Source: an uncultured cyanobacterium
GTDB lineage: Bacteria > Cyanobacteriota > Cyanobacteriia > PCC-6307 > Cyanobiaceae
Assembly: GCA_963697335.1 (NCBI GenBank)
Contig: CAVONQ010000008.1
Coordinates: forward strand, 54,487-118,486
DNA: 64,000 bases
Reading direction: 5' to 3'
In this document: positions 1-64,000 of the stretch, one piece after another
Position numbering within the stretch: position 1 is the stretch's first letter
Layout of the letters: each line of letters opens with the position of its first letter
Made by a program: the position numbers and the translations under genes
The notes under the pieces: generated by a model
What the model was told of the DNA's origin: nothing
What the model saw: only the letters and a program-made list of their open reading frames with translations
Databases searched by the model: none

Positions 1-1524
1 AGCCTGGAGCGCCGCCGTTTCGAGGCCCTGTGTCCTGACCTGCTGGATCGGCTGCTGCGCCCCGTGCAGCGCGCCCTGCGCGACTCCAACCTGGCAGCCG
101 ATCAGATCGACGACGTGGTGCTGGTGGGGGGCTCCACCCGCATGCCGATGGTGCAGGAGATGGTGCGCACCCTGGTGCCGCGGGAGCCCTGCCAGTCGGT
201 GAATCCCGATGAGGTGGTGGCCATCGGCGCCGCCGTGCAGGCCGGCATCCTCACCGGCGAGCTGCGCGACCTGATGCTCAACGACGTGACGCCCCTCGGT
301 CTGGGTCTGGAGACGATCGGTGGCGCCATGAAGGTGCTGATCCCGCGCAACACGTCGATTCCTGTCCGCAAGAGCGACCTGTTCAGCACCTCGGAGGCCA
401 ACCAGAACTCCGTGGAGATCCACGTGCTGCAGGGGGAGCGCCAGATGGCGGCCGACAACAAGAGTCTCGGCCGCTTCCGCCTCTCCGGCATCCCGCCGGC
501 TCCCCGGGGGGTGCCCCAGGTGCAGGTGTCGTTCGACATCGATGCCAACGGCCTGCTGCAGGTGTCCGCCACCGACCGCACCACGGGCCGGCAGCAGAGC
601 GTCAGCATCCAGGGAGGGTCCAACCTCAGCGAGGAGGAGATCGCCCGGCTGTTGCAAGAGGCTGAGGAGAAGGCGGCGGAGGACCGGCGCAAGCGCGCCG
701 CGCTCGACCGACGCAACAAGGCCCTCACCCTGATCGCCCAGGCCGAACGCCGGCTGCGCGATGCCTCCGTGGAACTCGGCCCCTACGGCGCCGAACGCCA
801 GCAGCGGGCTGTGGAGGTGGCCCTGCGCGACGTGCAGGACCTGATGGCCCTGGAGCCCAGCGGCAAGAGCGATGCCGGTGAGCTGGAGCTGTCGGTGAGT
901 CAGCTGCAGGAGGCGGTGTATGCCCTGAACCGGCGCCTGCTGAGCGAGCGTCGCAGTGAGCAGGGCCCGCTGCAGGGCCTCAAGAACACCCTGGGATCGC
1001 TCAAGGATGAGCTGTTCAGCGACGACGACGACTGGGATGACTGGAGCCGCCCGGGCAGTGACCCCTGGGCGATGTCCTCCGGTCGATCCCGGGGCGGCTA
1101 CGACAACCTGGGCGCCCCAGGCCGCAATGACCTCGAGCGCGGCTACGACGACCGCCGCTACGACGAGCGTGGCGACGGCGACCGCCGCTATGCCGAACGC
1201 AGCTACCCCGAACGCAGCTACGCCGACAACGCCTATGGAGATCAGGGCTATGGCGCTCGCGGCGACGAGCCGAGGGGCTACGCCGCCCCCAATGATCTCG
1301 ACCGCGACGACCAGCCCCGCAGGGCGCCTCCGGCCCGAAGCTCCGAGGCCTGGGACGACCTGAGGGATGGCAGCGCCAGGGATCCAGATCCGTACCTGAA
1401 CCGAAGCCGCCGGCGCCCCGCCGAGCCGGCGGACCCCACCGGTCGTGGGGACCCGCAGGACGGCTACCCCCAGGCACGTCCTGTCGCCCGGGTGCCGGAT
1501 GACGACCCCTGGTCTGACGGCTGA
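1..1524 (+). CDS. dnaK: Hsp70 chaperone DnaK (cyanobacterial DnaK3-type), 5'-partial, with long low-complexity C-terminal tail
   Basis: Frame is open from base 1. Motifs VVLVGGSTRMP, NPDEVVAIGAA, DVTPLGLG, GIPPAPRGVPQ and acidic DDDDWDDW. Directly upstream of a dnaJ gene. Confidence 0.95.
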   Translation, partial: SLERRRFEALCPDLLDRLLRPVQRALRDSNLAADQIDDVVLVGGSTRMPMVQEMVRTLVPREPCQSVNPDEVVAIGAAVQAGILTGELRDLMLNDVTPLGLGLETIGGAMKVLIPRNTSIPVRKSDLFSTSEANQNSVEIHVLQGERQMAADNKSLGRFRLSGIPPAPRGVPQVQVSFDIDANGLLQVSATDRTTGRQQSVSIQGGSNLSEEEIARLLQEAEEKAAEDRRKRAALDRRNKALTLIAQAERRLRDASVELGPYGAERQQRAVEVALRDVQDLMALEPSGKSDAGELELSVSQLQEAVYALNRRLLSERRSEQGPLQGLKNTLGSLKDELFSDDDDWDDWSRPGSDPWAMSSGRSRGGYDNLGAPGRNDLERGYDDRRYDERGDGDRRYAERSYPERSYADNAYGDQGYGARGDEPRGYAAPNDLDRDDQPRRAPPARSSEAWDDLRDGSARDPDPYLNRSRRRPAEPADPTGRGDPQDGYPQARPVARVPDDDPWSDG

Positions 1525-1529
1525 CTCCT

Positions 1530-2561
1530 GTGGCAGTGCGTTCCTCGGCCCCATCGGACTACTGGGCGGTGCTCGGCCTGGATCCGGGGGCCGATCTCCC
1601 CAGCCTGAAGCGGGCCTTCCGGGCCCAGGCCAGGCGTTTCCACCCCGACCTCAACGGCAACGACCCCAGCGCCGAGGAGCGCTTCAAGCTGGTCAACGAG
1701 GCCTATGCGGTGCTCTCCGACCCCCGGCGACGGGCAGCCTGGGAGCGCGGCGAAGGGGCCGGGACCGCTGCGCCGGCCGATCCCTTTGCCAGCGGCTTTC
1801 CGCATTTCGAGACCTACCTCGAGGCGCTCTTCGGCCAGCGGCAGCGCAGCCGCTCCGCCCCGGTGGACGATCCTGACAGCAGCTGGGAGCAGGACGAGAG
1901 CGCCTACGACGGTTCAGCTGGCGAGCCGTTCGCGGCGGATCCAAGCCCTGCCGATGGCGGCAGAGATTCCGTCAGCGGTGGCTGGGGGGCGGGGGGCTCC
2001 GTGACAGCCTCGCCAGCCCCGCCACCGCCGGTGCAGGCCAGCACTGATGCGGAGAGCACGGTGGTGCTGAGTCCCGAGCAGGCGCTGCAGGGGGAACGGG
2101 TGGAGCTGGAGCTGCCTGACGGCAGCGCTGTTGAAGTGTGGACGCCGGCCATGGCGGGCGATGGCTGGAGGCTGCGCTTGGAGGGCGTTGCCCCTGGCGG
2201 CGGGGATCACTTTCTGCAGTTGCGGGTGCGCACGGAGGAGGGGCTGCGCATCGATGGCCTGCGGGTGCACTACAGCCTCGATCTCACCCCCGCCGAAGCG
2301 GCCCTGGGCTGTGTGGTGGTGGTGCCCACCCTGCGCGGCCCGGTGAAACTCACGGTGCCGCCCTGCTCCTCCAGTGGTCGGCTGCTGCGGCTGCGGGGCC
2401 GGGGCATGGAGTGGGGCGACCAGCGCGGTGACCAGCTGGTGGAGGTGCGCATCGTGCTGCCGGACCAGCTGGACGATGCCGAGGCAGCCCTCTACGGCCG
2501 TCTCCAGGAGCTCGCCGACCATGCGGCCGATGAGGCCGCCCAGGAGCAAGCCGGGCGGTGA
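1530..2561 (+). CDS. dnaJ: DnaJ-class co-chaperone (J domain plus C-terminal domain, no zinc finger)
   Basis: DYWAVLG...FHPDLN (HPD)...FKLVNEAYAVLSD; DnaJ_C motif LRLRGRG...GDQLV. Confidence 0.9.
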   Translation: MAVRSSAPSDYWAVLGLDPGADLPSLKRAFRAQARRFHPDLNGNDPSAEERFKLVNEAYAVLSDPRRRAAWERGEGAGTAAPADPFASGFPHFETYLEALFGQRQRSRSAPVDDPDSSWEQDESAYDGSAGEPFAADPSPADGGRDSVSGGWGAGGSVTASPAPPPPVQASTDAESTVVLSPEQALQGERVELELPDGSAVEVWTPAMAGDGWRLRLEGVAPGGGDHFLQLRVRTEEGLRIDGLRVHYSLDLTPAEAALGCVVVVPTLRGPVKLTVPPCSSSGRLLRLRGRGMEWGDQRGDQLVEVRIVLPDQLDDAEAALYGRLQELADHAADEAAQEQAGR

Positions 2562-2600
2562 GAGAGTGGAGCACCTGCGCCCCTCCTCCCACCTCCTCCC

Positions 2601-3065
2601 ATGCCGGTGCACGTGCTGCTCTTCGATCCCGGAACCGATCAGGAGGGCATCCATTCCCTCGAGATCAACGGCCGCACCGTGGTGCTGCTGTTCGAGGCCC
2701 GTGATGACGCCGAGCGCTATGCGGGCCTGCTGGAGGCCCAGGACTTTCCCGTGCCCTGTGTGGAGGCCCTGGAGCGCCCGGAGATGGAGCAGTTCTGCCT
2801 GGAATCGGGCTATGAGGCCCGCTTCGTGCCCGTGGGCTTCCTGCCCCAGAGCCCCGAGGACCGGCTGCTGATCGCGCCGCCGGAACGCAACATGGACGTG
2901 ACCACCTGGCAGGAGCAGACCGCCGCTGCCGGCACCATGGCCGGCTCCCATGGTGCCGGCGAGCAGGGCCTCGATCCTCCCGGTGAGCGGACGCCGGCCG
3001 ACCCCATCAACAGCGGCGATCCGGAACTCGAGGCCTTCCGCCGCAAGCTGGAGGGGCTGCTGTGA
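2601..3065 (+). CDS. DUF3110 family protein
   Basis: VHVLLF..GTDQEGIHSL..VLLFE..DDAERYAGLLEAQDFP, typical of this cyanobacterial family in the dnaJ-murQ context. Confidence 0.8.
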   Translation: MPVHVLLFDPGTDQEGIHSLEINGRTVVLLFEARDDAERYAGLLEAQDFPVPCVEALERPEMEQFCLESGYEARFVPVGFLPQSPEDRLLIAPPERNMDVTTWQEQTAAAGTMAGSHGAGEQGLDPPGERTPADPINSGDPELEAFRRKLEGLL

Positions 3066-4018
3066 GCCCGGCCACCGCCGCTGGGGCCGATCGGGGCCAC
3101 CTGCTCACCGAACAGGCCAATCCCCTCAGCGCCAGCCTCGATCAGCTGCCCACCGCGGAGTTGGTGGAGCTGTTCATTCGCAACGACCTCGAACCCCAGC
3201 GGGCCGTGGCCGCCGCCGCCCCTGCCCTCAGCAGCGCCATCGAGGCGATCACCTCCAGATTGCAGGCCGGGGGGCGACTCTTCTACCTGGGAGCCGGGAC
3301 CTCCGGACGGCTGGGAGTGCTGGATGCGGCGGAGTGTCCCCCCACGTTCTGCAGCCCGCCAGAGCTGGTGCAGGGGGTGCTGGCGGGCGGAGCACCGGCG
3401 CTGCTGCGCAGCTCCGAGGGTCTGGAGGATCTGGAGGAGGCGGGCCGCAGCGACCTGCAGGCCCTGGGCTTCGGGCCGGGGGACTGCCTGGTGGGCATTG
3501 CGGCCGGCGGCACCACCCCCTATGTGCTCGGCGGCCTGGAGCACGCCTCTGCCAGCGGCGCCCTGGCCATCGCCATGGCCTGCGTCCCCGCCGACCAGGT
3601 GCCGATGCCCTGCAGCATCGACATTCGCCTGCTCACGGGCCCTGAGCTGCTGGCCGGTTCCACCCGCCTCAAGGCCGGCACGGCCACCAAGATGGCGCTG
3701 AACATCCTCTCCACCGGCGTGATGGTGCGCCTGGGCAAGGTCTACGGCAACCGCATGGTGGATGTGGCGGTGACCAATGCCAAGCTGGAGGATCGGGCCC
3801 TGCGCATCCTGCGCGACCTGGCCGGGGTGGAGCGCGCTGCCGCTGTGGCGCTGTTGGAGCGCTCGGGCGGTTCCGTGAAGCTGGCCCTGCTGATGCAGGC
3901 CACAGGGCTGGAGGCAGCTGCAGCCACCGAGGCCCTGGCGACCCATGGGCCCAGCCTGCGCAGCACCCTTACTGCCCTGGGGGCCTGCCTGGATCAGCCG
4001 TCGAACGGGCCCCAGTAG
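3062..4018 (+). CDS. murQ: N-acetylmuramic acid 6-phosphate etherase
   Basis: [46 protein letters not shown]. Confidence 0.95.
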
Positions 4019-4950
4019 GGGCTGGTGAACAGGTCCACGCGGCGGCGGGTTTCGGCGGGCACCTGCTCGGCAGGCGTCATCAGGGCATGGCGCAGGGCCT
4101 GGTGAAAGCTGCTGCTGGGCCGCAGCTCCCCCACCCGCTCAGCCGCCAGGCGCACAATCTGCTGGGCCAGGGCGGCATTGGAGCGCAGGTTGTCGATCAC
4201 CAGCTCCACCGTCACCGAGGCGTGCTCCTGGTGCCAGCAGTCGTAGTCGGTGACCATCGCCAGGGTGGCGTAGGCCATCTCGGCCTCGCGGGCCAGGCGG
4301 GCCTCGGTGTGGTTGGTCATCCCGATCACGCCGCAGCCCCAGCTGCGGTAGAGCTCGGACTCGGCCCGGGTGGAAAAGGCCGGCCCCTCCATGCACAGGT
4401 AGGTGCCGCCGCGGTGCATGTGGCGGCCCGGCGGCATCAGGCTGTCGCCCACGTCGGCCAGCAGGCGGCTGAGGGCGCCACAGAAGGGATCGGCTGCGGT
4501 GACATGGGCCACCACCCCCTCGCCGAAGAAGGTGAGGGGGCGCTGGTGGGTGCGATCGATGAACTGATCGGGCACCATCATGTCGAGGGGCCGGAACTGC
4601 TCCTGCAGGGATCCCACCGCCGACACCGACAGGATCCAGCGCACACCCAGGGAGCGCAGGGCCCAGAGGTTGGCCCGGTAGGGCACCTCGCTCGGCGTGA
4701 AGCTGTGGTGGCGGCCATGGCGGGCCAGGAACACCACCTCCAGGTCGTTGATGCGTCCCAGCCGCAGGCTGTCGGATGTGGGGCCGTAGGGCGTCTCGAC
4801 GCTGATCTCGCGCATGTCCTCCAGCCCGTCCATGGCGTAGAGGCCGCTGCCTCCCAGCACGCCGAGGCGGGCTCGGCGCAGGTCGGGGGCGGCACTGGTG
4901 GGGGCCGGCTCGGCAGGGGCGGGGGTGGTGGTGATGGGGGGTGTGGGCAT
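3994..4950 (-). CDS. mtnP: S-methyl-5'-thioadenosine phosphorylase
   Basis: [39 protein letters not shown]. Start placed at ATG 4950; the longer ORF-track extension overlaps the cyclophilin gene. Confidence 0.93.
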
Positions 4951-5046
4951 CGGGGACTTCGGGTGGGAGCCGCGCTCTGGCAGGCGGCGCAAACCGGCCC
5001 CATTGTCGTGCCGGCCCCATACAGTCGTGCTTTCAGCCATTCCCCC

Positions 5047-5487
5047 ATGACCAAAGCCCTGATGGAGACGGATGCCGGCAGCATCGAGCTCGAGCTCTTT
5101 GACGCCGACGCCCCGAACACCGTGGCCAACTTCACCAAGCTGGCCAAGGAGGGCTTCTACGACGGCCTCGCCTTCCACCGGGTGATCCCTGGCTTCATGG
5201 CCCAGGGCGGATGCCCCAACAGCCGCGACGGTGCCCCCGGCATGGCCGGCACGGGCGGCCCTGGCTACCACATCGACTGCGAGATCAACGGCCAGAAGCA
5301 CAAGTCCGGCACCCTGGCCATGGCCCATGCCGGCAAGAACACCGGTGGCTCGCAGTTCTACATCTGCCATGAGGCCCAGCCCCATCTCGATGGCGTGCAC
5401 ACCGTGTTCGGCCACACCACCAACATGGATGTGGTACAAGCCCTCAAGAACGGCAGCAAGATCACCAAGCTGACCATTCAGGACTGA
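5047..5487 (+). CDS. Cyclophilin-type peptidyl-prolyl cis-trans isomerase
   Basis: [46 protein letters not shown]. Confidence 0.95.
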
Positions 5488-5500
5488 GCCGCCGCGGGCC

Positions 5501-7234
5501 TCAGCGCCAGACCAGGAAGGCCTCGGCCTGCAGCGGCAGGCCCGCCACGCCGCCCCCCTGGAGCTCCGCCAGGGGGCGCTGCTGGCACTGCAGCTGGGCG
5601 CTGGGATGGGCGGTGCGCTGCGCATCGGGCGTGAGCAACAGCGCCACGCTCTCGGTGTTTGGCCAGACGGCCAGCCGCCGCAGCAGGTCGGTGATGCCCT
5701 GCTCCCGCAGGCCATCGGCCCCACGGCCTGAACTGAGCAGCAGGGCCAGGTCGGGCTGGTTGAGCAGGGCCAGCAGCCGGGGGTGCTCCTCGCGCCCCAG
5801 CAGCAGCCCCTGTTCCAGGGCCCAGGCCTGCAGATGGTCCAACCGCTCCGCCCGGACGGCCGCTGGCCCACCGGACGCGTCGGTGGCCTCGCTCCAGGCC
5901 AATACCGCGGTGAGCCCCAGGGGGCAGCTCGGCCCGTCCCCCATCAGGTGCCCGAGCTTGGAGCGCTTGACGGCCAGGTAGGCCGCGTTGTGGGTGCCGG
6001 GATCCATGACCAGGGGCACCCGGTCCACCACCTCCAACCCATAGCCGCCGAGACCGGCGATCTTGCGGGGGTTGTTGGTGATCAGACGCAGTCGCTGGAT
6101 GCCCAGGTCGCTGAGAATCTGGGCACCCACGCCGTAGTTGCGCAGGTCGGCGGGGAAGCCCAGCCGCTCGTTGGCCTCCACCGTGTCCAGGCCCGTGTCC
6201 TGGAGTGAGTAGGCCCTGAGCTTGTTGATCAGGCCAATGCCCCGGCCCTCCTGGCGCAGGTACACCACCACCCCTTCGCCAGCCTCCTCCAGCATTCGCA
6301 GGGCCGTCTCCAGCTGGGGGCGGCAGTCACAGCGCAGCGACCCGAAGGCATCCCCGGTGAGGCACTCGCTGTGCACCCGCACCAGCACGGGCGCAGTGGC
6401 CTGCTCGGGATGGCCCTTGACGATGGCCACATGCTCGCTGCCATCGAGCTCATTGCGGTAGCCGATCGCCCGGAACTCCCCGAAGCTGCTGGGCAGGGCC
6501 GCCTCCGCCTGGCGGCGCACGAAGCGCTCGGTGTCGAGGCGGTAGCCAATCAGATCGGCGATGTTGATCAGGCGCAGGCCGTGGCGGCGGGCGTAGGCGG
6601 CCAGCTGGGGCAACCGGGCCATCGAGCCGTCGGGGTTCTGGATTTCGCAGATCACCCCGGCGGGGTAGAGGCCGGCCAGCCGGGCCAGATCCACGGCGGC
6701 TTCGGTGTGTCCCGCCCGCTTGAGCACCCCACCCTGGCGTGCCCGCAGCGGAAAGATGTGGCCGGGCCGGCGCAGGTCGCTGGGGCGGCTGGCGGGATGG
6801 ATGGCCACCTGGATCGTGCGGGCCCGGTCATCGGCGGAGATGCCGGTGCTGACGCCGTTCTCCGGGCCGGCATCGACGCTCACGGTGAAGGCCGTCTGGT
6901 TGTTGTCGGTGTTGCGATCCACCATCAGGGGCAGATCCAGGGCATCGAGGCGCTCGCCCTCCATGGCCAGGCAGATCAGGCCCCGCGCCTCGGTGGCCAT
7001 GAAGTTGATCTGCTCGGGGGTGGCGAACTGGGCGGCGCAGATCAGGTCGCCTTCGTTTTCACGGTTTTCGTCGTCCACCACCACGATCGAGTCACCGTTG
7101 CGGATCGCGGCGAGGGCATCGGCGATGGCATCGAAGCGGATGGCACCGGCGTCGGCCGCCTCGGAGCTGGCGACGGATGGGTTGCTCAGGGCGGTCAACG
7201 GGGGCGGTCGGACCCAAAGGCCCGGTGCAATCAT
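5501..7234 (-). CDS. ribBA: Bifunctional DHBP synthase / GTP cyclohydrolase II
   Basis: [54 protein letters not shown]. Confidence 0.95.
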
Positions 7235-7275
7235 CCTTTATAAAGCCCGCACCATCTCTCCATCGGGGCTCCGCC

Positions 7276-8340
7276 ATGGCCAGCAAGCGCGTCGCGGTGA
7301 TCGGTGCCAGCGGTTATGGCGGCCTCCAGACCCTGCGGCTGCTGCAGGGGCATCCCGGGTTTGAGGTGAGCTTCCTGGGCGGGGAGCGCAGCAGCGGCAA
7401 ACGCTGGAGCACCATCACGCCCTTCCTTCCCCTGCCCGGTGATCCGCTGGTGCAGAGCCCCGACCCCGAGGCGATCGCTGCCGCCGCCGACTTCGCCGTG
7501 CTGAGCCTGCCGAACGGCCTGGCCGCCCAGCTGGTGCCGCCGCTGCTGGAGCGCGGCGTGCGGGTGGTGGATCTCTCCGCCGACTACCGCTACCGCAGCC
7601 TGGAAACCTGGCAGACGGTGTACAGCGCCGAGGCCGCGGCGGTGCCCCGTCAGGACGCCGACCTCTGTGCCGAGGCGGTCTACGGCCTGCCCGAGTGGGA
7701 GGGTCGCCGTTTGGCCACAGCCCGATTGGTGGCGGCCCCCGGCTGCTTCCCCACGGCCTCCCTGCTGGGTCTGCTGCCCCTGCTCAAGCAGGGCCTGATC
7801 GACACCAGCGGCATCGTGATCGACGCCAAGACCGGCACCAGCGGCGGCGGCCGCGCCGCCAAGGAAAACCTGCTGCTGGCGGAGGCCGCCGAGGCGATCG
7901 CCCCCTACGGTGTGGTGGGCCACCGCCACACCAGCGAGATCGAGCAGATCGCCGGCCAGGTGGCCGGGCAACCCATCCAGCTGCAGTTCACCCCCCACCT
8001 GGTGCCGATGGTGCGCGGCCTGCTGGCCACCCTCTATGCCCGCCTGAGGGACCCCGGCCTCACCGCCGAGGACTGCCGCACGGTGCTGAGCTCCGCCTAC
8101 CCGGACAGCCCCTGCGTGCAGGTGCTGCCGGTGGGCACCTACCCCTCCACCAAGTGGGTGCGCCAGACCAACCGCGCCCTGCTCTCGGTGCAGGCCGACC
8201 CGCGCACCGGCCAGCTGATCGTGATGGGGGCGATCGACAACCTGGTGAAGGGCCAGGCGGGCCAGGGCGTGCAGTGCCTCAACCTGATGGCCGGGCTGGA
8301 GGCCACCACGGGGCTGCCCTTGCTGCCCTTCTACCCCTAG
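7276..8340 (+). CDS. argC: N-acetyl-gamma-glutamyl-phosphate reductase
   Basis: GASGYGG, DLSADYR, APGCFPT, HRHTSEI, DNLVKGQAGQ. Confidence 0.95.
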   Translation: MASKRVAVIGASGYGGLQTLRLLQGHPGFEVSFLGGERSSGKRWSTITPFLPLPGDPLVQSPDPEAIAAAADFAVLSLPNGLAAQLVPPLLERGVRVVDLSADYRYRSLETWQTVYSAEAAAVPRQDADLCAEAVYGLPEWEGRRLATARLVAAPGCFPTASLLGLLPLLKQGLIDTSGIVIDAKTGTSGGGRAAKENLLLAEAAEAIAPYGVVGHRHTSEIEQIAGQVAGQPIQLQFTPHLVPMVRGLLATLYARLRDPGLTAEDCRTVLSSAYPDSPCVQVLPVGTYPSTKWVRQTNRALLSVQADPRTGQLIVMGAIDNLVKGQAGQGVQCLNLMAGLEATTGLPLLPFYP

Positions 8341-9026
8341 GCCTCCAGCTCCAGGGCCCGGGCCGCCAGGGCCACCCCCAGGGGCAGGAGGCGATGCTCT
8401 AGCGGCCTGATGCGTGCCGCCAGCTGGTCACGGCTGTCGCCGGCCAGCACCGGCACGGCCGCCTGCACCAGGATCCGGCCCGCATCCACCTCCTCGCTCA
8501 CCAGGTGCACCGAGCAGCCGCTGAGGGTCACGCCGGCGGCGAGGGCCTGGCCCACGGCGTCGATGCCCCGAAAGCTGGGCAGCAGGGAGGGATGGATGTT
8601 CACCAGCCGGTCCGGGAAGGCGGCGATCAGGGTGGGGGTGACGATCCGCATCCAGCCCGCCATCACCACCAGATCGGCCCGGGCCTGGCGGAAGGCGGTG
8701 ATCAGGGCCGCATCCAGGGCGGCGCGGCTGGGCTGCCGCCGGTGATCGATCAACTGGCAGGGGATCCCCAGCCGTTCGGCCCGCTGCTGGGCCCCGCAGC
8801 CGGGGTTGTTCACCACCAGCAGCGCCACGTCGGCATGCAAAGCAGGCGGCTGCCCGCGGGTGGCGTCCACCAGGGCCTCGAAGTTGCTGCCCTCCCCGGA
8901 GGCCATCACGCCGAGGCGCAAGCGCGGGGCTCCGGGGCCGGGACCGACTGGTGCCAGGGGTGGCAATGGCCACTGGATGCTCGGCCAGTGATCGCTAGGG
9001 TCAGACAAAGCGGGCCTCGGCTCCAT
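8337..9026 (-). CDS. purN: Phosphoribosylglycinamide formyltransferase (start uncertain)
   Basis: ASGEGSNF, AGWMRIV, NIHPSLLPSF, GCSVH..VDAG. Confidence 0.92.
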   Translation of the reverse strand: MEPRPALSDPSDHWPSIQWPLPPLAPVGPGPGAPRLRLGVMASGEGSNFEALVDATRGQPPALHADVALLVVNNPGCGAQQRAERLGIPCQLIDHRRQPSRAALDAALITAFRQARADLVVMAGWMRIVTPTLIAAFPDRLVNIHPSLLPSFRGIDAVGQALAAGVTLSGCSVHLVSEEVDAGRILVQAAVPVLAGDSRDQLAARIRPLEHRLLPLGVALAARALELEA

Positions 9027-9369
9027 GTCCCATCTCTCCATCCTGCCCACCCAGTTCCGCGACATCGAGGGACTGGCTGCAAGCCTTGAGGCCCTCGGGC
9101 TCACCCCCAGCTATGGCGGGGTGCTGCGGGGTTTTGCCGATGAGCGCCAGCCCGTGGCGCTGCAGGTGAGGGTGGAGGCGGAGCTGAGCCTGGGCTGGAG
9201 CCGCCAGTCCGACGGCTGCCTGGCTCTGGTGGGCGATCTGCAGCGCCTCAGCCGCAGCCGCTCCCTGCAGGGGCTCTTGGGTCGGCTCACCCGGGCCTAC
9301 GCCGCCCGGTTGGCCCTCAGGGATGCCGGGCTCCACTTCGCCGATGCCCAGGTGAGCGTCAGCACCTGA
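9025..9369 (+). CDS. DUF1257 / Ycf35-like protein
   Basis: MSHLSILPT..L..SL..LG; GW....DG..L.LVGDL; resembles the Ycf35 family. Confidence 0.7.
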   Translation: MSHLSILPTQFRDIEGLAASLEALGLTPSYGGVLRGFADERQPVALQVRVEAELSLGWSRQSDGCLALVGDLQRLSRSRSLQGLLGRLTRAYAARLALRDAGLHFADAQVSVST

Positions 9370-9371
9370 AG

Positions 9372-11135
9372 TTGCCTGTGTCGTCGCCTGCCCCAGCCTG
9401 CCCTCGCTTTCAGCTCGATCTCAGCCAGCCCAGCAGCCACCTGGTGGGGGTGCGGTTGCAGCACACGCCCCGAAGCCGTTACCTGCGCTTCGCGCTGCCG
9501 GCCTGGACGCCGGGCTCCTACCTGATCCGTGACTACGTGCGCCAGCTGGAGGGCCTGGAGCTACTGCAGGGCGGCCAGGCCCGCCGCCTGCGCCGGGTCG
9601 GCACCAGCCGCTGGCAGGTGGAGCTGCCCAGCCTGGAACCGCTGGAGATCCGCTACCGGATCCTGGCCACGGAGCTCACGGTGCGCACCTGCCACCTCGA
9701 CAGCGACCACGGCTTCCTGGCCCTGGCCGCTGTGGCCCTCGAACTGGAGGGGGAGCGCTGGAGTCCCCAGACCCTGGAGCTGCGGCTGCCGCCGGAGTGG
9801 CAGGCCTTCGTGGCCCTGCCCCAGGACCCCTCCGGCCGCTGGCAGGCGAGCAGCTTTGATCAGTTGGTGGACACGCCGGTGGAGGTGGGGCCCCACCGCT
9901 GCCACCAGTTCAGCGTGGCCGGGGTGCCCCACCGCTGGGTGAGCTGGGGCCGCACCCTGGCCGGCGAGGATCTGCCGTCACCGGCCCCCCGCTGGCTGGC
10001 GGATGTGGAGCAGGTGTGCCTGGCCTGCTGCCGCCTGATGGGGGTGGAGCGGCCGGCCGCCGAGGCCTATCTGTTCGTGCTGCACCTGAACGCCAACGGC
10101 TATGGCGGGCTTGAGCACGACAGCAGCACCGTGCTGCAGTTCGGCCGCCGGCGCCTGGCCCGGCCGGAGGGCCGCCGCAAGCTGCTGCAGCTGGTGGCCC
10201 ACGAATACCTGCACCAGTGGAACGTGCGGCGGCTGCGGCCCGCCGAGCTCACCCCCTACGACTACGGCCAGGCGGTGGTGATTCCCACGCTCTGGTTCGC
10301 CGAAGGCATCACCAGCTACGTGGACCAGCTGCTGCCCCACAGCGCCGGGCTGTGCAGCGCCGCTGACGTGCTCGACGACCTCGGCACCGATCTGAGCCGT
10401 TATCTGTTGACCCCCGGCCGGGGCGTGCAGAGCCTGCGTCAGAGCGGCGAGGAGGCCTGGGTGAAGCTCTACCGCGCCGATGCTGACGCCCCCAACAACC
10501 AGATCAGCTACTACCTCAAAGGCGCCGTGGTGGCTCTGGTGCTCGACCTGCACCTGCGTCGCCTGGGCAGTGGCCTGCCGGTGGTGTTGCGGCAGCTCTG
10601 GCGGCGGCTGGGCAGCGTGGGCCGTGGTTACCGGGAGGCCGACCTGTTGGAGGCCTTTGCCGCCGAGGCCCCTGACCTCCAAACCCTGCTTCCGGCCTGG
10701 CTGGAGGGCTTGGAAGACCCCCCTCTGGCCTCCTATCTGGCCGATGTGGGGCTGAGCCTCCAGCCCCGCAGCGAGAGCGGTGCCTGGGTGGGGTGGCAGC
10801 TGCAGAGTGGCACAGGGGGGTTGACGTTGCAGCGGGTTTTGCGGGACTCTCCAGCCCAACAGGCTGGATTGATGGTGGGGGATGAATTGCTGGCCCTGAA
10901 AGGCTGGCGCCTGCATCAACCGGACGACGTGGCCCCACTCCTTGAGCCTGCAGCAGCCCTCGGCACGGCGGAAGACGCGATCCCGCTGCTGTATGCCCGC
11001 GATGGCCAGGTGAGAGCCACCCATCTCAGCCCTGCCCCGCCCGCCACCGAAGGCTGGGATCTGAAGCCAGATGCCGAAGCTGACGCGGCCAGCCTGGAAC
11101 GGCGGCGCCGCTGGCTGGCTCTGGAGCTGCCGTGA
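9372..11135 (+). CDS. M61 family metallopeptidase with C-terminal PDZ domain
   Basis: PAWTPGSYLIRDY, GGLEH, HEYLHQWN (HExxH), LWFAEGITSY, SYYLKG; PDZ motif SPAQQAGLMVGD. Confidence 0.9.
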   Translation: MPVSSPAPACPRFQLDLSQPSSHLVGVRLQHTPRSRYLRFALPAWTPGSYLIRDYVRQLEGLELLQGGQARRLRRVGTSRWQVELPSLEPLEIRYRILATELTVRTCHLDSDHGFLALAAVALELEGERWSPQTLELRLPPEWQAFVALPQDPSGRWQASSFDQLVDTPVEVGPHRCHQFSVAGVPHRWVSWGRTLAGEDLPSPAPRWLADVEQVCLACCRLMGVERPAAEAYLFVLHLNANGYGGLEHDSSTVLQFGRRRLARPEGRRKLLQLVAHEYLHQWNVRRLRPAELTPYDYGQAVVIPTLWFAEGITSYVDQLLPHSAGLCSAADVLDDLGTDLSRYLLTPGRGVQSLRQSGEEAWVKLYRADADAPNNQISYYLKGAVVALVLDLHLRRLGSGLPVVLRQLWRRLGSVGRGYREADLLEAFAAEAPDLQTLLPAWLEGLEDPPLASYLADVGLSLQPRSESGAWVGWQLQSGTGGLTLQRVLRDSPAQQAGLMVGDELLALKGWRLHQPDDVAPLLEPAAALGTAEDAIPLLYARDGQVRATHLSPAPPATEGWDLKPDAEADAASLERRRRWLALELP

Positions 11136-12040
11136 ACCTTCGCCAGCGTCCCTACATGCTCGCCGGCGTTGCGGCCTCTGGTGTGCTCCTCCTCGCCGGC
11201 ATCGGCTGGCTTGCTGCCACCCTGGGCGGAGCCTCGGCGGGGGATCCCAGCCAGGCCACCCTGATGGAGCTGCTGGAGGAGGTGCGCACGCCCCCCATGG
11301 CCCCCCGGCCGGGCCGCCGCAATGCCCCGTCCCCTCCCGTTCCCAGCGATTGGACGTCGCCCCTGGCCGGGGGCACCTGCGCTGGCTCTGGTTCGGCGGA
11401 TTCACCGCGGTTGCGGGCCCAGCTCGATCGCCTGCGCACGGCACCGCTGCGGCTCAGGATCGACCCCAGCAACTACGGCACCCGCTTCAACCGCGATGCC
11501 TTCGGCAACCCCCTCGACACCACGCCGCGGGTGGTGATCCTGCACGAAACCGTCTTCGGCATCAGCTCGGCCATCAACACCTTCCTCACGCCCCATCCCC
11601 GCGATGAAGACCAGGTGAGCTACCACGCCGTGATCGGCCTGGATGGCAAGACGGTGCTGCTGCTCGACCCCAGCTCCCGGGCCTTCGGAGCGGGTAACTC
11701 CGCTTTCCGGGGTCAGTGGGTGGTGACCAATCCCGACTTCAGCGGTTCGGTGAACAACTTCGCCCTGCACGTGAGCCTGGAGACGCCCCTGGATGGTGAG
11801 GACACGGGTCCCAGCCACAGCGGCTACACCCCGGCCCAGTACGACGCCCTGGCGGTGCTGCTGGCCGACTGGATGGAGCGCTTCCCCATTCCCCCCGACC
11901 ACATCACCACCCACCAGGCGGTGGACCTGGGCGGCGAGCGCATGGATCCCAGAAGCTTTGACTGGCAGGCCCTGAAGACACGGTTGTCGGCCCTGAAGGC
12001 CTTCTGCGACAGCCCCGGCACCACCACAGCCCGCAACTGA
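11132..12040 (+). CDS. N-acetylmuramoyl-L-alanine amidase (Amidase_2), membrane-anchored
   Basis: N-terminal TM segment; VILHETV, SYHAVI, TTHQAVD..RMDP. Confidence 0.8.
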   Translation: MNLRQRPYMLAGVAASGVLLLAGIGWLAATLGGASAGDPSQATLMELLEEVRTPPMAPRPGRRNAPSPPVPSDWTSPLAGGTCAGSGSADSPRLRAQLDRLRTAPLRLRIDPSNYGTRFNRDAFGNPLDTTPRVVILHETVFGISSAINTFLTPHPRDEDQVSYHAVIGLDGKTVLLLDPSSRAFGAGNSAFRGQWVVTNPDFSGSVNNFALHVSLETPLDGEDTGPSHSGYTPAQYDALAVLLADWMERFPIPPDHITTHQAVDLGGERMDPRSFDWQALKTRLSALKAFCDSPGTTTARN

Positions 12041-12058
12041 GCAGGACCGCCGCTGAAG

Positions 12059-12874
12059 TCAGATCAGAGGCGAGAGGTCAGGCCGGCGCTGGCCGTAGAG
12101 GAGGGCGTGCAGTTCCGGATCCTGCATCGAGCGCAGGATGCGGCGGTGATAGTCGAGCTTGCCGTTGTGCAGGTAGGCCAGGGTGGCCAGGGCCTTGGCC
12201 TCGCGAGGACCGGCGCTGGCCTGGAGCACCCGGCCGGAGGGGAAGTCGAGATCGCGGCTGAGACGGGCGAACTTGCCCACCAGCAGGCGCACGTTCTGCT
12301 CAGGATCAAGCAGTTGGCTGCGGGCCTCCATCACCTCCTCGTCGGTGGCCTGGGCTTCCAGGAGCCCCTGATGCACCATTTCGCCCAGGCCCAGCTGGGC
12401 CGGTCCATGGGTGCTGAACAGGCCGGAATGGGCCGCCAGGGGCAGGTCTTCCCCTGGCTTGGCATGGCGCATCTCATCGAACAGCACGGCGGTCACCAGC
12501 ATCGGGTTGATGTGGTGGCGCGCCGATTCGCTCAGGATCACCGGCCGCAGTTCCTCCAGCCGCCCCAGGGCATGGCTGCGCAGGGGCTGGAACTGATCGA
12601 TGCCCTCGGTGAACAGCTGGGCCAGGCGGGGCTGGGGCCCATGCACGCCGAAACGCCGCTGCAGCTCCTGCAGCTCACTGGCGGAGAACTGCAGCGGATC
12701 GGCCTGGGCGCCGCCATCGGGGTAATTGATGCTGCCACTCAGCCCCGGGTCGATCAGCAGAGGGGACTCAGGCACCCAGCGGCCTGCAGGAGCGAGCAGC
12801 GCCACCGCCAGGGCAGTCAGCACCCCGAAGCGTCGCCTCAGGCGCTGCCTTGGTGGCATCGCCAGAGCGATCAC
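12059..12874 (-). CDS. Conserved picocyanobacterial exported protein, possible lysozyme/SLT-like fold
   Basis: N-terminal hydrophobic segment; INPMLVTAVLFDE, GPAQL, LLDPEQNV, AYLHNG. Confidence 0.6.
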   Translation of the reverse strand: MIALAMPPRQRLRRRFGVLTALAVALLAPAGRWVPESPLLIDPGLSGSINYPDGGAQADPLQFSASELQELQRRFGVHGPQPRLAQLFTEGIDQFQPLRSHALGRLEELRPVILSESARHHINPMLVTAVLFDEMRHAKPGEDLPLAAHSGLFSTHGPAQLGLGEMVHQGLLEAQATDEEVMEARSQLLDPEQNVRLLVGKFARLSRDLDFPSGRVLQASAGPREAKALATLAYLHNGKLDYHRRILRSMQDPELHALLYGQRRPDLSPLI

Positions 12875-13118
12875 AGCCGGTCGCCGTTCGGCCAGGTCTC
12901 CGCCGCCGCTACGCCCAGGTTCTGGACCTGGGCTGCACCAGCCCGGCTGGCAGGCTGGGATCGAGGCTTGAAACCGGAGCGCACAGGCAGCACATCAAAC
13001 ACGAAGATCATATTAAGAAGCCTGTCCAGCCTTTGATCTGTGCGTCGAACGGTCCCGTGGCCGGCACCTGACGCGGGGAGGCGTCGGGATCAGACCTAGT
13101 TTCTGGGCGTCAGACCCG

Positions 13119-14777
13119 GTGCCCCAGGGCGCAACCCCAGCCGACTCCATGCCTGCCGACTTCGATGGTTCCAGCCCCGCCACCCAGTGGAGCCGTTTCT
13201 GTGACCTGCTCTGGTACCACGATGGCCTGGGTGTCTGGCTCGATGTGAGCCGGATGGCCCTCAACCAGGCCGACCTCAGCCGTCTGGAGCCCGGTTTCGC
13301 CTCGGCCTTCACCGCGATGGCGGCCTTGGAGCAGGGTGCGATCGCCAACCCCGACGAGCAGCGGATGGTGGGGCACTACTGGCTGCGGGCCCCCGGGCTG
13401 GCCCCGGATGCGGCCACCGCCGACCACATTGCCGCGGAGATCGACCAGATTGAGTCCTTCGCCACGAAGGTGCTCTCCGGTGCCCTGCGGGCCCCTGGGG
13501 CGGTGCCCTTCAGCGACGTGCTCTGGATCGGCATCGGCGGCTCCGGCCTGGGCCCCCTGCTGATCATCGAGGCCCTGCAGCAGGAGGGCTGCGGCTTGCC
13601 CTTCCACTTCATCGACAACGTCGATCCCCAGGGCATCAGCCGCATCCTGGCCCGGCTCGGGGAGCGCCTGCGCACCACCCTGGTGATCGTGGTGAGCAAG
13701 TCCGGCGGCACGCCGGAGCCCCGCATCGCCATGGAGCAGGTGCGTGAGCGGCTGGGCAGCCTCGGCGGCCACTGGGCCCAGCAGGCCGTGGCGGTGACGA
13801 TGGTGGGCAGCCGTCTGGACCGCCTCGCCAGCCAGGAGCAGTGGCTGGCCCGCTTCGACATGTTCGATTGGGTGGGCGGTCGCACCAGCATCACCAGCGC
13901 CGTGGGGCTGCTGCCCGCCGCCCTGGTGGGCGCGGATCTGCGCGCTTTTCTCGATGGCGCCGCCCAGATGGACGAGGCCACTCGTTGCCCCACCGTGGCG
14001 GCCAACCCCGCCGCCCTGATGGCCGCCGCCTGGCACGTGGCCGGCCATGGTCGCGGCGAGCGGGACATGGTGCTGCTGCCCTACCGCGACCGCCTGGCCG
14101 TGTTCAGCCGCTACCTGCAGCAGCTGGTGATGGAGAGCCTCGGCAAGCGCCTCGACCGCGATGGCCAGGTGGTGAACCAGGGCATCGCCGTGTACGGCAA
14201 CAAGGGCTCCACCGACCAGCACGCCTATGTGCAGCAGCTGCGCGATGGCGTGGACAACTTCTTCGTGACCTTCATCGAGGCCCTCGATGATCCCAGCGAC
14301 CTTCCCGCCCTCCAAGGCGAGTGGCCCGGGGATGTGCTGGAGGGGTTCCTGCAGGGCACCCGCACTGCCCTGATGGAGAGCGGCCGCCAGAGCCTCTCGA
14401 TCAGCCTGCGCCGCTTCGACGCCCGCAGCCTGGGCGTGCTGGTGGCCCTGTTCGAGCGCGCCGTGGGCTTCTATGCCGAGCTGGTGAACATCAACGCCTA
14501 CGACCAGCCCGGCGTGGAGGCAGGCAAGCTGGCTGCCGCCTCGATCCTGGAGCTGCAGGGCCGCCTGCATCAACTGCTTGCCGATGGCCAGCCCCGCAGC
14601 CTGGAACAGATGCGCCAGGCCCTGGAGGTGCCCTCAGCCGAGCCCCTGTTCTGGATCCTGCGCCACCTCTGCGCCAACCAGCCCGGCTACATCGTGGAGG
14701 GCGACTGGGGCAGCCCCGAGAGCCTGGTGGTGGCCAAGACCGCGAGTGCTGGGGTTGTGGCCCGGGCTTCGGCCTGA
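13119..14777 (+). CDS. pgi: Glucose-6-phosphate isomerase
   Basis: IGIGGSGLG, SKSGGTPE, DWVGGRTS, QQLVMES, NAYDQPGVEAGK. Confidence 0.95.
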   Translation: MPQGATPADSMPADFDGSSPATQWSRFCDLLWYHDGLGVWLDVSRMALNQADLSRLEPGFASAFTAMAALEQGAIANPDEQRMVGHYWLRAPGLAPDAATADHIAAEIDQIESFATKVLSGALRAPGAVPFSDVLWIGIGGSGLGPLLIIEALQQEGCGLPFHFIDNVDPQGISRILARLGERLRTTLVIVVSKSGGTPEPRIAMEQVRERLGSLGGHWAQQAVAVTMVGSRLDRLASQEQWLARFDMFDWVGGRTSITSAVGLLPAALVGADLRAFLDGAAQMDEATRCPTVAANPAALMAAAWHVAGHGRGERDMVLLPYRDRLAVFSRYLQQLVMESLGKRLDRDGQVVNQGIAVYGNKGSTDQHAYVQQLRDGVDNFFVTFIEALDDPSDLPALQGEWPGDVLEGFLQGTRTALMESGRQSLSISLRRFDARSLGVLVALFERAVGFYAELVNINAYDQPGVEAGKLAAASILELQGRLHQLLADGQPRSLEQMRQALEVPSAEPLFWILRHLCANQPGYIVEGDWGSPESLVVAKTASAGVVARASA

Positions 14778-14795
14778 TCGGCCTGATCAGGCTGA

Positions 14796-15626
14796 TCAGC
14801 TGGAGGCGCTGGTGTAGTGGCGCAGGGCGTAGCGCCAGAACCAGCGGCTAGCCACGAAGGTGGCCAGCGCCATCGCCAGCCCACCGACCGCCCAAAGCGG
14901 TTCACCCCGCCCCAGCACGGCCTCGGCCGGCACCGTGGTGAGGAAGGCCACAGGCAGCACAAAGGTGAACACCAGCCGCAGGGCCTGGGGGTAGGCACTC
15001 ACCGGATAGCGGCCGGCCACCAGGGTGTAGCGCAGCACCTCGGTGGCGTTCCACACCTTCACAAACCAGATGCTGAGGGCCGCCAGCACGAACCAGAGGC
15101 TGTAGAGGATCACGGCGCTGGCCGCCAGCAGGGAGGCACTGAGCAGGAGCCCCAGGGGATTCCAGCTGGCGCCGGCCCGGGCGGCGGCCCAGCCGCACAG
15201 CCCGAAGCCGGCCAGGATCCCCGGCAGCCCCCAGGGCGAGATCATGCGGGTGGAGAGCCAGAACTGGCTGTCCAGGGGCTTCAGCAGCACGAAATCGAGG
15301 CTGCCGTTCTGCACGTGCCCCACGATCCGGCTCAGGTTGGGCTGCAGCAGGCTGGTGGTGAAGCCATCGAGCACGGTGTAGAGGCCCAGCACCACCAGAG
15401 CTTCATCCCAGCTCCAACCCCCCAGGTTGGCGCTGCTCTGCCGCTCCGGCCCTCCGAACAGCAGCCCCAGCACGAACACACTGCCCGCCAGGTTGCCCAG
15501 CACCGAGAGGGCCTCGATCCAGAAGTTGGCCGGGTATTCGAGTTCGGCGCTCAGCGACGTGGCCCAGAAGCTGCCCAGGCTGCGCCAGTAGCGCCCGAGC
15601 CTGGAGGGGAGGTCTGGTGTCGGCAT
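14796..15626 (-). CDS. ABC-2 type (DUF990) permease
   Basis: Hydrophobic; GSLDFVLLKPLDSQF; ends YTSASS. Start ATG overlaps the upstream stop. Confidence 0.88.
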   Translation of the reverse strand: MPTPDLPSRLGRYWRSLGSFWATSLSAELEYPANFWIEALSVLGNLAGSVFVLGLLFGGPERQSSANLGGWSWDEALVVLGLYTVLDGFTTSLLQPNLSRIVGHVQNGSLDFVLLKPLDSQFWLSTRMISPWGLPGILAGFGLCGWAAARAGASWNPLGLLLSASLLAASAVILYSLWFVLAALSIWFVKVWNATEVLRYTLVAGRYPVSAYPQALRLVFTFVLPVAFLTTVPAEAVLGRGEPLWAVGGLAMALATFVASRWFWRYALRHYTSASS

Positions 15627-16432
15627 CAGGCCCCCATGGAGGAGTAGCGCCGCAGTCCCCGGCGCCAGAGCCAGGCGGCGATGGGCAGCAACAGGGCGCA
15701 CCAGGCGGCGATGGTGGCGAAGCCCAGCGGCGCCGACACCGGCAACCCCGCCAGCAGCCGGGCCGGGAAGTCGACCATCCAGGGGAAGGGGGTGGCGAGC
15801 GCCAGCCGACGCATGCCCGGAGGGAAGCTGTCGAGGGGGGCCACCAGGCCGGAGAGGAACAGGTAGGGGATCAACAGCAGCCGATCCAGGGCGGCGGCGC
15901 GCTCGGTCCAGAAGCAGGCCATCGCCACCACGGTCTGCAGCAGGAAGCGCAGCAGAAAGGCGGCCCCGATCGCCAGCAGGCCAAGCAGCAGCTGCGGGAT
16001 CGGGGGCAGCCACAGCCCACCAGGCAGCAGCAGGGCCAGGGGCAGCAGCATCAGGGCCACGAACGGCACCCGGGTGCCCTGCTCAGCCACGTGGGCGGCC
16101 AGATAGCGCCACAGGGGCAGCAGGGGTTGCAGCAGCAGGGGGGAGAGCTTGCCCTGCAGGGTGTCCTCCTCGAACACGTGGATCAGCCACACCACGCTGA
16201 ACTGGCGCACCAGAAAGGCGGCCAGGAAATAGCGGCGCAGCTGGATGGGATCCAGCCCCGAGGCGCCACTGGCCTCGGCGCCGCTCCACACCCCCAGCAT
16301 GATCAGGGGCAACACGCCCGAGAGGGCCCAGAGGGCGATTTCGGCCCGATACTCGAGCATGTAGGCGTACTGGGTGACCAGCAGGGTCCAGGCGATGCGC
16401 CAGGCCCGCCGCGGGCGCCATGGGCCGCTCAT
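15626..16432 (-). CDS. ABC-2 type (DUF990) permease
   Basis: MLEYRAEI, GKLSPLLLQP, LSGLVAPL; ends YSSMGA. Confidence 0.88.
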   Translation of the reverse strand: MSGPWRPRRAWRIAWTLLVTQYAYMLEYRAEIALWALSGVLPLIMLGVWSGAEASGASGLDPIQLRRYFLAAFLVRQFSVVWLIHVFEEDTLQGKLSPLLLQPLLPLWRYLAAHVAEQGTRVPFVALMLLPLALLLPGGLWLPPIPQLLLGLLAIGAAFLLRFLLQTVVAMACFWTERAAALDRLLLIPYLFLSGLVAPLDSFPPGMRRLALATPFPWMVDFPARLLAGLPVSAPLGFATIAAWCALLLPIAAWLWRRGLRRYSSMGA

Positions 16433-17412
16433 CGGCCGGCCTCGCGGCGGAACAACCCGCCGATCAGCTCGTCGATCGGCGGGTCGCCCACCTCCAGATC
16501 GCTCACCTCGAAGCGGCTGAGCAGGGCGGCCACCCGCTCGGTGAGCTGCTGGCGCGGAATGCGCAGCCGCACGTGGTGGCCCTGGTGTTCATCCACCAGG
16601 CCGTAGGCCTCGAAGCAGCCGGCCGGCTGCAGCTCCTGCAACTCCAGACGGACCTGCCGATGGGGGGCCAGCTCCTGGGTGAGCCGCTCCAGGGAGCCGT
16701 CATGGAACAGCCGGCCCTGGTGGATCAGCAGCACCCGGGGACACAGCGCCGTGATGTCACCCATGTCGTGGCTGGTGAGCAGCACGGTGGCGCCGGTACG
16801 GCGGTTGTAGTCGGCGAGAAACTCCCGCACCCGGGCCTGGGCGTTCACGTCGAGGCCGAGGGTGGGCTCATCGAGGAAGAGCACGGCCGGCCGGTGCAGC
16901 AGCGCGGCCAGCAGCTCGGCCTTCATGCGCTGCCCCAGGGAGAGCTTTCGGACCGGCCGGCGCAGTTCGCTGCCCAGCTCCAGCATCTCGGAGAGCTCGG
17001 CGATGCGCTGCTGGGCGGTGCTGTCGTCGATGCCGTAGACGGCCGCATTGACCCGGAAGCTGTCGAGGGCCGGCAGATCCCAGATCAGCTGCTGGCGGTT
17101 GCCCATCACCAGGGTGATCTGCTGCAGGAAGCGCTCCTGGCGCTGGAAGGGCACACAGCCCGCCACCTGCACGGAGCCGCCGCTGGGGTGGATCAGGCCG
17201 GTGAGCATTTTCAGGGTGGTGGTCTTACCGGCGCCGTTCGGCCCCAGGAAGCCCACCATCTCGCCGGGCTCGATCTGGAAGCTCACCCCCTGCACGGCCG
17301 GCACATCCCGGTGGCGCCGCCGCACCAGGTGCTCCAGGGTGCCGCGCAGGCCCGGGCGCTTCTCGGCCACCCGGTAGTGCTTCCTCAACTGGCGCACGTC
17401 GATGATCGGCAT
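16429..17412 (-). CDS. ABC transporter ATP-binding protein
   Basis: GPNGAGKTT, LSLGQRM, LFLDEPT, TSH. Confidence 0.93.
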   Translation of the reverse strand: MPIIDVRQLRKHYRVAEKRPGLRGTLEHLVRRRHRDVPAVQGVSFQIEPGEMVGFLGPNGAGKTTTLKMLTGLIHPSGGSVQVAGCVPFQRQERFLQQITLVMGNRQQLIWDLPALDSFRVNAAVYGIDDSTAQQRIAELSEMLELGSELRRPVRKLSLGQRMKAELLAALLHRPAVLFLDEPTLGLDVNAQARVREFLADYNRRTGATVLLTSHDMGDITALCPRVLLIHQGRLFHDGSLERLTQELAPHRQVRLELQELQPAGCFEAYGLVDEHQGHHVRLRIPRQQLTERVAALLSRFEVSDLEVGDPPIDELIGGLFRREAGR

Positions 17413-17465
17413 CGCCGCGCCTCCGAACCAGTCGGCATTCTGGGGGCCCTGCCGTCCCGGTTGCC

Positions 17466-19061
17466 ATGGCCCCGATCAAGCCGCGCTGGTGGGTGAGGGG
17501 CGATCTCGACGGCCTGCTGGGCCTGGCACTGGACAACCTGATCCAGATCCTGCTGATCCTCTCCCTGTGCCGGGGGTTGCTGGGCTACCCCGATGCCCTG
17601 CTGTTCGGCACGGTGCTGCCCGCCACCGGCGTCAGTCTGGTGCTCGGCAACCTGGCCTACGCCCGGCAGGCCTACCGGCTCGACCGGCGGGATGGCACTG
17701 GCGAGCGCACCGCTCTGCCCTACGGCATCAACACGGTGAGCCTTTTCGCCTACGTATTCCTGGTGATGCTGCCGGTGAAACTGGCCGGCCTGGCGGCTGG
17801 CCTGGCGGAGGCCGAGGCGGTGACCCTCTCCTGGCAGGCGGGGATGATGGCCTGTCTCGGTTCGGGGCTGATCGAAACGGGGGGCTCCTTCGTGGCCCAC
17901 CTGCTGCGGCGCTGGTTGCCACGGGCGGCCCTGCTCTCCACCCTGGCCGGCATCGCCCTCGGCTACATCGCCCTGGGGTTCCTGCTGCGCACCTACGCCC
18001 AGCCGCTGGTGGGCCTGGCCGTGCTGGCGGTGATCCTGGTGGTGTACTTCGGCCGGGTGCGGCTGCCCCTGCCCGGTGGGCTGGTGGCCGTGCTGCTCGG
18101 CATGGCCCTGGCCTGGAGCAGTGGGCTGCTGCGCATCGACCCGCTCAGCTGGAGCCAGGCCACGGCCCAGCTGGGGCTGCGGCTGCCTGCCCTGCAGCTG
18201 GGGGGCCTATGGCAAGCCCGCGGTGAGTTGCTGCCCTGGCTGGGGGTGATCGTGCCGATGGGGCTGTTCAACGTGATCGGCTCCCTGCAGAACCTCGAGA
18301 GCGCTGAGGCCGCCGGTGATCGCTATCCCGTGCGCGAGTCGTTGCTGATCAACGGGATCGGCACGGTGGCGGCAGCCCTGTTCGGCTCCTGCTTCCCCAC
18401 CACCCTCTACATCGGCCATCCGGGCTGGAAGGCGATGGGCGCCCGACTCGGCTACTCCTGGGTGAATGGACTGTTGATGGCGGCCGCCTGTCTGCTGGGG
18501 GCCTTCGGAGTGATCGCCCTGGTGGTGCCGATCGAGGCGGGCATGGCGATCGTGCTCTACCTCGGCGTGGTGATGGCGGCCCAGGCCTTTGAGGCCACGC
18601 CGCGCCACCATGCCCCGGCGGTGGTGCTGGGCCTGCTGCCCGGCCTGGCTGGCTGGGGGGCGCTGATGCTCAAAGCCGGACTGAGGGTCGGCGGGGCGGG
18701 AACGGCAGCGGCGCCCTTCGCGCCGGCCTTGCTGGAGCCCCTGCAGCGGGCCGATGTGTGGGCCACGGGGGCCTTTGCCCTGGAGCAGGGCGTGATCATC
18801 ACGGCGATGCTGCTCTCGGCCCTGCTGGTGTACGTGATCGAGCAGCGCTTTCTGGCGGCTGCCCTCTGTGCCGCCGTGGCGACACTGGCGTCCTGGTTCG
18901 GGGTGATCCACGCCTGGCGCTTCGACCAGGCTGACACCGTGCTGCAGCTCGGCTGGGGGGTGGGGGCACCCTGGGCTTCCGGCTACGCGGCCATGGCCCT
19001 GGTCCTGCTGGGCACGGCATGGTGGCAGCGGCGGCAGACCGGGCAGATGCCGAACCCCTAG
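17466..19061 (+). CDS. Multi-TM permease (NCS2/xanthine-uracil-like)
   Basis: About 13 TM segments; GDLDG..GL..DNL, TALPYGINT, ESAEAAGD, FPTTLYIGHPGWK. Confidence 0.75.
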   Translation: MAPIKPRWWVRGDLDGLLGLALDNLIQILLILSLCRGLLGYPDALLFGTVLPATGVSLVLGNLAYARQAYRLDRRDGTGERTALPYGINTVSLFAYVFLVMLPVKLAGLAAGLAEAEAVTLSWQAGMMACLGSGLIETGGSFVAHLLRRWLPRAALLSTLAGIALGYIALGFLLRTYAQPLVGLAVLAVILVVYFGRVRLPLPGGLVAVLLGMALAWSSGLLRIDPLSWSQATAQLGLRLPALQLGGLWQARGELLPWLGVIVPMGLFNVIGSLQNLESAEAAGDRYPVRESLLINGIGTVAAALFGSCFPTTLYIGHPGWKAMGARLGYSWVNGLLMAAACLLGAFGVIALVVPIEAGMAIVLYLGVVMAAQAFEATPRHHAPAVVLGLLPGLAGWGALMLKAGLRVGGAGTAAAPFAPALLEPLQRADVWATGAFALEQGVIITAMLLSALLVYVIEQRFLAAALCAAVATLASWFGVIHAWRFDQADTVLQLGWGVGAPWASGYAAMALVLLGTAWWQRRQTGQMPNP

Positions 19062-20213
19062 CCCCCCAGCAGGCCGGCCATCGTCAGGCCAAGGTAGGTG
19101 CCCACCACATACCCCAGCAGGCCAATCGCCACACTCGGCAGGGCCAGATCGGGGCGGTGGAGGGCACCGGCGAGGGCCAGGGCGGTGCTGGGGCCACCCA
19201 CTGCCGCCTGGCACCCCACCAGGCTGTCGGCAAGCCCCCAGTGCCGCCAGCGGCCCACCAGCAGCACGACCAGCGCCTGCACCGCCACGATCAGGCTGGC
19301 CAGGGCGAACACCCACCGGCCCTCCCCCAGCAGACCCTGCACTGGCGAATTGAGGCCGATCACGGTGAAAAAGGGCTGAATCAAGAGCAGCCCGAGCGGA
19401 TAGCTGAGCTGCAGCCGGGACAGGGCCGGCAACTGGGCCGCCGCCAGGGCGATGCTGGTGAGCACCAGGATGCCGGGGGTGCCGGGCCACCAGTTCTGCA
19501 GCACGCCGGTGGCCGCCTCGCTGATCACCACGATCACCACCCCCCAGAGCAGGGCGACGCCGCCGGCGCGGCTCAGCAGGTCGCGGTGGCGGCCACTGGC
19601 GGGGGCCCAGGCTGCGGAGCTGGCGATCTGTTCAGGGCTGGCAGCAGGCGCTGGGCCGGCGGCTGCGACGCTCAGGGCCCCAGCTGTAACGGGCCTTTGA
19701 CGGCGTCCCAGGGCCAGGCTGATCAGAAACCAGAGGCTGAACACCACGTGGTCGGCGGCGGTGGCCACCAGCACCAGGCCCTCAGGGGGTTGGAGGGTGC
19801 GGGCCACCGACACGAAGTTGAGGCTGCCGCCGCTGAAGGTGGCCGTGAACAGGCCGCTGAGGGCCGGCAGGTCGGCACCGAGGCGCCCGCCCAGCAGCCA
19901 TGCCCCCAGGCCGGTGCCCAGCACGGCCGCCAACACCGACGTGGCGAAGGGCTGCAGCAGCCGCTGCGCCCCGGGCCACACCCGGCGCAGATCCACCGCC
20001 ATCAGCAACAGGGCGATGGCGAGGGAGGTGAGGGGCCCGCTCACTACGGCCTCGGCCGCTGCATCGGCACTTCCAGCCGAAGAGGTTGGTGGTGAGCAGG
20101 CCCAGAAACAGCACCAACAGGGTGGTGCCCAGCTGGCGGCCGATCGCGGTGGCCTCGGCCAGCCACCAGCCAGCCCCGGTGAGCAGGGCGATCAGCAACA
20201 ACGAGAGCAGCAT
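19058..20213 (-). pseudogene. DUF819 family membrane protein, one frameshift near 20068 (or sequencing error)
   Basis: The N-terminus MLLSLLLIALL..TNLFGWK continues in another frame as ADAAAEAVVSGPLTSLAIALLL. Motifs ATFSGGSLNF, QAAVGGPSTA, LLGYVVGTYLG. Confidence 0.75.
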
Positions 20214-20461
20214 GGCGACGGCCAGGAGCCGGTTTGTCTGGCCGGCTCCAGTGAAGGCCGAGCTGAAGCGGTGTGCAACGGCGCTTCAGCTCGGCCGTGC
20301 TGCCCAGAGGCTGGGATCACCAGCCGCTGGGGGTGCTCCGCGGGTGACAGCGGCCGGTAGCCACCGGAATGGGGGCCACCGCGCTGGCTGGCCTGGGCCA
20401 CGCCGCCGAAGGAGCCGGCGAGCACCACAGCCATGGCCAGGGATTGGAGGAGAGTCGTCAC
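20192..20461 (-). CDS. Small hypothetical secreted protein
   Basis: GTG start; signal-peptide-like AVVLAGSFGGVAQA. Fills the gap between cutA and DUF819. Confidence 0.45.
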   Translation of the reverse strand: MTTLLQSLAMAVVLAGSFGGVAQASQRGGPHSGGYRPLSPAEHPQRLVIPASGQHGRAEAPLHTASARPSLEPARQTGSWPSPCCSRCC

Positions 20462-20513
20462 GGCTTGTTCCGCAAAGGAGCCCAGGCTGCCCGTGGCGTG
20501 CCTGTATTGACCG

Positions 20514-20942
20514 CTACCGTTCAGCTATGGGATCGGATGGCCCGGGGCTCTCCGGCACCTGGTCCGGTTCCTGCTCCGGTTTCTGCGCTGGAGCCGGTGC
20601 CGCTGAGGGGTGGAGCTGCTCGATCAGCCAGCGCCGATAGGCGGGCTCAACATCCTGCAGCGTGGTGGTGGAGATCTCCGGGACCTCGTAGGGGTGTGCC
20701 TCCCGGATCAGCGCCATCAGGGCACGCTGCTGCCCCCTGGTGGTCTTGAAGCTGATGCGGATCTCCGGCTCCTCAACCAGTTCACCCTTCCAGAGATAAA
20801 GGCTTTCGATCGGCTGCAGCTGGGCGCAGGCCGCCAGCCTTCGTGTCACCACCTGGCGCGCCAGCTGCATGGCGTCGTCCTGGTTGGCCACGCTGGTGTG
20901 AACGCTGAGCAGCTGGTGCTCCTGGTCGATTGAGCCCATCAT
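20514..20942 (-). CDS. cutA: Divalent-cation tolerance protein CutA
   Basis: RLAACAQ..IESLYLWKGEL..EPE..FKT..HPYEVPEI. Confidence 0.9.
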   Translation of the reverse strand: MMGSIDQEHQLLSVHTSVANQDDAMQLARQVVTRRLAACAQLQPIESLYLWKGELVEEPEIRISFKTTRGQQRALMALIREAHPYEVPEISTTTLQDVEPAYRRWLIEQLHPSAAPAPAQKPEQEPDQVPESPGPSDPIAER

Positions 20943-21037
20943 CCCGAGGCCGTCAGCAGGTGGTGACGATCGTGCCCAATCCAACCAGCTCCTTAGCTTG
21001 TAGTTGACAAGCAGAGCAGGCCCTAGCCCCTTCGCCC

Positions 21038-21745
21038 ATGACAACGACGGATTGGCTCTGGGTGTTGCACCCCGCTCTGGCGGTGGTGCTCGTGTACCCC
21101 CTGCTCGGCCTGGTGCTGCGCCTGGCCCAGCAGACCCGGCAGCGGCGCGTTCAGAAGCTGAAGCTGCCCCCCAGCGTGGGCGGGGAGCACGTGGACTTCG
21201 GCCGGTGGTTGGCGGCGGCCGTGGTGGGCATCGAACTGCTGGCGATGGTGGTGGTGATCAGCACCAAGCAACCCTCGGCGCTGACCCCTAGCCGCAGCGC
21301 CCTGTTGCTGCTGGTGCTGGCCGGCACCGTGGCGGCGTTGGTAGCCCTCTGGCGTGCCAAGGAGGCGATCTACCGGGCCAGCTTCGCGCTGCTCTGTTGG
21401 GCCGGTGTGATCGGCCTGGGGCTGCAGCCTGAGGTGTGGCGCCTCAGCGACAACCCCCTCGATCCGGCCTTCTGGCAATCCCATTTCTGGGGCGGCATGG
21501 GGCTCACGGGGCTGATGCTGTTCTCGGTGGCGGCCCGGCCGGAGATCCTGCGGCAACTGCGCTGGCGGCGGCTGCACATCACCGCCAATGCGATCGCGGC
21601 CCTGATCTTTGTGGCCCAGGGCATCAGCGGTCCTCGCGATCTGCTGGAGATCCCGCTCAGCTGGCAGAAACCCGTCGTCTACGCCTGTGACTTCACCAAC
21701 AAGGTTTGCCCACCGCCGGCACCAGCTCCGGCGCCCCAGCCCTGA
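21038..21745 (+). CDS. DUF4079 family membrane protein
   Basis: LHPALAVVLVYPLLG, EH..FGRWL, WQSHFWGG, LH..AN, GPRDLLEIPLSWQKP. Confidence 0.8.
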   Translation: MTTTDWLWVLHPALAVVLVYPLLGLVLRLAQQTRQRRVQKLKLPPSVGGEHVDFGRWLAAAVVGIELLAMVVVISTKQPSALTPSRSALLLLVLAGTVAALVALWRAKEAIYRASFALLCWAGVIGLGLQPEVWRLSDNPLDPAFWQSHFWGGMGLTGLMLFSVAARPEILRQLRWRRLHITANAIAALIFVAQGISGPRDLLEIPLSWQKPVVYACDFTNKVCPPPAPAPAPQP

Positions 21746-21754
21746 AGTGCTCTG

Positions 21755-23788
21755 ATGCGTCTCCCTTGGGCGGTGGCCCTGCTGGCCCTGCTGGCTGGCC
21801 GTTACTGGTGGTGGCGCCTCACCAGCACCCTGGTGCTGGACGACTGGCTCAGCAGCTCGATGAGTGTGCTGGTGCTGCTCGCCGAAACCTGGCTGCTGGC
21901 CCACAGCTTCCTGCAGCTCGCCTTCAGCCTGGCGCCCGATCCCGGCATCGCCGCCCGCGCTGAACGGGCGGCCGCCCGGGTGCAGCGGCGGCTGGAGCCG
22001 GCGGGATCCGCCTCGGTGCCCCTGCCCTGGGTGGATGTGCTGATTCCCACCTGCGGGGAACCGCTGGAGCTGGTGGAGCGCTGCCTGCTGGGCTGCCGGG
22101 CGCTCACCTATCCCCGCGCCCAGGTGTGGCTACTCGACGACGCCGCGCGGCCTGAGCTGCAGCAGCTCTGCCGGCGGCTGGGCTGCCGCTACAGCTCCCG
22201 CCCGGGCCGCGAGCACGCCAAGGCCGGCAACCTCAATCACGTGCTGCCCCTGCTGCAGGGCGAGCTGATCGCCGTGTTCGATGCTGACGTGGTGCCCCTC
22301 AACACGTTCCTGCTGCGCAGCGTGGGGCTGTTCGATGAGCCCCGGGTGGCCCTGGTGCAGTCGCCCCAGACCTACATGACCGCCGACCCGGTGATCCGCA
22401 ACCTGCGGCTGGAGCGCTGGCTGATGCCGGACGAGGAGAGCTTTTACCGCTGGATCGAACCGGTGCGCCAGGGCGTCGGGGCGGTCGTGTGCGCGGGCAC
22501 GTCTTTCCTGGTGCGCCGTTCGGCCCTGCTGGCCGTGGGGGGCTTCGACACGGGCACCTCCTCGGAGGACCTGGCCACCGGGATCCGGCTGACGGCGGCG
22601 GGTGGGGAGTGCGTGTACCTGCCTGAAAAGCTGAGTGCCGGGCTGGCGCCGTTCACGGCCTCGGCCCTTGTGCGCCAGCGCTGCCGCTGGGCCAGCGGCA
22701 CCCTCCAGACCCTGCGCACCGGTGCCAGCCCACTGCGCATTGCCGGGCTGAAACCCCTGCAGCGGCTCGCCTTCCTGGAGGGCATCCTCCACTGGTTCAA
22801 TGCCCTGCCGCAGCTGCTGCTGGCCCTGATGCCGCTGATGATCGGCGTGCTGGGCGTGCTGCCCCTGCAGATCACCGGCGCAGGCCTGCTGCGCTATGCC
22901 CTGCCCTTCTTTGGCGCCCAGCTGCTGCTGGCCCGCTGGTTCAGCGACCAGGCCCGCACCGGCTTACTGCCTGAGCTCTACCGCTGGATCGTGCTGATCC
23001 CGCTGGTGGCCACGATCTGGCGCTGGGCCCTGCGGCGCCCGCTGCGCTTCAAGGTGACCCCCAAGGCCCTGGCCCCGGGCAGCAGGCAAGCCGCGGACCC
23101 CCGCCTGTGGCTGCCGCTGCTGGCGCTGCTGCTGGTGCAGCTGCTGGCCCTGCTGAACCTCTTCAGCTTGGCGCAGGATCCGAGTCTGTCGGCGCTGGCG
23201 ACGATCACCCCCGCCAGCCTGGGCCTGGGGGTGAGCTGGAGCCTGATCAATGCTCTGCTGTTGCTGCTGGCCCTGCGCTGCTGCTGGGACCGGCCGCGTC
23301 GTTCCGCCCTGCCCTGGTTTGCCGTGCGCGAACCGGCCCGCCTGGGTGGCCAGCCGGTGCTGCTGCGGGCGATCAGCGAGGAAGGGGTGGAGCTCGCCCT
23401 GGCTCCCGGCTCTCGCCTGGCTGGCCAGGTGGCGCTGCCCGTGGCTGGCCCTGCCGCGCTGCTGCAGCTCACCTGGGGCGAGGACTGCTGGCCGCTGCAG
23501 CTGGTGGCCCGCCGGGGCGAGCGGCTCGGCGCCCTCTGGGCGGGGCTCAGTCCCCACCAGCAGCGGACCCTGCACCAGCGCCTCTACCGCCAGAGCGACC
23601 TGTGGCCGCACCGGCGGGCGCCATTTGAGCCGCTGGCCCTGCTGGCGGTGCTGGGCCGACTGCTCAGCCCCATCCCCCCCGACGACTGGTTCCGGCGGAG
23701 CCTGGTGGCGATCCAGCTCACCAGCATCCCCCGGCCCCAGCGGCTGGTGCCGCCACGGGCCTATCCCAGCGCCGAGGTGGCGGTGTAA
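21755..23788 (+). CDS. Cellulose synthase-like processive GT2 with degenerate PilZ-like C-terminus
   Basis: LLDD, HAKAGNLN, FDAD, QSPQ, SEDL, QRCRW (QxxRW), multiple TM segments. Confidence 0.88.
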   Translation: MRLPWAVALLALLAGRYWWWRLTSTLVLDDWLSSSMSVLVLLAETWLLAHSFLQLAFSLAPDPGIAARAERAAARVQRRLEPAGSASVPLPWVDVLIPTCGEPLELVERCLLGCRALTYPRAQVWLLDDAARPELQQLCRRLGCRYSSRPGREHAKAGNLNHVLPLLQGELIAVFDADVVPLNTFLLRSVGLFDEPRVALVQSPQTYMTADPVIRNLRLERWLMPDEESFYRWIEPVRQGVGAVVCAGTSFLVRRSALLAVGGFDTGTSSEDLATGIRLTAAGGECVYLPEKLSAGLAPFTASALVRQRCRWASGTLQTLRTGASPLRIAGLKPLQRLAFLEGILHWFNALPQLLLALMPLMIGVLGVLPLQITGAGLLRYALPFFGAQLLLARWFSDQARTGLLPELYRWIVLIPLVATIWRWALRRPLRFKVTPKALAPGSRQAADPRLWLPLLALLLVQLLALLNLFSLAQDPSLSALATITPASLGLGVSWSLINALLLLLALRCCWDRPRRSALPWFAVREPARLGGQPVLLRAISEEGVELALAPGSRLAGQVALPVAGPAALLQLTWGEDCWPLQLVARRGERLGALWAGLSPHQQRTLHQRLYRQSDLWPHRRAPFEPLALLAVLGRLLSPIPPDDWFRRSLVAIQLTSIPRPQRLVPPRAYPSAEVAV

Positions 23789-26277
23789 CGGGGCTGCCAC
23801 CGGGCCGCATCGAGGCACTGCAATGCCTCGGCTGCCGTACTGGCCCGTTCCGCCAGACCCTCCTGCACGGCCATCAGGGCCACCGCTTCCGCCACCGCCC
23901 GGGACACGGCCTGCACCTGGGTGAGGGGAGGCATCAGCGGCGCCAGCGGATCCTGGGCGGCGGGAATGGTGGCCGCCAGGGCTTCCAGGGCCGCATCGAT
24001 CATGGGTTCGCTCACCTGGGTCGCCCCCACGGCCACGCAGGCGAAGCCCAGGCCGGGGTACAGAAAGCAGTTGTTGCACTGCCCGATCACCCGCTCCTGG
24101 CCGTCCCAGGGCACCGGGGCAAAGGGGCTGCCGGTGGCCACCAGGGCCCGGCCGCCACTCCAGGCCAGCAGATCGGCGGGGCAGGCCTCGGCCAGGTTGG
24201 TGGGGTTGGAGAGGGGCAGGATCAGGGGCCGCTGCGTGGCGGCGGCCATCGTCTCCACCACCGCCTGGTCAAAGGCGCCGGCCACGGTGGAGGTGCCGAT
24301 CAGCACCGTGGGCCGTACCTGCTGCACCACCTCCAGCAGCCCGATCTGCCCCTGGCCGTTGCGGCTGAAGTGCTCTGCTTCCTCGGCAGGCCTGGCAAGG
24401 GCTGCGGCGGTTTCCGAACCCGGCGCTGCCACGATCAGCCCGTGGCGATCGAGGCCCCAGAGCCTCTGGCGGGCCTGGTGGGCACTGAGGCCGGCGGCTT
24501 GGAGCAGCCTCAGCAGCCGTTCGGCGATGCCGCAGCCGGCTGTGCCGGCGCCGAAGATCACGATGCGCTGCTCCGCCAGGCTGGTGCCCAGCCCCCGGCA
24601 GGCCGCCAGCACCGCCGCCGCCGCTACGCCGCTGGTGCCCTGGATGTCGTCGTTGAAGCTGGGCGCCTGCTCGCGGTAGCGATCCAGCACTCGCCTCGCC
24701 TGGCCCTTGCCGAAGTCCTCCCAGTGCAGAAACACGCCCGGGAACACCTGCTGGGCCGCCGCCACGACGGCATCGAGGAAGCGGTCGTAGGCCTCGCCCC
24801 GCAGACGCGGCTGGCGGCGGCCCAGGTAGAGGGGATCGTTGAGCAGGGCGGCGTTGTCGGTGCCGACATCGAGTGCCACCGCCAGCACCCGGCCCGGGTG
24901 GAGGCCGCTGCAGAGGGTGTAGACGGCCAGCTTGCCCTGGCAGATGTGGATGCCGCCCACCCCCTGGTCGCCCAGGCCCAGGATTCCTTCAGCATCGGTG
25001 ATCAGCATCAGATCCACTGGGCCCTCGGCGGCCTGGCGCAGCAGCTCCGGCAGCCGCGTTTCCATCTCAGGTGTGAGGTAGGCGCCCAGGTCGGGTGGCT
25101 GGTGGCTGTGGCTGAAGCCCTGGATCACCCGTCCGACGGTGGGGGTGTACACCACGGGCAGGGCCGCCTCGATGTGCTCCTGCAGGAAGGCGTGGAAGAG
25201 GGTGCGGTTGCTGCGGCGCAGCCGGTCCAGGTAAGTGAAGCGCTCGAGGCTGCCCTGCAGGCCACTGAAGCCCTGCCACACCCGCTCCACCTGCTGCTCG
25301 AGGCTCTCCACCGCCGCGGGCAGCCGGGCCTCCAGCTGCAGGCTGCGCCGCTCCTCCAGGCTGAAGGCGGTGTCGCGGTTCAGCCGTGGGTCGGCCAGCA
25401 CGGCCAGTCCCTGGCGAGGCTGGAATCCCTCGGGATCAGGCCCCGCCTCCACCCGCACCCGGTAGTGCATGCGGGAGCCCACGCCGGTGCCCCGGTAGTG
25501 GCCGCTCACCGGCGCCGCCAGGTGGTGATCGGCGGCCGTCACCAGGGTGACGTGGCCATCGGCCACGGCCAGGCCGAGGCTGGGGTCGTAGGCACGCCAG
25601 CCGCCGCCGGGGAGCCACACCTCCGCCCAGGCATGCAGCTCGTGCTCGCTCACCTCTGGCGGATGATGCATGGAGTAGCCGCTCACGAAGCGGGCCGCCA
25701 GGCCGAGGCTGCGGCAGGCCGCCACGTAGAGCATGGCCGTGTCGCGGCAGGCGCCGCGGCGCTGGGCCAGGGTGTCGGCGGGCGCCATCGGCTCGCCGTC
25801 GAAGCGACCGATGTGCTCGAAGCTGTGGTGGATGCGGTCGGCCAGCAACAGCAGCAGGTCGGTGCTGCGCTGGCCGGCCTCCGCCGCCAGCTCCGCAGCC
25901 CAGGCCGCCACGCTCGGCTCGGCCTGGCCCAGGAAGGGGGCCAGGGCCGCCGCAGTGGCGGGGGGGTAGCGGAGCGGCAGGGTCTGGGCGCTGGGATCGG
26001 TGAGGATCCAGTCAAAGGGGTTGCGGCGCAGCGTTTCCACCACGGCGGTGGTGTGGATCCAGAGCTCCTGCCGCAGGCCCGTGAACCAGATCTCAGTGGT
26101 GTCGGCGCCGCCGGGCTCCTCCACCGGCGTACTGCCAGCCGCCTCCCGCACCGTGAGGGTGTGACTCAGCAGTCGCTGCGTGGCGCTCTGCCGGGGCGTG
26201 AGCCGCAGGGTGTGCGGCTCCAGGAACACGGGTTGGTCGTAGTGGTAGTGGAGCGTGTGGTGGATCCGGAAGAACAT
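23761..26277 (-). CDS. Fusion of a bacterial transglutaminase-like protein and an NAD-dependent malic enzyme
   Basis: N-half: IHHTLHYHY, LRLTPR, GACRD, RFVSGY, HAWAEV, YDPS. C-half: YTPTVG, ILGLGDQG, WEDFG, FNDDIQGT, GAGTAG, LSNPT, QCNN. Single open frame. Confidence 0.88.
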   Translation of the reverse strand: MFFRIHHTLHYHYDQPVFLEPHTLRLTPRQSATQRLLSHTLTVREAAGSTPVEEPGGADTTEIWFTGLRQELWIHTTAVVETLRRNPFDWILTDPSAQTLPLRYPPATAAALAPFLGQAEPSVAAWAAELAAEAGQRSTDLLLLLADRIHHSFEHIGRFDGEPMAPADTLAQRRGACRDTAMLYVAACRSLGLAARFVSGYSMHHPPEVSEHELHAWAEVWLPGGGWRAYDPSLGLAVADGHVTLVTAADHHLAAPVSGHYRGTGVGSRMHYRVRVEAGPDPEGFQPRQGLAVLADPRLNRDTAFSLEERRSLQLEARLPAAVESLEQQVERVWQGFSGLQGSLERFTYLDRLRRSNRTLFHAFLQEHIEAALPVVYTPTVGRVIQGFSHSHQPPDLGAYLTPEMETRLPELLRQAAEGPVDLMLITDAEGILGLGDQGVGGIHICQGKLAVYTLCSGLHPGRVLAVALDVGTDNAALLNDPLYLGRRQPRLRGEAYDRFLDAVVAAAQQVFPGVFLHWEDFGKGQARRVLDRYREQAPSFNDDIQGTSGVAAAAVLAACRGLGTSLAEQRIVIFGAGTAGCGIAERLLRLLQAAGLSAHQARQRLWGLDRHGLIVAAPGSETAAALARPAEEAEHFSRNGQGQIGLLEVVQQVRPTVLIGTSTVAGAFDQAVVETMAAATQRPLILPLSNPTNLAEACPADLLAWSGGRALVATGSPFAPVPWDGQERVIGQCNNCFLYPGLGFACVAVGATQVSEPMIDAALEALAATIPAAQDPLAPLMPPLTQVQAVSRAVAEAVALMAVQEGLAERASTAAEALQCLDAARWQPRYTATSALG

Positions 26278-26533
26278 GGGGGAGGCAGCGTCAGGCGCCA
26301 GGGCCGTTACCGAAGCGGAGCGCCGACCCCACCTTCGTCTGGTGGGGGAACAGGGTGCTGCTGGACCCGAAGAGAGCCCCGCCGAGCAAGTCCGACTGGA
26401 CGTCCTCAACCGGGTTACGCAGCGTCACGTTCGGGCTGTGGCGTCCCAGTCAAGCTATGCCAGCGTGAGGATGGCCGGGGCCGCGCAAGCGGCACTCCTG
26501 CGCCATCGTCCATGCCGGCGCAGTGGTGAAGGG

Positions 26534-26956
26534 ATGCTCGCTTTTCTGCTGAACGTTCTCTGGTTTGTGCTGGGGGGCTTCGTGATGGGTCTGGGCTGGT
26601 GGCTGGCCGGCCTGGTGGCGGCCCTCACCGTGGTGGGCATTCCCTGGGCCCGGGCCTGCTTCGTGATCGGCAATTTCTCCTTCTGGCCCTTCGGAAAGGA
26701 GGCGATCAGCCGCCAGGAACTCACGGGCCACGCCGACTTCGGCACCGGCCCCCTGGGGCTGGTGGGCAACGTGATCTGGTTCCTCCTGGCGGGCTGGTGG
26801 CTGGCCATTGGCCACCTCAGCTCGGCTCTGGCCTGCTTCGTGACCATCGTGGGCATCCCCTTCGGGATTCAGCACGTGAAGCTCGCCCTGATCGCCCTGG
26901 CCCCGATCGGCCTCACGGTGGTGCCGAGTGGCACGAGGCCAAGCTTGGAGGGGTGA
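26534..26956 (+). CDS. yccF: YccF domain inner-membrane protein
   Basis: Two repeats of N(V/I)(L/I)WF..GG/GW...T(V/I)VGIP. Confidence 0.88.
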   Translation: MLAFLLNVLWFVLGGFVMGLGWWLAGLVAALTVVGIPWARACFVIGNFSFWPFGKEAISRQELTGHADFGTGPLGLVGNVIWFLLAGWWLAIGHLSSALACFVTIVGIPFGIQHVKLALIALAPIGLTVVPSGTRPSLEG

Positions 26957-26998
26957 ACACGCCGGGGTAAAAGAATCCTCAGGTTGAAGACGGATTGT

Positions 26999-27036
26999 GT
27001 GGAGGCAACTGGCTTGGAAAGCCTCACTGCCTCCAC
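26999..27036. terminator. Stem-loop downstream of yccF (possible terminator)
   Basis: GTGGAGGCA/TGCCTCCAC 9-bp stem plus inner GGCTT/AAGCC stem. No U-tract. Confidence 0.35.
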
Positions 27037-27049
27037 GAGCGAGTCGGGG

Positions 27050-27285
27050 CTGGTTAACTCGATGGCTTCCCGTTGATGGCAGTGCAGCTGCAGTTCCTGG
27101 CCGGGCCCCGATTCATTTGCTCCAGCGGAAGATACCGCGGCACTCCTCATGAAGCACCTCGTCCACCAGCTCAGTGCTCGCTGCGTCACTGATGAAGCTG
27201 GGATGGAGCTGGATCAATGGCGACGACCAGTTCTCTCTTGGTCGCAGTCCTCAATATCCCGATCGCGGAAGGAGAAGACGTCCAT
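27050..27285 (-). pseudogene. 5' relic of a large DEAD/DEAH-box helicase gene
   Basis: Three frames read MDVFSFRDR.IED / W..PLIQLHPSF....ELVDEVLHEECRGIFRW.K / GQELQLHCHQREAIE. Truncated before Walker A. Confidence 0.6.
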
Positions 27286-27342
27286 CGGTTCTGTGCCGGG
27301 ATTGGGAACCGCATCCGGTGCGATATGAGGCAAGACACATCC

Positions 27343-27921
27343 CTATGGAAGGTCGTGGGTCTCCATCGGACACCTTTCACCCTCCAACCCACCAAATCCA
27401 CACCGCAGCACCGCCAGGGCGTCATCCGGCAGCCCCAGAAAGCCATCGAGCCAGCGGTCGCCGCTGGGGGGCACCCGCGCCACGCCGACCAGACAGCCCT
27501 GGCCGCTGGCATCCAGGGGGGTGCCCTCGGCCCGATGGCGCTGGCCTGCCACCGATCCCGTGGTGAGGTCCGTGCTCACCAGCAGCGGCGGTGGTTGGTA
27601 AAGCCCGCCCCAGCTGCAGTGGAAGCGGGCCTCGAACCGCAGGGTCACGGCTCCGCTGGCCGGCACGAGCTGGCCGGCGAGGGTGAGGGGTTCGATGGTG
27701 ATCTGCAACCCCGGCGGCAGGGGCAGCCCCAGCACCCGCGTCGTGCGCCAGTTCAGGGGGGGGATGCTGAGCTCGGCGGGGTCGAAGGCGATCTCCAAGG
27801 TGTCGTCAACGGGGCTGCAGGTTGCCCTGCCGCTGCCGCCCCGGGCGTCGTAGCGAAAGCGGGGATAGCGGCCGATCGCCAATCCGCAGCCCGCCTGGGT
27901 GTGCAGCTCCAGGCTGGTCAT
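27343..27921 (-). CDS. Conserved cyanobacterial hypothetical protein
   Basis: L.IGRYPRFRYDARGG, IPPLNWRTTR.LGLPLPPGL, LDGFLGLPDDALAVLRC. Confidence 0.7.
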   Translation of the reverse strand: MTSLELHTQAGCGLAIGRYPRFRYDARGGSGRATCSPVDDTLEIAFDPAELSIPPLNWRTTRVLGLPLPPGLQITIEPLTLAGQLVPASGAVTLRFEARFHCSWGGLYQPPPLLVSTDLTTGSVAGQRHRAEGTPLDASGQGCLVGVARVPPSGDRWLDGFLGLPDDALAVLRCGFGGLEGERCPMETHDLP

Positions 27922-27953
27922 GGGCAGAGGCGGAGTTGGGGGGACACGACCCT

Positions 27954-28610
27954 TCAGGCGTGGCGGAGGCCTTCGAGGCTGCCGCGGGCGTGAAGCTCGG
28001 CGAGGGCGTCATAGCCACCGATGAAGGTACCGTCGATGAACACCTGGGGCACGCTGCCAGGCTGGCTGGGCTCGATCACCCGGTGGGCAATGCCCAGGGT
28101 GCGCAGCATGCGCAGGGCCCGGGCTGAAAACGGGCAGCCGGGCAGCACGGCCACCTCCACCCTGGCAGCCGTGGGGGCCTGGGCCAGGGGCACCATCAGG
28201 GGTTCAGCGGATCGCTGGACGGCGCCCTGCAAGGTCGCTTGAGTGGCCCCTTGCTCCACGACCTGAGCAGCGGCGCCAGGCTCCGGATCAAACAGCCCCA
28301 CCAGGAGGTCGGCTCCCTTGTACACCAGCGTGCCGGGCTCCAGGTGGCCGCCCCACACCTGGCAGGCGTTGTCGGAGAAGCTCAGGTGCAGGTGCACCCC
28401 CTGGGCGGCCACCGTGCCCTGCAGGGTGATGATCTCCAGCTCGCCCGCCAGCACGGTGGGACTGGGCTCACCGGGGCACTGGAACGATGCCTGGGTGAGG
28501 TTCCCCACCACGCTCAACACGAAGCCGTGGCCCCCCTCCTGGGCGGCCAGCTGCTCCAGGGACTGGCGCACGTCGCTGCCGGGTTCGAGGTGCAGGGCCA
28601 GAAACCGCAT
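27954..28610 (-). CDS. PPC/DUF296 domain protein fused to a glutaredoxin-like domain
   Basis: LEPGSDV, SVVGNL, EIITLQG, HLHLS, GGHL; C-terminal GCPFS..VPQVFIDG..IGGYD. Confidence 0.85.
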   Translation of the reverse strand: MRFLALHLEPGSDVRQSLEQLAAQEGGHGFVLSVVGNLTQASFQCPGEPSPTVLAGELEIITLQGTVAAQGVHLHLSFSDNACQVWGGHLEPGTLVYKGADLLVGLFDPEPGAAAQVVEQGATQATLQGAVQRSAEPLMVPLAQAPTAARVEVAVLPGCPFSARALRMLRTLGIAHRVIEPSQPGSVPQVFIDGTFIGGYDALAELHARGSLEGLRHA

Positions 28611-28698
28611 GGACAGACGGGCGAGAACGGAGGACACCAAGGCCCGAAATTAAGCCCTCGCCTGGCCCCCGGGTCGTCCAGCAGACCGCCGCCCGGCC

Positions 28699-29676
28699 AT
28701 GGGCGGCTCCACAATGCGAGCCCGCCAGGGTCCTGTGATCGGCTTTCATTCGCCTCGCTCCTACACCCTGCTGTCCGTGGGGGCGTCCCTGGCCACGATG
28801 GCGATCAAGATCGTCGCCTGGCGCTTCACCGGCTCGGTGGGCCTGTTCTCCGACGCGCTCGAATCCCTGGTGAACCTGGCGGCGGCGCTGGGAGGCTTCT
28901 GGGCCCTGACCCTGGCGGCCAGGCCTGCCGATCGGAATCACAACTATGGCCACTTCAAGGCCGAATACTTCTCCAGCGGTCTCGAGAGCGCCCTGATCGT
29001 GCTGGCGGCGCTGCTGATCCTGCAGAGCGCCGTCGGCCGGCTGCTCAACCCCCAGCCCTTGGAGCAGGTGGGTCTCGGCCTGATGCTCACGCTGCTGGCC
29101 ACGGCCCTGAACGGGCTCGTGGCGGTGCTGCTGCTGGGGGCGTCGCGTCGCTTTCATTCGATCACCCTGCGGGCCGATGGCCAGCACCTGCTCACCGACG
29201 TGTGGACCTCCCTGGGGGTGGTGCTGTCCCTGGTGCTGGTGCCGCTCACCGGCCTCACCGTGCTGGATCCCCTGGTGGCGATCGCCGTGGCAGCCAACAT
29301 CCTGTTCACGGGCTGGCAGCTGCTGCACGAGACGGCCTCAGGCTTGCTGGACCGCTCCCTCGACGAGCCCGATCAGCAGCGGCTCAGCAAGCTGCTCGCG
29401 GCTCGCAGCGGCGATGAAGTGGCCTTCCATGCCGTGCGCACCCGGGTGGCGGGCTCCCGTCGCTTCGTGACCATGCACGTGCTGGTGCCGGGCCACTGGA
29501 GTGTGCAGCGGGGCCACGACTTCTGCTCCGCCCTGGAGCGGGACATCGCCGCCGTCCTGCCCCGCAGCCACGTGTTGACCCATCTGGAGCCGATCGAGGA
29601 CCCCAGCGCCTGGAACGACGACGGCTTCCAGTGGGATGGCGATCCGGCGGCAGCCCGGGGCTCGGATTCTCGATAG
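28699..29676 (+). CDS. Cation diffusion facilitator transporter
   Basis: GSVGLFSDALESLVN, PAD..H.YGH.KAEY, ADGQHLLTD, THLEP. Confidence 0.92.
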   Translation: MGGSTMRARQGPVIGFHSPRSYTLLSVGASLATMAIKIVAWRFTGSVGLFSDALESLVNLAAALGGFWALTLAARPADRNHNYGHFKAEYFSSGLESALIVLAALLILQSAVGRLLNPQPLEQVGLGLMLTLLATALNGLVAVLLLGASRRFHSITLRADGQHLLTDVWTSLGVVLSLVLVPLTGLTVLDPLVAIAVAANILFTGWQLLHETASGLLDRSLDEPDQQRLSKLLAARSGDEVAFHAVRTRVAGSRRFVTMHVLVPGHWSVQRGHDFCSALERDIAAVLPRSHVLTHLEPIEDPSAWNDDGFQWDGDPAAARGSDSR

Positions 29677-29723
29677 CGGCGGCGGCGGCGGCCGTGCAGG
29701 TCAGCGCTGGGGAGTTCAATGCC

Positions 29724-30002
29724 TCAGAGAGCTCGGCCCGGTGGCTGGCCCTCCGGCGGTGGCAGGGGCCGGGGGCTGCGCCTGCCGGGTTCCAGGCTGG
29801 CCAGCAGGGCTCCCAAGGCCAGCAGCCCCAGCAGTCCCCACAGGGCCGGGCGGGGCAGGCGTCGCGCCGGGCCGCCGCCGCGGCGCCGCACCTGCTTCTC
29901 GGCCCTGAGGCCGAGGGGGCGCCCGCAGCGCCCGCACACAAAGCGGCCGGCCAGGCTGCGGTCTGCCTTCACCGACCAGCTGCCGCAGCTGGAACAGGCC
30001 AT
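29724..30002 (-). CDS. Small zinc-ribbon membrane protein
   Basis: CSSC...CGRC followed by a TM segment. Confidence 0.6.
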   Translation of the reverse strand: MACSSCGSWSVKADRSLAGRFVCGRCGRPLGLRAEKQVRRRGGGPARRLPRPALWGLLGLLALGALLASLEPGRRSPRPLPPPEGQPPGRAL

Positions 30003-30034
30003 CGCGAGGGGGTGGGATCAGGGCTCCAGCATGC

Positions 30035-31036
30035 CTAGGCGCGCTCCGCCGTCCTCTGGTGGCCCCCGTCGGCATCTGCTGGCAGCAGATTGATCTGGTA
30101 GAGGGTGTCTTCGAGGGCATCGGCGGCCAGCTCGCCTGCCCAGCGCTGGGGGTACTTGGCCGTGCAGCAGCTGCTGAAGGGCTGCAGCACCGTGGTGGGC
30201 CGCGGATGGCAGAACTGCACCACGCTCAGGCGGGGGTCGGTGGCGCCAGGATCAGCCATCACCCTGTGCCAGCCGCTGGGGATGAGGCCATTGCTGAGCC
30301 GCTCCAGCATCAGGCCGCTGTTGAGGATCACGTGACCGTCCGGAGGTGTGGCTGGCAGCCAGGTCTCCCCCACCAGCACCTGTAGCCCCGGGGCTGTGGC
30401 CCGGGGCAGGGCCGTGATCAGGTTGATATCGGCGTGGGGGGCGGCCCACAGGTGGCCCCCCGCCGGCGCCTGTGGCATCGGCGGATAGTGCACCGCCCTG
30501 GTGAGGGTGGGCGCCTCGGCCACCATTGCCTCGAAGATCGCCTCATCGAGCCCCAGCCCCAGGGCGATCACCCGCAGGAATCGGCGCTGCAGGTCGGCGA
30601 TGGTGGCGTGGAAGGCCGTGAGCACGGCGCTGATGCCGGGCACCGCAGCCTCCGGCAGACATTGCTGCGGGTAGAGCAGGGGATAGCGCCGGCGCAGGGG
30701 GTGGTGCGGCGCAATCGGCTCTGCCCAGTTGAGCATCTCCTTCCAGTCGGCGCAGGGCGCCCCGGCGGCGGTTTCCACCAGGGTGCCGGTGTAGCCGGTC
30801 TGCCCCCCGGCGCCTTCCACCCGGAAGGCCTGCTTCTGGGTGGAGGGCAGTTGGAAGAACTGCCCCAGCAGGCCATACGCCTCATCCAGGAGGTCCTGGG
30901 GCAGGTCGTGGCTGGTGGTCACAAAGCCGGTGGCCAGGCTGCGACGCACCCCATCCACCACCGCCTCCCGGGCGCGCTGGTCGCCCCGCTCAAAGCGCAG
31001 CAGGTCAACGTCGAGAACACAAGGCTCAGCTGGCAT
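30035..31036 (-). CDS. 2OG-Fe(II) oxygenase, isopenicillin N synthase family
   Basis: DWKEML, HYPP, HADINLIT (HxD), WHRV, RLS. Confidence 0.88.
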   Translation of the reverse strand: MPAEPCVLDVDLLRFERGDQRAREAVVDGVRRSLATGFVTTSHDLPQDLLDEAYGLLGQFFQLPSTQKQAFRVEGAGGQTGYTGTLVETAAGAPCADWKEMLNWAEPIAPHHPLRRRYPLLYPQQCLPEAAVPGISAVLTAFHATIADLQRRFLRVIALGLGLDEAIFEAMVAEAPTLTRAVHYPPMPQAPAGGHLWAAPHADINLITALPRATAPGLQVLVGETWLPATPPDGHVILNSGLMLERLSNGLIPSGWHRVMADPGATDPRLSVVQFCHPRPTTVLQPFSSCCTAKYPQRWAGELAADALEDTLYQINLLPADADGGHQRTAERA

Positions 31037-31047
31037 CGCGACGCCGC

Positions 31048-31326
31048 TCAGCGCACACTGACGCCTTTCCAGAAGGCCACGCGGCCCTGGATCTGGCGGG
31101 CGGCCTCCTTGGGTTCCGGGTAGGTCCACACGGCGTTGGCGTTCACCGCACCGTCCACCACCACGTCGTAGTAGTGGGCCTCCCCCTTCCAGCCGCAGAC
31201 GCTGCGGTGTTCCGAGGGCCGCACCAGTGCCTTGTTGAGGGCCTCGAAGGGGAAATAGGCGTTCCCCTCCACCATCACGATGTCGTCGCTGCTGGCAATC
31301 ACGGCACCCTTCCAGCTCGCTTCCAT
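31048..31326 (-). CDS. DUF427 protein
   Basis: VEGNAYFP, CGWKGEAHYY, WTYPEPK, I.GRVAFWKGV. Confidence 0.9.
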   Translation of the reverse strand: MEASWKGAVIASSDDIVMVEGNAYFPFEALNKALVRPSEHRSVCGWKGEAHYYDVVVDGAVNANAVWTYPEPKEAARQIQGRVAFWKGVSVR

Positions 31327-31456
31327 GGTTCATCTGGCAATCGAATCCATCCTGCCGCTCGCCCAGGCCCGGTGCGCAGGTGCACACCGCTGGCTTGCCA
31401 AACCATGGCACTTCCCCTTCAGTGGAATGAAGTCTTAGGACTCAAGGGAGAGCGCG

Positions 31457-31660
31457 ATGGACCGACCCCCAGCCCTTGCCTCCTGGAGCCACCGCGGTTG
31501 CAGCGTTGAGCTGGCCGCTGAACCCTCAGCGGTTCCCCTGTTCCGCATCACCCATGGCAGCGGTGTGCCGCTCGGCCAGGTCTCGAACCTGGAGGAGGCC
31601 CGGGAGCTGATCGATCGGGAACTGCCCCTGCTGCGGCAACGTCTGGCCGCCTCTGCTTAA
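31457..31660 (+). CDS. Small hypothetical protein
   Basis: 67-aa ORF with a purine-rich RBS (AAGGGAGAG) and GC3-biased codons. Confidence 0.55.
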   Translation: MDRPPALASWSHRGCSVELAAEPSAVPLFRITHGSGVPLGQVSNLEEARELIDRELPLLRQRLAASA

Positions 31661-31770
31661 CGCCCACGCCTGAACGCCCCCGGGCCAGGCCGCCTCCGTT
31701 GACACTGGCAGCTGGGCCAAAGGGCGTTAGGACAGGGACATCAGCTGGGCGCCACAGCGCCAAGGCGTCC

Positions 31771-32372
31771 ATGAACCCCACCCTTTCGGCACGGTTGCTG
31801 ACGCGGCGCTCGGATGGCTTCTTCCGGGCCCATCCGCCGGCCCCCTGGGATGCGGTGCTGGAAACCCCCGTGGCGCTCCAGGCTCTGGCCCTTGTCCAGC
31901 CTGTCGCGGCCCCTGATCCCAGTGCAGACCTGGGAGTGTGGGAACCGCAGGTCATGGAGAAGGTGCTGCCCTTCCAGCAGCAGCTCACCCCGGGAGTCAC
32001 CGTTGCGGCTGCCGCCTTGGAATCTGCGGCTGCTGCCCTGGAATCACAGACCGCGGAAGCTCCGACAGCAAGCGCCGTGACGGAGGAGAAGGGCCAGCAG
32101 AGCTTGCTCCAGCCCCCACCCAAGACCCAGGCGCCGCCCCCGAGCTCCTGGTGCTGGCGTTGATGGCGGTGGTGTGGCTGGTCGATGGCTGGCTGGCCCT
32201 GCGCCAGGGCCTGAGGCGCCGCCCCACGTCAGCCGCCACCACCGCGGCCGAGTGCAAGGCCAGCGGAGTGTCCGGAACTCCCCGGCTGCCATACCAGGCT
32301 GGGATGGCCCCGGCCGGAAGCCCCCCGGCGGCCCCCAGGAGCCGCCGCCCTCCCCCGGTGCTGGTGGCATGA
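31771..32372 (+). pseudogene. Hypothetical membrane protein, probable single frameshift near 32115
   Basis: The ORF from ATG 31771 shifts at a C-rich run into a frame with TM segment ELLVLALMAVVWLVDGWL. That frame ends in an ATGA overlap with the next gene. Confidence 0.4.
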
Positions 32373-32641
32373 ACGGGGCCACCCCAGCGGAGCCGTCGCC
32401 GACTCTGTCCCTGGGCCCGGACGACTGGCGCCGGGTCCGCGCCGCCCTCCTCTACATGGGGCGGGATCTGCATCACCGCTCGTATGCCGTCACATCGGAG
32501 CGGAGAGAATTGCTCTGGCAGGAGATGGATGCCTGCCTGGCCTTGGCGGCTCGGATCCCGGCCGATGGCCAGGATGAGCTGTCAACCGGGCCGGCTGCGG
32601 CAATCATGGGTGCTGCCGACCCCCCAGCACCAAATGCCTGA
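32369..32641 (+). CDS. Small hypothetical protein
   Basis: ATGA-coupled start; helical DWRRVRAALLYMGRDLHHRSY..LWQEMD. Confidence 0.55.
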   Translation: MNGATPAEPSPTLSLGPDDWRRVRAALLYMGRDLHHRSYAVTSERRELLWQEMDACLALAARIPADGQDELSTGPAAAIMGAADPPAPNA

Positions 32642-33312
32642 GCCACGCCCGGCCCCTCGTTCGTCCGCTCCTCAGACCGTCCTGAACCCTGGCCTGGCCA
32701 GACGGCGCTGGCGCCGCTCTGGCCAGTGCGGCCCTGGCCGTCGGCTTGCCACTGGCCTTGCCTGTCGCCGCCGGCGCCATGCCCGCCGCAGGGGCCGGGG
32801 AGCCCGGTGTGGCCCGCCTGAGCGGCGAGGCCGTCTACGGCTTCGGCTGTGTCGAAGCCCAGGGGAGCTACTGGATCGGTCTCGGCCTGATCCCGAAACC
32901 CTCTTTCAATGTGGTGACTAACCCGCTGGCCGTGCCGCCCCTCAGCACCACGCGCCTGGCCCCTGTGGCTCAGATCACTGGCGCCGTGGGGGCGGGATCG
33001 ATCGCCCACCGCTGCACCAGCATCGCCACCCGTCTCACTAACCTGGCCCTGGCCACCGGCACCGCTTCGCCCCTGGGCATCCTCACCCTCACGGAGTTCC
33101 TGCAGGCTGGGGTGGTGGCGGGCCAGCCGGTGATCGCCATCGGCCAGCTGGCCCTGCCCGACGTGCTGGCCACCCTGCCCCAGGGCAGCGATCCCCAGCA
33201 GGCCCTGGACCGCGTCAGCGAGCGCATCCGCAGTGTGTCCACCGGCCCGGCCATCGCCGAGGTGCTGCTGCGGGAGGGGCTGGTGGAGTTTGTCGAGGTG
33301 CCGCTCGACTGA
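32634..33312 (+). CDS. Secreted COP23-like protein (probable frameshift near 32715 in the signal region)
   Basis: FGC...RCTSIATRL...GVVAGQPVI...VLATLPQGSDPQQAL resembles the COP23 domain. The signal peptide is split across two frames. Confidence 0.5.
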
Positions 33313-33346
33313 GCTCTGGGAGCCGCTCCAGGGGCATGGCGGCTGG

Positions 33347-35785
33347 TCAGCCAAGAGAGTCGGGCTCCAGCCGCTTGTGGCCCCCCAAGGCTTCGAGCCA
33401 CACCAGCACGGCCAGCCAGTGCAGACCCACCGCCGACCAGAGCGAGCCGGTGAGGCTGTAGATGAGCACGCAGGCGCCACCCAGCAGGGTGCACTGCAAC
33501 AGGAAGCGGGGGTCGTCAGAGACGGCCCGCCCCTGGGGGTACCAGAGGCGCCCCGCCAGGGGGTGGTAGGCCACGAACAGTCCCACGCTCAGGGCCCCCC
33601 AGGCCGCCATGGCGGCGGCGGGCACGCCTTCGAGGGGATGGGGCAGCAGCAGGCCCCGGAAGATCAGCTCCTCCACCAGCGCCGGCAGCACCAGCAGAGC
33701 AGCGGCGCGGCGCAGCAGGCCAGGCCAGCCTCCTCCGCCCGGCCGTCCCCAGCGCCAGGGTCCGTGCAGGAAGCCGCTGCCGAATCCCAGCCCCAGGGCC
33801 AGGGCGCCGTAGAGCAGCAGCACCAGCACCGAAAAGCCCAGGGGAGCCCCCAGCAAGGGCGGCACCAGCCCATCCATCAGCCGCGGCACCAGGGTGCCCA
33901 CCACCGGCAGATGGCCCAGCAGGGTGGTGGGGGCCACCGGCTCCAGCGCGGGGTTGTTGCCGGGGATCTGGTTGGTGCGCAGGATCCAGAGCGGCAGCCC
34001 CTGGCGCAGGAAGACGGTGGCGAGGCCGTCGTGGGCGCGGCGCGGCAGCATCGAGCGCAGGCTGAGCAGCACCGCCACCGGACCCTGGCTGGTCATGAAG
34101 GCGGGCTGGGCGGCGCCGCCCGCGGAGTCCTGGCGCAAACCCGTGCCGGCCATGGCGGTGACGCGGGCGTTGTGGCGCCAGTCGGGGCGCACCATGCCGA
34201 AGGGCGTGAGCAGCTCCTCCAGGCCCCGCCCCAGGCGACTCAGGCGGCTGTCCGGATCGGGCGCGACACCGGCCAGCCGTTGTTCGGCGCGCAGTTGATC
34301 CAGGGCGATCCAGAGGGCCTGGCTGGAATCCTGCACACAGGAGGTGGCGGGCGTCACCAGGGCCACACCCTGGCCATCGCCGGTGCGGTAGCGGGCACTG
34401 ATGATTTCGGCCTGCAGGGCCAGGGCATCCAGCAGGGGGCCGTCCAGGGGCACCAGCACATCGGAGAAGGGGCGGGTGCCCAGCCAGCCCCGCTGCAGGT
34501 TGCCGGCGTAGGCGCTCCAGTCCTGACTGCCCGCAACGATGCCGTTTGGGTTGTTGGCATAGATCTGGTGGTAACGCAGATCGAGCTGGGGCTCGCCGCT
34601 GAATGGATCCACCACCACTTCGGCCTCGCCGAGGGCCAGATGGCCGGTGGTGGTCCAGGCCGGGGAGGGTTCGCCATCGCGGCCGCCGATGCCGCCGAAC
34701 AGATGGATCAACAGGGCCCGCTGGCCGGGGCTCGCCAAGGGCAGCTCGTCGGGCTCCGAGCTGAGGGCGGTGCTGGTCAGGGTGCCCCGGCGCAGGGCCG
34801 CCTCCGCCCAGTTCTCGCGGTTGATCTGCCTGAGGCCTGAGCTGGTGCCCCGCACGACCCGCGTCGGGCTGAGGCCCAGCAGGGCCCGCGGTTGCAGCGC
34901 CTGCACGGTGAACACCCCATCGGGGCCGGGGGCGCCGCTGATCAGCCACCCCTTGGGGTTCAGCTCCGAGGCCACCAGTCCGCTCGGATCCAGCATCACC
35001 CGCCCGAACCGATCCGGCGGCAACCGGGGAATCCTGATCGATTCCTCCACTCCGGAGAAGTCACGGCCGGAGCGGTCGTAGTGCCGCACCCGCCAGCGGT
35101 GCGGATCATCGCTGGCGCTGTCGGGCCCCAGCACGGTGACCAGCCCCAGCCAGCGCCCGCTGGTCTGCACCGGCGGCTTGCTGATCCGCAGCGTGTCGCC
35201 CTCAAGGCTCACCCCCTCCAGCCGCACACTGACGCTGTCCTGGGGGCGAGCCCCGGCCAGGGACTGCAGCGGCCCCACGGCCAGCCGGCCATCCAGGCGG
35301 GTGGGCACCACATTGGCGGCGGCGGCGGCCTCTCGGGCGGCCTGGCCCAGGCGCACATCGGTGCTCACCGCCTCCACCATGGCCTGCAGTCGGGGCTGGT
35401 CGGCCCAGGTGAGACCCAGCCGCTGGCCGATCAGGGCCTCCTGGCCAGGCGGCGCCTGCTCCAGATCCAGCCACACCCAGTCGCCGCGGCGCAGGGCCTT
35501 CTCCTCCACCGAGGGCAGGATCAGCCGGCCCATCCACTCGGCATGGGGCCGGTAGAGCTGCTGATCGGGCTTCAGGCCCAGGGGGTAGTAGGAGCTGTGG
35601 CTGAAGGGGGAGCGGTTGGCCAGGGCCTCGCTGCTCTCCGGCAGCGGGCGCTCCGGAGTGCCCTGGCGCAGCGGCACCGCCTGCAGCCCCGGGCGGAGCG
35701 GGCCCAGGGGCAGCAGGGCCAGCACCAGGGCCAGCAGCCCCCCCAGCAGGGTTCGGAGAGCACGCAGACGGGCAGAGCTGCTCAT
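33347..35785 (-). CDS. Large CPBP/CAAX (Abi) intramembrane protease with a long N-terminal domain
   Basis: C-terminal EELIFRG, FVAYHP, LHW; signal-like N-terminus. Coupled to sbcC. Confidence 0.8.
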   Translation of the reverse strand: MSSSARLRALRTLLGGLLALVLALLPLGPLRPGLQAVPLRQGTPERPLPESSEALANRSPFSHSSYYPLGLKPDQQLYRPHAEWMGRLILPSVEEKALRRGDWVWLDLEQAPPGQEALIGQRLGLTWADQPRLQAMVEAVSTDVRLGQAAREAAAAANVVPTRLDGRLAVGPLQSLAGARPQDSVSVRLEGVSLEGDTLRISKPPVQTSGRWLGLVTVLGPDSASDDPHRWRVRHYDRSGRDFSGVEESIRIPRLPPDRFGRVMLDPSGLVASELNPKGWLISGAPGPDGVFTVQALQPRALLGLSPTRVVRGTSSGLRQINRENWAEAALRRGTLTSTALSSEPDELPLASPGQRALLIHLFGGIGGRDGEPSPAWTTTGHLALGEAEVVVDPFSGEPQLDLRYHQIYANNPNGIVAGSQDWSAYAGNLQRGWLGTRPFSDVLVPLDGPLLDALALQAEIISARYRTGDGQGVALVTPATSCVQDSSQALWIALDQLRAEQRLAGVAPDPDSRLSRLGRGLEELLTPFGMVRPDWRHNARVTAMAGTGLRQDSAGGAAQPAFMTSQGPVAVLLSLRSMLPRRAHDGLATVFLRQGLPLWILRTNQIPGNNPALEPVAPTTLLGHLPVVGTLVPRLMDGLVPPLLGAPLGFSVLVLLLYGALALGLGFGSGFLHGPWRWGRPGGGGWPGLLRRAAALLVLPALVEELIFRGLLLPHPLEGVPAAAMAAWGALSVGLFVAYHPLAGRLWYPQGRAVSDDPRFLLQCTLLGGACVLIYSLTGSLWSAVGLHWLAVLVWLEALGGHKRLEPDSLG

Positions 35786-38700
35786 GGTGCTGTCACCGTA
35801 CCCAGCACCACGCGGGAGCCCCGCTCCGAGGCGATCACCTCCAGCCCGCAGCGAATCCGCTCCCGCAGGGCCCCCACGTGGCTGATCAGGCCGATCATGC
35901 GTCCGCCCTCCCGCAGGCGATCCAGCTCATCCATGGCCAGTTGCAGGCTGTCCGCATCGAGGCTGCCGAACCCCTCGTCGATGAACAGCGTGTCCAGGGC
36001 CACGCCACCACTGTGGGCCTGCACCGTATCCGCCACCCCCAGGGCCAGGGCCAGGGAGGCCTGGAAGGTCTCACCCCCCGACAGGCTCGACACCTCCCGC
36101 TCCTCCGCGGTGAAGGCATCCAGCACCCGCAGGCCGAGGCCCGCCTGGCTGCCGCGCCGCTGGCCGCTGGCATCGGAGAGCCGCAGTTCGTAGCGGCCTG
36201 CGGTCATCTGGCCCAGCCGCTGGTTGGCATAGCCACAGATCTCCTCCAGATAGGCGGAGAGCACCCAGCGCTGCAGGGAGATGTTCGGTTCGCTCCTGCC
36301 CTGGCAGCGGGCCGCCACCCCCTGCACCAGGTCGCTGTGGGTCAGCGCTTCGGCGAGCGCGTTCTCCCCCTGACGATGCCGCGCCACCAGGCCACTGATC
36401 CCGGCGCAGGCGGCTTCGGCGCGGGTGAAGCGGGCCAGGGCGGCTGTTCGGGCCACATCGCTGGCGGCCAGGGCCGCCTCGGCGCCGGCCAGGTCTGGGC
36501 TGGTTTCGGGGAGCTGCTGCAGGGCCGGCTCGGCGAGCACCTTCTGCTGCAGCTGCAGCTCCAGGTCGAACTGCCGCAGACGGGTGGTCCAGTCCTGGCG
36601 CTGCTCCGTCGCGGCGAGGGCCTCGGCCAGGGCGCGGCGATCGGCGAAGTGCGCTGCCGCCAGGTCGGCGTCCAGACGGCGCTGCGCCTCCGCGTCCCGG
36701 GCATCCGCCGTGCTCCCCAGCCGGGCCGCCTCCGCCAGGGCCTCGAAACCCGCCCGCAGCGCCAGGACCTCCTCGAGCAGGGGGCCGGGGTCCAGGTTGC
36801 CCCCCAGGCTCTGGAGCAGCCGGGCCTGCAACGCGGCGGCGTGCTGCTGTTGCTGGGCCAGCCGCTCCCGGTGGCTGCCGCCTTCCTCCCGCAGCTCCTC
36901 CAGCCGCTGGCGGTAGCGCTTCAGCCGCAGTTCGACGCCGGCGAAGTCCTGCTCCAGCTGCGGCAGCGCCTTGGCGTCCAGCTGGGCCTTGCTGAGGGCC
37001 GCCTGGGCCGTCGCCCAGGCCTGCTGGGCAGGCCCGGTGTCAGGGTTGTTGCCCCAACCCAGCTGCCGCAGCTGGGCCTCCAGGCCCTCCAGCAGCGCCT
37101 GCTGCCGCGCCTGGCTGCTGCGGGCTTCTGAAAGCGCCTGGGTGGCCAGCTCCAGCTGGCGCTCCGCCGCCTGCATGGCCTGATCAGCCACCGCATCGGC
37201 CTGCTCCGCCGCCGGCTGGGGATGGTCCAGGGAGCCACAGACCGGGCAGGCCTCGCCGGTCCGCAGGCCTGCGGCCAGGCGGGCCGCCATGCCCTGGAGC
37301 TGCCGTTCGCGCAGGTCCAGCTGGTGACCACGCGCCTGCTGTTGCCGCGCTTCCGCCTTCAGGACATCCCCTGCAGTGCTCCCCAGCTGCTTCTGGGCCT
37401 GTTGCCACTGCTGCAGGGTCTGGGTGAGGGCCTGGGCCGCCCTGGCCCTCTGCTCCAGCCCCGCCAGTCCATCCCGGGCGGAGCGGCAGACCTGCAGCCG
37501 CTCCAGCAGGCTGGTGCGACCCTGCTCCTGCTCGGCCACCTTCTCCTCGCCCTGGCGGCTGCGGTCCGTGGCCTCCTGGAGGGCCCGGCTCACCTCCTGA
37601 ATCGTCTGCCGGGCCTGGTGGGCCTCCCCAGCCAGCAGCAGCAGCTGTTCCAGCTCCCGCTCCCGGGCGGCGAGCAGGTTGAGGCTGCCGGTGAGGACCC
37701 TGGGCTCGGGACACTGCTGCAGATCCAGCTGGGCCAGGGCTTCTGGCAGCTGCTGGGCCCGATCCCGCTGGTGCCGCACCTTGTCGAGCTGCTCAGCGCA
37801 GCTCCTGGCCGCCTGGTCCAGCTGCTGCTGGGCGGCGGCGGCGGCCTCCAGGCTGGCGCGCACGGCCTCGGCGCGCTCGGCGCGCTCAAGCACTTGCCTC
37901 AGGGCGGTGATCGCTGGCAGCTCCTGCTCCAGGGCCTGCAGCCGCAGGCGAGCCAGCTGGCGCCGTTGCCACTGCTCCAGCTGGCTGCGGCAGTCCCCCA
38001 GGGCGCACTGGCTGCGGCTGAAGGCCGCATCTGCCGCTGAAAGCTGCTCCCTGGCCTGCCGTAGCAGGCTCTCCATGGCGCCCTTTACGGCATCGAGGTC
38101 AGGGGGGGCACCATCGGTGCGTGCCAGCTCCTGCGCCGATTCCAACTGCCAGGGCGCCCAGGCCTCGGCGATCTGGCTGAGGGTGTGCTGCTGCTGGCTC
38201 TGACGCTGCTCCAGCTGCTCCCGGGCCTGCCTGGCCTGCTCCGTGAGCCACTCCGTGGCCCGTTGATAGAGGGCCGTGTCGAAGAGGGTCTTGAGCAGGG
38301 TTTCGCGCTCCTCGGGCCTGGCCCGCAGCACATCCGCGAAGCGACCCTGGGGCAGCAGGATCACCTGCCGGAACTGGGCGGCGTCCAGCCCGACCAGCCG
38401 TCCGACCTCGCGCCCCACCTCGGCGATCCCGGAGGCCACCGGTTGCCGCTCCTCCCCCTGGCAGCGCCAGAGGGTGGCCCGGGCGGGCTTGCTGGTGGTG
38501 CCCTCGCCGCGGCTCTTGGCCACCTCGCAGGCGGCCTGCCGCTCCACCCGCCAGCGTCCTCCGGCGGCGGAGAACTCCAGCGCCACCTGGGGGATGGCCT
38601 GGGGCGGGGCATGGTCGGAGCGCAGGCCCTTGACGCTGCGCTCACCACTGACATCGCCGTAGAGGGCAAAGCAGAGGGCATCGAGCAGGTAGGTCTTGCC

Positions 38701-38817
38701 GGCGCCGGTGCTGCCGTGGATCAGGAACAGGCCATCGCGGGAGAGGGCATCGAAGGGGATCGTCACCGCCTCGGCGTAGGGCCCGAAGGCCTGCATTTCC
38801 AGCTGGTGGGGCCTCAA
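35782..38817 (-). CDS. sbcC: SbcC (Rad50-like ATPase)
   Basis: FGPY, GSTGAGKT, LPQGRF, CPVCGS hook, LSGGETF, FIDEGFGSLD, ISH. Confidence 0.95.
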   Translation of the reverse strand: MRPHQLEMQAFGPYAEAVTIPFDALSRDGLFLIHGSTGAGKTYLLDALCFALYGDVSGERSVKGLRSDHAPPQAIPQVALEFSAAGGRWRVERQAACEVAKSRGEGTTSKPARATLWRCQGEERQPVASGIAEVGREVGRLVGLDAAQFRQVILLPQGRFADVLRARPEERETLLKTLFDTALYQRATEWLTEQARQAREQLEQRQSQQQHTLSQIAEAWAPWQLESAQELARTDGAPPDLDAVKGAMESLLRQAREQLSAADAAFSRSQCALGDCRSQLEQWQRRQLARLRLQALEQELPAITALRQVLERAERAEAVRASLEAAAAAQQQLDQAARSCAEQLDKVRHQRDRAQQLPEALAQLDLQQCPEPRVLTGSLNLLAARERELEQLLLLAGEAHQARQTIQEVSRALQEATDRSRQGEEKVAEQEQGRTSLLERLQVCRSARDGLAGLEQRARAAQALTQTLQQWQQAQKQLGSTAGDVLKAEARQQQARGHQLDLRERQLQGMAARLAAGLRTGEACPVCGSLDHPQPAAEQADAVADQAMQAAERQLELATQALSEARSSQARQQALLEGLEAQLRQLGWGNNPDTGPAQQAWATAQAALSKAQLDAKALPQLEQDFAGVELRLKRYRQRLEELREEGGSHRERLAQQQQHAAALQARLLQSLGGNLDPGPLLEEVLALRAGFEALAEAARLGSTADARDAEAQRRLDADLAAAHFADRRALAEALAATEQRQDWTTRLRQFDLELQLQQKVLAEPALQQLPETSPDLAGAEAALAASDVARTAALARFTRAEAACAGISGLVARHRQGENALAEALTHSDLVQGVAARCQGRSEPNISLQRWVLSAYLEEICGYANQRLGQMTAGRYELRLSDASGQRRGSQAGLGLRVLDAFTAEEREVSSLSGGETFQASLALALGVADTVQAHSGGVALDTLFIDEGFGSLDADSLQLAMDELDRLREGGRMIGLISHVGALRERIRCGLEVIASERGSRVVLGTVTAP

Positions 38818-40019
38818 CGTTCCCCCGTCCGGTTGGCAGCAGCCAGGGCCTGGCGTAGCAGCTGCTCCTCCGCCGGCAGCGGGGGGCGGCCCTGCTGGTC
38901 GGCGAAGAAGGCCAGCAGGCGCTGTTCCGGACTGCGGGCGGCCCGGATCCGCTGGCTGCGGGCGCTGCTGCTGAGGGTTTCGCCCTCGGGACGCCGGTGC
39001 CGCAGTTCCACCACGTGGGGGAAGCGCTGCCGCAGCCGCGCCATCGCCTGCTGGGGCAGCAGCGGATCGGTGAGCTCGGCCCGCACCCAGGCCTGCTCGG
39101 CGGCGGCCAGATCGGGATCCCGGAGCAGCTGCTCCAGGCTGCCGCTGAGGCTGCGCAGGGGCCGCCCCACCCCCAGGGGCACCACCTCCACCCTGGGGGT
39201 GCCATCGGCGGCGAGCTCCACCAGCCGCACCGACTTCACGTGGCTCTCCTCCGAGAAGGAGTAGGGCAGGGGGGTGCCGCTGTAGGCGAGGCGAGGGCCA
39301 TCCAGCTCCTGGGAGCGGTGCAGGTGGCCCAGGGCCACGTAGTGAAACCCCCCGAATAGGGCCACGGGCACCGCTTCGGCATGGCCCACCGAGAGTTCCC
39401 GCTCCGACTCCGAACTGGTGCCCCCCGCCACGAAGGCATGGGCCACCAGCACCGAGCGGCTGCCCGGGCGGCGGGCCAGGTCGGCGCGGATGCGGTTGAG
39501 GGCCAGCTCGGTGACCTCCGGATGGCGCAGGCGCTGGCTGCTGGGGGGCTGCTCCGCCTCCTGTTGCAGTCCGGGTCCATCCAGCAGCGGCTCCAGGTAG
39601 GGCAGCGGATAGATGGCCACGGGGCTGCCGCCCTGGCGGGGGCTGAGCAGCACGGGTTGATCGGAGCGCTGCCAGCGCCCCCGGATCGTCACCTCCAGGG
39701 CCGAGAGCAGCTCGTCGTACACCGACACGCGCACGTGGGAGTCGTGGTTGCCGGCGATCGCCACCACCGCGGCCCCGTTGCTGCGCAGGCGGGCCACGGT
39801 GTCGGTGAACAGGCGCACCGCCTCCGCCGGCGGGATGGCGCGGTCGTAGAGGTCGCCGGCGATCACCACCAGCTCCACCGCCGCCTCGCGGCTGAGTTCC
39901 ACCAGCCGGTCCATGGCCTCGGCCTGGGCGGCCAGCAGGTCATGGCCGTGGAAGCTGCGGCCCAGATGCCAGTCGGAGGTGTGCAGCAGCCGCACCGCAG
40001 GGCCCTCACTCACCGCCAT
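38814..40019 (-). CDS. sbcD: SbcD (Mre11-like nuclease)
   Basis: HTSDWHLG, AGDLYD, GNHDS, ALGHLH, YSGTPLPYSFSE. Confidence 0.95.
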   Translation of the reverse strand: MAVSEGPAVRLLHTSDWHLGRSFHGHDLLAAQAEAMDRLVELSREAAVELVVIAGDLYDRAIPPAEAVRLFTDTVARLRSNGAAVVAIAGNHDSHVRVSVYDELLSALEVTIRGRWQRSDQPVLLSPRQGGSPVAIYPLPYLEPLLDGPGLQQEAEQPPSSQRLRHPEVTELALNRIRADLARRPGSRSVLVAHAFVAGGTSSESERELSVGHAEAVPVALFGGFHYVALGHLHRSQELDGPRLAYSGTPLPYSFSEESHVKSVRLVELAADGTPRVEVVPLGVGRPLRSLSGSLEQLLRDPDLAAAEQAWVRAELTDPLLPQQAMARLRQRFPHVVELRHRRPEGETLSSSARSQRIRAARSPEQRLLAFFADQQGRPPLPAEEQLLRQALAAANRTGER

Positions 40020-40059
40020 TGTGGAGCCTGCGTCCGCCGGGCCCGGCCCGGCCGTGTCG

Positions 40060-40977
40060 ATGCCGTTGCCCAGTGCGCCGACCAGCCCTTTCGCGCCCCT
40101 GCCCCTGGAGGCCCTGCCACCCCTGCCGCCGCTGCAGCTGGCCGTGGTGGGCCATGTGGAGGTGGTCACGTTTCTGGAGGTGGACAACCTGCCGGCAGCC
40201 GGCGAGATCCAGACGGCTCGCGGCTGTCTGGAGGTGGCCGCCGGCGGCGGCGCGGTGGTGGCGGTGCAGCTGGCCCGGCTGCTGGGGGCCCCAGTGGCGT
40301 TCTTCAGCGCCCTGGGGCGCGACGGGGCGGGCGAGCGGGCCGGGGCGGAGCTGGCTGCCCTGGGGCTCGACCTGCACATCGCCTGGCGTGACGCCCCCAC
40401 CCGGCGGGGGGTGACCTTCGTGGATGGCAGCGGCGAGCGCACGATCACGGTGATCGGCGAGCGTCTCAACCCCATGGGCGCGGATGCGCTGCCTTGGGAT
40501 GACCTCGGCCGCTGCGATGGGGTGTTCGTAACGGCGGCGGATCCGGAGGCCCTGCGGCTCAGCCGCGCCGCCCGGCTGCTGGCTGCCACGCCCCGGGTGC
40601 GCCTGCCGCTGCTCAACCAGGCCGGCGTAGCTCTGGATGCGCTGATCGGCAGTGGCCTCGATCCGGCGGAGCGAGTGGACCCAGGCGCCCTGGTGCCCGC
40701 TCCGGGGTTGCGGATCGCCACGGCGGGAGCCGCCGGCGGGGAGGCCTGGCCCTTCGGTCCCTTCGCAGCCCCCCCGCGTCGGCGACCGGTGCTGGATGCC
40801 TACGGGGCTGGTGACTCCTTCGCCGCGGGGGTGACCGCCGGGTTGGCGGCTGGCTGGAGCGTGGCCGAGGCGATCAGCCTCGGCTGCCATTGCGGCAATG
40901 CCTGCCTCGACGGACGGGGCCCCTACGGCGGCCAGCTGCGGCGCAGCGCCGCCGGCGGTCTTGAGCCCCCCGGTTGA
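40060..40977 (+). CDS. PfkB family carbohydrate kinase
   Basis: AGGGAVVA, GERTI, DAYGAGDSFAAG. Confidence 0.88.
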   Translation: MPLPSAPTSPFAPLPLEALPPLPPLQLAVVGHVEVVTFLEVDNLPAAGEIQTARGCLEVAAGGGAVVAVQLARLLGAPVAFFSALGRDGAGERAGAELAALGLDLHIAWRDAPTRRGVTFVDGSGERTITVIGERLNPMGADALPWDDLGRCDGVFVTAADPEALRLSRAARLLAATPRVRLPLLNQAGVALDALIGSGLDPAERVDPGALVPAPGLRIATAGAAGGEAWPFGPFAAPPRRRPVLDAYGAGDSFAAGVTAGLAAGWSVAEAISLGCHCGNACLDGRGPYGGQLRRSAAGGLEPPG

Positions 40978-41007
40978 AGCGTGGATCCGTACCGGGAGCC
41001 CGGCCCT

Positions 41008-41472
41008 TCAGGGCAGCGCCACCAGCACGCCGCCAAGGGCGATCAGGGCCACCCCCAGCCAGCTGCGCCCGCTCAGTTGCTCGCCGAGCACCAGCACGCC
41101 CAGCAACGCCACCAGCACCACGCTGAGCTTGTCGATCGGGGCCACCCGCGCCAGCGGCCCCAGTTGCAGGGCGCGGAAGTAGCAGAGCCAGGAGATGGCG
41201 GTGGCCAGGCCCGAGAGGCCCAGGGCCACCAGGCTTGCCCGCGGCAGGTCGGCCAGGGACTGGCCCTGCAGCTGGCCGCTGGCCAGCAGGCCCACCGCCA
41301 GGGCGACCACCACCACCAGGGTGCGCAGGAAGGTGGCCAGGTTGGCGTCGATGCCGGCCAGACCAAGCTTGGCCAGCAGGGAGGTGAGGGCGGCGCTCAA
41401 GGCGGCCAGCACTGCCCAGAGTTGCCAGCTGCCCAGCAGGGTCGCCAGCAGTCCGCCACCAGCCGGGGTCAT
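41008..41472 (-). CDS. EamA/DMT family small transporter
   Basis: [39 protein letters not shown]. Confidence 0.88.
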
Positions 41473-44063
41473 GGCACCAGGTTGACCAGCTTGCCGGGTA
41501 CCACGATCACCCGGCTGGGGGGTTTGCCCTCCAGCCACTTGGCGGCGATGTCGCTGGCCAGGGCGATCCGCTCCAGGGTGGCCCTGTCCGCATCGGCCGG
41601 CACCTCCAGGTTGCCGCGCACCTTGCCCTTCACCTGGATCACCAAGGGAATCGTGTCGCGCACCAGGGCCGTGGCATCCACCTTCGGCCAGGCCTGGACG
41701 TGGATGCTGGCGCCGCCCTCGAGCCGGCTCCAGAGCTCCTCGGCCAGGTGGGGAGCAAAGGGCGCCAGCAGCAGCAGCAGGCTGCCCAGGGCCTCCTGGG
41801 CCACGGCGATGCCGCTGGCTTCCAGATGTTCGGCCATGGCGTTGCTGAGCTTCATCAGCTCGGCGATGGCGGTGTTGAACTGAAAGTCACCGTCGAGGTC
41901 GTCGCTCACCGCCGCGATGGCCGTGTGCACGGCGCGGCGCAGCTCCCGCTCGGCCGGGCTGGGCGTGACCTCGGCGCTGGCGCCGCCCAGCCGCAGGCCC
42001 CTGGCCTGGGCCGTTTCCACCAGCCGCCAGAGGCGCTGCAGAAAGCGGTACTGGCCCTCCACGTCGGCATCGTCCCACTCGAGATCCTTCTCGGGGGGCG
42101 CTTTGAACAGGATGAACATGCGGGCCGTGTCGGCGCCGTAGCGCTCGATCACCCGGGCAGGATCGACGCCGTTGTGCTTCGACTTCGACATCTTTTCGTA
42201 GCAGGTGTCGAGCACCTCGCCGCTGATCGGATCGCGGGGGTCGGTGGGGTCGGCCACATCGGCCGGGGCGATGGTGGTGCCGGTGGTGGGATTCCTGTAG
42301 GTGATGCCCTGCACCATCCCCTGGGTGAGCAGCCGCTGGAAGGGCTCATCGAAGCCCAGCAGGCCGCGATCCCGAAGCACCTTGGTGAAGAAGCGGGCGT
42401 AGAGCAGGTGCAGGATGGCGTGCTCGATGCCGCCCACGTACTGGTCCACCGGCAGCCAGCGGTCCACCGCCTCACGGCTGAAGGGCAGGGAGGTGTTGTG
42501 GGGATCGCTGTAGCGCAGGTAGTACCAGCTGGAGCACATGAACGTGTCCATGGTGTCGGTCTCGCGGCGGGCCGGCTGGCCGCAACAGGGACAGTCCACC
42601 TGCCACCAGCTCTCCAGCTGGGCCAGGGGTGAGCCGCCCTTGCGGCTGATCGCCACATCCCGGGGCAGCTCCACCGGCAACTGCTCGGCCGGCACCGGCA
42701 CCACGCCGCAGCTCTCGCAGTGGATCATCGGGATCGGGCAGCCCCAGTAGCGCTGGCGGGAAATCAGCCAGTCGCGCAGGCGAAACTGCACCTTGCCCTC
42801 ACCCCAGCCCTGCTGCTCGGCGGCGGCGGTGATCGCGGCCTTGGCCTCGGTGCTGGCGAGCCCGGTGAAGGGGCCCGAGTGAATCAGCATGCCTGGCTCG
42901 GTCCAGGCGCCGCCCTCATAGGCATGCTCGTCGCTGCCCTCCGGGATGATCACCTGCAGCACCGGCAGCTCGTACTGCCGTGCGAACACGAAGTCGCGCT
43001 GGTCGTGGGCGGGCACTCCCATCACGGCCCCGGTGCCGTAATCGGCCAGCACGTAGTCGGCGATCCACAGGGGGATCAGGGCGCCACTGGCGGGATTGCG
43101 CACCCGGGCGCCGATGGGGATGCCGCGCTTGGGCCGGTCGTCCGCGGTGCGCTCCAGGTCGCTCTGGCGGCTCACCAGATCGCAGAAGGCCGTCACCGCC
43201 AGCTCCTGCTCGGGGCTGGTGAGGGAGGCCACCAGGGGATGCTCCGGCGCCAGCACCACATAGCTGACGCCGTAGAGGGTGTCCGGCCGCGTGGTGAACA
43301 CGCGGATGCGCTGGTCGGTGTCGCGGCCCTCGGCATCCACCACGGCAAAGCTGAGTTCAGCGCCCGTACTGCGGCCGATCCAGTTGGCCTGCATCGTGCG
43401 CACCCGCTCCGGCCAGCCCGTGAGCTTGGGCAGGTCGTCGAGCAGCTGGTCGGCGTAGGCGGTGATCTTCAGGAACCATTGGCGCAGGCGACGCTTCTCC
43501 ACCAGGGCGCCGGAGCGCCAGGAGCGGCCCTCGCCATCCACCTGTTCGTTGGCGAGCACCGTCTGGTCCACCGGATCCCAGTTCACGGTGGCCTCCTTCT
43601 GATAGGCCAGGCCGGCGGCGTGGAACTGCAGGAACAGCCACTGGGTCCAGCGGTAGTAGTCGGCGTGGCAGGTCGCCACTTCCCGGTCCCAGTCGATCGA
43701 CAGCCCCAGCCGCTGCAGCTGGGTTCGCATGGCGGCGATGTTCCGGTCGGTCCAGGCGCCGGGGTCCACGCCCCGCTCGATTGCCGCGTTCTCCGCCGGA
43801 AGCCCGAAGGCGTCCCAGCCCATCGGATGGAGCACCGCCCGGCCCCGCATGCGCTGCACGCGAGCGATGACATCGGTGATCACGTAGTTGCGCACATGGC
43901 CCATGTGCAGGTTCCCCGAGGGGTAGGGGAACATCGACAGGGCCACGAAGGGCTCAGCCTCGGAGGCTGGGGCCGTTGGCGTGCGGTAGGCCTGCTGCTC
44001 GTTCCAGAACGCCTGCCAGCGCTCTTCGATGACCTGCGGTTGGTAGCGGTTGCTCTCGCTCAC
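41469..44063 (-). CDS. leuS: Leucyl-tRNA synthetase
   Basis: [39 protein letters not shown]. Confidence 0.97.
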
Positions 44064-44120
44064 GTCAGCAGGTCGGAATCCCAGGCTGTGATCGTGCCAC
44101 AGGCCTGGGGAGTGCCGATC

Positions 44121-44372
44121 TCAGCCCAGGGAGCGGATCAGGCTCACCTGGTCGCGGTTGATCAGGGTGAGCGGCGGTCCCTCGGGGGGATCGCCGCTCT
44201 GTTGCAGGGCGATGGCGTGGACGTCCTGCCAGCGGATCACCCCCTGCAGCTCCGGTCCGCCGCTGATCTGGATCGCCACGCTCTGGCGGCGACGGATCAG
44301 GTCCTGGATGTGGCGGACGCTCGGCAGGGAGGTGTCGAGAACGCTGGAGCGGTGCTCGAGGAAGCTCTGCAT
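44121..44372 (-). CDS. hfq: Cyanobacterial Hfq-like protein
   Basis: LDTSLPSVRHIQ..I..G.I.WQD..LINR; located between leuS and dapF. Confidence 0.85.
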   Translation of the reverse strand: MQSFLEHRSSVLDTSLPSVRHIQDLIRRRQSVAIQISGGPELQGVIRWQDVHAIALQQSGDPPEGPPLTLINRDQVSLIRSLG

Positions 44373-44403
44373 AGGATTCACTGCAGGCTGGGGAGCTCCC
44401 ATC

Positions 44404-45572
44404 GTGCTGCAGTACAGCAAATACCAAGGGCTGGGAAACGACTTCCTGATGCTCGATGGCCGCGAGGCTGCCAGCAGCGACGACTGCTTCGGGCTGACGC
44501 TGGAACGCGTTCAGCTGCTCTGCGATCGGCGTTTCGGCATCGGCGCCGATGGCCTGATCCTGGCCCTGCCGCCCCGGGAGGGCGGTGAGCTGCGCATGCG
44601 CATCTTCAATGCCGACGGCACCGAGCCGGAGATGTGCGGCAACGGCATCCGCTGCCTGGCCCGCTTCCTGGCCGACAGCGACGGTGACCTTCCGGGCCGC
44701 TCCTGGCAGATCGAAACCCTGGCGGGCCGGATCGTGCCCGAGTTGCAGGCCGACGGCAGCGTGCGAGTGGATATGGGCCCCCCCTTCCTGGAGCCCGACG
44801 CCGTGCCCACCAGCCTGGAGCGCGGCGAGGCCGGCATCCCCGCCGGAATCCTGGAGGCCGCCGGCGAGCGGTTCGCCGTGGGGGCCGCCGGCATGGGCAA
44901 CCCCCACGTGGTGATCCCGGTGCCGGATGTGGAAGCGATCGACCTGGAGCGCTTCGGCGCAGCCCTGGAGGTGCATCCCGCCTTCCCCGCCCGCACCAAC
45001 GTGCATTTCGTGGAAGTGCTCGATCCTGGCCATCTGGTGATGCGGGTGTGGGAGCGCGGCGCCGGTCCCACCCTGGCCTGCGGCACCGGCGCCTGCGCCA
45101 CCCTGGTGGTGTGCCACCGCCTCGGCCTGGCTGACCGTCGCGCCCGGCTCGACCTGCCCGGGGGCCCACTGCTGATCGAGTGGGACTCCGAAACCGACCA
45201 CCTGCTGATGACCGGTCCCGCCGAGGCGGTGTTCGATGCGGTGCTGGCCCCCTCTCTCTGGGACCAGGCCGGCCCCGCCTCGGAGGCCCCAGTCCAGGCC
45301 GCCCCTTCCCAGGCGCAACCTGCTGCTCAGAGCCTCTGGCGGAGTCCGCCGCGGCGCCTGCGGGCCCTGACCAGCCCCCCGCCATCGACTGCGCCACGGT
45401 GTGCACCCAGGGCTGCATTCGGCCCGAGGCCTGCCCCTCCGCCGAGGCCCGGGCCCGGGTGGCCGCCCTGCTCAGCTCCAGTTCCCTCGACGACCTGGTG
45501 AACCTGGCCACCACGTCCCTGGAAGACCGCACCCGCGCCCGCGCCGAGCGCCCTTCCAGCTTCGGCGGCTGA
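44404..45572 (+). CDS. dapF: Diaminopimelate epimerase; Cys-rich C-terminal extension shifted out of frame near 45330 (as-read ORF stops at 45501)
   Basis: KYQGLGNDF, EMCGNG, GNPH, ERGAGPTLACGTG; tail IDCATVCTQGCIRPEACP lies in another frame. Confidence 0.9.
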
Positions 45573-45576
45573 CGCT

Positions 45577-46794
45577 GTGGTGGCTGAGCTGGCACCGCTT
45601 GATCCGGCACCGCTCTATCTCGATGCCTGCGCCACCGCACCGCCGGCGCCGGCGGTGCTGGCGGCCATGGCGGCGGCCCAGCGCACCGCCTGGGCCAACC
45701 CCTCCAGCCTGCACGGCTTCGGGCTGGAGGCCGCCGATTTGCTGGAGCGCTGCCGGCAGCGCATCGCCGCCGGTCTCGGCTGCGGCGCTGACGCCCTCGT
45801 GTTCACCTCGGGGGGCACCGAGGCGATCCACCTGGCCCTGCTCGGTGCGGCGGCCCCTTTGGCGCCGGGGCGCCTGCTGCTCTCGGCGGTGGAGCATCCC
45901 GCCACCGTGGCAGCGGCGGCACGGCTTGAGGAGCAGGGCTGGCAGGTGCAATCGGTGCCGGTGGACCGTGCCGGTCGTCTGGACCTGGCGGTGTTTGAGG
46001 CGCTGCTGGAGCCGCCCACCCGGCTGGTGTCGATCATCTGGGGGCAGAGCGAGGTGGGGACCGTGCAGGCGATCGAGCCCATCGGTGCCCGCTGCCGCGA
46101 GGCCGGCGTGCCCCTGCATGTGGACGCGGTGCAGCTGGTGGGCCACCGGCTGTTTGGCTTCGACCAGCTGCCGATCGATCTGCTCAGTTGCGCCGCCCAC
46201 AAGCTCCAGGGGCCCAGGGGTGTGGGAGCTCTGCTGGTGCGCCCGGGGCTGCCCTTCGCCGCGCCCATGCGGGGCGGCGGCCAGGAGGGTGGCCGCCGCG
46301 GTGGCACTGAGCCCGTGCCCCTCGTGGCCGGATTCGCGACGGCCCTGGAGCTGGCCCTGGAGCGGCTGCGCCAGCATGAAGGCCAGGACCCGCTGGCCGC
46401 CCTGCGCGATCAACTGCTGGATCAGCTGGTGCGGCAGCCCGGGCTGGAGCTCACCGGTGTCGATCCCCGCCAGGCGCCAGAGCAGCGGCTGCCCCACCAC
46501 ATCAGCCTGCTGGCGCGCGGCAGCGGCGGTGAGCCCCTGTCGGGCCGGCAGCTGGTGCGGGCCCTCTGGCGCCATGGCCTGGCCACCAGCAGCGGCTCGG
46601 CCTGCAGCAGTGGATCCACGGCGGCCGGGTCGGCGGCCAGCCCGGTGCTGCGGGCGATGGGCTACTCCGCCGCTGCGGCGGCCGCCGGTGTGCGTCTGAG
46701 CCTGGGACCCTGGCTTGATGCCGCCAGCCTGGAGTCGGTGCCGGCGGCCCTGGCGGCGGCCTGGGGAGAGCTGGATCAGGGGCGCTCTGGTTAA
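45577..46794 (+). CDS. Cysteine desulfurase (IscS/NifS-like)
   Basis: YLDACAT, ANPSSLH, FTSGGTE, AHKLQGP, SSGSACSS. Confidence 0.9.
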   Translation: MVAELAPLDPAPLYLDACATAPPAPAVLAAMAAAQRTAWANPSSLHGFGLEAADLLERCRQRIAAGLGCGADALVFTSGGTEAIHLALLGAAAPLAPGRLLLSAVEHPATVAAAARLEEQGWQVQSVPVDRAGRLDLAVFEALLEPPTRLVSIIWGQSEVGTVQAIEPIGARCREAGVPLHVDAVQLVGHRLFGFDQLPIDLLSCAAHKLQGPRGVGALLVRPGLPFAAPMRGGGQEGGRRGGTEPVPLVAGFATALELALERLRQHEGQDPLAALRDQLLDQLVRQPGLELTGVDPRQAPEQRLPHHISLLARGSGGEPLSGRQLVRALWRHGLATSSGSACSSGSTAAGSAASPVLRAMGYSAAAAAAGVRLSLGPWLDAASLESVPAALAAAWGELDQGRSG

Positions 46795-46834
46795 GGTCGC
46801 CGCACCTCTGGCCCGTGGAACCCCCGGCCTGACC

Positions 46835-47527
46835 ATGCTCCCTGCCGATCTGCGAACAGCCGAGGCCGAGGCCCTGCAAGCGATTCAAGTGGTCCTCCAG
46901 GACGCCAGCAAAGGCCTCTGGACCGCCGAGCTCCGCTTCGAAGGACTGCGGCTGATGCCCGTGGCCCTGCGTTTACTGGCCAGCCTCAGCCAGAGCCGGG
47001 ACGACCTGCGCATGCTGTTCCCCGACGCCGGCGCCACGGCCCTGGCCAAGCGCGACGCCCCTGACCTGGCCCCCCAGCTGGCCAGCCTGCGGGACCAGAT
47101 GCGGCTGCAGCAGGCCGATGGCGGCAGCGAGGGGCTGATCGTGCTGGTGGCACCCACCCCGGCCGACTACGAAGAGGTGGAGCAGGTGTGTGCCCTGCAC
47201 CGGGGGCTGGTGCTGATGCTCAACGGCAGCCTGGAGGACGCTGCGGTGGGGATCGGCAGCGTGGCCCGCGAGCGTCGCAAGGGTTTTCTCTCCGGTTGGC
47301 AGAGTGCCTACGCCCTGATTCCCCTGGGGGATGGAGCCCTGCGACGCGCCTACCCCGCCCCCTGGGAGCTCTACCGCCGCGATCCCGACGGGCATCGCTT
47401 TGTGGCCGATTTTGAGCAGAAACCCGATGGCGAGCAGCGCACCGAGGCTCTGGCGGGGGAGGGGGGCGCCGGCATGGCCGGCAGCCTCAAGGCCCTGGAG
47501 AGCTTCATCGAGGGTCTTCAGAACTGA
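46835..47527 (+). CDS. DUF1995 family protein
   Basis: FPDAGATALAKRD, LNGSLEDAAVGIG..RERRKGF, GAL.RAYP..W. Confidence 0.8.
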   Translation: MLPADLRTAEAEALQAIQVVLQDASKGLWTAELRFEGLRLMPVALRLLASLSQSRDDLRMLFPDAGATALAKRDAPDLAPQLASLRDQMRLQQADGGSEGLIVLVAPTPADYEEVEQVCALHRGLVLMLNGSLEDAAVGIGSVARERRKGFLSGWQSAYALIPLGDGALRRAYPAPWELYRRDPDGHRFVADFEQKPDGEQRTEALAGEGGAGMAGSLKALESFIEGLQN

Positions 47528-47605
47528 ACGCCAGCCCCACGCTCCAGGGGCGACTGGTGCGGGCTGGCCAACGTCTTTACAGTGCGCCAAAAGCCGCGCC
47601 AGTCG

Positions 47606-48136
47606 ATGAGTCCAGAGTCTTCTTCCGCCAGGCCCCGCCGCTGGAGTGTCGTGGATGCCGCCGCCCTCGGGGCGGTGCTGCTCGCCGCCGCTGGCGTGAT
47701 CTGGAGCCCGAAGCTCTCCGGTGCCGTGGCCCAGGCCACCGGCGGTGTGGTGCCCGTGACCGTGCTGGTGGATGTGCGCGGCGTGCCCGTGGCCGACCCC
47801 GCCGGCGTGATCGAGACGGCCCGGGCGGAGGGCAAGGTGGCCATCGTGATTCGCAACCAGCCCCACGGCTCGGTGGCCATCGAGCGCATCCAGCCCCTGC
47901 AGCGGCGGCTGCTGGCCGTGCAGCCCGATGGCTCTGTGGTCACGGCCCCTGATCCCACCGGCCGTGACTTCAGCAGCCTCGATGCCCGCTTCGTGCTCAA
48001 GGCCCAGGGCCGCAAGGCCAGCGGTGGCGTGGTGTTCGGCAACCAGACCGTGAAGGTGGGAGCCCCGATCGAAATCGAGGGCCAGGGCTACCGGTTCAAC
48101 GGCACCGTGACAGGAATTGCCGTCGAGGAGGGCTGA
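47606..48136 (+). CDS. DUF4330 family protein
   Basis: N-terminal TM; IRNQPHG, PDGSV...PDP, GNQTVKVG.PIEIEG..Y. Confidence 0.8.
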   Translation: MSPESSSARPRRWSVVDAAALGAVLLAAAGVIWSPKLSGAVAQATGGVVPVTVLVDVRGVPVADPAGVIETARAEGKVAIVIRNQPHGSVAIERIQPLQRRLLAVQPDGSVVTAPDPTGRDFSSLDARFVLKAQGRKASGGVVFGNQTVKVGAPIEIEGQGYRFNGTVTGIAVEEG

Positions 48137-48137
48137 C

Positions 48138-49451
48138 ATGGCTGCTTTCACCCACCGTCTGAACCGCCTGGTTCCAGGCCTGGCCCTGCCGCTGAGCCTT
48201 GGCCTGCCCCTGGTGGCCAGTGCCACCCAGGCCCAGAGCACGCCGGCGATCAGGGCGTACGAGCTGGAGCCGGCCCCGCTGGCCCAGCTGCCGGCGGCGC
48301 CACCGCCAATCGGCCTGCCGAAGCTCCAGAACCAGGTCAGTTGTCCGGCCCTGCAGCAGCGGGTTCAGAGCGTGCTGGGCAGCGAGGCGGGTGTCTGGAG
48401 CGTCACCATCGCCGATGGCCGAGGCCAGCTGCTGGCCGATGTCAATGGCCTGCGACCGCGGGTGCCCGCCTCCAACGCCAAGCTGGTGAGCACCGCCTAC
48501 GCCCTCGACCGCCTCGGGCCGGACTACCGCCTGGCCACGCGCCTCTGGCGCCTTCCCGATGGCTCCCTGCGGCTCACCGGTGAGGGCGACCCCGACCTGG
48601 CCCTGCCCCAGCTGCAGCGGCTCACGAAACTGGCCATGGGCTCCGGCGGCTCCAGCGGTGAACCAGGCTCGCAGGTGCGCCTGCAGGTGGCCGAGGAACC
48701 CAAGCAGGCCTGGTGGCCCCAGGGCTGGAGCGTCGATGACCGCTACTACGCCTACGGCGCTCCGATCACCCGATTGGCGGTGACCAGCAATGCCATCCAC
48801 GACTCGGTGCTCAACCCACCCTCCCGGCTCCAGACCCTGTTGCAGCGCAGCGCCAGCCAGCAGGGCGGCAGCCTCCAGGTGGTTTTTGTGGCCGCCAACC
48901 CCGTTCCGGGTGAGGCCGTGCTGCTGCACCAGGAGAACTCTGCGCCCATGCACAACCTGCTCAGCCTGGCCAACACCGAGAGCCACAACTTCACCGCTGA
49001 GGTGTTGTTCCGTCAGGCCGCCGGCACCTGGAACCTGGCCCAGGCCCAGCAGCTCGCCACCCAGTGGCTGGCCCAGCAGGGCGTTCCCATGCAGGGCGTG
49101 CGCGTCGCCGATGGCAGTGGTCTGGACCGCACCAATCGCCTCACCAGCCGTTCGCTGACGGCCCTGCTGCTGCGCATGGATCAGCACCCCTACGGCCGCA
49201 ACTACCTGGCCTCGATGGCGGTGGCCGGCCAGCGGGGCACCCTGCGCAACCTCTACAAGGGCACCCCCCTGCAGGGCCAGTTCTTTGGCAAGACGGGCAC
49301 CCTCAGGGGCGTGCGCTCGATCAGTGGCGTTCTGCTCACCAGCAGCGGCCCCCGCTACGTGAGCGCGATCAGCAATGGGGCCGGCAATCCCAACACCACC
49401 ATCGGCCAGGTGCTGCGCCAGGCCCAGCAGACCCAACTCTGCCCGGCCTGA
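48138..49451 (+). CDS. dacB: D-alanyl-D-alanine carboxypeptidase/endopeptidase (PBP4, S13)
   Basis: PASNAK (SxxK), SHN, DGSGL, KTGTL. Confidence 0.9.
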   Translation: MAAFTHRLNRLVPGLALPLSLGLPLVASATQAQSTPAIRAYELEPAPLAQLPAAPPPIGLPKLQNQVSCPALQQRVQSVLGSEAGVWSVTIADGRGQLLADVNGLRPRVPASNAKLVSTAYALDRLGPDYRLATRLWRLPDGSLRLTGEGDPDLALPQLQRLTKLAMGSGGSSGEPGSQVRLQVAEEPKQAWWPQGWSVDDRYYAYGAPITRLAVTSNAIHDSVLNPPSRLQTLLQRSASQQGGSLQVVFVAANPVPGEAVLLHQENSAPMHNLLSLANTESHNFTAEVLFRQAAGTWNLAQAQQLATQWLAQQGVPMQGVRVADGSGLDRTNRLTSRSLTALLLRMDQHPYGRNYLASMAVAGQRGTLRNLYKGTPLQGQFFGKTGTLRGVRSISGVLLTSSGPRYVSAISNGAGNPNTTIGQVLRQAQQTQLCPA

Positions 49452-50354
49452 TCAGCCGGCCAGCTGACCCAGGCGGCTGGCGAGCCGGCGGCGACGGCCA
49501 CCGCCGCCGATGGCGGTGGGTTCGGCCGCTGTGGCTGCAGGGGCTTTCTCCGGCTGCATGTCGGGGGTCTGGAGGCGCACCAACTCGCGCCGACCACTCA
49601 CCACCACCTGGTTGAGCTCCTTCAGCCGGCCTTCCAGCTCACCGAGCACCTGTTCGGCGTAGCGGTTGGCGCCCTCGCTGATGCCGGCGGCCTCCTGGCG
49701 AGTGCGGGCAATGGCGGCGTCGCACTGCTGCTGGGTCTGCTGGCGGAACTGGAGGGCATCGTTGTGGAGTCGCTCAGCTTCAGCCTGGCTTTCGCGCTGA
49801 ATGCGCAGGCCCTCCTGCCGCACCTGCTCCAGCTCGGCCATCGCCTGCTGGCGGTTGCGCTCGTGCTGCTCGATCAGCAACTTGTTGCGCTCAGCCGCCT
49901 CCTGCTCCAGCTGCTGACGCCTGGTGGCGAACTGGTTCTCCATCTGGGCCAGGCGGGTCTGCTGCTCCTGCTCGGCGCTGGCGGCCTGCTGGCGGATCTG
50001 CATCATCAGGTGGTCGCCCTGCTGGCGGGCCTGTTCCCGCATCTCGGCGGCCTGCTTCTCGGCCTCCTGCCGCACGGAGGCGGAGCTGATCAGCTGTTCG
50101 CGCTCCCGCTTGGCCACCGCCACGATCTCCTCAGCCTGCTTGCGCGCCTGGGCAATGAACTCCTCGCGCTGACGCAGCAGTTCCACGGCCTGGGTCAGCT
50201 GGCCGGGCAGGGCCTCCCGCACCGCGTCGATCACTTCGATCGCGTCCTGCTCGTTCACCAGGCGCCCACCACTGAAGGGCACCCGGGTGCCTTCGAGCAG
50301 CAGATCCTCGATCTGGTCGATCTGATCGAGCACCGTGATACTGGCTTCAGCCAT
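49452..50354 (-). CDS. DivIVA-like coiled-coil cell division protein (Cdv3-like)
   Basis: LEG.RVPFSG.RLV, long coiled coil, [10 protein letters not shown]; coupled downstream of coaD. Confidence 0.75.
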
Positions 50355-50850
50355 GGCTGGACGTCCCTCTTTTCGTCCGATTAAAAAGCCTGGAGAGGTC
50401 TTGTGCCACTCCAGGCGGCACCATGTGCTGCACATCCCCGCCGAAGCGGGCCACCTCCTTCACCACGGAACTGCTCAGAAAGCTGTGGTGCACGGCCGTG
50501 GCGAGGAACAGCGTCTCCACGCGGGACTCGAGGCTCTGGTTGGTGTGGGCGATCTGCAGCTCGAATTCGAAGTCGCTCATGGCCCGCAGGCCCCGCAGGA
50601 TCACCTGGGCATCGTTCAGAAGGGCGCACTCCACCGTGAGGCCATCGAAGCTGCCCACCTCAACGCCGCTGAGCCCGGCCGTGGCGGTGCTGATCTGCTC
50701 CAGCCGCTGCTCGAGGGGAAAGGCCGGCTGCTTGCCGGGGTTCTGGAGCACGGCCACCACCACGCCATCGAACAGGCGGCTGGCCCGCTCGATCAGATCG
50801 AGGTGGCCGAGGGTGAGGGGGTCGAAGCTGCCGGGGTAGAGGGCGCGCAT
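50347..50850 (-). CDS. coaD: Phosphopantetheine adenylyltransferase
   Basis: [31 protein letters not shown]. Confidence 0.96.
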
Positions 50851-50949
50851 CCGCTCAGCCTATGGGTGAGGCCCGCTCCATGCCTGGCCCGGCCGGGTTT
50901 CTAGAGTTGGGGTCGTTCCAGGCGCCCCCCTCGGGGCCTCTCCCCCGCC

Positions 50950-51441
50950 ATGCCCACCTCCACCCTCAACGCCGAAGCCAAGAAGACCCTGCTGCGCAAG
51001 ATCCCCCACGGGGTGTTCATCTGCGGGGTGGCCGAGGGGGAGGAGGTGAATGGCTTCACGGCCAGCTGGGTGACCCAGGGCTCGTTCGAGCCCCCCCTGG
51101 TGGTGATGGCCGTTCGGGCCGACAGCGCCAGCAACGGCATGATCCAGCGCACGGGCAAGTTCGCCCTCAACGTGCTCGCCGCCGACCAGAAGGATCTGGC
51201 GGCCGTGTTCTTCAAGCCCCAGAAGGGGGTGGGTGGTCGCTTCGATGCCGCCCCTTTCCAGCTGGGCGAGCTGGGCCTGCCGATCCTCGATAGCGCCCTG
51301 GGTGCCGTGGAGTGCGAGCTGGTGGGCCAGGTGGCCCTGGGCGACCACACCGTGTTCGTGGGGGAGGTGAAGGCGGCCACCCTGCACCGTGATGGCGATG
51401 CCCTGGAGCTGGGCAGCACGGGCTGGAAGTACGGCGGTTGA
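50950..51441 (+). CDS. Flavin reductase-like protein
   Basis: [29 protein letters not shown]. Confidence 0.88.
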
Positions 51442-51466
51442 GGCGGTCGCCACGGCGGCTGCGGCG

Positions 51467-53521
51467 GTGAGCACCCCTCCCCTGATCCAGCAACCCGAGC
51501 GGCTGGCGGCCCGGCTCAAGGAGGTTCCCTCCGAGCCTGGCTGCTATCTGCTGCGGGACAGCGAAGACCGCATCCTCTACATCGGCAAGGCCAAGGTGCT
51601 GCGCCAGCGTGTGCGCAGCTACTTCCAGAGCGGCAGCGGTCACGGCCACAGCCCCCGCATCGCCCTGATGGTGCGGCAGGTGTGCGAGCTGGAGTTCATC
51701 GTCACCGACAGCGAGGCCGAGGCCCTGGCCCTCGAGTCCAACCTGATCAAGCACCACCAGCCGCACTTCAACGTGCTGCTCAAGGACGACAAGAAATACC
51801 CCTACCTCTGCATCACCTGGAGCGAGCCCTACCCCCGCATCTTCATCACCCGCCAGCGCCGGTTCCGCTCCCCCCTGGATCGCTTCTACGGCCCCTACGT
51901 GGACGTGGGCCTGCTGCGCCGCACCCTCGCCGTGGTCAAGCGGGTGTTCCCCCTGCGCCAGCGGCCCCGGCCTCTCTACCGCGACCGCACCTGCCTCAAC
52001 TTCGACATCGGCCGCTGCCCGGGGGTGTGTCAGCAGAAGATCAGCTCCGAGGATTACCACCAGACCCTGCGCCAGGTGGCAATGGTGTTCCAGGGACGCA
52101 ACGACGAGCTGCTGGCCCTGCTGCAGGGCCAGATGGAGCGCTACGCCGAGCGGCTCGATTTCGAGAGTGCCGCCCGGGTGCGGGATCAGTTGCAGGGCAT
52201 CGACACCCTCACGGCCGACCAGAAGATGAGCAGCGGCGACAGCTCGGTGAGCCGCGACGTGGTGGCCCTGGCCGCCGGCGAACGGGTGGCCGCGGTGCAG
52301 CTGTTCCAGGTGCGGGCCGGAAAGCTGGTGGGACGGCTGGGCTACATGGCGGAGGTCACGGACCTTCCAGCCCTCGAGGAGACCAGCGGCGGAGAGCCGC
52401 TGCCCGCCTCGCCTGAGCGCCAGGCAGCTCTGGGGCGCATCCTGCAGCGGGTGGTGGAGGAGCACTACAGCCAGGTGGAGGCCGTGGAGATCCCGCCGGA
52501 GCTGCTGCTGCAGTTTCCCCTGCCCCAGCAGGAGCTGATCAGCAGCTGGCTGAGTGAGCAGCGGGGGCGCAAGGTGCGGCTGGCGGTGCCCCAGCGCCAG
52601 CAGAAGGCCGAGATGATCGATCTGGTGGTGCGCAACGCCAGCTATGAGCTGCTGCGGGCCGAGCGGGCCAGCGAACAGAACCTGCTGGCCACGGAGGATC
52701 TGGCCCAGCTGCTGGAGCTCACGGCGGCGCCGCGCCGGGTGGAGGGCTACGACATCAGCCACATCCAGGGCAGCGACGCGGTGGCCTCCCAGGTGGTGTT
52801 CATCGATGGTCTGCCGGCCAAGCACCACTACCGCAAGTACAGGATCCAGAGCAGTTCGATCCGCTCCGGCCACTCCGACGACTTCATGGCCATGGCCGAG
52901 ATCATGCGGCGCCGTTTCCGCCGCTGGGCCCAGGCCAAGGCCGAGGGCGCTGACCTGCTGGAGCTGCGTCGTCAGGCCGGCACCGCCCTGCACACGGGCG
53001 GCCTCAACGACTGGCCCGATGTGGTGATGATCGACGGCGGCAAGGGTCAGCTCTCTGCCGTGATGGAGGCGCTGCGGGAACTCAACCTCCACGACGACCT
53101 GGTGGTGTGTTCCCTGGCCAAGCAGCGGGAGGAGGTGTTCGTGCCGGGGGCGACCAGCCCGCTCGAGAGTGAGCCCGAACAGCTGGGGCTGCAGCTGCTG
53201 CGGCGGCTACGCGATGAGGCCCACCGCTTCGCGGTGAGTTTCCACCGCCAGCAGCGGGGCGAGCGCATGAAGCGCTCGCGGCTCTCCGACATCTCCGGCC
53301 TAGGCCCCAAGCGGGTCAAGGACCTGCTGGCCCATTTCCGCTCGATCGATGCCATCCAGCTGGCCAGCCCCGAGCAGATCGCCACCGCCCCCGGCATGGG
53401 GCCGGCCCTGGCCCGCCAGGTGTGGGAGTACTTCCACCCCCAGAGCGAGCCGGAGAGCAGCGAGAGGGGGGAGCCGCCAGCCGAGCGGGAGGCTGATCAG
53501 CCCCTGGAGCTGGCCGGTTGA
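51467..53521 (+). CDS. uvrC: Excinuclease ABC subunit C
   Basis: [46 protein letters not shown], HhH. Confidence 0.96.
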
Positions 53522-53865
53522 GGCACCCCACCGCTCAGCGAGGCCCTGGGCGGCCCTGGCCCCTGCTGGTTGCCCTGGTGCTGGTCGGCCTGCTCCAGCT
53601 CGCCACCCTGCTGGTGCCTGCGTCGGCCCTGGCTGCACCGGGGCTCTGCGTGGGGCCGGTGTGCGCCGATGAGATCACCCGGAGTGCCAAGCACCACTGG
53701 CAGCTGCGGCTGCGGGTGGACGACCAGCGGGGCCATCGGGAGCGGCTGGTGGTGGACTGCCGCGACGGCCACCTCAGCCCCGAGAGCGGCACGGTGGAGA
53801 GGGGCTACGCGGCGGCTGTGGCCCGCCGCGCCTGCCGTCTGGCGGGCGAGGGCTCCCAGGGCTGA
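53518..53865 (+). CDS. Small secreted Cys-containing hypothetical protein
   Basis: Signal peptide; CVGPVC...DC...RAC. Overlaps the uvrC stop. Confidence 0.6.
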
Positions 53866-53955
53866 TCGTCTCGGCTTGAGACTGATCAACAGGTTCTCTG
53901 CCCTTGGGATTCATCGGTTTGGATAGATCAACGCAGCAAGGGCCTGGGGGGGACC

Positions 53956-56172
53956 ATGCATGACCCCGGATCCAGGCACCGGTCCGAGACCGAACCCCAA
54001 ACCCTGGGCCGGGCCCAGGAGCTGCTGGCGCAGCTGACCACGGCCGAGAAGCTGGCCCTGCTCGATGGCGATACTCCATTTTGGGCAGGCATGGCGGACA
54101 TCGCCCTCCATCAGGCCTCCCACCGCCATCCCTGGCCGTCCGGGCAGGTGCCCCGGCTTGGCTTGACAGGCCTTCACTTCGTCGACGGCCCCCGCGGCGT
54201 GGTGCTCGAGGGCGGCGCCACCACGTTCCCCGTGCCGATGGCGCGCGGTGCCTGCTGGGACCCCGACCTGGAGGAGCGCATCGGCGAGGCCATCGCCCTC
54301 GAGGCCCGATCCTTCGGGGCCAACTGGGTGGCCGCAGTGTGCATCAACCTGCTGCGCCACCCTGGCTGGGGCAGGGCCCAGGAGACCTACGGGGAGGACC
54401 CGGTGCACGTGGGCGCCCTGGGCGCCGCCATGACCCGGGGGCTGGAACGCCATGCAGTGGCCTGCGTCAAGCACTTCGCCCTCAACTCGATCGACAGCTC
54501 CCGCTTCCTCGTGGACGTGCAGGTGAGTGCGCGGGCGCTGCAGGAGCTCTATCTTCCCCACTTCCGCGATTGCGTGGAAGCGGGCGCCGGCTCGGTGATG
54601 AGCGCCTACAACCAGGTCAACGGCCTCTGGTGCGGTCAGCAGCCTGAGCTGCTGCGGCGGATCCTCAAGGAGCGGTGGGGATTCGGAGGCTTCGTGGTCA
54701 CCGATTTCATCTTCGGCCTTCGGGATGGCGTCGCCGCCCTGCTGGCGGGCCAGGACCTGGAAATGCCTTTCCCCATGGTGTTCGCAGGCTGCCTCCCCGA
54801 GGCTGTGGCCGACGGCCGGGTGCCGATGGGGTGTGTCGACGAGGCCGTGCTGCGGCTGCTCCAGGTGCAACTGGCGGTACCCCCAGGGGCGTATCCGGCC
54901 TCGCTTCGCTCCTGTGAGGCGCATCGGGCCCTGGCCCGCGAAGCGGCCACCAGCTCGATCGTGCTGCTGCGTAACGAAGGGCAGGTGCTGCCCTTCCGCG
55001 GCCTCAACTCCCTGGCTGTGATCGGCCGGCTGGCGTCGGTCGCGAATCTGGGGGACCGGGGCTCCTCAGACACCAGACCCCTGCCCGGGGCCGTGGTGAC
55101 CCCGCTGGAGGGGTTGCGCTCAGCAGCTCCAGAGCTGCGGATCGAGCAGGCCAGCGACGGCAGCCCCCAGACGGCCGCGGAGCTGGCGGCCCGCTGTGAC
55201 GCCGCGGTGGTGGTGACCGGTCTGGACTGGCGCCTTGAGGGGGAGCACATCCACCCGGGGGACATTGCCCCGATTCTGCGTCTGGTTCCTCCGCCCGGCT
55301 GGTTGCTGCGGCTGCTGGGGCGGCGCCGGCTGATGCCGCTGTGGCGGCCCGTCGCCGAGCTGCTGGCCTGGATCACCAGCTTCGCCTCTGCCCGCCGGGG
55401 CGGCGACTTTGCCGCTGGAGATCGCACCGATCTGACCCTGCCGGCTGATCAGGTGGCCCTGATTCGCCAGGTCGCCGCCGCCAATCCACGCACCGTGGTG
55501 GTGCTGATGGGTGGTGGCGGCCTGCTGATCGAGGCATGGCGGCAGCTGGTTCCTGGCCTGCTGTTGCTCTGGTATCCCGGCGAGCAAGGCGGTGCTGCTC
55601 TGGCCGATGTGCTGCTCGGCCGGGTGTCACCCTCTGGCCGCCTGCCCTTCTCAATGGCGACCGACGCCTCCCACCTTCCCCCCTTCGAGCCGCGGGCGCG
55701 GCGGGTCGTTTACGACCTCTGGCATGGCTACCGGCGCCTGCAGCAGGACGGCCACCCCGCCGCCTTTCCGTTCGGCTTCGGGTTGTCCTACAGCCAGTTC
55801 ATGGCGTCGGACCTGACAGCCGAGATCCAGCGTGCTGATGGCCGGATGACGCAGCTGCAGGCGAGCGTGACCATCACCAACACAGGCGAGGTGGAGGCAG
55901 CGGAGGTGGTCCAGCTCTACCTGGAACCACCCGCTCGGGAGGTGGAGCGTCCGGTACGGACGCTGGTGGCGTTTCAACGTTTGTTCCTGGCCGCCGGAGC
56001 AGCCCGGCGCATCACATTGGCGGTCCCGCTGCGCACCTGCGCCACATTCGATCCGAGCCGGGATGGCTTCGTGACCGAAGCAGGGGTCCATCGGCTGGTG
56101 GTAGCCAGGCACGTGGACGACGAGGGCCTGGCAGTGGGGTTGAACCTGGATGCGGCGCTCGTGTGCCGTTGA
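53956..56172 (+). CDS. GH3 beta-glucosidase
   Basis: DGPRGV, GRAQETYGEDP, KHF, MSAYN, VVTDF, WYPG, FPFGFGLSY, Fn3-like C-terminus. Confidence 0.92.
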   Translation: MHDPGSRHRSETEPQTLGRAQELLAQLTTAEKLALLDGDTPFWAGMADIALHQASHRHPWPSGQVPRLGLTGLHFVDGPRGVVLEGGATTFPVPMARGACWDPDLEERIGEAIALEARSFGANWVAAVCINLLRHPGWGRAQETYGEDPVHVGALGAAMTRGLERHAVACVKHFALNSIDSSRFLVDVQVSARALQELYLPHFRDCVEAGAGSVMSAYNQVNGLWCGQQPELLRRILKERWGFGGFVVTDFIFGLRDGVAALLAGQDLEMPFPMVFAGCLPEAVADGRVPMGCVDEAVLRLLQVQLAVPPGAYPASLRSCEAHRALAREAATSSIVLLRNEGQVLPFRGLNSLAVIGRLASVANLGDRGSSDTRPLPGAVVTPLEGLRSAAPELRIEQASDGSPQTAAELAARCDAAVVVTGLDWRLEGEHIHPGDIAPILRLVPPPGWLLRLLGRRRLMPLWRPVAELLAWITSFASARRGGDFAAGDRTDLTLPADQVALIRQVAAANPRTVVVLMGGGGLLIEAWRQLVPGLLLLWYPGEQGGAALADVLLGRVSPSGRLPFSMATDASHLPPFEPRARRVVYDLWHGYRRLQQDGHPAAFPFGFGLSYSQFMASDLTAEIQRADGRMTQLQASVTITNTGEVEAAEVVQLYLEPPAREVERPVRTLVAFQRLFLAAGAARRITLAVPLRTCATFDPSRDGFVTEAGVHRLVVARHVDDEGLAVGLNLDAALVCR

Positions 56173-56179
56173 ACCCCGT

Positions 56180-56683
56180 TCAGGGCCGATCGCTGGGGGG
56201 GCGGCCGCAGGGTGTCCGGCTCAGCGTTCTGCCCAGGCGCAGGCGGTTGTAGCGCTGCAGCAGCAGGCACGGCAGGTTGAACAGGGTCGCGAAGACCAGA
56301 TTGACCAGCACCCCAGAAGGGGGCAGCCATAGGGCCGTGACCATCCAGGCGGGCCAGAGGGCCCAGTGCACCAGCTCGGCCCGGCGGGTTTCCAGGCTCA
56401 GCCGTTGCAGGGCCACTGGGTCTCTGCGGGCCAGACTCGCCTTGCGAATCCCCCCCGGCAGAGCAGCGCCGGCATCGGGGATCCAGGGTTTCCAGATTCG
56501 GATCCCCAGCCATTGTTCATAGAGGCGCAGTGCTGCCCCACGGGGCTGTTCTGGCTGGCGGGGATCACGCCGGCCCAACAGCCGATCCGGCAGCTGGTTG
56601 GCGAGCGCCCCGATCAGCAGCGACCAGACCAGCCACAGCGTCGCCGTCGCGGCCACCGCCTCCAACCCGTTGACCGCTTCCAT
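56180..56683 (-). CDS. CrtO-like (staphyloxanthin-type) glycosyl-carotenoid acyltransferase
   Basis: IRIWKPWIPDAG, ETRRAELVHW, NLPCLLLQRYNRLRL. Confidence 0.78.
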   Translation of the reverse strand: MEAVNGLEAVAATATLWLVWSLLIGALANQLPDRLLGRRDPRQPEQPRGAALRLYEQWLGIRIWKPWIPDAGAALPGGIRKASLARRDPVALQRLSLETRRAELVHWALWPAWMVTALWLPPSGVLVNLVFATLFNLPCLLLQRYNRLRLGRTLSRTPCGRPPSDRP

Positions 56684-57777
56684 CAGCGCGTGCTGAAGGT
56701 GCGCCCCTTCCAGCGCACCTGGCCCCGCTCGAGGTTGAGGATCGCCTGCAGAAATACCGCCAGGAAAAACACCACCGGGATCGGAAACACCAGGTTGATC
56801 CAGGTGAATCCCCCAACGGGCCGGGTGATCACCAGCAGTTGGAGCGCGTAGGCCCCGTAGACCAGCCCGTTGCTGAGCAGGGCGTGGTCACCCACCAGCG
56901 GCCAGCCCAGGAGCGAAGCCGGCAGGCACCAGGCGGCCCAGAACAGTCCGGAGAGCCAGAGCACCACCGCCAGCATCCATATCCAGCGCACTTCTCCTGC
57001 GGCGGTGGCGAAATTTTTATTGAACCCCACCACCATGTCTCCGAGGCCTCCCGGATACATGCGGTAGGCGATCTGTCCATGACCGAGGAAAGCACTCACC
57101 GGCAGACCCGACTGTTCGTAGGCATGGCCCAGGAACCAGTCCTCGACGACCTTGCCGGCGACGGTCTCATGGCCGCCGCTGCGGTTGTAGTCGGCGCGGC
57201 TGGTGACCATCGCCGGCCCGAAGGCCACGCCACAGTTGGCTCCCAGGGGTACGGCCATCAGCCCCACCAGGTTGAACAGCAGGGAGAGCTGCTCATAGGG
57301 CTTTTCGGTGCGGTGGTATGGCTGCACCGTCACCAACCCACCGAGCTGCTGGTGCGCCGCCACCAGGCCCTGCAGGAAGTCAGGGGTGGGCTCCGTGTCC
57401 GCATCCAGGAACACCAACAGCTCCCCCCGACTGGCCAACACGCCGTTGTGCAGGGCCCAGGTCTTGCCGCACCAGCCCTGGGGCAGGGAGGGCGCAGAGC
57501 ACACGGTCACCGCCAGGCCGCTCCAGGGCTGAGCGGCGATAGCTGGGGTGCGATCCGTGGAGTGGTCGTCCACCACGATCACCTCCAGGGGCATGAGGCT
57601 CTGTCGGGCGAGACCATCGAGCAGATGCGGAAGCGTCGACTCCTCGTTGCGGGCGGGGATCAGCACCGACACCGAGAGAGGTTCAACAGGCGAGCCGGCC
57701 GGAAGAACGGGTAGGCGCAATCCCAGGACCCAGCCCAGCAGCCAGCGCACCAAAATTGAAACGCCAACCAAGCCCAT
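56683..57777 (-). CDS. GT2 glycosyltransferase, CrtQ/CruG-like
   Basis: IPARNEE, DDHSTD.T, GWCGK.WA, FLDAD, FGP, VVED, RMYPGG, GFNKNF, WKGR. Confidence 0.85.
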   Translation of the reverse strand: MGLVGVSILVRWLLGWVLGLRLPVLPAGSPVEPLSVSVLIPARNEESTLPHLLDGLARQSLMPLEVIVVDDHSTDRTPAIAAQPWSGLAVTVCSAPSLPQGWCGKTWALHNGVLASRGELLVFLDADTEPTPDFLQGLVAAHQQLGGLVTVQPYHRTEKPYEQLSLLFNLVGLMAVPLGANCGVAFGPAMVTSRADYNRSGGHETVAGKVVEDWFLGHAYEQSGLPVSAFLGHGQIAYRMYPGGLGDMVVGFNKNFATAAGEVRWIWMLAVVLWLSGLFWAAWCLPASLLGWPLVGDHALLSNGLVYGAYALQLLVITRPVGGFTWINLVFPIPVVFFLAVFLQAILNLERGQVRWKGRTFSTR

Positions 57778-57835
57778 GGATGGTTCAGTCGCCGTACTGA
57801 TCAACCCTATTGGCAGGTGGCTCAACAGGTCGGCA

Positions 57836-58456
57836 TCACGCCCGAAGCAATTCCTGGACCAGGGGCCTGATGGCAGCCTGATCACGCAGCAGCTGGGGGT
57901 GTGTCGCCACCGGCAGCTCCGTGCGAGCGCCGATCGGCAGGACGGCGCGCCATCCCGGCAGCACGGCCAGATCGATGGCGGAGTAAAAGCTGTGGCACTC
58001 GATCCGGTGGAGGGTGTCGAGGTTGCCGTTGAGGCGCTCCAGCAGGCCGCTGCCCCACTTCAGACCAGCGATGCCTTTGAACAGGCGCCCGGGCCAAGGC
58101 TGAGCCGTGAGCGTTCCCTGCTGGGGACTGCCCACGCTGATGAAGCGCCGTGTGCGCTGGTGTCCCTCCAGCAGCTGGATCCAGCTGCGGGCAATGACCC
58201 CACCGATCGAAAAGCCGAGCAGGTCGATCGGCTGCTCCATCCCGAAGGTTGCCTGAATGTGGCCACCGAGCAGCTCAGCCGCCTGTTCGATCGGGGTGAG
58301 GCCGAAGCGCAGGGGAAGGGCAGGGATCAACAGATGCGGTCGTCGCTCCCCCAGCGCCTGCCGGAGCTTGTTGAACACCGCTGGGCTGTCGAGCAACCCG
58401 TGAACCAGAACCAGGGGAGGATTCGTGATTGGGAACCGTGCTGATACCAGGCCCAT
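57836..58456 (-). CDS. Alpha/beta-hydrolase (lipase/esterase)
   Basis: LVHGL, GFSIG (GxSxG), GSPQQGT, D and H of the triad. Confidence 0.85.
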   Translation of the reverse strand: MGLVSARFPITNPPLVLVHGLLDSPAVFNKLRQALGERRPHLLIPALPLRFGLTPIEQAAELLGGHIQATFGMEQPIDLLGFSIGGVIARSWIQLLEGHQRTRRFISVGSPQQGTLTAQPWPGRLFKGIAGLKWGSGLLERLNGNLDTLHRIECHSFYSAIDLAVLPGWRAVLPIGARTELPVATHPQLLRDQAAIRPLVQELLRA

Positions 58457-59273
58457 TCAAGACCACTGCCCCTCGAGGCTGCGAGGCTCGATGGGTGGAT
58501 CTCCCCTCCCCCAGCCCTGTTCAGCCTCTCGAATGGCTTCGCATCCTCCTCAAGGAACCATAAGGCCCGGAAACGCAGGACAACCAACTCCTGATCGAAA
58601 GTGACGTGACCCCCTTTATCTGTCCAGGCCTTATGAGAATGGGTGGTCATGGTCATGCGGCAGCTCCCTGCTGAGCTGCCTCCAGGGGCGTACGCCTCTG
58701 GAGGACCGAGTGAGGCTTGAACGTGTTGTACTCCCATCTCCAGCGATCGGCGAGGAGTTGAGCCTCTGGTGCTGTGGTGAACAGCTCAGTGTTGAAGAAC
58801 TCATCCCGGAATCGTCCATTGAACGACTCCGCAAAGCCGTTCTCCCACGGGGACGCCGGCTCGATGTAGGCCGTGCTGGTGGTGCTGCGGGCCTCACACC
58901 AGACGCGAAGAGCCTGGGCAATGAACTCCTGCCCGTTGTCCGATCGGATGAACGCTGGCGCCGGGTCGAGGCTGCTGAGATCCTCCAGCACCGCCACCAG
59001 ACCCTTGGCCTTGCAGCGCCTGCCCACCCGGATGGCCAGGCAGAGGCGGCTGTGCTCGTCGATCACGTTCACAGGAACTTGAGTCTGCGGCCATCGGCCG
59101 TGGAGTCGAACTGGAAATCCATGGCCCACACCTGGTGGGGATGCTCGGCTCGGTGACGCCTCACCGAGCCGTCCGCGGGCCGGTGCCCGCTTGCGCTTCC
59201 TGGGGGTAGGCCGCTGCAGGCCTTCCTCCTGCCGGATCAGGCGGTTGGCCATGCGGCGGCCCCAGCGAATGTG

Positions 59274-59302
59274 CGTCGCACCGCGATGTGCTTGCAGCGC
59301 AA
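59274..59302. repeat. Micro-insertion type B, copy 1
   Basis: CGTCGCACCGCGATGTGC, 17/18 identical to the copy at 59328. Confidence 0.6.
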
Positions 59303-59327
59303 CGACGCTCCGGGCTCAGAAGTTTCC

Positions 59328-59356
59328 CGTCGCACCGCGAGGTGCGCCTCACGGCG
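59328..59356. repeat. Micro-insertion type B, copy 2
   Basis: GCACC-GCGA-GGTGC and CGCC-TCAC-GGCG hairpins interrupting the OrfA end (DLA|GNF*). Confidence 0.65.
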
Positions 59357-59366
59357 CAGCAAGGTC

Positions 59367-59393
59367 CTACGGCTTCGCAGAAACCTTCGGCTA
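59367..59393. repeat. Micro-insertion type A, copy 1 (27 nt)
   Basis: CTACGGCTTCGCAGAAACCTTCGGCTA inside IS3 OrfA. Confidence 0.8.
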
Positions 59394-59509
59394 GAGCATC
59401 GCCTTCTCCGGCTCTGCTTCTGCCAGCAGCTTTTTGAGCCGGGCGTTTTCCTTCTCCAGCTGGGTCAGTCGCCTGGCTTCCTCGGCCTGCATTCCGCCGT
59501 ACTGCTGTC

Positions 59510-59760
59510 TCCAGCAGCAGCTGCTCTGGCGGCACCGAGGGCCGGCCCTCTGCGGCGTAGAGCTCACAGAAGGTGGGATTGAGTCGATCGAGAGCCTGAT
59601 CCGCCAGTTTCCGAATCCGCCGCAGCGGATGACTGGCCGGGATCCGCTCCTCAATCGACACGTAGGAGAACAGGGAGCCGCTGCTCTCCCGGTGACCTCG
59701 CATCTCAGATGGGCAGTTGGCCCATTTTCGCAGAGATGGCCGGGTTTTTCAGCAAACTCC
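59510..59760 (-). mobile_element. IS5-family 5' fragment
   Basis: End GGAGTTTGCTGAAAAA next to CTAG; MRG....LFSYVSIEERIP..HPLR..GRPSVPPEQLL, then truncated. Confidence 0.82.
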
Positions 59761-59897
59761 TAGTGTCCCGTCCCGGAGATTTGCGAGCAAAGTCGCTGGA
59801 GCTTCTGGAGGATTGAATCCGCCGTGGCGGTCCAGTTGAACGGAGCCTTGGTCTTGTTGTAGGCCGCCACGAACTGCTCGATCTTAGCGATCAGTTC

Positions 59898-59924
59898 CTA
59901 CTGCTTCGCAGAAGCCTTTGGCTA
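59898..59924. repeat. Micro-insertion type A, copy 2 (27 nt)
   Basis: CTACTGCTTCGCAGAAGCCTTTGGCTA inside the IS630 transposase. Confidence 0.8.
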
Positions 59925-60431
59925 GACGCTGGAGAAGCTGCCTCGCCGGATCGCCCGCTGGGTGATGATCCCGAACCAGCGCTCGACCTGGTTCAGCCAG
60001 GAGGCGTAGGTCGGCGTGTAGTGCACGTGGAAGCGGGGCCGCTGCGCCAACCAGGACCTGACCTTGGCGTGCTTGTGGGTGCAGTAGTTGTCCACCACCA
60101 GATGGATGTCCAGGCCCTCGGGGACGGACGTGTCGATCTGGCGCAGGAAGCCCAGGAACTCCTGGTGCCATGGCGGGGCTTGCACTGGGTGATCACCTCT
60201 CCGGTGGCGATGTCGAGGGCGGCGAACAGGGTGATGGTGCCATGTCGGACATAGTCGTGCGTCCGCCTCTCCGTAGTCCGGGCCCATCGGCAACAGCGGT
60301 TGGGTGCGGTCCAGCGCTTGGATCTGGGTCTTCTCGTCGATGCACAGCACCATCGCCTTGTCCGGCGGGTTCAGGTAGAGGCCGACGATGTCCCTGACCT
60401 TCTCCACAAGAACGGATCGGTGGAGAGCTTG

Positions 60432-60460
60432 TAGCCGAAGGCTTCCGCGCGAAGCGGTGG
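60432..60460. repeat. Micro-insertion type A, copy 3 (29 nt, opposite orientation)
   Basis: TAGCCGAAGGCTTCCGCGCGAAGCGGTGG between HRQKH and KLSTDP of IS630. Confidence 0.72.
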
Positions 60461-61260
60461 TGTTTCTGCCGGTGCGGCTGGACCGAGAAGGACTGCAGCC
60501 AGCGGTGAACCGTGGTCTTGGAGATGCCCGTCGCCGCAGCCAGGGAGCGGGCACTCCATTGAGTGCTGCCGTCGGGGGGCCTGGTCTGCAGAGGCCCGGT
60601 TCGATCACCTCGGCCACCGTGTCGTCCTCGTAGGGCGAGGACGCCCTGGACGCAGCTCGTCATGCAGACCTTCCAGACCCAGCTCCCGGTGCGCTCGCGC
60701 CACTTGCCGACGGTCATGCCCGTCAGGCCCATGCGGTTGGCGATCGATGTGTTGGTTTCGCCGCAGCACCGTACGCGAGCACGATCTGGGCACGCTGAAC
60801 GATCGAATGCGGTAAGGAGCGAGAGCTGGCGATGCTCTGTAGTTGCTGAACATCGTCGTTGCTGAGAACCAGAGGGGCCATCGGACGACCAAGCGACACG
60901 GAGCGCCCAGGGAGACGCTACTTATTTTATCAGTTACTTGCGAGACAGTACATTAGTTGGGCCCATTTTCATATCGCCAGCGCTTCACCAGTGGATGTCG
61001 CTTGAGGCGAGGTGCTGCCAAGGAGCTGGACTTCCAGCAGATCCATCCCGCCGCTGGGCAGCGGGGGCAGCAGAGGTTCACTTGGTGGGGCGCTGAAGGT
61101 TGCTGGCTTGCTGCTCAATCCCTGGCTGATGGGGTAGCGGCTGGTGGCGGACTGCTCACCCGTCGATGCGCTGGCCGCAGTGGCGATGGTAGTGCTGGTC
61201 TGACTCGATCGCTCCATGGAGGCCGGGCCTACCCGGGCTCGCTGGCCTGCGTGGTGAGGG

Positions 61261-63622
61261 TCATGGCGTTAGAGGTTCACCCGTCATCTGATCGCTGCTG
61301 CCCATGCTGCTTGGGCTATTTTTGCTGCTGGTGCTGAGCCCGCTGGTGTTGGTATTCAGGACTGGTGGACTCGGTTCTTTGACCGCCAAGCCGGTGGCAA
61401 TGGTCTGGCTCCCGGTGATCGGATCAAAGCTGCCCGTGCTGTTCGTGCCGATGCCGAGATCGCTGGCAATACCCATGACGCCGTCGCCGGATGTGCAGCC
61501 AAAGGTCTCGTCCTTGCAATCACTCCAATCGCTCAGAGTAAAATTATAGCTCTTCTTGGCGAAGGCGATTCCGTTGCCTGATCGCCTGGAAAAAGCAGTC
61601 ACCTCAAGAGTATAGTCTCCGGGATCAAAGTTGATGCCAGTATAAAAATCACCTTTCCGGGGCCCCAAACAGTGCATAGGGTTCAACATTTTCAACTCTG
61701 CTCACTTCACTTCCGCTTGCATCGGTTAAGCGCAGCTCCATGCTGCCCACGGATCCAATGAAGTTGCTATCGGTCGGCAGCGTGACGGCGAGAGTTGTAG
61801 GGCCAGCCCACTCACTGGTGCGATACACGCTGCCGTCCAGCAGGGAAGCAAAGGACTGATTCGTGTCCGTGTTGTAGAACCAACTGTGATCTGCTCGTTC
61901 AACCCGGGGAGTATCGAGAAATCGTACGTACTGACCCCAACATCGTCACCAGCCCCAGCGGGCTCCGAGAAGACTTCCACATCAAGGTTGTACTCCCCAG
62001 GGCCAAAGGGAATTCCCTTGAAGAAGTCACCTCCTAGATCCCCAAAGATTGCATAGGGCTCAACGTTACTCAATCCGACTGACCTGTCCACCGGCAGCAC
62101 TAGTAAGGGTGAGCCGCATGCTGCCTACTCCCTGTTTCACTCCCTCACCCGCTGTAGCAGCAAGGGTCAACAGACCAGGCAGCTCATCAGTGGTGAATGA
62201 ACCGTCATTGCCCAGGGAGTGACAAGCCGATCAGTCCGGGTGTTATATCTTCCGACCGTAAGATCATCGGCATCGAAGGAAGGTGAAGGTAATGTGTAGG
62301 CCCACACCTCACGGCCAGTGACGTCATCTTCGGCGGTGAAGTAAAGCATGTCGCCGGCTACTGTCAGGTCGAAAGGGGGAATGAACTGCCGCTGGGGTTG
62401 ATGTCCTGGAGCAGGACAGTGCCAGCCTCCGTACCGTCGCTCTTCCACAGCTCACGGTCATTGACCCCGTCATCAGCGCTGAAATACAGCATGTCGCCGA
62501 CGGCAGTCAGGGACCTGGGGAATGAATTGCCGCTGGGGTTGATGTCCTGGACCAGGACGGTGCCAGCCACGGTGCCGTCACTTCTCCACAGCTCAAAGCC
62601 ATTGACGCCCTCGTCGGCACTGAAATACAGCGTGTCGCCGACGGCAGTCAGGAACCGGGGGGATGAAGTGCCACTGCCTGAATTGATGTCCTTGACCAGG
62701 ACAGTGCCCTCCTCGGTGCCATCGCTCTTCCACAGCTCGTGCCTTGACGCCGTCGTCGGCGGTGAAGTAACAAGATGTCGCCGACGGGAGTTGGATTGTT
62801 TGCGCGGAATCGGACTTGACCCGCCACTGCCTGGATTGATGTCCTTGACCAGGACGGTGCCCGCCTCAGTGCCGTCACTCTTCCACAACTCCCTGCCACT
62901 GATGCCGTCGTCGGCGTAGAAATAAAGCGTGTCGCCGACGGCCGTCAGACTTATTGGGGAATGAAGTGCCACTGCCTGGATTGATGTCCTTGACCAGGAC
63001 AGTGCCAGCCTCAGTGCCGTCGCTCTTCCACAGCTCATTCCATTGATGCCGTCGTCGGCGCTGAAGTACAGGGTATCGCCGACGGCGGTCAGGAAAAGGG
63101 GGGGGGGGAACCAAGGCTCAACACGGGGAGCAGGGTTGATGTCCTTGACCAGGACGGTGCCAGCCTCAGTGCCGTCGCTCTTCCACAGCTCTGTGCCAGT
63201 GACGCGTCGTCGGCTGTGAAGTACAGCGTGTCGCCGAGGGTGGTTAGGAGATTTGGACCACCTCCATAGGGGGCATTGCTAAATGGGTTGATGTCCTTGA
63301 CCAAGACGGTGCCGGCCTCGGTGCCGTCGCTCTTCCACAGCCCTCCCCCAGTGGTGCCATCGATGGCTTTGAAGTACAGGGTGTCGGCGATAACAGCTGG
63401 GGACCATACTGTATATGCTGGTAGTGAGTAGCCACTGCCTGGGTTGATGTCTCTGACGAGAACTGTGCCTGCATCGGTGCCGTCACTCTTCCACAACTCC
63501 CTGCCACTGAGGCCGTCACATTGGCACTGAAGTACAGAGTGTCGCCCACGACCGTCGAAATAGACTGGACTCGAGTCATCGCTCCCGGGGTTGATGTCCT
63601 TGACCAGGAATGGTTCCGCCAT
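61261..63622 (-). pseudogene. ELWxxDGT-repeat surface protein with two C-terminal NVEPYA(I/L)FG domains; many frameshifts
   Basis: About 8 repeats of LTAVGDTLYF.ADDG..G.ELWKSDGTEAGTVLVKDINP; GAGGA RBS before ATG 63622. Confidence 0.8.
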
Positions 63623-63737
63623 GGCTCTGTCCTCAAGAAGTTGTTGATGCTGGGCAGCACTTGCCGGCAGGGAGCCTCTGAAGGTCGCGGATTCGGCCAT
63701 GAACCCCGAAGCTACGCTCTTGTGGCATTCCCTCCAT

Positions 63738-64000
63738 TCACGTCATAACACTGCCGTGATGGGCTGACCACCAAGGACTGGTTAACCCACGCCAGGCCGT
63801 TGCCTTTGATGATCCTGCCCCCTGCAGGGGCGGCACCAGCCAGGGCATCGACGTAGCCCATCCAGCTCCCGGCTCCGGTCCCACCACCACTGGATTGCGC
63901 AGGCCCGGCAGCACCGTCACGGCAAACACCTCCTCCACACCGCTTGTGAAGTACAGGTGCGCCACCGGCCGGCGGAGGTCGCGTGAACATTTGGCTGAAT
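63738..64000 (-). CDS. 3' end of a probable TIGR03032/DUF4915-type protein (partial)
   Basis: DLR..VAHLYFTSGVEEVFAVTVLPGLRNPVVVGP resembles the C-terminus of that family. Confidence 0.45.
   Translation of the reverse strand, partial: SAKCSRDLRRPVAHLYFTSGVEEVFAVTVLPGLRNPVVVGPEPGAGWATSMPWLVPPLQGAGSSKATAWRGLTSPWWSAHHGSVMT

Follow-up and report, generated by a model that had tools for sequence, protein, structure and literature searches.

Malic enzymes (ME) carry the motifs YTPTVG, GKL, EDF and NDDIQGT and a glycine motif, which have catalytic, metal-binding and dinucleotide-binding roles, and the familiar fusion in which they take part joins them to phosphotransacetylase (MaeB). Transglutaminase-like (TG) proteins with a Bact_transglu_N domain are very common in bacteria and, to our knowledge, have no established function. 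Rv2569c of Mycobacterium tuberculosis is presumably a member of this bacterial family; a paper of 2024 reportedly describes it as an E-cadherin-cleaving serine protease. The association of TG-like, ATP-grasp and Alpha-E genes is described in one study (PMC3597751), and another lists NAD-malic enzyme as one of 31 genes found specifically in sub-cluster 5.2 of the picocyanobacteria (PMC7522525). Our literature search returned no paper on close relatives of the TG protein described below or on a fusion of TG and ME.

We analyzed such a fusion in a window of 64,000 nucleotides (positions 54,487 to 118,486 of contig CAVONQ010000008.1, assembly GCA_963697335.1) from an uncultured cyanobacterium of the family Cyanobiaceae. 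Coordinates below are those of the window.

The fused gene and its junction

Positions 23761-26277 of the window are confirmed to encode a TG-like module joined in frame to an ME of the SfcA/MaeA type. The gene has the following parts:

23761-26277, minus strand: whole fused gene, 838 codons and stop; start ATG at 26275-26277
26035-26271, minus strand: Bact_transglu_N, residues 3-81 (Pfam E 1.8e-16, 61.0 bits, cut-off 27)
25582-25851, minus strand: Transglut_core, residues 143-232 (Pfam E 2.2e-19, 70.2 bits, cut-off 23)
25747-25749, 25633-25635 and 25585-25587, minus strand: codons of the predicted catalytic triad, Cys177, His215 and Asp231, inside Transglut_core
25402-25452, minus strand: junction, residues 276-292, where the last TG strand ends and GPDPEGFQPRQG follows
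23776-25416, minus strand: ME half, residues 288-834 (Pfam and NCBIfam)
24673-25212, minus strand: malic N-terminal domain (PF00390), residues 356-535 (Pfam E 4.9e-56)
23869-24645, minus strand: Malic_M NAD-binding domain (PF03949), residues 545-803 (Pfam E 3.6e-83)

An earlier note on this DNA had described a single 838-aa reading frame with an intact Cys-His-Asp triad, linked in frame to a complete NAD-malic enzyme, and had named four domains for an architecture search. The translation from the ATG at 26277 does give 838 aa with a terminal stop and contains GACRD (Cys177), HAW (His215) and YDP (Asp231). The ME is near-complete, covering positions 16-561 of 564 of the NCBIfam profile PRK13529 (oxaloacetate-decarboxylating malate dehydrogenase; 675 bits, cut-off 326), and the Pfam scan finds Bact_transglu_N, Transglut_core, malic and Malic_M. 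A longer open frame (23761-26409, minus strand) would yield 882 aa from a TTG. We regard the ATG at 26277 as the real start because MFF(R/E)IHH opens all five fused orthologues and the stretch upstream of it, though open, is unconserved and spans only 3-4 codons in two of them.

The TG half is a predicted Cys-His-Asp enzyme that belongs to the bacterial family of TG-like putative cysteine proteases. Modelled alone, the module adopts a papain-like transglutaminase fold (pLDDT 92.5, pTM 0.91); its lower structural matches include transglutaminase 2/3, PNGase and LapG, and the Bact_transglu_N domain is beta-rich in the structure models. The TG part of the full-length model is less confident, with mean pLDDT of 48-98 over blocks of 10 residues. 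All 31 aligned homologues, namely the five fused sequences and 26 others (split, operon-type and other cyanobacterial homologues), have C177, H215 and D231, and the same alignment shows a distinctive SGYSMHHPPEVSEHELHAWAEV block that marks an orphan TG subfamily. The genome contains two Bact_transglu_N genes. One is the fused copy, and the other lies in a CP_ATPgrasp/Alpha-E operon (G000:C18); the TG half is an orphan paralogue of this operon copy. The habit of TG-like proteins to sit with ATP-grasp and Alpha-E genes, stated in the earlier note, is borne out by this operon and by the three-gene size pattern of the triad at 4 of 9 other cyanobacterial loci, one of which (L057) has Pfam confirmation. 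In the neighborhoods that we compared, neither the fused gene nor the standalone TG orthologues have ATP-grasp or Alpha-E genes beside them. The standalone genes have no conserved operon partner there, their neighbors being ZIP, nitroreductase/SdiA-regulated and SDR genes.

The best solved relative of the ME half is an NAD-dependent malic enzyme, PDB 6AGS. The two align over chain positions 18-558 of 573 (E 8.4e-137), the YTPTVG, GKL, EDF, NDDIQGT and GAG(T/S)AGCG motifs included. The dinucleotide-binding glycine motif of the fused protein reads GAGTAGCG. Profile matches assign this half to the large SfcA/MaeA type. The malolactic enzyme model NF041582 gave 527 bits, against a curated cut-off of 850. 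The MaeB-type model PRK12861 stayed far below its cut-off (38 bits against 1178) and the Pfam scan found no PTA domain, which sets the gene apart from the MaeB-type fusion, as had been suggested. A search of the genome with Malic_M returned the fused gene as sole match: the fused protein is its only malic enzyme.

The join itself is very tight. In the structure model of the full-length protein, residues 268-279 form the last TG strand and residues 282-285 the first ME helix, with hardly any linker between them; EAGPDPEGFQPRQG of the junction occupies residues 277-290 (25408-25449). The standalone proteins measure 309-317 aa for TG and 571-595 aa for ME, from which we conclude that fusion removed a tail from TG and a head from ME, and the fused ME is without the N-terminal head of 20-40 residues seen in its standalone orthologues. 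GPDPEGFQPRQG derives from that head; in the alignment, PDPEGFQPRQG of the fused protein pairs with TTPDPVRFTQLRG of the standalone ME from genome G013. No part of the gene evolves faster than the junction, where dN/dS is 0.09-1.47 in 10 pairs of fused orthologues.

The earlier note would have abandoned the fusion had a stop or an indel turned up near the junction. At the level of assembled sequence, contigs from three independent runs (X1, X5 and X7) span the junction with substitutions only and with neither indel nor stop, and a fourth (X2) covers part of it. The statement that the junction has no ATG was right for the linker itself but not for its surroundings, where an in-frame ATG lies at codon 270 (25468-25470), seven codons upstream, and several in-frame GTGs are also present. 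Met270 is retained only in G000, the window's own genome, and in G012; in the three remaining fused species the position holds Leu, Leu and Phe.

Distribution and origin of the fusion

Full-length, stop-free fused orthologues are present in G012 (96% identity), G002 (85%), G019 (83%) and G009 (73%). The fusion is found in 5 of the 32 species genomes of the genus, three of these five being assembled in 1-2 contigs, and no fused form was detected in 147 genomes from the other genera of this family. The architecture is genuine as well as rare, and the idea that relatives might always carry two separate genes does not hold, given the four other species. Another 18 of the 32 species encode TG and ME as separate, mostly unlinked genes, which lie on different contigs or at a distance in every one of these species that we compared. 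In two split genomes the genes are close: 14 kb separate them in G165, and in G024 they are adjacent and divergent, the TG copy being a pseudogene and the ME intact. Counted over the genus, both genes occur in 23 genomes, neither in 6 and a single one in 3; of these last three, two are genomes of 76-78% completeness, and in the other a decayed TG lies beside ME. The family sample of 151 genomes comprises 29 with both, 7 with the TG orthologue only, 14 with ME only and 101 with neither. Standalone ME orthologues within the genus are 62-68% identical to the fused ME half. Outside the genus the genes are separate in every matching genome, and the split state therefore looks ancestral.

Searches of wider databases gave a similar picture of rarity. 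Out of 1.84 billion representatives, the 150 best matches included one fused cluster, and 5 of the best 120 proteins listed have all four Pfam domains. The source names given for fused clusters include Cyanobium sp. NS01, NIES-981, PCC 7001 and Aphanothece. Among the best 150 representatives, we scanned 14 MEs with an N-terminal extension and found no transglutaminase domain; two of them had an extra Pfam domain, one being a thioredoxin-ME (P0282) and the other an ME-GGDEF (P0256).

Other matches were set aside. ME matches with one apparent internal TGA, in four genomes of another genus, were alignments that overran the natural stop codon. The open frame of 846 aa upstream of ME in G186 proved to have a short upstream open stretch, and the frame of 867 aa in G077 was judged by eye to be open because of high GC, with a normal ME N-terminus following it; we count neither as a fusion.

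Fused sequences cluster together in the TG tree (support 100/99) as well as in the ME tree (85/82, and 87% of bootstrap trees), and within the cluster both trees branch alike, (G009,((G012,G000),(G002,G019))). Since both halves give the same fused clade and the same branching within it, the trees fit a fusion that arose once. Both halves are under purifying selection: in the 10 pairs of fused orthologues dN/dS is 0.04-0.30 for TG and 0.14-0.35 for ME, and the closest pair has 0.04 for TG and 0.14 for ME.

The neighborhood of the fused gene contains genes found next to one or the other ancestral gene:

21038-21745, plus strand: DUF4079 gene, ancestral TG neighbor
21755-23788, plus strand: GT2 or cellulose-synthase-like gene, ancestral TG neighbor
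27343-27921, minus strand: unnamed 192-aa gene, ancestral ME neighbor
27954-28640, minus strand: PCC-domain/glutaredoxin gene, ancestral ME neighbor
28699-29676, plus strand: cation-efflux (CDF) gene, ancestral ME neighbor

TG, DUF4079 and GT2 follow each other in the same direction in the split genomes G013, G023, G044, G015 and G043. ME lies with the PCC and 192-aa genes in G008, G016, G045, G041, G007 and G010, and with the CDF gene in G043, G023 and G044. By gene order the fused locus is a mosaic of both ancestral neighborhoods; the fused gene and the GT2 gene are convergent, and their 3' ends overlap by 28 bases. The event would date to the common ancestor of a small clade of Cyanobium type, a group of freshwater-type picocyanobacteria, where a local rearrangement may have moved the orphan TG-like gene and DUF4079-GT2 beside the ME gene and PCC/CDF. 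The stop codon of TG and about 25-30 tail codons would have been lost, together with the start of ME and about 20-40 head codons, and as an outcome the last TG beta-strand would lead almost straight into the first ME helix. Reconstruction from synteny gives no unique solution for the exact path, and we claim no more than that the locus is mosaic.

In the models the bulky TG domain would sit rigidly at the N-terminus of ME, and this arrangement is retained down to 73% identity; taken by itself, this would run counter to fully independent halves.

Functional interpretation of the fusion

The reading that we favor, with modest confidence, is that of a real fusion that arose once and whose halves keep their ancestral activity, the union being tolerated or mildly useful with no new coupled mechanism. 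The product would be a polypeptide of two enzymes, both kept functional. Its C-terminal 550 residues would convert malate and NAD(P)+ to pyruvate, CO2 and NAD(P)H, and its N-terminal 280 residues would form a Cys-His-Asp enzyme with the ancestral activity. The main effect of the fusion might then be co-expression at equal dose and a physical tether between TG domains and the ME oligomer. The two halves are separable in evolution, as the 14 genomes of the family sample with ME and no TG orthologue and the 7 with the reverse show. We infer that catalytic activity is retained and mechanistic coupling absent; functional coupling of the halves is unproven. The suggestion of the earlier note that the fusion might link peptide or amide chemistry, or autoproteolysis, to C4/pyruvate flux thus stays speculative. 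A complex prediction of the ME half (288-838) with the TG half (1-280), each with its alignment, scored 0.00 and counts neither for nor against an interaction.

Alternatively, the orphan TG-like enzyme may act on or with ME, whether through deamidation, cross-linking, peptide-tag removal, proteolytic processing or as a regulatory module, so that the fusion fixed a pre-existing interaction of the separate proteins of related picocyanobacteria. We consider this tenable but rather doubtful. It would agree with the tight join, with the triad kept under strong purifying selection after fusion, with the proximity of TG and ME in G024 and G165, and with the co-occurrence of both genes in the genus and their enrichment in the family sample. 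This co-occurrence mostly follows phylogeny, however, since one freshwater/brackish group has both genes and its small-genome relatives neither, and related genomes are not independent observations in such counts. Genomes with neither gene are scattered among carriers in a tree of LeuRS, and more than one joint loss of TG and ME is possible if that tree is right. It is a tree of a single gene, poorly resolved and with signs of transfer: in G008 and G016, LeuRS shows 95-96% identity to that of the window's genome, but ME and TG only 65-69%. LeuRS is therefore compromised as a species marker, and the argument from joint loss is weak. The idea of a fixed interaction also has to accommodate the genomes with one gene alone, the lack of linkage in most split genomes, and the decay of TG beside an intact ME in G024. 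In its most specific form, the orphan TG proteins, widespread in freshwater and brackish picocyanobacteria, would act on ME by thiol-dependent deamidation, cross-linking, tag removal or processing, thus controlling the flux from malate to pyruvate, and one clade would have covalently attached the regulator to its target. This is unlikely in our view.

Still less probable is a TG half that is no longer an enzyme and serves ME as a structural appendage for oligomerisation, localisation or ligand sensing. Terminal additions to ME are known in other lineages, as in the thioredoxin and GGDEF cases above, and the lower confidence of the TG part in the full-length model would suit a mere appendage. 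But the module alone is modelled confidently with the fold of 3ISR, the triad and its surrounding motifs are invariant in the five fused and 26 other homologues, and dN/dS of TG is as low as that of ME or lower. A sequencing or assembly indel that joined two genes, or a recent accident on the way to decay, is hinted at only by the rarity of the architecture and is extremely improbable given the same in-frame junction in five species genomes, the gap-free contigs of independent runs, and a fused clade that spans 73-96% identity and in which each half keeps a dN/dS well below 1.

If the halves are independent, as we favor, the locus offers a clean and datable case of gene fusion by local rearrangement. 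If instead the fusion records an interaction, it would point to a role for an enzyme family without established function. Being made with a well-understood enzyme of central carbon metabolism, the fusion provides a concrete and cheap hypothesis, namely ME as partner or substrate of the TG-like family. Since the fused protein is the cells' only ME, any effect of the appended domain would bear directly on carbon metabolism.

Comparison with known systems

The best structural match to the whole TG module is PDB 3ISR, a putative cysteine protease of Cytophaga hutchinsonii (Foldseek E 3.9e-19, TM 0.73, 282 aligned columns; E 1.1e-11 by sequence). It differs in being a standalone protein with 23% identity, and it is a structural genomics entry whose title names no tested function. 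The periplasmic domain of TgpA from Pseudomonas aeruginosa (PDB 6G49) has the transglutaminase core in common (sequence E 1.6e-4, structure E 7.6e-8), but its TM is only 0.39 and it is a periplasmic domain, whereas only TG and ME domains were found in the Pfam scan of the fused protein. The long TG proteins of DUF2126 type (about 1100 aa) are 32-39% identical to its N-terminal 300 residues; the scan did not find DUF2126 (PF09899) in the fused protein. The CP_ATPgrasp/Alpha-E/TG triad, predicted to act in peptide synthesis or modification, has the same build of Bact_transglu_N and Transglut_core and the same Cys-His-Asp residues, yet its operon copy is only 33-34% identical to the fused copy.

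On the ME side, the fused protein differs from other SfcA/MaeA-type enzymes (PRK13529) by its N-terminal TG-like module of 287 residues. MaeB-type enzymes are also multi-domain, but they have a C-terminal PTA-like domain where the fused protein has an N-terminal TG-like one, and their ME core is of the short MaeB type and not of the large SfcA type found here. The fused gene is a new domain architecture built from known parts.

The fused gene and its assembly

An open frame of 882 codons, counted from a TTG, spans 23761-26409 on the minus strand of the window. Read from the ATG at 26277, the gene that joins a transglutaminase-like half (TG) to a malic enzyme half (ME) encodes 838 residues. This ATG is the true start, since MFF(R/E)IHH opens all five fused orthologues (5/5) there and the open stretch upstream is unconserved, amounting to just 3-4 codons in two of them.

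Features of the window and of the fused protein
21755-23788 (+): GT2, a cellulose-synthase-like gene, convergent with the fused gene and overlapping its 3' end by 28 bases
23761-26277 (-): fused gene
Residues 3-81: Bact_transglu_N (Pfam)
Residues 143-232: Transglut_core (Pfam)
Residues 277-290: 'linker' (motif search of the translated gene)
Residues 356-535: malic (Pfam)
Residues 545-803: Malic_M (Pfam)
26255-26956 (+): YccF-family inner-membrane gene, between the fused gene and a 192-aa gene in the window's genome (G000) and G012 only; absent from that position in the other three fused genomes
27954-28640 (-): 228-aa protein with a PCC domain (PF03479, E 3e-20) and a partial glutaredoxin match at its C-terminal end (E 1.3e-7), kept adjoining ME in many genomes of the genus
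33347-35785 (-): 812-aa protein in which Pfam detects a single domain, an Rce1-like CAAX protease at the C-terminal end (residues 693-792)
41469-44063 (-): leucyl-tRNA synthetase (LeuRS) gene

The four domains that the earlier note had proposed to search for together are all in one protein, and the Cys-His-Asp triad it reported is present at Cys177, His215 and Asp231. Its claim of a junction without an ATG holds for the linker itself, but seven codons ahead of it the frame contains an ATG (Met270); Met270 is a residue of the TG half and, among the fused genomes, is kept in G000 and G012 only.

The fusion is not an artefact. When the whole fused protein was used as query against 41 genomes, stop-free full-length matches were found in G000 and in G012 (96%), G002 (85%), G019 (83%) and G009 (73%), three of these last four being assemblies of one or two contigs. 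Four other species thus carry the fusion, contrary to the possibility, raised in the same note, that relatives always have two separate genes. The note had also recommended a read check of the junction, and the assembled contigs of three public sequencing runs pass through it without an indel. No insertions or deletions are listed within 24900-25900 in these contigs: a single contig of X1 covers the whole interval with 4 substitutions and 0 gaps (this run is possibly the window's own source sample and so not independent), a 733-base contig of X5 covers 25091-25823 with 20 substitutions and 0 gaps, and contigs of X7 cover 25319-25564 gap-free.

Distribution and origin of the fusion

TG and ME genes in 32 species genomes of the genus (E <= 1e-60)
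Fused: 5/32
Both genes as separate matches: 18/32
TG orthologue only: 1/32 (G006, 78% complete)
ME only: 2/32 (G003, 76% complete; G024)
Neither gene: 6/32 (completeness 77-99%)

Across a sample of 151 genomes of the family, fused frames are confined to the four sampled members of the window's genus; no open frame holding any other TG orthologue match exceeds 457 aa, and the remaining ME matches are ME alone, with no fused form in either set. In a collection of 5.8 billion proteins queried with the N-terminal 300 residues, all four domains occur in five of the best 120 matches (from Cyanobium sp. NS01, NIES-981, PCC 7001, Aphanothece and one source without name), and the other 115 are long TG proteins of the DUF2126 type. 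Shorter proteins comprise at least 120 clusters of standalone TG orthologues (61-68% identity). Among the best 150 matches from 1.84 billion representatives, the public protein P0006 is the sole one to match both halves, the rest being 1 standalone TG and 148 ME-only matches; none of the 14 long ME proteins scanned from this list has a transglutaminase domain. Other extended MEs exist in public data, including a 941-aa thioredoxin-ME protein (P0282) and a 726-aa ME-GGDEF protein (P0256). Ten more of the scanned list are extended at the N-terminus by 150-640 residues, and P0275 and P0386 at the C-terminus; Pfam finds no domain in any of these extensions.

Standalone proteins of the genus have 309-317 aa (TG) and 571-595 aa (ME). 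In the alignment, the fused protein lacks both the tail of TG and the head of ME, and the counterpart of the linker, GPDPEGFQPRQG, in standalone MEs is their N-terminal head (e.g., TTPDPVRFTQLRG in G013). The gene order at 5/5 fused loci is DUF4079> GT2> <ME-TG ... <192-aa gene <PCC (the PCC-domain/glutaredoxin gene), and a cation-efflux gene (CDF>) comes next in G000, G012 and G009, the loci whose compared stretch extended far enough. Where the two genes are separate, TG> DUF4079> GT2> stand together in five genomes (G013, G023, G044, G015, G043), and ME is found beside PCC and the 192-aa gene in six (G008, G016, G045, G041, G007, G010) and beside CDF in three (G043, G023, G044). Since the ancestral neighbourhoods of TG and ME are both present, the fused locus is a mosaic of the two. 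The data do not single out one exact series of inversions or transpositions.

In trees of 25 TG and 24 ME rows (0 dropped), all fused rows group together, with the same inner topology in both, at a support of 100/99 for TG and of 85/82 for ME (87% of bootstrap trees). The simplest reading is that a single fusion event would have occurred in the ancestor of the fused clade, because all other genera show the split state.

Maintenance and possible coupling of the two halves

Both halves are maintained: over ten pairs of fused genes (Nei-Gojobori), dN/dS is 0.04-0.30 for TG, 0.14-0.35 for ME and 0.09-1.47 for the linker. The triad residues are invariant across a 31-sequence alignment that takes in fused, split, operon-type and other cyanobacterial TG homologues. 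The AlphaFold2 model of the full-length protein (mean pLDDT 88.8, pTM 0.72) places ME helices (282-285 and 289-295) directly after the final TG strand (268-279). Modelled alone (pLDDT 92.5, pTM 0.91), the TG module matches the structural-genomics entry 3ISR (TM 0.73), with TgpA, animal transglutaminases, PNGase and LapG lower in the list.

A functional link between TG and ME would fit their co-occurrence in the genus (both in 23 genomes, neither in 6, one in 3) and their enrichment in the 151-genome family sample, where the TG orthologue is found in 36 genomes, ME in 43 and both in 29 (TG only 7, ME only 14, neither 101, one of these 101 holding a TG fragment, 70% identical). Yet one gene occurs without the other in 21 genomes of this sample, the two are unlinked in most split genomes, and co-occurrence mostly follows one large clade, whose members are non-independent observations. 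Proximity also favours a link in G024, where a decayed TG copy adjoins ME divergently, and in G165, where 14 kb separate the two. So does the LeuRS tree, in which genomes that have neither gene are scattered among carriers, but this marker is itself suspect. The tree was built from 26 of 30 rows, the four short ones being dropped, and two genomes had no locus; G021 joins G024+G017 at 94/86, and G022+G046 pair at 100/99. Weighing both sides, we therefore regard functional coupling as possible but rather unlikely, and prefer to read the protein as two enzymes that remain independent, their fusion being tolerated.

The G024 TG orthologue (L017, G024:C83, 4996-5650 (-)) is a pseudogene, interrupted by an in-frame TAG and by internal deletions, one of them just past the catalytic Cys; the intact ME (6485-8125 (+)) lies ~800 bases away. 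In the 'group B' genomes, LeuRS is directly upstream of ME. The LeuRS of G008 (L073) and G016 (L097) is 95-96% identical to that of the window in protein and 84-86% in DNA, despite ME and TG identities of just 65-69%, and the LeuRS tree puts G008 within the fused clade. This likeness could reflect old recombination or transfer beside the ME gene.

Relation to known families

The window's genome, 98.8% complete, has one Malic_M match, the fusion, so no malic enzyme other than the fused protein was found in it. By every sequence test run, the ME half is a member of the SfcA/MaeA family: residues 288-834 match PRK13529 (NCBIfam, large SfcA/MaeA-type ME) at 675 bits (cut-off 326), spanning profile positions 16-561 of 564, and the half aligns with chain positions 18-558 of 573 of the solved NAD-malic enzyme 6AGS, with catalytic-region motifs kept. 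Malolactic and MaeB-type identities were rejected, their NCBIfam scores being far under the cut-offs. Domains, triad and fold alike place the TG half among the bacterial TG-like putative cysteine proteases. At class level, other cyanobacteria have TG homologues 39-45% identical and ME of the short type only.

The association of TG-like proteins with CP_ATPgrasp and Alpha-E genes is already known (PMC3597751). The earlier note mentioned it, and it is seen in the second of the two Bact_transglu_N genes of the genome, on contig 18, where CP_ATPgrasp (490 aa), Alpha-E (327 aa) and, last, TG (297 aa) form an operon (L063, 5315-8642 (-)). Identity between this copy and the fused one is 33-34%. The fused one falls in an orphan subfamily marked, in the 31-sequence alignment, by a distinctive stretch of conserved residues surrounding the catalytic His, and the standalone members of this subfamily have no conserved neighbour gene at the loci compared.

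A literature search, with most subscription journals beyond its reach, found no paper on a TG-ME fusion, and the fused proteins already in public databases are labelled merely malate dehydrogenase or oxidoreductase. The fusion is real, of single origin and restricted to one clade. It is a new domain architecture of parts already known, with nothing at present pointing to a new mechanism, and gives a testable clue to what an uncharacterised TG-like enzyme family does. Unlike the contig-18 copy, its TG half is not a member of the CP_ATPgrasp/Alpha-E/TG triad and, in keeping with the contrast first drawn from the sequence, the protein departs from the well-known MaeB architecture by its partner, by the N-terminal position of this partner and by the type of ME.

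Follow-up and report, generated by a model that had tools for sequence, protein, structure and literature searches.

A 25-nt insert with two predicted mini-hairpins in transposase remnants and other flexible-genome genes of freshwater picocyanobacteria

The analysed stretch of DNA, which has a length of 64 kb and is referred to as the window, contains two degenerate insertion sequence (IS) remnants that carry three copies of a short insert (the element) and two copies of a different micro-insert. These features are arranged as follows, the strand of each element copy being the one on which it reads A-hairpin-A-hairpin-A.

58653..59510, minus strand: degenerate IS3-family element with the end of orfA (HTH_Tnp_1) and orfB (rve, rve_3), frameshifts and a truncated 5' side, delimited by Pfam, ORFs and alignment
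59275..59301, minus strand: second, more diverged copy of a ~27-nt insert type at the start of the IS3 orfB, with three mismatches to the 19-nt core
59329..59357, minus strand: different hairpin micro-insert of ~27 nt that immediately precedes the orfA/orfB overlap of this IS3 and is found in some IS3 relatives but not in others
59369..59393, plus strand: copy 1 of the element in the IS3 orfA remnant, degenerate
59511..59760, minus strand: 250-nt piece of a third repeated element, located between the two IS remnants and distinct from the micro-element
59790..60900, minus strand: degenerate IS630-family element (DDE_3, PF13358) with two micro-inserts and further small indels, 80–86% identical to its relatives
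59900..59924, plus strand: copy 2 in the IS630-family transposase remnant (C-terminal part)
60432..60458, minus strand: copy 3 in the middle of the IS630 transposase remnant, in sense orientation, 27 nt long owing to two extra bases (CG) in loop 1

Both IS remnants also carry many other small defects. The third-element fragment recurs at C10 (twice) and C6 with 89–97% identity; the ORF overlapping it had no Pfam match at E<=0.001, and the fragment may be IS5-like. The insert type found at 59329..59357 occurs in 7 of 32 genomes of the genus, and contigs of two public runs (X1 and X2) skip exactly 27 nt at 59275..59301.

The original prediction, which was made from the letters of the window, had reported three repeats at 59367–59393, 59898–59924, and 60432–60460, and all of them are present, with zero expected by chance. 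In a scan allowing up to three mismatches, copies 1 and 2 matched the proposed consensus without mismatches at 59372–59393 and 59903–59924 on the minus strand, and 100 dinucleotide-preserving shuffles of the window contained no consensus match. Copy 3, which lies in the opposite orientation at 60432–60460, was recovered by an error-tolerant scan. The refined boundaries are 59369–59393 and 59900–59924 (25 nt each), and 60432–60458 (27 nt). No other credible copy occurs in the 64-kb window at up to three mismatches or up to four errors, in agreement with the earlier impression that the ~58 kb of host genes are free of copies; the sole extra match inside the window (C8:76363) contains four errors and no hairpins and was rejected. 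Searches of positions 58400–61100 with the covariance models of Rfam 15 returned no matches at E<=1.

On the transposase strand, copy 1 replaces the first A of an AAG (Lys) codon and copy 2 the first A of the AAG in GTC AAG GAG, which in both cases creates an in-frame TAG...TAG. The two TAG stops that had been predicted in the transposase frame thus are real in copies 1 and 2, where empty relatives have AAG. In copy 3 a TTC (Phe) codon was hit and the neighboring AAG was kept; its two extra bases shift the frame, and these CG bases are missing in the contigs of three public runs (X2, X3, and X5). The earlier proposal that each copy replaced an AAG trinucleotide therefore describes the location of copies 1 and 2 correctly (empty relatives read CTC AAG GAY and GTC AAG GAG) but does not apply to copy 3, and the base actually replaced is one T, or one A on the other strand. 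A translational bypass element, as in T4 gene 60 or the mitochondrial byps, was rejected for copies 1 and 2, whose take-off and landing codons are unlike (CTC...GAC in copy 1, GTC...GAA in copy 2).

The unit of the element comprises 25 nt of the form A-[CTGC TNC GCAG]-A-[AGCC TNC GGCT]-A. Each hairpin would have a 4-bp stem and a 3-nt loop. Both loops have the sequence GNA and are closed by C:G when the complementary strand is read, which is the sequence type of the very stable d(GCGAAGC) mini-hairpin. Among the matches listed, the base preceding the unit was T in 54, A in 18, C in 15, and G in 1 of 88 copies; since it varies by site, this base belongs to the flank and no target duplication is present. 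A structure scan of one genome per bacterial or archaeal species, in which hairpin 2 and the right half of hairpin 1 were fixed and the left half was free, yielded at least 122 stretches. A paired left arm preceded by AC was present in 77 of 88 matches in cyanobacterial records and in 6 of 36 matches in non-cyanobacterial records (among the matches listed), and the latter six appear to be genuine copies on possibly mis-binned contigs. In the free arm of hairpin 1, compensatory forms were observed (TG/CA in 44, TC/GA in 23, and CG/CG in 13 of the 88, among the matches listed), and even in hairpin 2, which was fixed by the search pattern, two copies of the genome studied here have a swapped GGC/GCC form. 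The two-hairpin model pairs 98% of the cells in an alignment of the 88 matches and beats every slid control. Double-change cells numbered 31, as compared to 8.1 +/- 2.1 after shuffling, and none of 500 shuffles reached 31. The middle base of the loops varies (T, G, or C), with constant first and third bases, and published work on GNA mini-hairpins, in its accessible parts, states the rule that only the middle loop base may vary (PMC13037366; PMC3201870). Judged from the alignment, the compensatory stem changes support the two-hairpin fold.

The mini-hairpins GCGAAGC and CCGAAGG, which the original prediction had seen on one strand, are thus backed by covariation, but the central hairpin GCTTC-GCA-GAAGC proposed for the other strand is not: of its five pairs, two are disrupted, in 22 and 33 of 68 distinct copies, and no compensating changes were seen. 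Nearest-neighbor DNA folding gave weak energies that did not differ from those of shuffled sequences (z +0.44 to -1.53); copy 2 formed two 4-bp hairpins on both strands, and copy 1, which has one mismatch in each stem, did not adopt the two-hairpin fold. As the copies were found by sequence pattern, degenerate copies are under-sampled, and the apparent conservation relative to the flanks is inflated.

Evidence for insertion was obtained from homologous sites with and without the element. Seven IS630 relatives from other genomes of the genus, 80–86% identical, were aligned, and six of them lack both inserts. Empty relatives read GTC AAG GAG at site 2 (copy 2) and CAT TTC AAG at site 1 (copy 3); one relative (L063) is filled at site 1 only, and site 2 is empty in all seven. 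For IS3, 11 of 18 relatives are empty (ATG CTC AAG GAY), among them copies from genomes with many matches, namely 45 (G002) and 13 (G012), and 7 of the 18 are filled at the same codon. Because relatives of both IS lack the inserts, these are additions and not native sequence. The alignment to IS3 and IS630 relatives suggested by the original prediction thereby defined the empty sites, most of these relatives do not contain the repeats, and the proposed non-coding, hairpin-forming micro-insert added to both transposases is borne out.

Filled and empty states also exist outside the IS elements. DUF3427 paralogs in the same genome are filled or empty at two sites, and 26 empty and 10 filled alleles were found among 36 distinct sequences of an MNT nucleotidyltransferase. 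At the seven sites where filled and empty alleles were compared, namely two in IS630, one in IS3, two in DUF3427, one in the MNT nucleotidyltransferase, and one in an ORF on C6 (whose empty state is a single paralogous ORF read by eye), the replaced base was a T in all seven. The net gain of 24 nt (25 for one T) means that the host reading frame is kept. In the closest filled/empty pair, the flanks are ~86% identical. Among contigs of other public runs, of which no run contained more than 0.42 of the sampled words, the empty IS3 form was seen in three runs, and one run bridges copies 1 and 2 in the filled state. Homologous sites carry the same element in a large number of independent assemblies, which speaks against an assembly artifact.

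The genome studied here contains 11 copies, all of which lie in ORFs and none between genes. A genome-wide scan detected copies in four C-terminal DUF3427 fragments on C17 and in one unclassified ORF on C6, where the element, read in the other orientation, encodes YCFAEAFGY or YCCAEACGY instead of a single Phe. Further copies, detected by structure-based scans at C9:84335, at C18:166294, and a second time on C6, are located in DDE_Tnp_1-type transposase or unclassified ORFs. Nine of the 11 hosts were typed by Pfam as IS3, IS630 (twice), DDE_Tnp_1 (two ORFs that score just under the Pfam cut-off), and the four DUF3427 fragments, and the two host ORFs on C6 had no Pfam match. In the same genus, the element was found in 21 of 31 other genomes, and in other genera of the family in one of five. 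No copy was found in 25 genomes from other families of the class. Of the 61 relatives in total, 23 carry the element (none matched the reversed-pattern control). A wider draw from the family gave 73 of 201 genomes and 22 of 64 genera with the element, and one match to the reversed pattern; the copy number per genome ranged from 0 to 15, and several small-genome genera had no matches. The search of this and related genomes that the original prediction had proposed has thus uncovered many further copies (11 here, 73 of 201 genomes in the family). Records with the element were assigned, among the matches listed, to Cyanobium, freshwater Synechococcus, Vulcanococcus, and Prochlorococcaceae MAGs, and the element family is found across freshwater picocyanobacteria. 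The 119 credible copies among the loci examined fall into 54 flank clusters, which correspond to ~45 distinct sites because some clusters represent the same codon in diverged paralogs and two or three are doubtful. Carriage by phages or plasmids was rejected: three viral-contig matches all lacked hairpin 1, and a plasmid collection contained no full-length match and only 20-nt pieces in Ralstonia.

Hosts were typed by Pfam searches of translated flanks, with one representative per cluster (102 stretches), many of which had no Pfam match. IS3 hosts comprised two sites in orfA and four in rve; DDE_Tnp_1-type transposases accounted for five hosts and Transposase_mut for two. IS630 hosts matched HTH_32/HTH_29 at one site and were otherwise recognized by DNA alignment. 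NTP_transf_2 antitoxins matched in two of four flank clusters that share the Phe codon of an LFGS motif. Further hosts were DUF3427, HicB, Phd/UPF0175, AbrB/MazE, Gp49, HepT, and Uma2, and in addition two UDP-glucose dehydrogenases and one methylpurine (DNA) glycosylase. Most identified hosts thus are transposases of five IS families, toxin-antitoxin genes, and DUF3427, and this mixture of IS and non-IS hosts places the element in the flexible genome and not in IS only. With regard to the earlier suggestion that the element accumulates in, or targets, IS elements, accumulation agrees with IS being the commonest identified host, but targeting does not fit toxin-antitoxin, DUF3427, Uma2, UDP-glucose dehydrogenase, and DNA glycosylase genes as further hosts. 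For the annotation of such genomes, the element explains why transposase, antitoxin, and DUF3427 genes may be lengthened in frame by eight residues or interrupted by TAG-TAG.

Sequence preference around the target is weak, with C at -2 in 38, T at -1 in 35, S at +1 in 50, and R at +2 in 47 of 54 sites, and relative to the host gene 50 copies are in sense and 69 in antisense orientation. Several ideas about the target were discarded. A hairpin loop as target site is disfavored by pairing of positions -2 and +2 at 16 of 54 sites (21.6 expected), and a dipyrimidine requirement, as expected for UV lesions, by purines on both sides at 3 of 54 sites (4.7 expected; Fisher p = 0.32). A role as crossover point of the DUF3427 fragment array does not agree with fragment ends located ~10–25 nt from site B, and a TA target duplication like that of IS630 is contradicted by the variable first base and by empty sites that are not TA. 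An origin of the flanking A as a P-nucleotide from hairpin opening was rejected as well, this A being constant whatever base precedes it.

The history of individual sites was addressed with trees from which the insert columns had been left out in the case of IS3. Among 23 IS3 copies, the 8 filled ones are scattered among 15 empty ones; one filled copy (L033) lies inside a clade with two empty copies (support 0.993) and another (L037) pairs with an empty copy (0.962). In the MNT tree, 10 filled genes are scattered among 26 empty ones across two deep subfamilies. The filled MNT genes always carry the TC/GA stem form, with flanks only ~60% identical, and one of them is identical to empty relatives over 33 bases upstream of the site. 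The interspersion of filled and empty alleles fits repeated gain or recombination. Empty alleles are regarded as ancestral, since loss of the element by simple deletion between its TAG repeats would yield TAG and not AAG. Either the same T was hit repeatedly or filled alleles move between homologs by recombination; the constant stem form within a gene family favors recombination, and the ~45 unrelated sites still require true insertions.

Taken together, these data probably describe a lineage-wide family of very small insertion elements that reaches new sites by a trans-acting activity and is then spread with its hosts and by recombination. The trans-acting activity would handle the folded element as single-stranded DNA; within a gene family, a filled allele would spread with its mobile host and by recombination between homologs, which would explain why the same codon is refilled with the same stem variant. 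The window copies, in turn, may be old passengers inside dead IS copies. Several observations count against a mobile insert. The copy number is low, recent movement is not demonstrated because no filled/empty pair exceeds ~86% flank identity, the interspersion on the trees can be explained by recombination alone, and the replacement of one base by 25 fits no transposition chemistry known to us. The original prediction had suggested looking for a co-occurring HUH gene, and this search was negative: Y1_Tnp (PF01797), the Y1/RAYT candidate, occurs in 2 of 32 genomes of the genus and is absent from the genome studied here, and no mobilizing enzyme was found. No solo halves and no larger units bounded by two hairpins were detected in this genome, and no triple units in any sequence examined; single units could not be distinguished from chance. 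As a small, structurally sharp, low-copy family with well-defined empty sites and an unusual signature (one T replaced, +24 nt), the element has clean properties that make its mechanism testable by association over a few hundred genomes and in culturable strains.

A different explanation of the stop codons, already hinted at by the original prediction, is that the element is a silencing device aimed at transposase genes, which it disables by stop codons. In two of the three window copies TAG...TAG falls in the transposase frame, five IS families contribute transposases to the hosts, and the examined IS copies of the multi-copy, presumably active type lack the insert (6 of 7 IS630 and 11 of 18 IS3 relatives), all of which would agree with such a device. 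However, the element is open in five of six frames, and TAG...TAx arises only if it is in antisense and has replaced the first A of an AAx codon; this class, one of six orientation/frame classes, accounts for 32 of 119 copies. Copy 3 and many others read through as 8–9 extra residues. The codon positions hit (26, 13, 2.5, 27, 30, and 0.8%, as determined by a GC3-based frame inference that is noisy in pseudogenes) follow the shares predicted from base composition and the -1 preference (30, 12, 8.5, 26, 19, and 4.6%), and codon-aware insertion was likewise rejected on these grounds. The target context is short and weak, and non-IS hosts (MNT, DUF3427, UDP-glucose dehydrogenase, and DNA glycosylase genes) are common. 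The two window copies with TAG stops would owe them solely to a hit on the first A of a Lys codon in the stop-bearing orientation. Nothing suggests that the stops are aimed at transposases; with stops confined to one codon/orientation class and the multi-copy IS examined being empty, a dedicated IS-silencing role is not supported, the disabling of IS once proposed is at odds with the single stop-giving class and the composition-like codon positions, and we regard a silencing device as very unlikely. Even less credence is given to a REP/REPIN-type repeat moved by a RAYT, or to a palindrome-associated IS200/IS605 derivative moved by a Y1 HUH transposase. Short GC-rich hairpins do follow (G)TAG on the GNA strand, but only 2 of 32 genus genomes contain PF01797, and one of these lacks the element; this genome has no candidate (the control search was positive in 6 of 14 known genomes), the copies are intragenic and few, and neither solo half-sites nor larger hairpin-bounded units exist in it. 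That the inserts are a native part of the transposase, or an assembly artifact, can practically be dismissed: several genomes have IS3 relatives with the insert at the same codon, as a native part would be, but empty alleles, including those of multi-copy IS, outnumber the filled ones in the IS630 and IS3 alignments, which contradict this reading, and the same 25 nt occur in unrelated genes, in many independent assemblies, and in contigs of other runs.

The element might alternatively be a functional DNA signal, in which the double mini-hairpin serves as a single-strand signal (for priming, ssi-like, or for protein binding) that is useful to horizontally moving DNA and kept by selection, a few ancient insertions having been spread by host-gene mobility and recombination. 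The compensatory changes that keep the stems, the near confinement of the insert to flexible-genome genes, and the same stem variant in all filled MNT genes despite ~60% flank identity agree with this explanation, as does the occurrence of CCGAAGG and related mini-hairpins at the primase recognition sites of phage G4 and RSF1010 ssiA, reported in the accessible part of a review (PMC13037366). It is nevertheless rather unlikely: the orientation to the host gene is not consistent (sense in 50 and antisense in 69 copies), a few events would hardly account for ~45 distinct sites, decay is seen in copy 1, with a mismatch in each stem, and in the degenerate L002 and L047, and the search method biases the conservation estimates. 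The preferred reading, a mobile family with host-borne spread, has a bolder extension that we consider unlikely, namely a new mode of insertion in which a folded single strand of 25 nt with two mini-hairpins would replace one nucleotide without target duplication and without a transposase of a known family, perhaps by a host- or island-borne activity that also uses it as a single-strand signal on horizontally moving DNA. If true, picocyanobacteria would harbor the smallest mobile DNA with a defined structure and offer a tractable route to how SDR-like repeats move.

Among known systems, miniature inverted-repeat transposable elements (MITEs) derived from IS630/Tc1-mariner, which duplicate TA, resemble the element in that most of its copies are bounded by TA...TA and IS630 is present in these genomes. 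However, the first T belongs to the flank (T 54, A 18, C 15, and G 1 of 88, among the matches listed), empty sites are TT, AT, or CT and not TA, and one T is lost and none duplicated; terminal inverted repeats are also missing, the ends ACTGC... and ...GGCTA not being reverse complements and the hairpins being internal. Palindrome-associated elements of the IS200/IS605 type have subterminal hairpins and are moved in trans by a Y1 TnpA in a pure insertion 3' of a fixed tetranucleotide, whereas for the element no Y1 gene is present in this genome, a base is replaced so that the insertion is not pure, and the upstream context is weak. Rickettsia palindromic elements are selfish DNA of ~100–150 nt inserted in frame in protein genes. 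They share with the element the location of palindromic repeats inside ORFs, the kept frame, and the readthrough as extra residues, but belong to another phylum, are larger, and are not known to be tied to mobile or defense genes. REP/REPIN sequences and their RAYTs, as characterized in the accessible part of the literature (PMC6006769), likewise are short GC-rich hairpins that probably act as single-stranded DNA and have a TAG-containing 5' side (here on the GNA strand). They differ in being extragenic, with hundreds of copies and one long imperfect palindrome, whereas the element is intragenic, has ~10 copies per genome, and consists of two minimal 4-bp hairpins; moreover, no RAYT (Y1) gene co-occurs with it (2 of 32 genus genomes). 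With d(GCGAAGC) and other GNA mini-hairpin DNA the element shares, on one strand, two GNA loops closed by C:G in which the middle base alone varies; that work, in the parts accessible, concerns a biophysical motif with a few replication-origin examples, in contrast to the dispersed genomic insert described here.

The closest known kind are the small dispersed repeats (SDRs) of the Nostocaceae, of which SDR1-8 of Nostoc punctiforme and relatives were reportedly described by Elhai and colleagues in 2008. To our knowledge, very small mobile-like dispersed repeats have been described for Nostocaceae only, and their mechanism has never been found. SDRs and the element have in common a size of ~21–27 nt, no coding capacity, dispersed copies, hairpin potential, and the lack of a known mobilizer, and in both cases presence or absence between homologous sequences serves as evidence of mobility. 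According to the accessible part of a 2018 paper (PMC5861425), SDR-like repeats were not found outside the Nostocaceae, and our literature search did not turn up a description of a comparable element from Cyanobium or its picocyanobacterial relatives. The two differ in lineage, with the element being absent from all 25 genomes from other families of its class, and apparently also in sequence. Further features that set the element apart from the SDRs are its two GNA-type mini-hairpins, the replacement of one T, the low copy number, and the nearly exclusive location in coding sequence of the flexible genome.

The IS3 remnant of the window carries, besides the 25-nt micro-element, a second type of micro-insert with a length of about 27 nt, which consists of two overlapping GC-rich hairpins and is present in two copies:

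59329-59357, minus strand: copy A, just upstream of the orfA/orfB overlap
59275-59301, minus strand: copy B, in the start of orfB

This insert is unrelated to the 25-nt micro-element, and the presence or absence of the two across the IS3 relatives varies independently. The orfA frame gains a TGA from the ~27-nt insert. It was detected in 7 of the 32 genomes of the genus set, and the five of its places for which the host element could be assigned are all IS3 relatives.

Two further features were recognized next to the insertion sequence remnants, the second by direct reading of the window sequence:

59511-59760: a 250-nt piece between the IS630 and IS3 remnants
~61300-63600, minus strand: a long gene made of tandem repeats

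The 250-nt piece, which has further copies on contigs C10 (two, 96-97%) and C6 (89%), resembles the initial part of an IS of a third type, presumably IS5-like; it had no match in Pfam. The unit of the tandem-repeat gene returns every 140-190 nt around '...gttgatgtccttgaccaggac...', and the gene appears to be interrupted by several frameshifts, one of them at a G run near 63100.

Complete 25-nt micro-elements were also found in their usual host genes in six genome contig records (L091, L135, L142, L153, L162, and L174) labelled as Rubrivivax, Mesorhizobium, Bradyrhizobium, Acidovorax, or uncultured bacterium. The presence of complete elements under these non-cyanobacterial or unclassified MAG labels suggests that the records are mis-binned or mislabelled picocyanobacterial contigs, or that the host genes were transferred. 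On contig C8 of another genome of the genus, G023 (loci L213 and L030), a copy inside a Uma2 gene lies ~2.4 kb from a Y1_Tnp gene, one of only two in the genus; this proximity is probably a coincidence.

In the genome of the window, one array (locus L227) combines the micro-element with gene fragments:

C17:33000-40520: five DUF3427 C-terminal gene fragments, all in one orientation

Four of the five fragments contain the 25-nt micro-element, and the fragments end 10-25 nt away from one of the micro-element sites. Interleaved with them are toxin-antitoxin cassettes (NTP_transf_2 with HEPN, Fic/Doc, and two DUF5615). The array looks like an integration hot spot, where every arriving cassette carries a fresh copy of the 3' end of the gene.
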